Source: Bacillota bacterium
GTDB lineage: Bacteria; Bacillota; Sulfobacillia; JAJZYS01
NCBI GenBank assembly: GCA_021797925.1
Contig: JAJZYS010000003.1
Span: 1-34,925 of the forward strand
DNA length: 34,925 bases
Direction: 5' to 3'
Part shown: positions 1-34,925 of the stretch, one piece after another
Layout: the number at the start of each line of letters is the position of its first letter
Numbering within the stretch: the first letter of the stretch is position 1
Notes under the pieces: generated by a model
Seen by the model: only the letters and a program-made list of their open reading frames with translations
Database searches by the model: none
Told to the model about the DNA's origin: nothing
Made by a program: the position numbers and the translations under genes

Positions 1-1
1 C

Positions 2-361
2 ACCTGCGGCGACGGCCTCGTCGACGAGACCAACGTCCTGCCCCGCGTGGTCGGCGGCCGGCGCCTGGCCCGCGGCGTGATCACGGCCGTCCGCGTCTCG
101 ACCGACGGCGGATGCGTCTTCATCGGCGACAACGCGGGATGGGTGGACGTGCTCGCGGCGGCCACGGGCCGCACCGTGGCACGCCGCCACCTGGGCGGCG
201 TGCTCGACGTGGAGCCCATGACCATCGTCGACGGCACCCTGTACGTGGCCGCGTTCACCGGGGATCCGCTGGTGCTGGCGGACCCGGGCTTCGCGCCGGT
301 GACGCCGGAAAACACCGGCAACGTCTTCGCGATGCCCGTATCGTCGCTCGTGCCGCGCTGA
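2..361 (+). CDS. PQQ-like beta-propeller repeat protein, C-terminal part (5' truncated by window)
   Basis: Open frame from position 2 to TGA at 361; propeller-blade motifs VFIGDNAGWVDVLAAATGR and PMTIVDGTLYVAA...GNVFAM. Confidence 0.6.
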   Translation, partial: TCGDGLVDETNVLPRVVGGRRLARGVITAVRVSTDGGCVFIGDNAGWVDVLAAATGRTVARRHLGGVLDVEPMTIVDGTLYVAAFTGDPLVLADPGFAPVTPENTGNVFAMPVSSLVPR

Positions 362-473
362 ACGTGCTCGGACCGAGGGCGAGGCGTTGCCCCACGCGCG
401 GGTCGGGCGAAGACGACGGCGGCCTGTCCTCGGCCGCGGCGGGGACGTGGTTCCCCGCGCCGCGGGTCCCTCG

Positions 474-944
474 TCAGTGGCCCTGGCGCGCCCGCCGCAT
501 GATGACGACCAGGGCGGCGAGGGCGGCCGTCACCATCGCCATGGGCACCAGCGCCGCGTAGGGCGTGACGGAGGGCGCCTGCTGCTGGTCGGCGGCGAGC
601 GCCGACTCCATGGTCAGCGGCCGCCGGACCGTCTGGCCCCGGCGGTCCTCGACCACCAGGATCCCCGTCTCCGCGCCGCCGATGATCCGGATGGAGGCGG
701 GCCGCCCCACCCTCAGCACCCGGGTGTGCGCCCCGGTCACGGGAAGCTCGATCCGCCGGCCGTCGGGGGCGATCCAGTAGGCGTCAAAGGGCGGAGTGCC
801 GCCCCGGATGACCACCCGCTCGCTCTGCCCGGGATCGAGCACCGGCGACCAGTGCTGAAGGAGCATCGTGCTGGCCGCCCGCGCCGCCGGGGCGGCCAGG
901 GCCAGGGTCGTGGCGACCACAAGCGCCCACCACCGTCTGCGCAC
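474..944 (-). CDS. Hypothetical exported protein with N-terminal signal peptide and C-terminal TM anchor
   Basis: GTG at 944 preceded by GGGAGG; MRRRWWALVVATTLALAAPAARA-A signal; hydrophobic C-terminus followed by RRARQGH. Confidence 0.65.
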   Translation of the reverse strand: MRRRWWALVVATTLALAAPAARAASTMLLQHWSPVLDPGQSERVVIRGGTPPFDAYWIAPDGRRIELPVTGAHTRVLRVGRPASIRIIGGAETGILVVEDRRGQTVRRPLTMESALAADQQQAPSVTPYAALVPMAMVTAALAALVVIMRRARQGH

Positions 945-973
945 CAGGTGTCCCTCCCGATCCATCCGCCGGG

Positions 974-1002
974 ATCATACCAGGATCGGGCCGGGGTCAC
1001 AA
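974..1002 (-). promoter_or_regulatory. Putative sigma-A promoter for 474..944
   Basis: Minus strand TTGTGA-N17-TATGAT with TG extension. Confidence 0.5.
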
Positions 1003-1103
1003 ATGCGCCCCGGTGCCCGCGCGGCTTCGTCCCTGATGCAGGATCCGCCCAGACCCCCGTGCGTGCCGTTCGCCAGACCGCCGAGGCCGTGTCCGGGTCA
1101 TCG

Positions 1104-1133
1104 TTGTCCCCCGCATCCCCCCTGTGGTAGCAT
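1104..1133 (+). promoter_or_regulatory. Putative sigma-A promoter for aroQ-pepP-efp
   Basis: TTGTCC-N18-TAGCAT with TGTG extended -10, upstream of the GGAGG RBS. Confidence 0.4.
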
Positions 1134-1154
1134 GAGTCGACTGGAGGCCACGGC

Positions 1155-1604
1155 GTGCGCATCGCGGTGATCGACGGACCCAACCTGAACCTTCTGGGCG
1201 AGCGCGAGCCCCAGATCTACGGCGCCGTCACCCTGGAGGAGATCCGCCGCTCGCTGGAGGAGACGGCTCGGGGGCTCGGGGTGGAACTGGAGTTTCACCA
1301 GTCCAACCACGAGGGCGACCTGGTGGACGCGCTGCACGCGGTGCGCCAGCGGGCCCAGGCGGTGATCCTCAACGCCGGGGCGCTGACCCACTACGGGCTG
1401 AGCCTGCGCGACGCCATCAGCGCGGTGCGGCTGCCGGTGATCGAGGTGCACCTGTCCAATCCCGACGCCAGGGAGCCGTTCCGGCGCACCTCGGTCATCG
1501 CGCCGGTGGTGCGGGGCCGCATCGCCGGTTTCGGGGCCCACTCCTATGAGCTGGCCCTCCTGGCGGCGGTGAGGCTGGTCGACCCCGGGGCCGGGCGGCG
1601 ATGA
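1155..1604 (+). CDS. aroQ: Type II 3-dehydroquinate dehydratase
   Basis: GPNLNLLGEREPQIYG, QSNHEG, NAGALTH and IEVHLSN motifs; synteny with pepP/efp. Confidence 0.97.
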   Translation: MRIAVIDGPNLNLLGEREPQIYGAVTLEEIRRSLEETARGLGVELEFHQSNHEGDLVDALHAVRQRAQAVILNAGALTHYGLSLRDAISAVRLPVIEVHLSNPDAREPFRRTSVIAPVVRGRIAGFGAHSYELALLAAVRLVDPGAGRR

Positions 1605-2686
1605 GGGAGCGGCTGGATGCGGTCCGGGCAAGGATGGCGGACCGCGGCATCGACGGACTCCTGGTGACGGGCGAGGAGAACGTGCACTACCTGACCGGCG
1701 TGCCCGACTGCGAGGGCTGGGCGCTGGTGGGGGAGCGAACCCTGCACCTCGTCGTGGACGGACGCTACATCGAGGCCGCCCGTCGCGACCTGGACCCGGC
1801 GCTGGGACAGGTGCTCGAGTGGAGCCGGCCCTTCGAGGAGCACCTGGGCGCCCTCCTCGCGCGGATCGGCGTCACCCGGCTGGGGTTCGAGGCGGACAAG
1901 GTGAGCGTGGCGCTCGCCGGGCGACTTGCCGCCGCGCTGGGCGGCGTGGCGCTGGTGCAGACGAACGGCGTCGTCGAGGACCTGCGCCTTGTCAAGTCCG
2001 AGGATGAGATCGCCGCGATCCGCCGGGCGGCGAGCATCGCGGATGAGAGCCTGCGGGAGCTTCTGCCCCGGATCCGGCCCGGGGCGAGCGAGGTCGACCT
2101 GGCCATGGAGCTGGAGTGGATCATGCGCCGCCGGGGGGCGGAGCGGGCCGCGTTCGCGTTCATCGTCGCGTCGGGCCCACGGGCGGCGCTGCCACACGGG
2201 CGCGCCTCGGGGCGCCGGCTGGAGCGGGGCGACGCCGTGACCTTCGACATCGGGGCGGTGGTGGGCGGGTACGCTTCCGACATGACCCGCACCTTCCTCC
2301 TCGATCCCGTGGACGCGACCATGGCGCAGGTGTGGGAGATCGTGGCCCGCGCGCAGCGCGAGGCGGTCGCGGCCGTCCGGCCGGGCGTCACCGGCCGGGA
2401 CGTGGACCGGGTGGCTCGCGACATCATCGCGGCCGCGGGGTACGGCCCGAGGTTTCTTCACGGAACCGGTCACGGGGTGGGGCTTGAGATCCACGAGGGG
2501 CCGCAGGTCGCCGTGAAGGGGGAGACCGTGCTCAGGCCCGGGATGGTGGTGACCGTGGAACCGGGGATCTACATCGAGGGGCTGGGCGGGGTGCGCATCG
2601 AGGACACCGTGGCGGTGCGGCCCGACGGACCCGAGGTGCTGACCCGCTTTCCCATTCAAGCGCGCCTCGAGGCCCTCGAGTCTTGA
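1601..2686 (+). CDS. pepP: Xaa-Pro aminopeptidase (M24B, YqhT/PapA-like)
   Basis: [35 protein letters not shown] and GGVRIED motifs. Confidence 0.93.
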
Positions 2687-2705
2687 GCCAGCGGGGGGAT
2701 CGCAG

Positions 2706-3263
2706 TTGATATCGACCAATGACTTTCGCAACGGCGCCACCTTCGAGCTGGACGGGGACGTCTATCAGGTGGTGGAGTTCCAGCATGTCAAGCCCGGCAA
2801 GGGTTCGGCCTTCGTTCGCGCCAAGATCCGCAACCTGCGGACCGGGGCCCAGCTGGAGCGCACGTTCAACGCCGGCGAGAAGCTGCCGGTGGCCCGGGTG
2901 GACAAGCGGGAGATGCAGTACCTCTATCAATCCGAGGGAAGCTACAGCTTCATGGACACCGAGACGTACGACCAGGTGACCCTGCCCAGGGAGACCCTGG
3001 GCGATGCGCTCAACTTCCTCAAGGAGAACATGAACATCCATATCCTGCGCTTCGGCGACGCCGTCATCGGCGTGGAGCTGCCCAACTCCGTGGAGCTCGA
3101 GGTGGTGGAGACCGACCCCGGCCTCAAGGGCGACACGGCGGCCGGCGGGACCAAGCCCGCCCGGCTCGAGACGGGATACGTGGTCCGGGTGCCGCTGTTC
3201 ATCAACCCCGGCGACCGCCTCGTCATCGACACCCGGTCCGGTCAGTACCTCAGCCGGGCCTGA
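2706..3263 (+). CDS. efp: Translation elongation factor P
   Basis: [21 protein letters not shown] and [13 protein letters not shown] motifs. Confidence 0.98.
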
Positions 3264-3273
3264 CGCCGGACCG

Positions 3274-3307
3274 GCCGACACCCGCCCTTCCCGGGGCGGG
3301 TGTCGGC
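3274..3307 (+). terminator. GC-rich hairpin after efp, probable terminator (no U-tract)
   Basis: Perfect 14-bp stem GCCGACACCCGCCC / GGGCGGGTGTCGGC with 6-nt loop. Confidence 0.6.
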
Positions 3308-3343
3308 GTCCCGGGACCGGGCGCGCCCCTCCCGTGATCCAAG

Positions 3344-3372
3344 GCATAGCCCCCCCGCCGGGCCCATAGGCT
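3344..3372 (+). promoter_or_regulatory. Sigma-E-type promoter of the spoIIIA operon
   Basis: GCATAGC-N14-CATAGGCT matches the sigma-E consensus and spacing; spoIIIA is sigma-E controlled in Bacillota. Confidence 0.75.
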
Positions 3373-3392
3373 GACGGGGGAGGGGACACGCC

Positions 3393-4370
3393 GTGAGCCT
3401 GGTGTCGGTGCGGCCCCGCGGAATCGAGCCGTGGGACGAGGTGGTCTCCAGGCTGCCGCCGGCGCTCAGGGGACGCCTCGACGGGGTGCCCGCGGCCGTG
3501 CGCCGCACGGCCGAGGAGATCCGCCTGAGGCCCCGGGTGCCCGTCGAGGTGGTGGGCGAGGGTGGAGGCGGCTTTGTCGACCCCCAGGGGCGGCTGACCC
3601 CCGAGCCCCGCGACGGCGAGCTCGAGCCCGCGCTGATCCACGCCACGCTGGAGCGACTCCTCGAGTGGTCGGTATACCGGGCGGGGGAGGAGCTCCGGCT
3701 CGGCTACCTGACGCTGGAGGGCGGGCACCGGGTGGGCCTGGGGGGCCGCACGGTGCTGCGCCGGGGCCGGGTGCACGCGCTGCGGCCGGTGACGTGCCTG
3801 GCCATCCGCATCGCGCGGGAAGTGACGGGCGGCGCCCAGGAGCTGCTCCGTTCCCTGACCGCCGGGGGCGTGATGCACTCCACGCTCGTCGTGTCGCCGC
3901 CCCGGGCGGGCAAGACCACGCTGCTGCGGGGTCTTGCCCGGCTCATCTCCGCCGGCGGCCCCGGCCTCCCCGGGCGCAGGGTGGTGGTGATCGACGAGCG
4001 CTCCGAGCTGGGCGGGGCACGGGACGGGGTGGCCCAGCGGGACCTGGGACCGCGCACGGACCTCCTGGACGGCTGTCCCAAGGCCGAGGGGATCCTCATG
4101 GCCATCCGCTCCCTCTCGCCCGACCTCGTGGTGACCGACGAGCTGGGGCGGGACGCGGACGTGGACGCGATCCGGGAAGCGGTGCACGCGGGAGTGGCGG
4201 TGCTCGCCAGCGCCCACGCCCGCGACGCCGCCGACGCAAAGGCGCGCCCCAGCCTGTCTCCCCTTTTCGACGGGCGCTCGTTCACGCGGGTGGTGACCCT
4301 GTCGCGGCGCAGGGGGCCCGGCACCGTCGAGGCGGTGCAGGAGCTGGGGATGCAAGCTTGCTCTTCCTGA
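3393..4370 (+). CDS. spoIIIAA: Stage III sporulation ATPase SpoIIIAA
   Basis: EEIRLR, GYLTLEGGHRVG, SPPRAGKTTLLR, VIDERSE, DGCPKAEG and RSLSPD..TDELG motifs. Confidence 0.96.
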   Translation: MSLVSVRPRGIEPWDEVVSRLPPALRGRLDGVPAAVRRTAEEIRLRPRVPVEVVGEGGGGFVDPQGRLTPEPRDGELEPALIHATLERLLEWSVYRAGEELRLGYLTLEGGHRVGLGGRTVLRRGRVHALRPVTCLAIRIAREVTGGAQELLRSLTAGGVMHSTLVVSPPRAGKTTLLRGLARLISAGGPGLPGRRVVVIDERSELGGARDGVAQRDLGPRTDLLDGCPKAEGILMAIRSLSPDLVVTDELGRDADVDAIREAVHAGVAVLASAHARDAADAKARPSLSPLFDGRSFTRVVTLSRRRGPGTVEAVQELGMQACSS

Positions 4371-4879
4371 AGCTCCTGGGGGCGGCCCTGACCCTCGCGG
4401 GCACCGCCAGGCTGGGACGGCTCTTGGGCGGTCGGTACGCCAGCCGCACCCGGGAGATCGGCCGCTGGCGGACCGCCCTCTCCATCCTGGCGACGGAGCT
4501 TGGGTTCGGCGCCCTGGTGCTGACCCAGGCCCTGGAGCGGATGGCCCTTGCCGTCGGAGGCCATCCGGGAGGGGTGGCGCGCAGGGCCGTGGCGCTCCTT
4601 CACGAGGGGGAATCCTCCGCGGCGGCCGCCTGGCGGCAGGCGGTGACGGAGGCCTCGCCGCGGTGCAGCCTCACCCCCGAGGACGAGGCGACCCTCCTGG
4701 ACCTGGGGGTGTACCTGGGCGCCACCGACCAGGAAGACCAGCTGCGCCACCTGAAGCTGGCCGAGGAGCGCATGGTGGGCAGCGAGCGGGTGGCCAGGGG
4801 CGAGCAGGCGCAGCGGGAACGGCTCCTGGGGACCCTGGGCTGGATCACGGGCGTCCTCATCGTGCTGATGCTGCTCTGA
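4358..4879 (+). CDS. spoIIIAB: Stage III sporulation protein AB
   Basis: TTG start; LKLLGAAL N-terminus, LG..LGATD.EDQ..HL motif, hydrophobic C-terminus; operon order. Confidence 0.9.
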   Translation: MLFLKLLGAALTLAGTARLGRLLGGRYASRTREIGRWRTALSILATELGFGALVLTQALERMALAVGGHPGGVARRAVALLHEGESSAAAAWRQAVTEASPRCSLTPEDEATLLDLGVYLGATDQEDQLRHLKLAEERMVGSERVARGEQAQRERLLGTLGWITGVLIVLMLL

Positions 4880-4896
4880 GAGGGAGGGCTCCGCGA

Positions 4897-5094
4897 ATGC
4901 CCAGCGTCGATCTCATCTTCAAGATCGCAGGCGTGGGGATCGCGGTCGCCGTGATCCACCTGGTGCTCAGCAAGGCCGGCAAGGAGGAGTACGGCTTCTT
5001 CGCCACGCTGGCCGGGGTGGCGATCGTCTTCCTGGTGGTCGTCCAGCTCCTGAGCCGGCTGTTCGACGCGGTGAAGACCTTGTTCAACCTATGA
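4897..5094 (+). CDS. spoIIIAC: Stage III sporulation protein AC
   Basis: VDLIFKIAGVGI..VL.KAGKEE..F..VKTLF; GGGAGG RBS. Confidence 0.95.
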   Translation: MPSVDLIFKIAGVGIAVAVIHLVLSKAGKEEYGFFATLAGVAIVFLVVVQLLSRLFDAVKTLFNL

Positions 5095-5495
5095 CCCTGG
5101 GCATCGCCGGCCTCGTGGGAGCGACGCTGGTGATGGTGGTGCTCCTGGCCGTCGTCCGCCAGGCCCGGGCGGAGATGGGAATCCAGCTGGGGATCGCGGC
5201 CGCCGCCACCATCTTCCTCATCCTCCTGCCCCAGATCGCCCTCGCGGTGCGGCTGCTGGAGACGGTGGCGCTCAAGGCGCACATCGAGCTGCGGTTCCTG
5301 GACGTGGTGCTGAGGGTCATCGGCATCGCCTACCTGGCGGAGTTCGGGGCCCAGGTGGCCCGCGACGCCGGGGAGGGCGCCCTGGCGCAGAAGCTGGAGC
5401 TGGGCGGCAAGGTCCTCATCCTGGTGCTGGCGATCCCCGTGGTGAACGCCCTGCTCAGCCTGGTGCTCGGACTCATGCGCCCGGGGGCGCTGTGA
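5091..5495 (+). CDS. spoIIIAD: Stage III sporulation protein AD
   Basis: VIGIAYLAEFGAQVARDAGEGALAQKLELGGK signature. Confidence 0.95.
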   Translation: MTLGIAGLVGATLVMVVLLAVVRQARAEMGIQLGIAAAATIFLILLPQIALAVRLLETVALKAHIELRFLDVVLRVIGIAYLAEFGAQVARDAGEGALAQKLELGGKVLILVLAIPVVNALLSLVLGLMRPGAL

Positions 5496-5508
5496 AGGGA
5501 GGTGGCGT

Positions 5509-6681
5509 GTGATCGCCCGCCTTGTGCTGATGGGGATCATCCTGGGCGCCATCCTCCTCGCCGCGCCGGCGCTGGCCGGCGCGAGCCCCGACACGCCCCT
5601 GACCCTGGCCGAGCACCGCTTGGCGGAGCTGCCCACCGGGCACGTGGACGCGTACCTGCGGGAGATCAACCAGGCCAGCGCGGGATACCTGCCGGGACTG
5701 AGCTTCGGCCAGGCCCTGGCCACGCTGGGGCGCGGCGGGTTCGCCCCCGGGTCGATCCTCAAGGGGCTCTTCAACTACCTCTTTCGCGAGGTCGTCGACG
5801 ACATGTCGCTCCTGGGCAAGATCCTCGTCCTCACCGTCGGCTGCGCGGTCCTTATGCAGCTGGGTCGCGCCTTCCAGGGCGAGGACGTGGCGCGCCTCGC
5901 CCAGTCGGTGGCGTACATCGCGCTCCTGGGGCTCGCGTTCGCGTCCTTCGCCGTGGCGGTCCGCCTCGCCCACACCACGGTGTCGGACCTCACGGGCCTC
6001 ATGACGGCGGAGCTGCCGCTGCTGACGACGCTGCTCGTGGGATCGGGCGCCATCGCCACCGCGGCGCTCTTGCATCCGCTGCTCGTCGTGGCGGTGAACG
6101 GGATCACCTGGGCCGTGGCGGACCTCGTGCTCCCGCTCATCTTCCTGGCCGTGATCGCCGACATCGTGGGCCAGCTCACCGGATACCGGCTGGACCAGCT
6201 GGCGTCGCTGCTCCGGCAGGTGGGCCTGTGGTCCATGGGGCTCGGGCTGACGGTGTTCCTGGGGCTCGCCGCGATCTACGGCGCCGTGGGGCCCGTGGCC
6301 GACGGACTGACGCTGCGCACCTCCAAGTTCATGGCCGCCACCTTCGTGCCGGTGGTGGGCAAGATGTTCTCCGACGCGGCGGAGATCGTCTTCGGCTCCT
6401 CGCTGCTGCTGAAGCAGGCGGTGGGCGTCGTGGGCGTGCTGGCGGTGCTCTTCCTGGTGCTCATGCCGCTCATGAAGATCCTGGCGCTGGCGTTCATCTA
6501 CCGTCTGGCCGGGGCCGTGGCGGCCCCGGTGGGCGCGGGGACGGTGGCGGACTCGCTGGGCAGCATGGGCTCCGCGCTGACGCTGGTGGCCGTGGCGCTG
6601 GGGGCGGCGGGTCTCATGTTCTTCATCAGCGTCACCATCCTCTTCTCCGCCGGCAATCCCGGTCTCATGGCGCTGCCGTGA
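5509..6681 (+). CDS. spoIIIAE: Stage III sporulation protein AE
   Basis: Polytopic membrane protein with ADGLTLRTSKF..FVPVVGKMFSDA..LLKQAVG. Confidence 0.95.
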   Translation: MIARLVLMGIILGAILLAAPALAGASPDTPLTLAEHRLAELPTGHVDAYLREINQASAGYLPGLSFGQALATLGRGGFAPGSILKGLFNYLFREVVDDMSLLGKILVLTVGCAVLMQLGRAFQGEDVARLAQSVAYIALLGLAFASFAVAVRLAHTTVSDLTGLMTAELPLLTTLLVGSGAIATAALLHPLLVVAVNGITWAVADLVLPLIFLAVIADIVGQLTGYRLDQLASLLRQVGLWSMGLGLTVFLGLAAIYGAVGPVADGLTLRTSKFMAATFVPVVGKMFSDAAEIVFGSSLLLKQAVGVVGVLAVLFLVLMPLMKILALAFIYRLAGAVAAPVGAGTVADSLGSMGSALTLVAVALGAAGLMFFISVTILFSAGNPGLMALP

Positions 6682-7202
6682 GCGGGCTCGAGCAGTGGAT
6701 GGGCCGGCTCGTGGCCATCGCGCTGGTGGGATGGCTGGTGGAGATGATCGTCCCGCTCTCCACCATGCGCGGGTACGTGCGCCTGGTGGTGGGGCTGGCG
6801 CTGATGGTCGCGGTGGTGAGCCCCCTGGTGAGCCTTGTGGGCCGAGGCGCGACCATGAGCTTTCCTGCCCTGACCACCGGCGGCTCCGCTGACGCGAGCC
6901 TGGCGGGCCGCCGGCTGCTGCGGCGCGACCGCCAGTGGGTGTGGACCGCGGTGCTCGCCAGCGTGGAGCTCTCGGCCCGGGACGCGGCGCTGTCGGTTCC
7001 GGGCGTCGAGGACGCCCGGGTGTCGGCCCGCATCGACGAGCAGGTGGCCACGCCGGACTACGGGGTTCCCACCCGGGTGGTGGTGCGCATCCGGGGCGCC
7101 GGTGACGATCTGCCGGCCCGGGTGCAGGCGGCGGTGGCGGAGGACCTGGGCGTGGACCGCGGCGAGGTCACCGTCGCCGGGGAGAGGGGAGGCGGGTCGT
7201 GA
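6678..7202 (+). CDS. spoIIIAF: Stage III sporulation protein AF
   Basis: GTG overlapping the AE stop; W...LVEMIVP..MRGYVRLVVGL..V.SPL N-terminus. Confidence 0.88.
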   Translation: MSGLEQWMGRLVAIALVGWLVEMIVPLSTMRGYVRLVVGLALMVAVVSPLVSLVGRGATMSFPALTTGGSADASLAGRRLLRRDRQWVWTAVLASVELSARDAALSVPGVEDARVSARIDEQVATPDYGVPTRVVVRIRGAGDDLPARVQAAVAEDLGVDRGEVTVAGERGGGS

Positions 7203-7756
7203 AGAGCGCGTTTCTCAAGGGGATCGACCCGGGTCGGGCCCGGATCTGGATCATCGTGGCCGTGGGCGGGCTCGTGCTCCTCGTCGCGGGCCAGAGCCTG
7301 GGAGGCACCGGCGGGTCGACCCCGCCGGCCGGCGCCGCGGCGACCCCCGCCCGGACGCGGACGGCGGCTCAAGACCCCGTCCTGGCGCTTGAGGCCCAGA
7401 TGGACCTCAGCGCCCGGGCGGCCCTCGAGGGCATCGCCGGCGCCGGCCACGTGGCGGTCGACATCACGCTGGAGCGGACCGACAAGCTGGAGGTGGCAGA
7501 TAACGTGACGACGAGTCGATCGAGCGGGGGATCGGGCCAGAGCGCCAGCACCCAGACCCAGGAGACGCTCACGGCGGTCACGGGCCAGAGCGGGCAGCCG
7601 CTGGTGACCGATCAGAGCGCTCCCCCCATCGCCGGGGTGCTGGTGGTGGCCAGCGGCGCCCGCGTTCCCCAGGTGCGCGAGGCCCTGACCCAGGCCACCG
7701 AGACGCTGTTCGGCCTGCCCGCGTACCGGGTGCTGGTGCTGGAGGGCGCCCGATGA
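7199..7756 (+). CDS. spoIIIAG: Stage III sporulation protein AG
   Basis: N-terminal TM; LEGIAGAGHV.V.ITL and P.IAGVLVVASGA....V...L..A..TLF.LPAYRV motifs. Confidence 0.92.
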   Translation: MKSAFLKGIDPGRARIWIIVAVGGLVLLVAGQSLGGTGGSTPPAGAAATPARTRTAAQDPVLALEAQMDLSARAALEGIAGAGHVAVDITLERTDKLEVADNVTTSRSSGGSGQSASTQTQETLTAVTGQSGQPLVTDQSAPPIAGVLVVASGARVPQVREALTQATETLFGLPAYRVLVLEGAR

Positions 7757-8268
7757 GCCGGGCGAGCCGGCTCTTGCGCCTGGGCGTCTTTGTCGGGCTG
7801 CTGGCGGTGGGGGTGCGGTTCCTGGTCCACGGGGCTCCCCGGTATACCCGGGCGGTCCTGGAGCACCCCGCCGTCCGGCCGCCCGCGGCGGAGCTGTCGC
7901 GGCCGGCGCCGGCCACCCTGTACGTCCCGTGGTCCATCCGCCGCGACCGGGCCCAGAGCCGCGAGGTGGCCCACTACGCCGCGCTGGCCGAGGACGCCTC
8001 GCTGCCCATGACCATCCGGGTCAAGGCCGCCGACGCCGCCCAGGCGATCACCCGCGACGAGGTGCTGGAGAACCGCGCGGAGGCCGCCCTCGCCGGCGTG
8101 GGACTGCCCATGAGCGGGGTCATGGTGGCCGGAAACACGGTGGAGGTGCTCGTGGACGAACCGCTGAACCTGACCCGGGTGGAGGGCATCGCCCGGGTGG
8201 TGGAGGACGCCACGGGCCAGCCGGCTCAGAATCTCCTGATCCGGGACTGGGGCCGGCGCCGAGGCTGA
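7753..8268 (+). CDS. spoIIIAH: SpoIIIAH-like protein (short, divergent)
   Basis: N-terminal TM and C-terminal ring-building-like domain (ENRAEAAL..G...V.VLVD..L....V..IARVVE.ATG....L.I); last gene of the operon. Confidence 0.8.
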   Translation: MSRASRLLRLGVFVGLLAVGVRFLVHGAPRYTRAVLEHPAVRPPAAELSRPAPATLYVPWSIRRDRAQSREVAHYAALAEDASLPMTIRVKAADAAQAITRDEVLENRAEAALAGVGLPMSGVMVAGNTVEVLVDEPLNLTRVEGIARVVEDATGQPAQNLLIRDWGRRRG

Positions 8269-8348
8269 GTGGAATCGGCCCAGGCAGGAAATCATCGCTC
8301 CTGGGCGGAAACGTGGGGAAGCTTGGGCCGGGGAGGTTTGGGTCGCTG

Positions 8349-9701
8349 TTGCGCAAGGTACTGATCGCCAACCGGGGGGAGATCGCGGTCCGCGTCATCC
8401 GGGCGTGCCGGGAGCTGGGCCTGCGGACGGTGGCCGTCTATTCCGAGGCGGACCGGTCGTCGCTGCACGTCGCCATGGCGGACGAGGCGGTCCTCGTCGG
8501 GCCGGCGCCGGCCCGCCAGAGCTACCTGAGCATCCCCAACCTGATGCGGGCGGTGAGCGAGAGCGGAGCCGACGCGGTGCACCCGGGCTACGGGTTTCTC
8601 GCGGAGAACCGCGACTTCGCCCAGGTGTGCGAGCTGTGGGGGGTCAAGTTCATCGGGCCCCGCCCCGAGGCCATCGGGCGCATGGGCGGCAAGGCGGTGG
8701 CCCGCCAGACCGCCCAGGCGGCGGGTGTGCCCGTGGTGCCGGGGACGGACCCCGTGGCCGGGGCGCAGGCCGTCGCGGCGGCCCAGGAGCTCGGGTACCC
8801 GCTCATGGTCAAGGCCTCGGCCGGCGGGGGCGGTCGCGGCATCCGGGTGGTGGAGGGGCCCCACGAGCTCGAGGCGGCGCTGGAGCGGGCCTCGAGCGAG
8901 GCTCAGGCCGCCTTCGGCTCCTCGGAGCTGTACCTGGAGCGCCTCATCGTCCACCCCCGCCACGTGGAGATCCAGGTCATCGCCGACGAGCACGGCCACG
9001 TGGTGACGCTCGGCGAGCGCGAGTCCTCCCTGCAGCGCCGGCGGCAGAAGGTGCTCGAGGAGGCCCCCGCGGTGGGGGTCACCCCGGCGCTGCGGCAGGA
9101 GATGAGCGACGCGGCGGCCCGGGTGGCCCGGGCGGTGGACTATGTGAGCGCCGGGACCGTGGAGTTCCTCCTGGACGCCGAGGGGCGGTTCTACTTCATC
9201 GAGATGAACACCCGCATCCAGGTGGAGCACGCGTGCACGGAGCTGGTGACCGGGGTGGACATCGTCAAGGAGCAGATCCGGGTGGCCCAGGGGGAGCCCC
9301 TGAGCTTCGGCCAGGAGGACGTGCAGCTGCGGGGCTGGGCCATCGAGTGCCGCATCAACGCGGAGAACCCCGCCCGCGACTTCGCCCCCTCCCCGGGCGT
9401 CATCACCGAGTACCGTCCCCCCGGTGGACCGGGGATCCGGGTGGACGCCGGGGTCGCGGCGGGCTCGGTGATCCCGCCCTTTTACGACTCCATGGTCGCC
9501 AAGCTGCTCAGCTGGGGCCGCGACCGCCCCGAGGCCATCGCGCGCATGCGGCGGGCGCTGGACGAGTTCCGCATCGAGGGCATCCACACCACGATCCCGC
9601 TGCACCAGCGCATCCTCGAGGACCCGCGCTTTCTGGCGGGGCAGGTGCACACCTCCCTGCTCGAGGCGTCGATGATGCCCGGTCCGACCCGCGTCACGTG
9701 A
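8349..9701 (+). CDS. accC: Acetyl-CoA carboxylase biotin carboxylase subunit
   Basis: KVLIANRGEIAVR, HPGYGFLAEN, GGGGRG, EMNTRIQVEH, ECRINAE and PPFYDSM motifs; TTG start after GGGAGG. Confidence 0.95.
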   Translation: MRKVLIANRGEIAVRVIRACRELGLRTVAVYSEADRSSLHVAMADEAVLVGPAPARQSYLSIPNLMRAVSESGADAVHPGYGFLAENRDFAQVCELWGVKFIGPRPEAIGRMGGKAVARQTAQAAGVPVVPGTDPVAGAQAVAAAQELGYPLMVKASAGGGGRGIRVVEGPHELEAALERASSEAQAAFGSSELYLERLIVHPRHVEIQVIADEHGHVVTLGERESSLQRRRQKVLEEAPAVGVTPALRQEMSDAAARVARAVDYVSAGTVEFLLDAEGRFYFIEMNTRIQVEHACTELVTGVDIVKEQIRVAQGEPLSFGQEDVQLRGWAIECRINAENPARDFAPSPGVITEYRPPGGPGIRVDAGVAAGSVIPPFYDSMVAKLLSWGRDRPEAIARMRRALDEFRIEGIHTTIPLHQRILEDPRFLAGQVHTSLLEASMMPGPTRVT

Positions 9702-9772
9702 CGGCGGACCGCCCGGTCCCCGCGAGCGGCCCCGGCGGCTCGGGGCGCCGGCCGCGGCGAGGTTCGGGGTTC

Positions 9773-9781
9773 TGCTATACT
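9773..9781 (+). promoter_or_regulatory. Extended -10 element upstream of asp23
   Basis: TGCTATACT about 30 nt before the ATG, with AAAGGAAG RBS. Confidence 0.45.
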
Positions 9782-9812
9782 GGAAGGGGAGAGCACGAAA
9801 GGAAGTGTCACG

Positions 9813-10235
9813 ATGGCGGATGAGGAGCGGCACGAGTCGGAGATTGCGACGCAGGCGGGGCAGTCGGTGAAGATTGCCGACGATGTCGTGGCCATCATCG
9901 CGGGCATCGCCGCCAACGAGGTGCCCGGGGTCGCGTCCATGTCCGGCAATCTCGTGGGCGGCATCGGGGAGATGCTGGGTCGCAAGAACCCCCAGAAGGG
10001 CATCCGGGTCACCGTGAGCGGCAACGACTGCACCGTGGACGTGTACCTCACCGTCGCCTTCGGGACTCGGATTCCGGATGTGGCCCAGAAGGTCCAGGAG
10101 AGCGTGAAGCGGGCGGTCGAGAACATGACCGGTCTCAAGGTGCTCGAGGTCAACGTCCACATCCAGGGCGTCACGTTTGACGAGGGCGCGGGCAAGGCCG
10201 CGGACGCCGAGACCACGCCGGCCAGGGGCCGGTAG
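9813..10235 (+). CDS. Asp23/Gls24 family protein (YqhY-like)
   Basis: VKIADDVVAIIAGIAA.EV.GV..M, KGIRV and VENMTGL.V.EVNVHIQG motifs. Confidence 0.95.
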   Translation: MADEERHESEIATQAGQSVKIADDVVAIIAGIAANEVPGVASMSGNLVGGIGEMLGRKNPQKGIRVTVSGNDCTVDVYLTVAFGTRIPDVAQKVQESVKRAVENMTGLKVLEVNVHIQGVTFDEGAGKAADAETTPARGR

Positions 10236-10236
10236 C

Positions 10237-10779
10237 TTGCAGTCCGTCGACCGCTTCCTGGGTGTCGTGGGGGGGCTGGGTCTGGCGGCGGCGTCCTTCG
10301 TCCTCGGCGCGGGCGCCCTCGAGCCGGGTCGGCACCCGTGGCACATCCCCGGGCTGTCGCTGAGCGTCGGGCGCGACCGGTGGGAAGTGGCCGTCGTGGC
10401 CGCCGTGTTCTTCCTGGTGGGCGTCCGGGCCGTGGTGGTCGCCCTCGCCGGCGAGGGCGACGGCACGCTGGTCGTGGTCAGCGAGGAGGACGGGGAGGTC
10501 CGGGTGGCGCCCTCGGCCGTGGAGGCCCTGTGCCGGCGGGTGGCCAGGGCCCAGGCGGGGGTGCGGGAGGTCGGGGTGAAGGTGGTTCCCACCGCGGAGG
10601 GACTCGAGGTGCGCCTTCGGATCGGCGTGTCGCCGGACGTGGCGGTGCCGCAGCTGAGCCAGGATCTCCGCGAGGCGATCCAGGACCAGGTGCGGACCGT
10701 GGTGGGCATCTCGGTCCAGCGGGTCCGGATCCGGGTGGATGCCATTGGGATCGAGACCAAGGGAAAGTCGCTTGGCTAG
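10237..10779 (+). CDS. amaP: Alkaline shock response membrane anchor AmaP-like protein
   Basis: DRFL N-terminus, two TM segments, GEVRVA..AVE motif, Asp23-like C-terminal domain; synteny with asp23 and DUF2273. Confidence 0.8.
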   Translation: MQSVDRFLGVVGGLGLAAASFVLGAGALEPGRHPWHIPGLSLSVGRDRWEVAVVAAVFFLVGVRAVVVALAGEGDGTLVVVSEEDGEVRVAPSAVEALCRRVARAQAGVREVGVKVVPTAEGLEVRLRIGVSPDVAVPQLSQDLREAIQDQVRTVVGISVQRVRIRVDAIGIETKGKSLG

Positions 10780-11005
10780 ATGGGGAAGGCTCCTGCGCCG
10801 GGAGTTTCTGCGCCGGCCCGCCCGCTACGTGGGGGCGGCCGTGGGGCTGGCGCTGGGGATCCTGGTGCTGTGGATCGGGCTGTGGGCGGCGCTGTTTCTG
10901 GCCGCGATGACAGCCGGGGGGTTCTACGTGGGCCGGCGCGCCGAGGGCGACGGCCGCGACCCGCGGGAGTGGATCGAGCGGTTCTTGCCGCGCCGCAATC
11001 TCTGA
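10772..11005 (+). CDS. DUF2273 small membrane protein
   Basis: GAAVGLALGILVLWIGLW.ALFL.....GGFYVG pattern; start uncertain (TTG 10772 or ATG 10739). Confidence 0.8.
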   Translation: MARWGRLLRREFLRRPARYVGAAVGLALGILVLWIGLWAALFLAAMTAGGFYVGRRAEGDGRDPREWIERFLPRRNL

Positions 11006-11023
11006 CCGAAGGGAGTCGTCGAG

Positions 11024-11422
11024 ACGGCACGTCGCCACGGGCGCATCCTGGCGCTGGAATCCCTCTTTGCCATGGACCTGGGGCAGGCTTCGCTGGACGA
11101 GGCGCTGGCCGACCGCCTGCGCGGTGAGCCCGAGGACGTGGCCGCGTTCACCCGCGAGGTCGTCACGGGAACGGCCGAGCACCGCGAGGAGATCGACGCC
11201 CGGCTCGCGGCCCTGAGCCCGGCGTGGAAACTGGGACGCATGGCCAGCGTGGACCGCAACGTGCTGCGCATGGCGGCGTACGAACTCATGTTCACCCCCC
11301 AGACCCCCACCGAGGTGGTCATCGACGAGGCGGTGGAACTGGCGAAGACGTACTCTACCGCCGAGTCGGGACGGTTCGTCAACGGCATCCTCGCCAGCCT
11401 CGCGCGGGAGGTACGTCCCTGA
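11024..11422 (+). CDS. nusB: Transcription antitermination factor NusB (probable non-canonical ACG start; first ATG is at 11072)
   Basis: RRHGRILALESLF N-terminal motif, W...RM..VDRNVLR, IDEAVELAK.Y and FVNGIL motifs. Confidence 0.93.
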   Translation, partial: TARRHGRILALESLFAMDLGQASLDEALADRLRGEPEDVAAFTREVVTGTAEHREEIDARLAALSPAWKLGRMASVDRNVLRMAAYELMFTPQTPTEVVIDEAVELAKTYSTAESGRFVNGILASLAREVRP

Positions 11423-12267
11423 GCGCCCGGGTCCTGGAGGGTCGCGCGCTGGCGGCCGAGATCCTCGAGAACGTGCGCGGGGGCGTGGCGGAGCTTCAGG
11501 CGCGATCCGGCCGCGCGCCCCGGCTCATGGTGCTCGAGGCCGGGGGCGATGACGCCGGCGCCGCGTACCGCCAGGCCCTGCGCGCCGCCGCCCGGGTGGG
11601 CGTCGAGGTCGAGGTCCGCCGGCTTCCTCCGGACGACGCCGCCTCGGCCCTGGAGGCGGTGCGCGACGCCGGCCAGGACCCGGCGGTGGACGCCATGGTC
11701 GTCATCGCGCCGCTGCCCCGGGGCTGGGACGAGGGCGCGTTCGCGCTCGCCGTGAACCCCGACAAGGACGTGGACGGCGTGCACCCTTTGAACGCGGGGC
11801 TCGGGGCAGCGGCCCGAAGGTGCCTTCAGCCCTCGACCCCCGCGGCGGCGATCCGGCTGCTTGAGGCCCACGGCGTGGAGCTCGCCGGCAGCCGGGCGGT
11901 GGTGGTGGGGCGCTCGGCCGTGGTGGGCCGGCCGCTGGCGCGCATGCTCCTCGACCGCGACGCCACGGTGACCGTGTGCCACTCGCGGACGCGGGACCTG
12001 GGCGCGGAGACCCGACGGGCCGAGCTGCTCCTGGTGGCTGCGGGCCGGCCCGGGCTCATCGTGCCGGACATGGTGCGACCGGGGGCGACGGTGGTGGACA
12101 TCGGCACCAACGTGGACGCGGCGGGAAACCTCGTGGGCGACGTGGCCCCCGGGGTCGGCGCGGTGGCCGGGGCGCTCACGCCGGTGCCCGGCGGGGTGGG
12201 TCCGGTGACCACCGCGATCCTCATGGAGCACGTGTGGGAGGCGGCCCTGTGGCATCTTCGGTCCTGA
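11419..12267 (+). CDS. folD: FolD-family methylenetetrahydrofolate dehydrogenase (probable CTG start)
   Basis: SARVLEGRALA N-terminus; KDVDG, GRSAVVGRP, TVCHSRT and TPVPGGVGPVT motifs. Confidence 0.92.
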   Translation: MSARVLEGRALAAEILENVRGGVAELQARSGRAPRLMVLEAGGDDAGAAYRQALRAAARVGVEVEVRRLPPDDAASALEAVRDAGQDPAVDAMVVIAPLPRGWDEGAFALAVNPDKDVDGVHPLNAGLGAAARRCLQPSTPAAAIRLLEAHGVELAGSRAVVVGRSAVVGRPLARMLLDRDATVTVCHSRTRDLGAETRRAELLLVAAGRPGLIVPDMVRPGATVVDIGTNVDAAGNLVGDVAPGVGAVAGALTPVPGGVGPVTTAILMEHVWEAALWHLRS

Positions 12268-13451
12268 CGGTGTCGGGCCTGACCCGCTACCTGAAGGCTT
12301 CCCTGGAGTCCGACCCCGTGCTCTCCTCGGTGACGGTGGAGGGCGAGATCGTGAACTTCCACCGTCACACCTCGGGGCACCTGTACTTCTCCCTGACCGA
12401 CTCCGTCGCGACGATCCGGGCGGTGATGTTCCGGGCCCGGGCAGCCACCCTGCGGATCCTTCCCGCCAGCGGTCAGAAGGTGCTGTGCACGGGGTATGTG
12501 AGCCTCTACGAGCAGGGCGGCCAGCTCGAGCTGTACGTGGAGCGCATGGAGCCGGCGGGCGTGGGAGCCAAGCTCCTCGAGCTTGAGGCCCTGCGCGAGC
12601 GGCTCAAGGCGGAGGGCCTCTTCGACGAGCGGCGAAAGCGCCCCCTGCCCCGCCTGCCCCGGCGGGTGGGAGTCATCACCTCGCCCACCGGCGCCGCGAT
12701 CCACGACATCCTCAAGGTGCTGCGCCGCCGCTACCCAGGGATCTCGGTGCTCGTCCGCGGCGTCCTGGTGCAGGGGGCCGGCGCGCCCAGGGGCATCGTC
12801 GAGGCGCTCGACCTCATGGGCCAGCGGGCGGACGTGGACGTGATCATCCTGGGCCGGGGCGGCGGGGCCAGCGAGGACCTGGACGCCTTCAACGACGAGG
12901 CCGTGGTCCGCGCGGTCGCCCATTGCCCGCATCCGGTCATCGCGGCGGTGGGCCATGAGAGCGACGTGACCCTCACGGACTTCGCGGCGGACCATAGGGC
13001 TCCGACGCCGTCCGCGGCCGCGGAGCTGGCCGTCCCCGAGCGCGAGCAGCTTCACAACCGGGTCCACGAGCTCGACGTCAGGCTCCGGCGCTCGCTGCTC
13101 GTGCGCCGCCGCCGGGCGAGAGAGGAGCTCTGGCGCCTTGTGACCCGGGGCGCGCTGGCGCACCCCCGGCGGCTCGTGGCGCCGCGGCGCGAGCGGCTGG
13201 ACCGCCTGTGGGAGCGGCTCGTCGCCGCCGTGCTCCGGGAGAAGGAGCGCGAGGACTGGCGCGCGTCGTCCCTGGCGCGCCGCCTCGAGGCCCTGGACCC
13301 GGACCGGGTGCTCGCCCGGGGCTACGCCATCGTGGAGGACACCCACGGCCGCGCGGTGGGACGCGCCGCGCAGGCCAGACGCCTGGAACGCCTGGAGCTG
13401 CGGTTTGTGGACGGACGGGTCCGCGCACGCGTGGAGGGGGATGAGCCGTGA
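12249..13451 (+). CDS. xseA: Exodeoxyribonuclease VII large subunit
   Basis: GEI.NF..H.SGHLYFSL, EGLFD, ITSPTGAAI.D, RGGG..EDL.AFN and AVGHE.D..TPSAAAE motifs. Confidence 0.97.
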   Translation: MASSVLTVSGLTRYLKASLESDPVLSSVTVEGEIVNFHRHTSGHLYFSLTDSVATIRAVMFRARAATLRILPASGQKVLCTGYVSLYEQGGQLELYVERMEPAGVGAKLLELEALRERLKAEGLFDERRKRPLPRLPRRVGVITSPTGAAIHDILKVLRRRYPGISVLVRGVLVQGAGAPRGIVEALDLMGQRADVDVIILGRGGGASEDLDAFNDEAVVRAVAHCPHPVIAAVGHESDVTLTDFAADHRAPTPSAAAELAVPEREQLHNRVHELDVRLRRSLLVRRRRAREELWRLVTRGALAHPRRLVAPRRERLDRLWERLVAAVLREKEREDWRASSLARRLEALDPDRVLARGYAIVEDTHGRAVGRAAQARRLERLELRFVDGRVRARVEGDEP

Positions 13452-13669
13452 CGTACGAGGAAGCCATCGCGCGGCTTGAGGCGCTGGTGCAGGAGCTCGA
13501 GGGCGGAGAGCTGCCCCTGGCGGGCGCGCTGGAGCGTTTCGAGGAGGGCATGGCGCTCGTCAAGCGGTGCCAGGCCCTTCTGGACGAGGCGGAGGGCAAG
13601 ATCGAGGCGCTGATGGGCGAAGGGGAGTCCTTGCGCACCGAGCCGTTCGAGCCGCCGGCCCGCGGCTGA
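13448..13669 (+). CDS. xseB: Exodeoxyribonuclease VII small subunit
   Basis: TYEEAIARLE..V..LE.G.LPL...L..FEEG..L...C...L..AE.KI. Confidence 0.96.
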   Translation: MTYEEAIARLEALVQELEGGELPLAGALERFEEGMALVKRCQALLDEAEGKIEALMGEGESLRTEPFEPPARG

Positions 13670-14535
13670 TGGAGCTTGCGGACCTGCGCCGGGCCGTGGA
13701 GGCGGGACTCGACGCGCTGCTGCCCCCCGCGCACGAGCGGCCTCGACGCCTGCACGCCGCCATGCGCTACGCCGTGCTCGAGGGCGGCGGCAAGCGGCTG
13801 CGCCCGCTCCTGATGCTCGCCGCCGCCCACGCGGTCGGCGGCGCGTGGGAGCCCCTCGTTCCCGCCGCCGCCGGCGTCGAGTGCATCCACGCGTATTCGC
13901 TGGTGCACGACGACCTGCCCGCGCTGGACGACGACGATCTGCGGCGGGGCCGGCCCTCGCTGCACCGTGCGTTCGACGAGGCCACGGCGCTATTGGCCGG
14001 CGACGCCCTCCTGCCCCTGGGGTTCGGGTCGCTTGCCCAGGTCGCGGTCGTGCCCGAGCGGTGCCGGCTGGCGCTCGCGATCCTGGCGGCGGCCACGGGG
14101 TCGACGGCCCTCGTGGGCGGGCAGGCGGAGGACCTCATGGCGGAGGGCCAGCCGCCTTCTCTGGAGCGAGTGGAGTGGATCCACGCCCGCAAGACATCCG
14201 CGCTCATCGAGGCAGCGCTCGAGATGGGGGCGGTGCTGGTGGGGGCCGAGGCGAGGCAGCGAGCCGCGCTGCGTCGCTTCGGCCGCGCCTACGGGCTCGC
14301 CTTCCAGATCCTCGACGACCTCCTGGACTTGACCGGCGGCGCGGGCAAGGAGGCCGGTGGAGACCACGCCCGGGGCAAGCAGACCTACCCGGCCGTGCTC
14401 GGGCGCGAGGGCGCCGTCGCGGCGGGACGAGCGGCGATCGACGAGGCGAGGGCGGCGCTCGTGGAACTCGGGGGGGACACGCGGTTGCTCGAGGCGCTGG
14501 TCCGAGAGGGGCCGCTCCGCTCGGACCTGTTCTGA
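13669..14535 (+). CDS. ispA: Farnesyl/geranylgeranyl diphosphate synthase
   Basis: GGKRLRP, HAYSLVHDDLPALDDDDLRRG and FQILDDLLD motifs. Confidence 0.95.
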   Translation: MELADLRRAVEAGLDALLPPAHERPRRLHAAMRYAVLEGGGKRLRPLLMLAAAHAVGGAWEPLVPAAAGVECIHAYSLVHDDLPALDDDDLRRGRPSLHRAFDEATALLAGDALLPLGFGSLAQVAVVPERCRLALAILAAATGSTALVGGQAEDLMAEGQPPSLERVEWIHARKTSALIEAALEMGAVLVGAEARQRAALRRFGRAYGLAFQILDDLLDLTGGAGKEAGGDHARGKQTYPAVLGREGAVAAGRAAIDEARAALVELGGDTRLLEALVREGPLRSDLF

Positions 14536-14601
14536 CGGCCCCCGCCACCGGACGCAGGCGCGCGTGCTGGCAGCGCGTGCCCCTGGAGGACCGGCCGCGG
14601 G

Positions 14602-14970
14602 CTACCTGGGCGCCCCGAGGAGGCCCAGGGCGAGCAGGGCCCAGCCGGCCAGGAAGAAGACGCCTCCCACGGGGGTGACCGCTCCGAGGGACCTGCGCCC
14701 GGTGAGGGCCAGGGCGTAAAGGCTCCCGGAGAAGAGGACGATGCCCCCGAGGAAGGCTCCCCCGCCCCACAGGGCGACGGGGGAGGCGAGTCGGGCCTCG
14801 ACGAGGCCTCCGGCGACGAGCGCCGCCAGGCTGTGCGTCATCTGGTACTGCACGCCGGTCTGAAACCACCCCATCCGGTCGGCCCCCAGCCGGCCGGCCA
14901 AGGCGTGGGCGCCGAAGGCGCCCAGCGCCACCGCCAGCAGACCGCTCAGGGCGCCCAGGAAAAGCGTCAT
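14602..14970 (-). CDS. DUF423 (YgdD/TMEM256) membrane protein
   Basis: ALGAFGAHAL, TGVQYQMTH, GIVLFSGSLY and GAVTPVGG motifs; AGGAGG RBS. Confidence 0.93.
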   Translation of the reverse strand: MTLFLGALSGLLAVALGAFGAHALAGRLGADRMGWFQTGVQYQMTHSLAALVAGGLVEARLASPVALWGGGAFLGGIVLFSGSLYALALTGRRSLGAVTPVGGVFFLAGWALLALGLLGAPR

Positions 14971-15322
14971 CGGTCATCACCTCCTGCCGCCGGGTCTTCG
15001 GCACGGCGGCGTCGCCGCCTGCACCGGCCGAGCCGGTGGCGCACAGCTGGGAGGCGTCGGGCGGCCCGTGATGTGGGCGCCTGCGGCCAAAGGGGCGTGC
15101 TCGCCGGGAGGACCGTGGGGCCAGGCCGCACTCCGCCTTACCGGGCACGGGGACTTCGGGTCCGCGGACTCGGCGCGGCGGCCCTCGCGTGCCGCGGGGC
15201 CGGGTGTCAAGGGTTCGGCTCTTCGACCCGATGACGCCGGGGTCCGTCGAGCCCGGTGCCCGAGGCTCAGGGCGCCCCAGGCTCGCCGGCCGGTCCGAGG
15301 CGAGGGGCTGCGGGCGCGATCG

Positions 15323-15640
15323 TCACGCGGGCCGCCGGCGGTGCACCAGCCGTCCCACCCCGGACCAGATCTCCCACACGACCGGGTATCCGAGGAACCA
15401 TAGCGGCGCGCCGACGCCAAGCGCCGTGCCGCGGCGATGGTGATGCCGAAGGCGGCAGGCTCCAGGACTCCCCGCACGGCGGGCCCAGCGAAACGGGCGG
15501 GACCCGCCGCCACGCGCGCTCGACGCCATGAACACCGCCGGGAGAAAGACGCTCGCGAATCCCTGGGTGACGGTGCCCAAGAGGTGCACGGCGCTCAGGG
15601 TCGCGGCGGTGATGGTGACGAGCCGCTGTGGACAGATGGG
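15323..15640 (-). pseudogene. Possible decayed MFS transporter fragment
   Basis: Hydrophobic MFS-like pieces in different frames: LSAVHLLGTVTQGFASVFLPA, GPARFAGPAVRGVL, GTALGVGAPLW; no intact ORF. Confidence 0.3.
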
Positions 15641-15687
15641 CCCGCCGCCACCAGTTCCCCCGCGGCCAGAAGCGCCAGGCCGATCAC

Positions 15688-15712
15688 GGTGGCCGCGCCC
15701 GGCGCGGCCACC
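15688..15712 (-). terminator. Perfect palindrome just downstream of the SLH gene
   Basis: GGTGGCCGCGCC-C-GGCGCGGCCACC, 11 nt past the stop codon; no U-tract. Confidence 0.45.
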
Positions 15713-15723
15713 CGCGCGGCGGG

Positions 15724-17784
15724 CTACACCTTGCCGATCAGGCGCAGGTAGCGAGCGATCACCACGGCGGCCTGCGCCCGGGTGGTGGTGCCCTGGGGGA
15801 GGAAGTCCCCGTCGGGGAACCCGTGGACGAGCCCCGCGCTCAGGGCCTTTCCCACGCCGACCGCGGCCCAGCGGGGCACCTTGCCCCCGTCGCGGAAGAC
15901 GGCGAGGCGAGCCGCCGGCGTCCGCGCGAGCGCCGGCAGCCGCGACAGCATGACGGCCATCTCCAGCCGGGTGATCGGCGCCTCGGGGTCGAAGCGGGTG
16001 GCGCTCACACCGCCGACGATCCCGGCCTCGTAGGCCGCGCGGACGTAAGGCGCGTACCACGCCGATGGGGCCACGTCGACGAACGGGAGGCGTCCCTTGG
16101 AAAGTGGCGCGAGACCGTCGGCGAGCGCCAGCATCTTGGTGAACTGGGCCCGGGTGACGCTCCGGTCGGGAGCGAACCGGCCGGCGGCCACGCCGTCGAC
16201 GATTCGAGCCCCCAGGAGTTCGTCCACGGCGGTGCGGGCCCATGGCGTCTTCACCAGGTCCGAGAACCGCTCCCGATTGATCAGGAGCGCGTACGTGCTC
16301 AGGTGCGCCAGCGTCACCGTGACCGTGGCGCGGTCGGGGTCGACGACGCCGCCGACCCACGTCCACGCGCGGGTCTTGGGATCGTAGAAGTAGACCCCCA
16401 GCCGGCCCGGACTGAGTCCGGAGAGCGCCTTCGCGTCGAAGTGCAGGACCAGGCGGACGGGCTCGTGGGGCTCGGCACCGCCCGAGGTGGTGATCACAAG
16501 GCCGGTCAGGGCCGCAAAGCCCGAGGGCGGCTCGGGCACCCGCCCTGGTTGCTCCTGCCGCACCGACACCTTTACGTCCGCCGAGAACGCGCCCCGGGGG
16601 ACCTCGAGCTGGACCTGGCCGCCCAGCAGCGCGATCGTGCCCCCCCGGGGGCCGACGGTGCCGGTGCCGACGGACCCTGAGGGCGCCGAGCCGAAGCCGA
16701 CGGAAAGCGGGATCAGGATGTCCGGGCCGGTGGTGGAGGCGGGCGGCGTGAGGGGCGAGGCGGGGACCTGGGGCGCCACGAACGTCACCTGAGCGGTGTT
16801 CCCGGCCGCGATGCCGGCCACCTTGGCCGTCACCGTGGCCGTGCCCGCGGTGGCGGAGCCGAGGCGGTCGGCGGCCACCCCCTCGGAGTCGGTGGGGACG
16901 GCGCCGGTCGTCGACAGCTGTCCCAGGGTGGTCGTGAAGGTCACGGGCACCCCAGGGAGCGCCTCGCCGGTGGCGCCGTAGACCGTGGCCGTGACCGTGG
17001 CGGCGGCCACGCCGTTGGCGGTCACCGTCGCCGGGGAGACGCTCACCTGTTCCCGATCGGGAACGGTGGGCGACGGCGCCACGGTGATGGCGAGGCCGGC
17101 GGTGGCCACCTGGGTCGGAGCGGAGCTGTCGGCGACCTGGACCGTGAAGCTCGCGCTCCCGGCGGCGGTCGGCGTCCCCTGGATCGTCCCCGTGGCGGGA
17201 TCGAGGGTCAATCCCGCCGGGAGGCTGCCGGCGATCACCGACCAGGTGTAGGGCGTGCTGCCGCCGTTGGCGGAAAGCGCCGCCGAGTACGCCGCGCCCA
17301 CCGTGGCGCCGGGGAGGATCCGGGTGGCCACGGCCAGGGGGGAGGCGGCCGCCACGGTGAGGTTCACCTGGCAGACGCTGCCGGGGGCGAACGTGAGCGC
17401 GGCCCCCGGGCTCAGGCTGCAGCCGCTCCCGCCGACGACGGTGGCCGTCGCCGCGAGAGCGTTCACCTCCAGCGTGATGGGCGCTCCCGCGACCGCGCCG
17501 TCACCCTGGACGGACAGCTTGGGGTCGAGCCCGCCGGGGCCGCCGTACGCGCCCGAGGCGGAGATGGCCAGCTCTCCCGCGGGCTGACCGCCGAGCACGG
17601 CGGTCACGTCCCCTTGGGTGACGGGCAGGTCGTGGGTCGTGGTCACCTCGCCCCACAGCGCCATGGGCAGGACGGGCGAGGACGCCGCGGCCGCCGGCAG
17701 GGCGCTGGCGATGACGATCGCCAGCGCGCCGAACCAGGCCAGGGGGCTGCGCACCGCGGCGACCGCGCGCGCGCTTCGGGTCAT
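15724..17784 (-). CDS. Secreted SLH-domain surface protein with N-terminal unnamed beta domain, putative Ig (He_PIG) and Big_1 domains
   Basis: Signal peptide; LPGATVGAAYSAAL..GG.TPYTWS..GSLPAGLTLD..TGTI.GTPT; ANG....VTATV....G..LPGVPVTF; three SLH repeats (FAPDRSVTRAQF, FDPEAPITRLEM, FLPQGTTTRAQAA). Confidence 0.9.
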   Translation of the reverse strand: MTRSARAVAAVRSPLAWFGALAIVIASALPAAAASSPVLPMALWGEVTTTHDLPVTQGDVTAVLGGQPAGELAISASGAYGGPGGLDPKLSVQGDGAVAGAPITLEVNALAATATVVGGSGCSLSPGAALTFAPGSVCQVNLTVAAASPLAVATRILPGATVGAAYSAALSANGGSTPYTWSVIAGSLPAGLTLDPATGTIQGTPTAAGSASFTVQVADSSAPTQVATAGLAITVAPSPTVPDREQVSVSPATVTANGVAAATVTATVYGATGEALPGVPVTFTTTLGQLSTTGAVPTDSEGVAADRLGSATAGTATVTAKVAGIAAGNTAQVTFVAPQVPASPLTPPASTTGPDILIPLSVGFGSAPSGSVGTGTVGPRGGTIALLGGQVQLEVPRGAFSADVKVSVRQEQPGRVPEPPSGFAALTGLVITTSGGAEPHEPVRLVLHFDAKALSGLSPGRLGVYFYDPKTRAWTWVGGVVDPDRATVTVTLAHLSTYALLINRERFSDLVKTPWARTAVDELLGARIVDGVAAGRFAPDRSVTRAQFTKMLALADGLAPLSKGRLPFVDVAPSAWYAPYVRAAYEAGIVGGVSATRFDPEAPITRLEMAVMLSRLPALARTPAARLAVFRDGGKVPRWAAVGVGKALSAGLVHGFPDGDFLPQGTTTRAQAAVVIARYLRLIGKV

Positions 17785-20700
17785 CGGCTGTCACCCGACG
17801 TGCCCCCGGTGGGGATGTCCCCGATCAGGGAGGCGCCGCCGCCGGTGGCGTAGACCCAGTACGCGTAGCCGTCGGCGACCGTGTCCGTGGTGTCCGACAG
17901 CGGGCTGGCCGACACCTTCAGGGTGCCGTTGGGATCCACGAGGCGGGCGATGAGGCCGTTCGTACCGGCGAGAAAGCGCGCGTACGTCTGCTGGCCCGAG
18001 AGCGACGAGGGACCCACCAGGTTCCAGCCGGGGGAGAGCGCGAGGTTCGGGGGCGGATTGAGCCTGGAGGTGGCGGAGAAGGAAAGGTTCACCGTGCCCG
18101 GACCCGCGAGATCCAGCTCGAAGCCCTGCATGGGCTCGGAGAGGAGCTGCGCCTCGTTCTGGCTCGTCACCTGGATCCACTGGCCGCCCTGGTACGCGTA
18201 CGCCGCGAGGAGGGACGCGCCCGCGTCCGAGAGCGCGGCGGCCAGGTCGGTGCTGGCGGGCACGAAGGGCAGCGACACGGTGTTCCAGCCGGGGTCGAGG
18301 ATGCGGCGCAGGGAGGTGGCCGCCGAGGTGACCGGCACGGAGGACGCGCCGGTGGCGGGCGCGTACTGGAACTGGATGCCGGCGCCGCCGACCGCCTCCA
18401 CAGCCGCGTTGAGCACCGCCACGCTCACGGTTCCCGTCCCGGGCGGGGTCGTCACGGTCAGGGTGTGATCGTCGACGACCTTGAGGTCCTGGCCCGGCGT
18501 CGCTCCGAAGAGGACTTGGACGGCGCCGGCGAAGCCGCTGCCCGTGAGGGTGACCTGGGTGCCCCCCGCGGCGGGCCCGGCCGTCGTGGAGATGGCGTCG
18601 ATCACGGGCACCGGTTCAAAGGCCACCTGGGTCACGCCGGTGAGCCCGACGGCGCCGTCGCTGTACACCGACGCGGTCACGGTCGCGGTCCCCGGCGACG
18701 GCGCCGTGAGCGTGGCCGCCACGCTGCCGTCGCCGGCCGTGGTCAGGTCGGTGTACGTGGAGCCCGTCACCGTGAACGAACCGAAGGAGGTCGTCAGCAC
18801 CACGGGCACGCCCGCCGCGGGCTCGCCGTCGGAGTCCTGGACCACCGCGCTCACACGGGCCGATCCGGTGCCCACGGCCACGTCGGGCGGCTGCGCGCCG
18901 ACGCTGACGGCCCCGAGACCGCCGCTGCCATGGCCCGTCCGATAGAGGAACTGGTCCTGGCTCGAGGTGGCGCTGAAGCCGCCCGAGTATCCCACCTGAA
19001 CGTTCACGGTTCCCGCCGCGTCGCCCAGCACGCCCAGGCCGGAGGGCGCCACCGCCTCGATGGTCGTGGGATCGACCACCGTGACGTCCTTCGCCGTGGC
19101 GCACGGGCCGCCCGACAGCGCGCAGAACTCGACGGGGGGCGGGGTGAGCAGGTACAGCTTCTGGCCCGCGGGGCAGGCCGCGGAGCACGGGATCGGCGTC
19201 TGGGCGTCCTGGAAGTTGGAGCCGGTGATGGTCACCTGCACCCCGCCGGTGATGGGCCCCGACGCGGGGGAGACCCCGGTGACCGTGGGCGGTCCCGTGG
19301 GAGGCGAGGCCACTTCGGGACGGCAGTTGCCCGCCGCCGACCCGGTGACGTCGTTGAATACGGTGACCGGCGAGACCGCGCTCCAGCCGCTCTGGGCGTA
19401 GACGCTCACGTAGACGGTCTCGGGACTGGAGACCGGCGGCGCGCACGCCAGGATCTCGTGGTCGTTGACCACCCGGAAACTCGTGGCGGGGGCGAAGGGC
19501 GGAAGGGAGTTAGCCGCGCCGGCGAGCGCCTGCGCGTACAGGGCGGGGTTGTCCGCGGGATCGGGCGCCCCGAACCAGACCTGGCTGACGCCGGTGAAGC
19601 CCGACCCGGTGACGGTCACCAGTTCTCCTCCTCCGGTGGGGCCCGACGACGGGCTGAGCCCGGTCACCGTCGGGCCGCTGGAGGAGGCCAGCTGCGCGAC
19701 GGTGAGCTGGCAGCTGCCCGTGCACACGTCGGCGCCGCCGGTGTCCTTCACCACGACCTTGTATGTTCCGGGCGAGAGCGCCGGCACCGTGGCGGTGATC
19801 GCGGTGTCGGTCACCGCCGAGACGTTGCCGAGGTCGGTGCACGCCCCTCCGCCGGCGGGGCACAGCTCCGCGGCCACCGGGCCGCTCCAGAACCCGCTGC
19901 CGGTGATGGTGATGTCCGCTCCGCCGTCACTGGAGACGGCGCTCGGCGTCACCGCCGAGATCTCGGGCGCCTTGACCTGGAACATCAGGGTGTCCCAGCG
20001 GGAGTCGAGCCAGATGGAGGTCGAGATGGGGTTGTTCACGTCGTCGAGGTCGGCCTGCGTCGCCGTCTCCACCGTGGAAGCGGCGGTGTGGGAGGACTCG
20101 TAGCTCACGCCCAGGGTGCTGCCGCTCAGCACGGACGAGCTGTAGCTGACGGACGTGCCCGCGCCCCCGAGATCGTCCTCGAAGGGGATGTTCACCGACG
20201 CCTCGACGCTGCTGGTGAGCACGCTCTCCACGGAGGACTCGAAGGTGGAGGTCTGGGTGGTCGTGTTCGTCTGGGATTGGGACTTGGTCAAGGTGACGAT
20301 GTAGTGGCCGTTGGTCCCGATGCCCGGCTGGCCCTGGGAGACGGTCTGGATCGGCGTCGCGAGGCCGCCCAGGGTCGTCGAGGGGTCGACCCCCTGCGAG
20401 CGCGCCGCCGCGAACGGGTCCATGTCGAGCAGGTTCTGGCATTCCGATGGTGACAGGACGACGCGCGCACCGCCGTAGTTGCCCGGGACGGGCAGCGGAT
20501 AGCCGTGGGTGCAGTGCAGCAGGGTGAAGGCGGGCACGTCGAACTGGGTCGACTGCGCCCCGATCATGGTGTACTGGGTGCCGGGATTCTGGCAGTTGCC
20601 GGCGCTGTCACACCAGCTGTTGTTCCACACCGCAAACTGCGGGTGCACGAGGAGCACGAACTGGTCGAACATCCACGGCTGCGTCCCGGGCGTGTCCAGC

Positions 20701-22769
20701 TGGAGCAGGCCCCCCCCCGAGTAGTTCTCGTAGCTCTTCCACGACTGCCCGAAGCCGCTCTCCAGTGCCAGGGCGTGGCCCACAGTCGCCTCCTGCGAGG
20801 TCGTGCTGCTCGTGGTCTGGTCCCAGGTCGTGGTATCGGTCACGCAGACGATGCATCCCAGCCCCGGAACGTCCCCGAAGCTCGCCTGCACGGAGGTGGA
20901 GAGCTGGGTGGAGGTCGCGGCGGTGTTGGACTGGGAGTGGCCCACGGTGAAGTCGGTCTCGCTGGTCTGCGTCTGGGTGAGCGAGAAGGACGAGGAGCTC
21001 TGGTCGCCCGGGGGCTGGTAGAGGATCTTGTACGGCAGCACCCCGAGCTGGACGAGGGCGGTGGGCGCGCGGAACTCGAAGAATCGCTCGCCGGTGTCGA
21101 TGGGGTAGAGCGTGCCCTGGGTCTGCACGCTGCGCTCGAGGACGACGACCCACGACGCCATGGGCGTGGGGAACGTGATGGAACCGTCGGCGGTCTGACC
21201 GCTCGTCACCGAAAGGTTCGTCGCCTGCACCAGGGTCCCGCACTGGGTGCCGCCGTCGAATGTGACCCCCTGGCCGGGGTTCGTCCCGCTGCCCGCGCTC
21301 ACGGCGGTGTTCTGGCACGCGCTCACGAAGCTCTGGTTGTACGCGATCGGCTGCGTCAGCACCATGAAGCGGCAGATCGCGCCGCTGGCGGCCCCCGAGG
21401 CGGCGGAGCAGCTGACGGGCACCTGGGTCATGGGCGAGGTGGTCGCCTCCGTCGGCGCCCCGAGCTGCTCGTAGTCCAGGGGGTTCCCCTGGGCGTCCTT
21501 GGTGGACTGGGGAACGATGAACCCCTGGGTGTAGGGCTGGCTCCCGGAAGTCCCGGTCGCGGTGATCGACGCGGCCGGCTTCGTGCCGATGGCGAGCCCC
21601 GGCGGCACGAACGGGGCCTGCGGCTGGAACTTGCTGATCGCCAGCTGCGGCGCGGCCGTCGACGGCGGGGCCGCGGAGCCGAAGTAGAAGGTCGGGGAGG
21701 TGCCGGTGAACGTGAGCGCGGAGTAGGTCTGGCTGGGAACGACGGACACCGTGACCGCGTCCCCGTGGGAGGTGGCCGCGGGGTTGGTCACGTCGCGGAT
21801 GGTGACGTGCACCACCTGCCCTCCCGGGAGCAGGGCGTCGCCCGGCAGGTTCAGATAGGCGCTCGAGGGGTCGGCCTGATACACGGACGTGGGTGCGATG
21901 GCGAGCGAGCCGTCCTGGATGGTGTAGTCGGCGGCTTGCCCGGGGAAGGCGGCACCCGCCTCGTCGGACAGGATGATCTGGCTGGAGGTGCCCGCGATGT
22001 TCCCGGGAGCGAGAAAGGAGACGTTCCAGGTCGTCCCCACGGCCTGCGCCGCCGACGTCGACGGCGCCGCCGCCACGTCGGGCACGGTCAGGGCCACCCC
22101 CTGGTCCGGTTCGCCGAACCTGAGGACGCCCGTCGCGACGGGAAGTCCCGGCGAGGTCACGGTCACCGTGTCCGCGAGGGGAGTCGAGCTGAACGCGTTG
22201 CTGAGCGGGTTGGTCATCCCGCTGATCGCCAGCGTGCCGGTGTCCGGGAAGTCCGTCTGGTCGGCGGAGGTGAGGCCGCCGAAGGCGACGTAGGTGACCC
22301 CGGCCAGGGAAAAGCGCTTCGAGCCGGTGAGCGTCTGCGTCTGTCCGCTCACCTGCAGGGTCAGGACGTAGTCGGCCGGATCGGCGGGAAACTGCGAGAT
22401 CGCGCTGTCGGTCACGGACTCGAACACGAAGACCCCGGCGTCGCCGTATTTCTGGATACACGCGGCGAAGGCCTTGAGCTCTTCGTACCGCAGGGTGGTA
22501 CCGACGGGTGCCGTCACGGGATACGCGGCGCCGCAGAGGCTCGCGGCGCCGTGGACGTGAACGGCGACGGGGGCTTGCTCCAGCGTCCACGTCACGCCCT
22601 TGACGCCCGAGATGTACGTGGTCGCCGTGGCGACAAGCTGCCCCGTGGTGCCGGCGGCGGCGGGCGGCGGTGCGGACAGCGCCATCGACACGAGGCCCAG
22701 CAGTGCCGACACGACGCCGAGCGGCCGCCACCCGCCTCGGCGCCCGCGAATCCTGACATGATCGCCCAA
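17781..22769 (-). CDS. Large secreted multidomain protein (1662 aa): Ser/Thr-rich core, four IPT/TIG repeats, Big_1, C-terminal tandem GWN domain
   Basis: AAGGAGG RBS 7 nt before TTG; signal peptide; repeated PTVTG.SP.SGP..GG..VT.TGS.F motifs; PGWNTVSLP and PGWNLVGP...GYAYWVY; 4-nt overlap with the SLH gene. Confidence 0.85.
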   Translation of the reverse strand: MGDHVRIRGRRGGWRPLGVVSALLGLVSMALSAPPPAAAGTTGQLVATATTYISGVKGVTWTLEQAPVAVHVHGAASLCGAAYPVTAPVGTTLRYEELKAFAACIQKYGDAGVFVFESVTDSAISQFPADPADYVLTLQVSGQTQTLTGSKRFSLAGVTYVAFGGLTSADQTDFPDTGTLAISGMTNPLSNAFSSTPLADTVTVTSPGLPVATGVLRFGEPDQGVALTVPDVAAAPSTSAAQAVGTTWNVSFLAPGNIAGTSSQIILSDEAGAAFPGQAADYTIQDGSLAIAPTSVYQADPSSAYLNLPGDALLPGGQVVHVTIRDVTNPAATSHGDAVTVSVVPSQTYSALTFTGTSPTFYFGSAAPPSTAAPQLAISKFQPQAPFVPPGLAIGTKPAASITATGTSGSQPYTQGFIVPQSTKDAQGNPLDYEQLGAPTEATTSPMTQVPVSCSAASGAASGAICRFMVLTQPIAYNQSFVSACQNTAVSAGSGTNPGQGVTFDGGTQCGTLVQATNLSVTSGQTADGSITFPTPMASWVVVLERSVQTQGTLYPIDTGERFFEFRAPTALVQLGVLPYKILYQPPGDQSSSSFSLTQTQTSETDFTVGHSQSNTAATSTQLSTSVQASFGDVPGLGCIVCVTDTTTWDQTTSSTTSQEATVGHALALESGFGQSWKSYENYSGGGLLQLDTPGTQPWMFDQFVLLVHPQFAVWNNSWCDSAGNCQNPGTQYTMIGAQSTQFDVPAFTLLHCTHGYPLPVPGNYGGARVVLSPSECQNLLDMDPFAAARSQGVDPSTTLGGLATPIQTVSQGQPGIGTNGHYIVTLTKSQSQTNTTTQTSTFESSVESVLTSSVEASVNIPFEDDLGGAGTSVSYSSSVLSGSTLGVSYESSHTAASTVETATQADLDDVNNPISTSIWLDSRWDTLMFQVKAPEISAVTPSAVSSDGGADITITGSGFWSGPVAAELCPAGGGACTDLGNVSAVTDTAITATVPALSPGTYKVVVKDTGGADVCTGSCQLTVAQLASSSGPTVTGLSPSSGPTGGGELVTVTGSGFTGVSQVWFGAPDPADNPALYAQALAGAANSLPPFAPATSFRVVNDHEILACAPPVSSPETVYVSVYAQSGWSAVSPVTVFNDVTGSAAGNCRPEVASPPTGPPTVTGVSPASGPITGGVQVTITGSNFQDAQTPIPCSAACPAGQKLYLLTPPPVEFCALSGGPCATAKDVTVVDPTTIEAVAPSGLGVLGDAAGTVNVQVGYSGGFSATSSQDQFLYRTGHGSGGLGAVSVGAQPPDVAVGTGSARVSAVVQDSDGEPAAGVPVVLTTSFGSFTVTGSTYTDLTTAGDGSVAATLTAPSPGTATVTASVYSDGAVGLTGVTQVAFEPVPVIDAISTTAGPAAGGTQVTLTGSGFAGAVQVLFGATPGQDLKVVDDHTLTVTTPPGTGTVSVAVLNAAVEAVGGAGIQFQYAPATGASSVPVTSAATSLRRILDPGWNTVSLPFVPASTDLAAALSDAGASLLAAYAYQGGQWIQVTSQNEAQLLSEPMQGFELDLAGPGTVNLSFSATSRLNPPPNLALSPGWNLVGPSSLSGQQTYARFLAGTNGLIARLVDPNGTLKVSASPLSDTTDTVADGYAYWVYATGGGASLIGDIPTGGTSGDSR

Positions 22770-23090
22770 TGGCCTTCCTCCTTGTTAAGGTAGAGGTGCC
22801 GCCGCGGTCGCGGCGCCTTCGAGAGGGATCCGGGTCGATGCTCGCCCCTGCGGCGGGGTGTCGGCGGTCGCGAGCGGGAGGATCGGTCTTCCTCCCGGGC
22901 CGCTCGCACCCGGCTGCTCCAGGACTGCGTCACCTTGCGCGCCGGGGCGTGAACCGCCGGCGCGGGGTGTCACCGCGACCTCAGTGGGGACAGGCCGGTT
23001 CCAGCCTGCTCCTTCTATTCATACCGCTCCGGCGTCTCCGCGGCGGCACAGGCGCATCTCTTCGGCGTCACACGTGCCATCGACAGCACA

Positions 23091-23117
23091 GCGGCCGACG
23101 TCGTCGACGTCGGCCGC
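23091..23117. repeat. Perfect 27-nt palindrome between the regulator and the large-protein gene (terminator or operator)
   Basis: GCGGCCGACGTCG-T-CGACGTCGGCCGC, 20 nt past the regulator stop. Confidence 0.55.
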
Positions 23118-23137
23118 GAAACGCGCGATGAACCTTG

Positions 23138-26100
23138 TTAGCCTGTGCGGTCCGCCGGTTGCAAAGGGCCGTCCCCCGCGGGCTGCGCCTTCCACCGCCC
23201 GGGAGGCAGCGCCGCGTGGGCGTCCGCCCAGCGCAGCCCCGTACGGTGCAGGAGCCGCACCGCGTGGCTCGCGTGGTGGCTGCGCGCGGCGGGCGTGGGG
23301 GCGAGGTGGGAGAGGACCGCGTGGCAGCGCGCCAGCTCCGGCAGCGCGCCGATGGCCTCGGCTTCCGCCAGCGCCGCCTCGATCAGGCGCACGGCGCGAT
23401 CGCGCTCGCCGGTGACGGCGGTGCACAGCCCCAGGGCGCGACCGCACAGCGCGATGTCGTAGCGGACGTTGTCCCGTCGGGCCTCGGCCAGGGCCTCCTC
23501 GGCGGCGAGGCGTCCAGCGCGGGCGTCGCCGGCGCTGAGCCTCGCCAGCGCCAGCATGCCCCGGGCGTGGGGCACGAAGATGCGGGTGCCGGCCTGCCTG
23601 GCCAGGGCGAGGGCGTGCTCCTGCACCCGCAGCCCGCGCTGCACGTCGCCCGTGCGCACCAGGGCCAGTCCGTACGGCACGGCGGCCAGATAGCTCAGGT
23701 ACGGGAAGCCGGTCCGGCGCGAGAGCAGCCGGGCCTTGCGGCCGCTGGAGCGGGCCTGGGGCCACGCCCCGCGGATCCCCGCGGCGATGGCCCGAAAGGC
23801 GTGCACGTACGCGAGGTGCAGCTCCTCCCCCGCCCGGCGCTCCTCCAGCCAGTCGTACAGCGTGGAGGCGAAGTGGAAGTTGCCGCGGGCCACCTGCACG
23901 ATGCCGATGGTCACCATGGCCACGGTGGCGTCCAGCACGTTCCGCGCCGCCTCGTGGAGCGAGCCGGCCTCGGCCAGCACGGGCAGGGCCAGCTGGAAGT
24001 TGCCCTGCATGGCCTCGCCCAGGCCCTGGGCGAGGAGGCCCGCCGCCCGAAGCCGTTCGTCCGCCAGCGTCTGGGCGGCGGCGACGACCCGGGCACCGCG
24101 GTGGGCGGCCTCGCGGTAGCGTCCCTCGTAGAAGTCGAGCCGGGCACAGGTGGCCGCGACGCCCGCCTCGATGCGGGCGTCGCGAATGGCCCTGGCCTCG
24201 TGGCGGGCGTCGTTCAGGAACACGTGGGCCTCGGCGGGCCGCACGTAGAGCGCGGCGGTGGCGAGCTCCAGCCGGATGGCCGCCCTCCTGGCGAGGACCC
24301 CGGGGGTCGGCGCCAGCTCGTCGCTCAGCGTGAGCGCCTGCTCGAGCAGGGAGACCGCCCCGCCGAGAAACGCCGCGCCGCGGGCGGCCGTGGCGGCCCT
24401 GAGCAGCCAGTCCAGCGCCTCCTCTCGGACCCCGCCCGCCGCCGCGTGCAGGGCGGCTGCGCCCATGTCGGGCCAGGACGCCTGGCGGGCGGGCACGCCC
24501 GAGGGAAGACCGCCCGTCCGCCCCGTCGCCAGGTCCCGCGCCAGCACCCGGAACGCCGCCCGGTGCAGCATCGCGCGGCGGGTATCGCTCTGCGCGGCGA
24601 GGACCCAGCGCCTTAGGACGTCGTGGCGGAAGTGCACCATGGGGCGGCCCCACGGGTCGCTGCGCTCCACCACCAGGCCGATGCGCTCAAGGTCCTCGAA
24701 CGCGTCCACCGCCTCCGCCTCGCTCAGTCCGGCGACCTGGCGCGCCGCCTCGAGGTCCACGCCGCCGTCGAAGACGGCCAGCGCCCCCGCCAGCCGGCGA
24801 CCGGTCGCCGGCAGGTGGCCCAGGCGGTCCGCCAGGGCGCGTTCCACCTGTGACGGCGCGCCCGTCGGGGGCAGGCCCTGGGCCAGGGCGGACAGGAGCT
24901 CGGTCGCCAGCAGGGGATTTCCGCCCGTTTCCCGGTAGAGTTCCTCCAGGGCGCGCTCGTCCCGTGCCCCCACGATGTGCTGGGCCAGCTGGCCGACGCC
25001 GGCGAGGGAGAGGGGCGACAGGTCTACGCGGGAGAGACGACCCGAGCGACGCAGCGAGGCGAACAGCCGCCCCAGGCTCGGCGCGTCGGCGTCGCCGCGC
25101 GTGGTCGCCACCACGGCGAGGCCTCGCTGGCCGGGAGCGGCCGCCGGTTCGAGGAGCATCCGCAGCGAGTCCTCGTCCCCGAACTGGATGTCCTCCATGG
25201 CGACCAGCACCGGTGCCGGGACGGCATTGAGCGCCCGTCGCATCGCCTGCAGCAGGCGCATCCGCTCCACGAGGGGAGGCAGGGGCCCGGGCGCAGGCAC
25301 GTCGGGGCGCTCGTGGAGGATGTCCGGGAGGATCCGGGCCAGTTCCGAAAGCCAGACGTCGGGCAGGGCTCCGGGGGCGCTCAGCGTCGCGATCAGCGGT
25401 TCCAGGGCTTCCGCGAGCACGGCGAAGGGCAACTCGCGCAGGCTCTCGCGGCAGCGCACCCACAGCATGGTGTCGTAGCGCGTGCCCGCGGCGGCGACCG
25501 CCTCGCCCAGCAGCCGGCTCTTGCCGATCCCGGCCTCGCCCGCGAGGAGCACCACCTGCGCCTCGCCGGTCGCGGCGGCACCCAGGATCCGGGTCACGCG
25601 CGCGAGTTCCGGTCCGCGCTCCACCAGCGGCGCCTCGGCCAGCGCCCTGGGCAGGGGCCGCACGGTCGGCTGCACGGCGGACCGGCCCTCTCCGGCGCGC
25701 CCCCGGCCGGCGATGCGGGCCCGCAGTTCCTCCGTCTCGACCGAGGGATGCACGCCCAGCTCGCGCCGGAGCAGTTCCCGGCAGGTCGCGTACTGGGTGA
25801 GGGCGGACGCTCGGTCCCCCGAGGCGGAAAGCGCCTGCATGAGATAGCGGTGGAACCGCTCCTGAAAGGCGTCCACGGATAGGGCCTTGCGGGCGCTCAC
25901 GGCCAGCGCGGACCACGCCCCCACGGCGGCCTGCGCGGCGCACAGGTCCTCGAGAACGTCGAGGAAGCGCGTCTCCCACGCCGTACGCTGCTGGGCGAGC
26001 CACGACTCGAACGCGTCGCAGCCGGAAAGCGTGAACCCCTCCAGGAACGGTCCCCGCCACTGGGCGGCCGCGAGCTCGAGCGACTGGGCCCGGGCCTCGG

Positions 26101-26443
26101 GCCCGGACGCCGCGCGGGCCGCGTCCACGTGCCTGGCGAAGGCGACCGTGTCCACCCGGATGTCCTGGGCGGGCTGCCAGCAAAGCTCGTCCGCCGAGGC
26201 GCCAATCGGCCACTGGGGCAGGGCCGCGCGCAGCCGGCTCAGGGTCACGGCCAGACTGTGGCGCCCGGCGGCGTCGCCCGTACCCTCCCACAGCAGGGCC
26301 ACCGCGGCGCTGCGGGCGATGCGACCGGTGGGCTGGGAGGAAAGCAGGGCGAGGAGGGCCGTTCCCTTGCGCGGAAGGCGTGCGGGGGTTTGGGTGCCCA
26401 CATCGACGCTCGCGGGGCCCAGAAGTCGGATCCACATGGCCAA
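23138..26443 (-). CDS. SARP/AfsR-like regulator: wHTH + BTAD + AAA ATPase + TPR-like repeats
   Basis: IRLLGP..LLALL, WRGPFLEG...FESWL, E.FHR.LM.AL...G.R..AL.QY..L..ELGV.PS; Walker A GEAGIGKS; Walker B VAMEDIQ; T.GNPL; alanine-rich helical repeats. Confidence 0.9.
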   Translation of the reverse strand: MAMWIRLLGPASVDVGTQTPARLPRKGTALLALLSSQPTGRIARSAAVALLWEGTGDAAGRHSLAVTLSRLRAALPQWPIGASADELCWQPAQDIRVDTVAFARHVDAARAASGPEARAQSLELAAAQWRGPFLEGFTLSGCDAFESWLAQQRTAWETRFLDVLEDLCAAQAAVGAWSALAVSARKALSVDAFQERFHRYLMQALSASGDRASALTQYATCRELLRRELGVHPSVETEELRARIAGRGRAGEGRSAVQPTVRPLPRALAEAPLVERGPELARVTRILGAAATGEAQVVLLAGEAGIGKSRLLGEAVAAAGTRYDTMLWVRCRESLRELPFAVLAEALEPLIATLSAPGALPDVWLSELARILPDILHERPDVPAPGPLPPLVERMRLLQAMRRALNAVPAPVLVAMEDIQFGDEDSLRMLLEPAAAPGQRGLAVVATTRGDADAPSLGRLFASLRRSGRLSRVDLSPLSLAGVGQLAQHIVGARDERALEELYRETGGNPLLATELLSALAQGLPPTGAPSQVERALADRLGHLPATGRRLAGALAVFDGGVDLEAARQVAGLSEAEAVDAFEDLERIGLVVERSDPWGRPMVHFRHDVLRRWVLAAQSDTRRAMLHRAAFRVLARDLATGRTGGLPSGVPARQASWPDMGAAALHAAAGGVREEALDWLLRAATAARGAAFLGGAVSLLEQALTLSDELAPTPGVLARRAAIRLELATAALYVRPAEAHVFLNDARHEARAIRDARIEAGVAATCARLDFYEGRYREAAHRGARVVAAAQTLADERLRAAGLLAQGLGEAMQGNFQLALPVLAEAGSLHEAARNVLDATVAMVTIGIVQVARGNFHFASTLYDWLEERRAGEELHLAYVHAFRAIAAGIRGAWPQARSSGRKARLLSRRTGFPYLSYLAAVPYGLALVRTGDVQRGLRVQEHALALARQAGTRIFVPHARGMLALARLSAGDARAGRLAAEEALAEARRDNVRYDIALCGRALGLCTAVTGERDRAVRLIEAALAEAEAIGALPELARCHAVLSHLAPTPAARSHHASHAVRLLHRTGLRWADAHAALPPGRWKAQPAGDGPLQPADRTG

Positions 26444-26759
26444 TCAACCACCCGTGCCTCAGGGGCCAGCGTGACGACCCGCGAAGATGACCGGGACCCA
26501 AGGCCTCTACGCGTCCTGGGCGGGGCCGGCACACCGTCAAACTCGTGGACCAGGATCTGGCGGCCGAGGCGTTGTGGCTCCAGCACTTCGATGGCGACGA
26601 AGGCGTGTCCTTCCGAGCGGGCGAGAATCGAGCGTTCGCGGCCGCGAACCGTTTGGGCAGCGGCGAGCGCGAGCGCTCGCGCGGGGGCGATTGCGCCCCT
26701 GCACCTTCGCCCATTCACTGCCACTGGCCGGAGCCGGTGGCGCCAAACGCGCCTGACGC

Positions 26760-26787
26760 TTGGCGGATGGCGGCCGCGACGTATAAT
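26760..26787 (+). promoter_or_regulatory. Putative sigma-A promoter for OLE RNA-oapA-dxs
   Basis: TTGGCG-N16-TATAAT; a perfect -10 box in very GC-rich DNA about 20 nt before the OLE 5' stem. Confidence 0.6.
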
Positions 26788-26808
26788 AGAGATGAACGAT
26801 CGACGAGC

Positions 26809-27408
26809 GTTGGGGTGGCGCAGTATTCTAGTCGATCGCCCACTCCCCCAGGGCGGGCCTAAAAATTCGCCGAAGGGCACATCGATGAAGTTCCTGGTGC
26901 TGGCTTTCCACGCCCAGTGGGGGGTCGGTGCTGGGAGTTAAGGGGGACGGGGCGGCCCGCAATGGCATGTGGGCGACCACCCTGCCCCCGTGGAGACCCG
27001 AGCTCGTGGGAGCCCACCGACGGGTCGCCTACGTCTCGGGACAGAACCTGCATGCGGTACCCATCATGGTGTGGTGCTGTGTGCAGCGTAGCCTGCCTTG
27101 AGCTTGAGCGGGAGAGGTCAGGACAGCCCCGCGCCCGAGGCCTCGGACGCGGGTACCGCGAACGACTGAAACCGCTGCGGCAAAAGAGGCTAAGGGAAGT
27201 GGGAGTCGGGGAGGAAAACTCCTAGACTGTTCGGAAACGAGTTCCCGCGGGGATTGCAGTGTGGACTCAGTGGTAATCTAGCCTCGAGATCGGCGACGAC
27301 TCGACACGGAACGAACGGGGAACCGCCGGGACGGCGACGTCCGGTTATCCGGAGGGGAAAGCCAGCTAGACCTAAGCCGCAGCCTTGACCCGCGGGATGC
27401 CACCCAAC
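26809..27408 (+). ncRNA. ole: OLE RNA (ornate large extremophilic RNA)
   Basis: Conserved OLE blocks GCAGTATTCTAGTC, AAGGGCACATCGATGAAGTTCCTGGTGCTGGC, GCTGGGAGTTAA, GTAGCCTGCCTTGAG, GCAAAAGAGGCTAAG, GAGGAAAACTCCTAGACTG, GGATTGCAGTGTGGAC and TAGACCTAAGCCGCA; terminal stem GTTGGGGTGGC / GCCACCCAAC; followed immediately by oapA and dxs. Confidence 0.93.
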
Positions 27409-27427
27409 CTTCCGTTGGAGGAATCTC

Positions 27428-27979
27428 TTGAAGCGGACGTCGCGGGGACTGGATCCGGCTCGAGCCTTTCGAGTGGGTGGACTTAGCCTCGTGGCGGCCG
27501 CGATGGTAGCTTACGGAACGCAGACGGCCGAGACCGGCATCGGTCCCGTCGGAGCGTTCCCTTTGTTGCTGGGAATCATCCTCGTCACCACGATTTTTGA
27601 TATCATCGGGGTGTCGGTGACGTCGGCGGACTCGGCGCCGTTCTTCGCCCAGGCGTCGCGGCGGCAGCGGGGGGCCCGGCAGAGCTTGTGGCTGCTCGCC
27701 AACGCTGATCGCGTGGCCAACGTGTGTACGGACGTGGTGGGCGACATCGCCGGCACGGTCAGCGGTGCGCTGGCGGCCGGAGTGGCGGTACACTGGACAG
27801 GCCCCGAGCCGGAACCGCTCAAGGTGGCGCTGGTCGTGGGAATCGTCTCGGGGTTCACGATCGGACTGAAGGCGGTGGCCAAGACGGTTGCAATCCGGGA
27901 AGCCAACCGGGTGATCCGCAGCACCGGGCGCGTTCTCGCCCTGGTGTGGGTGCCCAAGCGCGGGAGTCAGGGGCGGTGA
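27428..27979 (+). CDS. oapA: OLE-associated membrane protein A
   Basis: IFDIIGVSVTSA...PF..A.RR..GA....L..NADRVAN.C.DVVGDIAG..SG signature; directly downstream of OLE; GGAGG RBS and TTG start. Confidence 0.9.
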   Translation: MKRTSRGLDPARAFRVGGLSLVAAAMVAYGTQTAETGIGPVGAFPLLLGIILVTTIFDIIGVSVTSADSAPFFAQASRRQRGARQSLWLLANADRVANVCTDVVGDIAGTVSGALAAGVAVHWTGPEPEPLKVALVVGIVSGFTIGLKAVAKTVAIREANRVIRSTGRVLALVWVPKRGSQGR

Positions 27980-29862
27980 GCCGCCATCTGGAGCGCATCC
28001 ACAGCCCCCACGATGTCAGGTCGCTGGACGCCCAGGCGCGGGTGGAGCTGTGCCAGGAGCTGCGTGAGCAGATCCTCAGGACCGTCTCGGAGCACGGCGG
28101 TCACCTGGGCGCCAGCCTGGGGGTGGTGGAACTCACCGTGGCCCTGCACACGGTGTTCGAAAGCCCGCGCGACCGACTGGTGTGGGACGTGGGACATCAG
28201 GCGTACGCCCACAAGCTGCTCACCGGGCGCGCGGATCGCTTCGACACCATCCGCCAGCACGGGGGGCTGTCGGGGTTTTTGCGGCGCAGCGAGAGCCCCC
28301 ACGACGTGTTTGGGGCGGGGCACGCGTCCACCGCCATTTCGGCGGCCCTGGGGATGGCGCAGGCGCGCGACCTGCGCGGCGAGCGCCACGCCGTGGTGGC
28401 CATCGTGGGCGACGGGGCCCTCACGGGCGGACTGGCGTACGAGGGACTGAACAACGCCGGCATGCTGGGGTCGGACCTCATCGTGGTCATGAACGACAAC
28501 TCCATGTCCATCTCTCCCAACGTGGGGGCGCTCTCGCGCTACCTGACCCGGCTCCGGGCCGATCCCGCCTACGCCCAGATGAAGCGGGACATCGAACGGC
28601 TCATGGGGCTCGTGCCGGTGCTGGGACACCGGGTGACGCGGGTGGTCGAGCGGGTGAAGGACGGCCTGCGCCACGTGCTGGTGCCCGGCGCCTTCTTCGA
28701 GGCCCTGGGCTTTCGATACCTCGGGCCCATCGACGGCTACGACATGACCGAGATGATCCAGGTGCTCAAGAACGCCCGGGAGATGGGAGGCCCGGTGCTG
28801 GTCCACGTGGTGACCGAGAAGGGCCGGGGTTACGGCCCGGCCGTCAGCGCCCCCGACCGCCTTCACGGGGGCGGGCCCTTTGACTTGGCGACCGGGCGCG
28901 CCAAGGCGCCCGCGACCGCCACCCCGTCCTTCTCCCAGGTGATGGCCGAGACCCTCTGCCGCCTGGCCCGCACCGACCGCCGCATCGTGGCCATCACCGC
29001 CGCGATGGCGGACGGGACCGGACTTTCCCGGTTCCGCGAGGAGCATCCCAGCCGCTTCTTCGACGTGGGCATCGCCGAGGAACACGCGGTGACCTTCGCC
29101 GCGGGACTGGCGAGCCAGGGCATGCGGCCGGTGGTGGGGATCTACTCGACCTTCATGCAGCGGGCGTACGACCAGGTCATCCATGACGTGGGGATCCAGC
29201 GCCTGCCGGTGCTCTTCTGCCTGGACCGGGCGGGACTCGCGGGCGAGGACGGGGCCACCCACCACGGCAGCTTCGACCTCACGTACATGAACGCCATCCC
29301 CGGCCTGGTGGTGGCGGCGCCACGCGACGCGCGCACCCTGAGCGCCCTCATGGAGACCGCGCTCGCCCACGACGGGCCCATGGTGATCCGCTACCCCAAG
29401 GCGCCTGCCGGGCGGATCGGACCGCAGCCCGAGGGGCCGCTGCCCATCGGGAAGGGAGAGATGCTGCGCCCGGGACGCGACGCCGCCCTGATCGCCGTGG
29501 GCGCCATGGTGCCCGTGGCCGAGGCGGCGGCGGACCTCTTGGCGGCGCGCAACATCTTCGCGTCGGTGGTGGACGTGCGGTTTCTCAAGCCGCTCGACTG
29601 CGACCTGATCCTCGAGGCGACGCGGGACGTGCCCGTGGTCGTCACGATCGAGGAGGGGGCGATCACGGGCGGCCTCGGCGCACGGGTGGCCATGTTGCTG
29701 GGCACCCTGGGCGTGGAGCGCCGGCTCAGACTCCTGGGCCTGCCCGACCACTTCATCGAGCACGGACGGCGGGAGGAGCTGCTCGAGGAGGCGGGACTGA
29801 CGCCGGCCGCCGTCGCCCAAGCGGTGGGCGAGCTGGCGGGAGCGGCCATGGATGCGTCTTGA
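27976..29862 (+). CDS. dxs: 1-deoxy-D-xylulose-5-phosphate synthase
   Basis: GGHLGASLG, WDVGHQAY.HK, GDGALTGG..EGLNN, NDNSMSI, FDVGIAEEHAVT, YSTFMQRAYDQ and DGATHHG motifs. Confidence 0.98.
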   Translation: MSRHLERIHSPHDVRSLDAQARVELCQELREQILRTVSEHGGHLGASLGVVELTVALHTVFESPRDRLVWDVGHQAYAHKLLTGRADRFDTIRQHGGLSGFLRRSESPHDVFGAGHASTAISAALGMAQARDLRGERHAVVAIVGDGALTGGLAYEGLNNAGMLGSDLIVVMNDNSMSISPNVGALSRYLTRLRADPAYAQMKRDIERLMGLVPVLGHRVTRVVERVKDGLRHVLVPGAFFEALGFRYLGPIDGYDMTEMIQVLKNAREMGGPVLVHVVTEKGRGYGPAVSAPDRLHGGGPFDLATGRAKAPATATPSFSQVMAETLCRLARTDRRIVAITAAMADGTGLSRFREEHPSRFFDVGIAEEHAVTFAAGLASQGMRPVVGIYSTFMQRAYDQVIHDVGIQRLPVLFCLDRAGLAGEDGATHHGSFDLTYMNAIPGLVVAAPRDARTLSALMETALAHDGPMVIRYPKAPAGRIGPQPEGPLPIGKGEMLRPGRDAALIAVGAMVPVAEAAADLLAARNIFASVVDVRFLKPLDCDLILEATRDVPVVVTIEEGAITGGLGARVAMLLGTLGVERRLRLLGLPDHFIEHGRREELLEEAGLTPAAVAQAVGELAGAAMDAS

Positions 29863-30685
29863 CGAGGCCCTTGTCCAGCGCGGACTTGTGCCCACCCGCA
29901 GCCAGGCGTTCACGGCGGTTCTCGACGGAAAGGTGTGCGTGAACGGCCAGCCGGCCCGCAAGGCGGGGCAGAAGGTGGGACCGCTGGACGAGTTGACGGT
30001 GACAAGGCCCCCGATGTGGGTGAGCCGGGGCGGGGAGAAGCTCGCCCACGCGCTGGAGCGGTTCGCGCTCCCCGTCGCGGGCCTGCGCGCGCTGGACGTC
30101 GGGGCCAGCACCGGCGGGTTCACCGACTGTCTGCTGCAGCGCGGCGCCCGGGAAGTGGTGGCGGTGGACGTGGGCTACGGGCAGTTTCACTGGAGGCTCC
30201 GCCACGACCCCCGGGTGCGGCTCCTGGAGCGCACCAACGCCCGGTACCTGGAGCCCGCCGCGATCGGCGGCGCCGTCGAGCTGTGCGTGATCGACGTCTC
30301 GTTCATCTCGCTCGCCAGGATGTGGCCGGCCGTCCGCCGGTGCCTCGTGCCCGAGGGCCGGGGCGTGGCGCTGGTGAAGCCCCAGTTCGAGGCGGGCCGG
30401 TCGGAGGTGGGGCGGGGCGGGGTGGTCCGCGACCAGGGCGTTCACCGGCGGGTGCTCGCGGACGTGGAGCGCTCCGCCCGCGAGGCGGGCATCGGCGCCC
30501 TGGACCTCGTCCCCTCGCCGATCCTCGGTCCCAAGGGCAACGTGGAGTTTCTCATGCTCCTGGGGCCCCTCGAGGCCCCGCTGGACCCGAGGATCGTGGA
30601 TGCGGTGCTCGCCGAGGCCAGGCTCCTGACCGTGCGCAGGGGTCCGGCTCCGGGGGAGGGCCCGCGCCATCCTGTGACCCCCTGA
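29852..30685 (+). CDS. tlyA: TlyA family rRNA 2'-O-methyltransferase (YqxC-like)
   Basis: S4 domain; VSRGGEKL, DVGASTGGFTD, DVSFISL, LVKPQFE and SPI.G..GNVEF motifs. Confidence 0.96.
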   Translation: MRLDEALVQRGLVPTRSQAFTAVLDGKVCVNGQPARKAGQKVGPLDELTVTRPPMWVSRGGEKLAHALERFALPVAGLRALDVGASTGGFTDCLLQRGAREVVAVDVGYGQFHWRLRHDPRVRLLERTNARYLEPAAIGGAVELCVIDVSFISLARMWPAVRRCLVPEGRGVALVKPQFEAGRSEVGRGGVVRDQGVHRRVLADVERSAREAGIGALDLVPSPILGPKGNVEFLMLLGPLEAPLDPRIVDAVLAEARLLTVRRGPAPGEGPRHPVTP

Positions 30686-30697
30686 CCGGGGCCCGCG

Positions 30698-31453
30698 TCA
30701 GGTCTCCCGGGGAACCCCGGCGCCGTGGAGGAAGAACGCCACCAGGCGGTCTGCGGTGGCCCGGTTGCACGGGAAGAGGAGCTCTCCCCCCTCGCCCCGT
30801 GCCCCCACCATGGCCATGAGGGCCACGAAGGCGTGGGCGAGGAACACCGGATCCTGGTCCACAAGCTCGCCCTCGGCGATCCCCCGGGCCATGGTTCGCA
30901 CCAGCAGCGCGGTGACGCGTTGCTGGGCCGAACGGATGGACCGGTAGAGTTCGGGCGGGAGGGTGGGCTCCGCTTCCCGCAGCAGCGACTCCGTGTCCCG
31001 CCCCGTGGCCACCGACTCGAGCCGGTTGGCGGCCAGCGCCACGAGGCGGTCGCGCAGGGGGGCCGGCTGGTCGACGACGGCCTCGAGGGCCGACGCCACA
31101 CGGTGCAAAAGTCCCACCAGGGCCTGCGTGAACAGCTCTTCCTTGCTATGGAAGTGGTAGTATAGACTTGCCTTGGTGAGGCCGGCTCCGCGGGCGATGT
31201 CGTTGAGCGACACGCTGGCGAATCCCCGGTGGCGGAACTGGGTGATGGCGTTGCTCAGGATGTGATCCCGGGTGGAGACGTGGGCGAGAGGGTCATCGGC
31301 GCCCGGTCGTCCCGGGCCCCGACGGCGCTGAGGGTCAACGGTCGGGTTCCCGCCGGTCGGGGTCGGGGTGAACGGCTCTTTGGGCTTCGCAGTGCTCGAC
31401 TCCTCATGCGTGGATGTGGATGTTGGCACGAGGCCACGAACCGTGGGGTCCAC
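30698..31453 (-). CDS. TetR/AcrR family transcriptional regulator (start uncertain, low-complexity N-terminus)
   Basis: TR..IL..A...F...GF..VSL.DIA..AGLTKASLYYHF.SKEELF HTH. Confidence 0.9.
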   Translation of the reverse strand: MDPTVRGLVPTSTSTHEESSTAKPKEPFTPTPTGGNPTVDPQRRRGPGRPGADDPLAHVSTRDHILSNAITQFRHRGFASVSLNDIARGAGLTKASLYYHFHSKEELFTQALVGLLHRVASALEAVVDQPAPLRDRLVALAANRLESVATGRDTESLLREAEPTLPPELYRSIRSAQQRVTALLVRTMARGIAEGELVDQDPVFLAHAFVALMAMVGARGEGGELLFPCNRATADRLVAFFLHGAGVPRET

Positions 31454-31638
31454 CGTCCAACGATAGCACTATAGCACACGATGGCCGTGGCGGTTGCGAT
31501 GGGGCGCCATGGTGGCGCCCGGCCGGCGTCAGGATGTCGGACTCTCATGCGATCCCCAGGGAAGTGTGCCACCATGGCGTCAAGGGGACGGCGTCAAGGC
31601 TCCTCGATCGAGGGGCGGGTCAGGATGAGGTGAGAAAG

Positions 31639-31926
31639 ATGGACGAGAACGTCGACGCCCAGATCCACGGGCGCGAGGTGGTGCGCGGCGGCGTGCACGG
31701 CTGGGTGGATCGCGTGCTGCCGGGCATGGCGCGGGTCCGCTGGGAGGGCGTCGAGGAAGGTGCGCGGGAGCAGGAGTGGATGCCCCTCGAGGAGGCGCGC
31801 CAGCTGATCGTGGGCACCGATCCGCGGACCAGCGACCTGCCCGTGGGGGCGGTGCTCCGGAGCCTGGGGTGGACCATGATGGTGTGGCTCGTGCCCATGC
31901 TGCTGCTGCTGCTCATGCGTCGCTGA
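31639..31926 (+). CDS. Small hypothetical protein with C-terminal TM helix
   Basis: GAGGTG RBS and ATG; GC3-biased codons; G.V..V...ARVRWEG......EW.P resembles a small beta-barrel; hydrophobic tail ending in RR. Confidence 0.7.
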   Translation: MDENVDAQIHGREVVRGGVHGWVDRVLPGMARVRWEGVEEGAREQEWMPLEEARQLIVGTDPRTSDLPVGAVLRSLGWTMMVWLVPMLLLLLMRR

Positions 31927-32120
31927 CGCCCTCGCACGGCTAAAGCCGTGCGGGCGGCGAGGATGTGAGGCGCTCGCGCCCGAGCGTGGCGCGGGCCTTG
32001 CCGTGTCACCGAGTCGGCCTCGGGTCCACGATGTCCCCGTGGGCGGGGACGGCGGTGGCGCCGGGGGAGGGAATCGGGGAGCCCTCGACGAACCGAGCCG
32101 GGGTAAGGTGGAGGATATGG

Positions 32121-32999
32121 TTGGAGAACATTGGCCTGGTCGTCCACGCGGGCAAGCCGGCAGCGGTGGACCTGGCGCGCAACCTGGTGCACTGGTGCCA
32201 GACTCACGGCTTCACGCCCATGACCACCCCCGAGCTCGGGGGCGTGCTGGGCATCGAGGGCGCGCGCCCCGTGGCCCAGTGGCCCGAGGATACGCGGGTC
32301 GTCCTGGTCCTGGGCGGGGATGGGACACTGCTGGGCGTGGCCCCCGACCTGGCACGGCGGGGTTTCCCCGCCGTGGGGGTCAACCTGGGACGGCTGGGCT
32401 TTCTCACCGGCATGGAGCCCGTAGACCTGCCCGACGGCCTGGAGATCCTCCTTGACGGCCGCGGCATCACCGAGGAGCGGATGCTGCTCGACGTCGAGGT
32501 GCGCCAGGGGAACACCCGCCGGGCCCGCTACCTGGCCCTGAACGAGGTGGTGGTGGCCAAGGGGCCTCTGGCCCGGCTGGTGCGACTGGAGGCGCTGGTC
32601 GACGGGCGAAGCATGGCCACCTATCCGGCCGACGGACTGGTCCTGGCCACGCCCACGGGCAGCACCGCGTACGCCCTCTCCGCCGGGGGCCCGGTGGTGG
32701 AACCCACGCTCAGTGCCGTGGTCGTGGCGCCGATCTGCCCCCACTCCCTGTACAGTCGATCCATGGTCATCCACCCCGCCCACGAGGTGAGCGTTCGTGT
32801 GGTGGGACCGCACCGGGAGGTGTTCGTCACCGTGGACGGTCGGCTCGGACGGGCGCTGGAGGAGAGCGAGACGGTGGTGGCCTCGCGTTCCTCGCTCACC
32901 CTCAAGCTCCTGCGCCATCCGGACTGGCGGTTCTTCCAGATGCTCATGCCCAAGCTGCGCGATTCCGACCGCGTGGGATGGGAGGACCCGACCCCGTGA
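32121..32999 (+). CDS. nadK: NAD(+) kinase
   Basis: GGDGTLL, GVNLGRLGFL, LNE, DGL..ATPTGSTAY.LSAGGP and PICPH motifs; TTG after GGAGG. Confidence 0.96.
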   Translation: MENIGLVVHAGKPAAVDLARNLVHWCQTHGFTPMTTPELGGVLGIEGARPVAQWPEDTRVVLVLGGDGTLLGVAPDLARRGFPAVGVNLGRLGFLTGMEPVDLPDGLEILLDGRGITEERMLLDVEVRQGNTRRARYLALNEVVVAKGPLARLVRLEALVDGRSMATYPADGLVLATPTGSTAYALSAGGPVVEPTLSAVVVAPICPHSLYSRSMVIHPAHEVSVRVVGPHREVFVTVDGRLGRALEESETVVASRSSLTLKLLRHPDWRFFQMLMPKLRDSDRVGWEDPTP

Positions 33000-33445
33000 A
33001 GGCCAGGCGGCAGCGCATGATCCTGGAACTCATCAGCCGGCGGGCCATCTCCACCCAGGAGGACCTGACGGCGGCGCTGGCCGAGGAGGGGATCCATGCC
33101 ACTCAGGGGACGGTGTCCCGGGACGTGCGGGAGCTGGGACTGCTCAAGGCCAAGGCCGGAGACGGTCGGCTCCGCTACGTGCCCCAGCGCCAGGTGGAGG
33201 CTCCCGCCGACCGGCTGCTGCGCATCTTTCGCGAGTGCGTGCTCAAGGTGGAGTCGTCGGGCAACATCGTGGTGGTCTCCACCATGACCGCGACCGCCGA
33301 CGCCGTGTGCGAGGCCATCGACGGGATGGCCCTGGCGGAGGTGATCGGCACCATCGCCGGGGAGCGCACGGTGTTCCTCGTGGTCCGCCCGCCCGAGGCG
33401 GGCGAGGTGGTCACGGAGCGGCTGAGGGGCTGGATGGGCGGATGA
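32996..33445 (+). CDS. argR: Arginine repressor family regulator
   Basis: K..RQ..I..LI....I.TQ..L...L...G...TQ.TVSRD..EL wHTH; GTIAG C-terminal domain; nadK-argR-recN synteny. Confidence 0.92.
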   Translation: MKARRQRMILELISRRAISTQEDLTAALAEEGIHATQGTVSRDVRELGLLKAKAGDGRLRYVPQRQVEAPADRLLRIFRECVLKVESSGNIVVVSTMTATADAVCEAIDGMALAEVIGTIAGERTVFLVVRPPEAGEVVTERLRGWMGG

Positions 33446-33479
33446 GCCGGGCTGGATGCGGGACGGAGGCCCGACGGCC

Positions 33480-34925
33480 GTGATCCTGAGCCTGGGGCTT
33501 GAGGATTTTGTCCTGGCGGAGCGCGTGGATCTGAGGTTCGAGGACGGGTTCACGGTCATCACCGGCGAGACCGGCAGCGGCAAGTCCATGCTGCTCAGGG
33601 CGATCGCCTTGGGCTTGGGCCAGCGCGGCGGGAGCGAGACCATTCGCCACGGAGCCGACCGGGCGGTCATCGAGATGGAGCTGTCCGACGCCGCGGGGCA
33701 GGTGCGCGTGCTGCGCCGCGAGATCGGGCCCGCGCGCAGCCTGTTCCGCCTGGACGGGCACGCGGCGACCCAGGCGCAGGTCAGGGCCCTGTGTCACGAC
33801 CTGGTGCAGGTGGTCAGTCAGGGTCAGGCGGCGGAGCTGGAGGATGAGGCTCTGGAGCGCCGGTGGCTGGACGCGCTGGGCGATCTGGCCGAGCAGGTGA
33901 ACGAGATGCGCCAGGCCTACCTCGCGTACGCGGCGGCCACGGAGCGCATCGAAGGTCTCGGCGCGGACCCGAAGGAGCGGGAGCGCCGCATGGACCTTTT
34001 GCGCTACCAGGTGCGCGAGCTCGAGGAGGCGGCGCTGACCGAGGGGGAGGAGGAGGTCCTCGCCCGGGAAGCCCGGCGCCTGTCGGGACACGACCGGCTG
34101 GTGCGATCGCTGGCGACCGCGCTGCAGGCGCTGGGAGCGGACGGGTCCGGGGCCCGCGACCGCATCGCGGCGAGCGTCGGGGAGCTCAGCGCCGCGGCGC
34201 AGATCGATCCGGAGATTTCGCCCGTGCTGGAGGCGGTGCGCGAGGCCGGCTACGGGGTCGAGGAGGCGGTGCGGGACCTCACGGCCTATCTCGAGGACCA
34301 TCCGGGGGAGCCGGGGCGACTGGAGCTCGTGGAACGGCGGCGGGAGAAGCTCTACGAGCTCGGACGCAAGTACGGGGCCACCACCGGCGAGATGATCGCG
34401 TACCTCGACAGGGCGCGCGCGGACCTTTGCGCCATGGAGGACGCCCACGAGCACATGCAGGCGCTGGTCCGCGACCGGGAGCGTCTGCTCGAGGCGGCGC
34501 TCGGCTGCGCGGTGCGCCTGCACGAGGCGCGCGCCGCCGCCGCTCCCTCGAGCGCCCGGCGCATCGCCGTGGCGCTCGAGGGGCTGGGTTTTCAGGGCGG
34601 GGCCGTGGAGATCGACGTGGACTGGGCCACCCGGCCCGGCTCCCCCTTTGTCATGGACGGGCTCCCCCTGGCCGTGGACGAGACCGGCGCCAGCGCGGTG
34701 CGGTTTCTCTTCCGGCCCAACCCCGGGGAACCGGCCCGGCCGCTGGGCGAGGTCGCGTCGGGCGGTGAGCTGTCTCGGCTCATGCTGGCCCTGGCCAGTG
34801 TGAATCCGGGACAGGAGCGCACGCTGGTGTTCGACGAGATCGACCAGGGCCTCGGCGGCGAGGCCGCGGAGCGCGTGGCGGAGCGCCTCAGGGAGCTGGG
34901 CAGGACCCGCCAGGTGGTGGCCGTG
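33480..34925 (+). CDS. recN: DNA repair protein RecN (3' truncated by window)
   Basis: GTG after GGAGG; TVITGETGSGKS Walker A, coiled coil, ASGGELSRLMLAL signature, LVFDEID Walker B. Confidence 0.96.
   Translation, partial: MILSLGLEDFVLAERVDLRFEDGFTVITGETGSGKSMLLRAIALGLGQRGGSETIRHGADRAVIEMELSDAAGQVRVLRREIGPARSLFRLDGHAATQAQVRALCHDLVQVVSQGQAAELEDEALERRWLDALGDLAEQVNEMRQAYLAYAAATERIEGLGADPKERERRMDLLRYQVRELEEAALTEGEEEVLAREARRLSGHDRLVRSLATALQALGADGSGARDRIAASVGELSAAAQIDPEISPVLEAVREAGYGVEEAVRDLTAYLEDHPGEPGRLELVERRREKLYELGRKYGATTGEMIAYLDRARADLCAMEDAHEHMQALVRDRERLLEAALGCAVRLHEARAAAAPSSARRIAVALEGLGFQGGAVEIDVDWATRPGSPFVMDGLPLAVDETGASAVRFLFRPNPGEPARPLGEVASGGELSRLMLALASVNPGQERTLVFDEIDQGLGGEAAERVAERLRELGRTRQVVAV

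Follow-up and report, generated by a model that had tools for sequence, protein, structure and literature searches.

Here we analysed a large secreted protein, P0001, encoded on the minus strand at positions 17781-22769 of the window, the whole stretch of 34,925 nucleotides studied. The open reading frame and its translation give a multidomain protein of 1662 amino acids (GC3 0.94) in a high-GC spore-forming bacterium. Its N-terminus resembles a signal peptide, with a basic stretch, then a hydrophobic stretch and then an Ala-rich end. A record identical to P0001, P0002, carries no name. An Ig-like array of four IPT/TIG stretches and one Big_1 domain lies at 18360-19964 (residues ~936-1470). 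Pfam identifies the four TIG stretches with E 8.8e-30 (103 bits against a cut-off of 20.9) and Big_1 at residues 1297-1374 with E 8.7e-09 (35.8 bits against a cut-off of 34.9); these matches above the cut-offs classify the carrier protein, not the module described below. The C-terminal ~190 residues (17784-18359) have no family assignment, and Pfam returned only a sub-threshold fn3_3 match (E 0.19) for them.

The downstream gene (15724-17784, minus strand) overlaps the stop of the P0001 gene by 4 bases and encodes He_PIG, Big_1/Invasin_D3 and three SLH domains (Pfam SLH E 3.3e-34). In homologues P0008 and P0009, the module protein and the SLH protein are fused into a single protein, and other homologues also include forms fused to SLH or CWB2. 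The SLH protein is likely the cell-wall anchor partner of P0001. Upstream, at 23138-26443 on the minus strand, is a 1101-aa transcription regulator of the STAND/SARP type with BTAD (Pfam E 7.3e-28) and AAA_16 (E 1.3e-18) domains; similar regulators adjoin homologues. The remaining neighbours are housekeeping genes, and a Pfam scan of the neighbouring genes found no secretion-system genes. In locus L012, a 683-aa neighbour was considered as a paralogue of the module protein and rejected (best E 2.7).

Directly before the Ig-like array is a conserved module of ~370 amino acids (19965-21068, minus strand; P0001 residues 568-935), delimited by the aligned range in homologues. The module has no match in Pfam, NCBIfam or the PDB sequences, nor did a search with the module alone against the PDB sequences find anything, which bears out an earlier sequence-only reading that had placed it in an unclassified family. 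Its relatives fall into 159 representative clusters at E<=1e-3, 61 of them at E<=1e-10, and sit in secreted proteins of Bacillota, Actinobacteria and Proteobacteria. The hosts differ in envelope type and include Bacillota, Nitriliruptorales, Caulobacteraceae, Rhizomicrobium and Rhodanobacteraceae. Within the class, only 2 of 41 genomes contain the module, and a tblastn search of it against plasmids and phages found nothing. The carriers are either large proteins anchored to the wall, 1300-3500 aa in length, or short forms of about 550-700 aa such as P0042 (548 aa), which have little beyond an N-terminal part and the module and no anchor domain. At present the family is annotated as 'hypothetical' or 'IPT/TIG domain-containing' in at least three phyla; our literature search found no description of such a module, which does not prove it unpublished. 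For family-wide comparisons we used an alignment of 51 sequences (A2), comprising the module of the window and 50 of 154 other proteins, selected by eye with a preference for fuller coverage of the module and, mostly, for shorter length. Homologues in this set share 21-50% identity.

The module contains two Ser/Thr-rich stretches, which the sequence-only reading had taken for the two hairpins of a β-pore-forming-like domain without naming the strand. All peptides that it quoted are found in the minus-strand translation of the open reading frame, and its observation falls on P0001 residues 567-930. The motif YKILYQPPGDQS corresponds to residues 580-591 (20997-21032). The first stretch follows at residues 594-664 (20778-20990), with GLGCIVCV at 636-643, and the second lies at residues 825-895 (20085-20297). 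Ser and Thr make up 42.3% and 43.7% of these 71-residue stretches, compared to 22.6% of the whole protein and 15.0% of the 160 residues between them, and the 40-residue window richest in Ser and Thr in all of P0001 begins at residue 591. The enrichment is family-wide, with a median of 35% per hairpin versus 15% in the central part across the 51 homologues. The second tip is not hydrophobic: FEDDLGGAG is an acidic/glycine loop, and the hydrophobic residues are on the flanking strands.

The AF2 model of the module (pLDDT 80.3, pTM 0.67) consists of a compact head and exactly two long β-hairpins with ~40-residue strands, as had been proposed, and the tips, strand lengths and pairing are conserved across the family. 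Module residues 14-37 (20997-21068) contribute the N-terminal head strands, modelled at residues 17-20 and 23-29 with pLDDT 87-95. They include the near-invariant motif PYxIxYxPPGxxS, in which Y30 and G34 are invariant and P32, P33 and S37 occur in at least 90% of the 51 sequences. Hairpin 1 occupies residues 38-124 (20736-20996) and is divided by DSSP on the AF2 model into strand 1a (38-77), a tip (78-86) and strand 1b (87-124). The central head domain (residues 125-268; 20304-20735) is modelled with pLDDT 85-97 and contains the conserved motifs HPQ, LxxCAxG, ECxxLL and LDPF. Hairpin 2 (residues 269-354; 20046-20303), assigned by DSSP and covariation, comprises strand 2a (269-308), a short tip (309-313) and strand 2b (314-354). 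The C-terminal head strands (residues 355-381; 19965-20045) carry the consensus YxDxxFGTxMFQ, with conserved D356 and D368 and AF2 strands at 363-368 and 373-377 (pLDDT 95). An internal duplication relating the two hairpins was rejected, as hhalign gave a probability of 24.6% over 21 columns and no detectable repeat.

Hairpin strand lengths are constant within 1-2 residues among the 51 homologues (sd 0.4-0.9 residues), and indels are confined to the tips. The return strand of hairpin 1 is 27-29 residues long in all 51, and the strands of hairpin 2 measure 35-42 and 37-43 residues. Proline accounts for 0.6-0.8% of the hairpins versus 9.6% of the head. Such fixed strand lengths, the scarcity of proline and the restriction of indels to the tips show that the region is not a linker and not an Ig domain. 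The sequence-only reading had named an Ig/β-sandwich fold or a disordered linker as the outcomes contrary to it, and neither appears in the AF2 model or agrees with the conserved strand lengths. An explanation of the Ser/Thr stretches as flexible linkers, perhaps O-glycosylated, and of the long hairpins as an artefact of modelling is very improbable. It could draw on the AF2 pLDDT, which drops to 50-66 at the tips and averages 66-71 in the other four of the five models, and on the frequent glycosylation of Ser/Thr-rich surface proteins in thermophilic Firmicutes. In addition to the fixed strand lengths and scarce proline, however, a strict period-2 pattern is conserved, and covariation ladders at the predicted registers reach the tips. 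The period-2 pattern, strand lengths and covariation already largely refute the linker explanation.

We examined the strand pairing by mean-field DCA, with 121 input sequences (Neff 109) and 606 strand diagonals scored. The top diagonal of the 606 pairs strand 1a with 2b (i+j=391, z 4.3). There are also peaks at the hairpin registers that follow from the AF2 model, with z 3.2 at i+j=162 for hairpin 1 and z 2.3-3.1 at i+j=621-627 for hairpin 2, and removing gap-rich columns leaves the signal of the distal halves in place (z 3.0, 4.5 and 6.0-7.6). Together with the model, this supports a four-stranded sheet in the order 1b-1a-2b-2a, paired out to the tips. Since DCA and AF2 use the same family alignment, the two are not independent, and this point, like the low pLDDT at the tips and in the other four models, weighs against the pore-forming reading. 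The 1b/2a contact that would close a barrel gives a weak signal, with a diagonal z of 2.0 and values of 1.4-2.2 when the halves are scored separately, and this weakness counts against a pore.

Both hairpins have an amphipathic belt around the tip. In hairpin 1 (residues 69-95; 20823-20903), the hydrophobic fraction is 0.41-0.82 at positions 69, 71, 73, 75, 77, 85, 87 and 89 and 0.04-0.22 at alternate positions. This belt ends at a conserved W95-D96, with position 95 hydrophobic in 98% of sequences (W in at least 90% of the 51) and position 96 charged in 88%. In hairpin 2 (residues 301-322; 20142-20207), the fraction is 0.41-0.88 at positions 301, 303, 305, 307 and 309 and at 314, 316, 318, 320 and 322, with 0.00-0.20 at alternate positions. 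At the covariation registers, positions 69-77, 85-89, 301-309 and 314-322 share one face and one height, so that all four strands have a ~9-residue hydrophobic belt on one face and Ser/Thr on the other. The hydrophobic face has further patches nearer the head, at positions 41-53, 289-297 and 332-336. These may simply pack on other domains, a point that also counts against a pore.

In the main rival of a pore-forming role, the module would be a prong with a structural or adhesive, non-lytic function, and the sheet a stable arm of a surface protein that does not insert into a membrane. We regard this as a serious possibility, at about one chance in three by our judgement of its merits rather than as the favoured account. 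The hydrophobic face would then pack on other domains within its own chain, or else on the partner that carries SLH or CWB2 or on another copy of the module, and the prong might serve in lattice or complex assembly or bind a ligand such as a polysaccharide through its flat Ser/Thr face. Hydrophobic/polar alternation fits any strand packed on a second layer, as in any two-layer β structure, so the belt is necessary for a pore but not specific to one. The patches extending beyond the tip likewise suit a prong, and both chain ends exit the module at the head, so that the sheet projects sideways. The carrier is also built like an adhesin or S-layer-associated protein, since it has TIG and Big_1 arrays and an SLH partner, and its homologues include forms fused to SLH or CWB2. 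In a uniformly packed sandwich, however, one would not expect both faces to be polar in the mid-section and a hydrophobic belt to follow distally at the same height on four strands, and the anchor-less short forms resemble a secreted effector more than a lattice component.

Fold searches gave no match above Z = 8, our trust line; every structural match of the module falls below it, which is again compatible with a prong. The nearest folds were secretin barrel wedges, with Z 4.5-7.0 over 93-145 residues that cover the four long strands only. Like the secretins PilQ, GspD, InvG and pIV, the module is predicted to have a long, curved, four-stranded antiparallel wedge in which a domain is inserted between the two hairpins. 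It could be imagined as a ring like that of secretins, placed in the envelope of the producer itself. Each subunit would supply four strands, as in the outer wall of secretins, to a very large barrel acting as a wall or S-layer conduit or hub and having no part in attack, but we consider this improbable. Secretins do lead both structure searches. All listed Foldseek matches at E<=1e-3 are secretins, as are 11 of the best 14 matches in the Foldseek-independent search (PilQ, Z 7.0, 109 residues, rmsd 6.3; pIV, Z 6.6, 93 residues, rmsd 3.9), and the best 26 matches of the second search are all secretion-system, pilus or phage secretins by title. The hairpin, inserted domain, hairpin topology also recalls them. 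However, the Foldseek superpositions have TM-scores of ~0.1 and rmsd of ~28 Å, and Foldseek E-values are inflated for long β-strands, since the same model scored E 1.8e-8 (TM 0.17) against an unrelated viral low-complexity model, the spurious top match in the viral library. There is no sequence relationship to secretins, and the inserted domain differs: modelled alone (pLDDT 81.9), the head domain had no match in fold searches (best VIA Z 3.0, best Foldseek E 0.55) and fits no secretin gate. The Secretin model (PF00263) found nothing in P0001 or the whole genome and did match in 6 control genomes. Omp85 was not found in the host genome, which is 96% complete, and an outer membrane is thus probably absent. 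The sparse occurrence within the class and the lack of nearby secretion-system genes also speak against such a ring. As homologues span envelope types and this host has neither Omp85 nor a secretin, the module appears to be independent of an outer membrane of its own.

Known pore-formers gave poorer fold matches, all below the trust line. Aerolysin-type toxins overall reached Z 3.5-3.8 with rmsd 7-9 Å, including epsilon toxin (Z 3.5-3.8, 127-129 residues, rmsd 8.8-9.0), and other matches were parasporin-2 (Z 3.7), Cry51 (Z 2.0-2.6) and MPEG-1 (Z 3.7 over 79 residues). The AlphaFold monomer and fold search suggested by the sequence-only reading thus recovered the two hairpins, whereas the aerolysin-type and MPEG-1 matches were poor (Z 3.5-3.8).

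The family profile found 11 matches at E<=10 among all PDB sequences, and ten of them are β-pore-formers, including Vip4 (E 0.003), epsilon toxin (0.04), parasporin-2 (0.16), anthrax PA (0.37-0.8) and Cry23Aa1 (0.86). The five alignments shown, to Vip4 and epsilon toxin, land on the hairpins of those proteins. These matches are weak and include 10-11 bits of composition bias, which counts against the pore-forming reading, as do the poor aerolysin-type fold matches. In language-model features the module lies near the Aerolysin, ETX_MTX2 and monalysin clusters at 0.89-0.91; scores no higher than these and a low 'recognition' value of 1627 are a further count against the pore-forming reading. Pore-formers are its only neighbours by sequence profile and by language model, and this argues against a prong.

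The module shares features with several pore-former families. According to PMC6572795, the pore hairpin domain of Etx has 79 residues (95-173), a Ser/Thr-lined lumen and an insertion loop at 123-148, and the module hairpins, at 84-87 residues, are similar in size. The Ser/Thr-rich hairpin, amphipathic insertion tip and long flanking strands described there for the aerolysin/ETX-MTX2 type occur twice here. The family profile also aligns hairpin 2 tip-to-tip with the epsilon toxin insertion hairpin (E 0.04). Unlike aerolysin/ETX-MTX2 proteins, the module has two hairpins per chain rather than one, a head with no recognised fold, and a setting within the large wall-anchored carriers or the short forms. 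Neither Aerolysin (PF01117) nor ETX_MTX2 (PF03318) was found in P0001 (E<=1) or in the 49 homologues scanned (E<=0.001). A survey of 401 genomes from the phylum with the ETX_MTX2 model found no match, but the model matched none of 14 controls either, and that survey is uninformative. PA and Vip4 resemble the module in having a long hairpin of alternating Ser/Thr that ends in a hydrophobic tip. The alignment of the family's hairpin 1 to that of Vip4 (E 0.003) extends to the Trp that follows the tip, and anthrax PA63 aligns with hairpin 2 (E 0.37-0.8). Only the hairpin aligns, however, and PA and Vip4 have one hairpin per protomer; the Binary_toxB and PA14 models were not among the Pfam results for P0001.

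In MACPF/CDC proteins and gasdermins, two hairpins per protomer give giant barrels. The module resembles them in having two hairpins, and hence four strands, per protomer, as judged by AF2 and covariation. In soluble MACPF/CDC proteins the hairpins are stored in helical form, as two clusters next to the bent central sheet. The module hairpins, in contrast, are predicted to be preformed rather than helical bundles or short extensions, and the model and the covariation may show one state only. Pfam reported no MACPF, CDC, thiol-activated cytolysin or gasdermin family for P0001. The sequence-only reading had likewise seen no MACPF or CDC signature, and neither family appears for P0001 at E<=1. 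Its proposal of a two-hairpin, β-pore-forming-like domain is partly supported; the structural part holds on sequence and modelling grounds.

Our preferred, tentative reading, with a probability of roughly 0.4, is that the segment may be the core of an uncatalogued two-hairpin module of β-barrel pore-forming type, anchored to the wall via SLH or CWB2 partners. A compact disulfide-containing head would bear the two ~85-residue Ser/Thr-rich hairpins, which lie next to each other in a single antiparallel sheet of four strands, with one face polar throughout and the other carrying the ~9-residue hydrophobic belt at the distal end of all strands. The analysis shows the family itself, the two hairpins with their pairing, the belt and the gene neighbourhood, whereas the later steps, namely oligomerisation, barrel closure, membrane insertion and the choice of target, are ones we infer. 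The heads would oligomerise into a ring, and neighbouring four-stranded wedges would pair along their edges, strand 2a with the 1b strand of the adjacent protomer, to form a large barrel whose lumen is lined by Ser/Thr and whose hydrophobic belt is seated in the target membrane. A prediction with two copies of the module, based on alignment A2, scored 0.00 and carries no weight either way on binding. Four strands per protomer would be as in MACPF/CDC and gasdermin, and hairpins of this length as in aerolysin or PA. The Ig-like arrays and the SLH or CWB2 partner would keep the protein on the producer's wall, and the dedicated STAND regulator would switch the module protein on. The position of the module midway along a 170-kDa wall-associated protein is unusual for a released toxin and is a further count against a pore.

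A more far-reaching version, which we consider rather unlikely, is that the module would be the founding example of a new, widespread β-barrel pore-former superfamily and, in Gram-positive hosts, a contact-range membrane weapon kept on the wall by SLH or CWB2 partners and controlled by a dedicated STAND regulator. Two preformed hairpins of aerolysin or PA length per subunit would in that case form a four-strand wedge and thereby very large barrels. Unlike a freely diffusing toxin, such a weapon could act at contact range on targets such as predators or wall-less competitors.

Only a handful of structural superfamilies of β-pore-formers are recognised: aerolysin, haemolysin, PA/binary toxins, MACPF/CDC and gasdermin. 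If the pore-forming reading is true, the module would add a sixth lineage, in which Ser/Thr hairpins as long as those of aerolysin are arranged by the two-hairpin, four-strand logic known from MACPF and gasdermin. This would bear on the evolution of pores and offer a new scaffold for nanopore work. If the module is structural instead, it would still be a new domain, with an unusual sheet of 40-residue strands on giant surface proteins. A testable function for the ~370-residue core would annotate well over a hundred protein clusters.

The large secreted protein (1662 aa) is encoded on the minus strand at 17781-22769, in an open reading frame with a GC3 of 0.94 (the G+C of the window is ~72%), and its N-terminus reads as signal-peptide-like. 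This frame encloses the Ser/Thr stretches, and its translation contains every peptide quoted in the sequence-only reading. The motif YKILYQPPGDQS occupies residues 580-591, with the two minus-strand Ser/Thr stretches at residues 594-664 and 825-895. Both are 42-44% Ser plus Thr versus 22.6% across the whole protein, and the 40-residue window richest in these residues starts at residue 591. The only Pfam matches were four stretches of TIG and a single Big_1, all past residue 936, and no family was found in residues 1-935. The N-terminal third (residues ~40-555; window 21105-22652, minus), also without a Pfam family, aligns weakly at 28% identity with the repeated units of P0015, a homologue with sub-threshold DUF2808 and SWM_repeat matches, and probably consists of further Ig-like repeats. 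The C-terminal ~190 residues (~1471-1662; window 17784-18359, minus) are kept among close homologues; a family search there gave only a sub-threshold fn3_3 match.

BLAST against homologues delimited a conserved block at residues ~568-935, which we refer to as the module and number 1-386 from residue 555. Searching exhaustively with it in HMMER recovered 159 representative proteins (E<=1e-3), of which 61 reached E<=1e-10 and 14 reached E<=1e-30; they are 83 to 3491 aa in length, and many are 550-1000 aa and carry the module in their C-terminal half. Named relatives come from Bacillota MAGs, Nitriliruptorales, Caulobacteraceae, Rhizomicrobium and Rhodanobacteraceae, and all are annotated as "hypothetical" or "IPT/TIG domain-containing". 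In none of 49 scanned homologues does the best stretch of a Pfam family fall on the module, NCBIfam gave nothing relevant in five homologues, and the module alone matched no PDB sequence. Judged by these searches, the module constitutes a separate family, in agreement with the unclassified family proposed earlier. It occurs in two of 41 genomes of the host's class. The host has a second copy, 27% identical, on another contig (L015:4789-10251, G000:C268, plus strand), in a protein of at least 1821 aa that has SLH and TIG domains as well and whose gene extends past the contig end.

The structure of the module was predicted with AlphaFold2 from an alignment of 51 sequences (identity 21-50%). The best model has a pLDDT of 80.3 and a pTM of 0.67, while the other four average 66-71. 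It consists of short head strands (module positions 17-29), a first long hairpin (strands 38-77 and 87-124), a mixed alpha/beta part (125-268), a second long hairpin (269-308 and 314-354) and C-terminal head strands (363-377), with confidence of 85-97 for the head and for the hairpin bases, dropping to 50-66 at the tips. Across the 51 sequences hairpin 1 has a return strand of 27-29 residues and hairpin 2 has strands of 35-42 and 37-43 residues, and indels are limited to the two tip loops. Proline makes up 0.6-0.8% of the hairpins versus 9.6% of the head, and median Ser plus Thr is 35% versus 15%. That these Ser/Thr-rich segments, modelled as hairpins, are instead a disordered or glycosylated linker is very improbable. 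In the head domain (window 20304-20735, minus), C199 is kept in at least 90% of the sequences and C223 is the majority residue, and the two likely form a disulfide; an Asp-Pro within an LDPF motif is invariant and an HPQ is conserved.

Strand pairing was also assessed by covariation. A module HMM gave 241 domain matches among the proteins collected, of which 121 (Neff 109) covered at least 80% of the 363 match columns; mean-field DCA was run on the hairpin columns and scores were averaged along 606 strand diagonals. The top diagonal pairs strands 1a and 2b antiparallel (i+j=391, z 4.3). The hairpins themselves follow, with 1a/1b at i+j=162 (z 3.2) and 2a/2b at i+j=621-627 (z 2.3-3.1), and the peak registers are those implied by the AlphaFold2 strand boundaries. 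In the distal halves, with gap-rich columns removed, z is 3.0 for hairpin 1, 4.5 for hairpin 2 and 6.0-7.6 for 1a/2b. Given these peaks and their persistence in the distal halves, we conclude that the four strands make up a single antiparallel sheet, ordered 1b-1a-2b-2a and paired to the tips, with the caveat that DCA and AlphaFold2 rest on related alignments and are not mutually independent. For 1b/2a, the contact through which neighbouring protomers would close a barrel, the signal is weak (z 1.4-2.2).

Close to both tips, the family-wide hydrophobic fraction alternates strictly. It reaches 0.41-0.75 at positions 69, 71, 73, 75 and 77 of strand 1a (alternate positions 0.04-0.22), 0.73-0.82 at 85, 87 and 89 of strand 1b (0.04-0.16), 0.51-0.88 at odd positions 301-309 of strand 2a (0.00-0.20) and 0.41-0.88 at even positions 314-322 of strand 2b (0.02-0.04). 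A near-invariant W95-D96 comes after the belt on strand 1b. Under registers 162, 391 and 623 these positions oppose one another, giving a hydrophobic band ~9 residues tall on one face of all four strands, at equal distance from the head. On the other face the strands carry Ser/Thr/Asn/Gln, and the sheet between belt and head is largely polar on both faces, with more hydrophobic patches on the belt-side face at 41-53, 289-297 and 332-336. This is the pattern that a barrel segment facing lipid on one side and lumen on the other needs, and it would equally arise in a sheet stacked against a second layer of protein. The main rival to a pore-forming reading is a non-lytic prong with its hydrophobic face packed against a partner or a further domain, which we regard as quite possible.

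Structural comparison ranked secretins first. Foldseek against the PDB gave 30 matches at E<=1e-3, and those listed were all secretin entries (best E 3.8e-6), at TM ~0.1 and rmsd ~28 Å. In the viral library BFVD, an unrelated low-complexity herpesvirus "histidine-rich glycoprotein-like" model reached E 1.8e-8 (probability 1.00) yet a TM of 0.17, which indicates that Foldseek E-values are inflated for models with long beta-strands. An independent aligner, whose Z values here all fall below its own caution line of 8, also placed secretins first, in 11 of the 14 top rows (PilQ at Z 7.0 over 109 residues with rmsd 6.3; phage pIV at Z 6.6 over 93 residues with rmsd 3.9). Parasporin-2 and MPEG-1 scored Z 3.7 each and epsilon toxin 3.5. 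In a second comparison, the first 26 rows were secretin-type, then came epsilon toxin at Z 3.8. The head modelled alone had no structural match. We take the secretin match to reflect not homology but a long, curved wedge of four strands, such as giant barrels are made from. Pfam found no Secretin domain in the protein or in the genome, no marker of an outer membrane was found, and no secretion genes lie close by. Neither Omp85 nor a secretin was found in the 96%-complete host genome, so the host is probably monoderm. A secretin-like ring within the producer's own envelope, to which the top-ranked matches would point, is unlikely.

At the sequence level, similarities pointed away from secretins. 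A profile of the 51-sequence alignment, searched against all PDB sequences, gave 11 matches at E<=10, and ten of these are beta-pore-formers. The two Vip4 entries scored E 0.003 and the three of epsilon toxin ~0.04, ahead of parasporin-2 (0.16), three anthrax PA entries (0.37-0.8) and Cry23Aa1 (0.86); the eleventh was MlaC. Composition bias in these alignments amounts to 10-11 bits. The five alignments inspected, to Vip4 and epsilon toxin, all fall on those proteins' hairpins: the epsilon toxin hairpin aligns tip-to-tip with module hairpin 2, and that of Vip4 aligns with hairpin 1, post-tip Trp included. A paper on the epsilon-toxin pore describes a Ser/Thr-rich pore-forming module in aerolysin-type toxins, an Etx beta-hairpin domain at residues 95-173 with its insertion loop at 123-148, and a lumen in which Ser and Thr make up most of the lining (PMC6572795); on those boundaries, the Etx domain and the module hairpins (84-87 residues) are about equal in size. 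Among language-model features, unnamed clusters scored highest (0.95), followed at 0.89-0.91 by clusters with Aerolysin (15% of members), ETX_MTX2 (80%) and monalysin BB_PF (98%); the recognition value was low. We treat these sequence-level similarities as leads, not proof.

Our preferred reading, held tentatively at a probability of roughly 0.4, is that the module is of the beta-barrel pore-forming type, with two hairpins and four strands per subunit. Each subunit would give four strands to the barrel, the same count as in MACPF/CDC proteins and gasdermin; the heads would form a ring, and the barrel would then close and insert into a membrane. Hairpin length and composition are like those of aerolysin and PA, and the head fold is unrecognised. 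The two-hairpin pore-forming domain first proposed from sequence thus stands in its architecture and is partly supported overall.

The large gene sits in what looks like an inserted, lineage-specific islet. In five of six same-order relatives compared, xseA, ispA and dxs are contiguous with an ispA-dxs gap of ~1.3 kb, and the regulator, large-protein and SLH-protein genes are absent from this site in all six. In the window the gap between the end of ispA (14535) and the start of dxs (27724) measures 13.2 kb (14536-27723) and is filled by these three genes and a DUF423 gene; an insertion agrees with the patchy distribution of the module. The flanks (1-14535 and 27724-34925) encode housekeeping proteins, including the sporulation protein SpoIIIAE (5509-6681, plus strand), biotin carboxylase, exonuclease VII large subunit, polyprenyl synthetase, Dxs, an S4/FtsJ methyltransferase, a TetR regulator and NAD kinase, in an order that resembles the spoIIIA-acc-xse-ispA-dxs-recN region of Bacillus.

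Downstream of the large gene, with a 4-base overlap, lies a gene for He_PIG, Big_1 and three SLH domains (15724-17784). Homologues P0008 and P0009 join the SLH part to the large protein in one chain, P0010, P0011 and P0019 carry CWB2 wall-binding repeats in place of SLH, and a separate wall-anchor gene directly follows the module gene at loci L005 (CWB2) and L008 (SLH). Upstream, on the same strand, is a 1101-aa BTAD and AAA_16 regulator (23138-26443, minus). STAND-type regulators, AAA_16 with BTAD or LuxR/GerE and often with TPR, adjoin the module gene in six of seven Bacillota-type loci with flanks scanned: the window, L004 (2344-5196), L005 (439-3243), L009 (2-1624, cut by the contig end), L010 (10618-13884) and L015 (1285-4491), where a STAND-LuxR regulator precedes the host's second copy. 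L008 is the exception; at the three alphaproteobacterial loci (L012-L014), no such regulator adjoins the module gene. In the Bacillota-type loci, this recurrent pairing suggests dedicated, conditional expression of the module gene.
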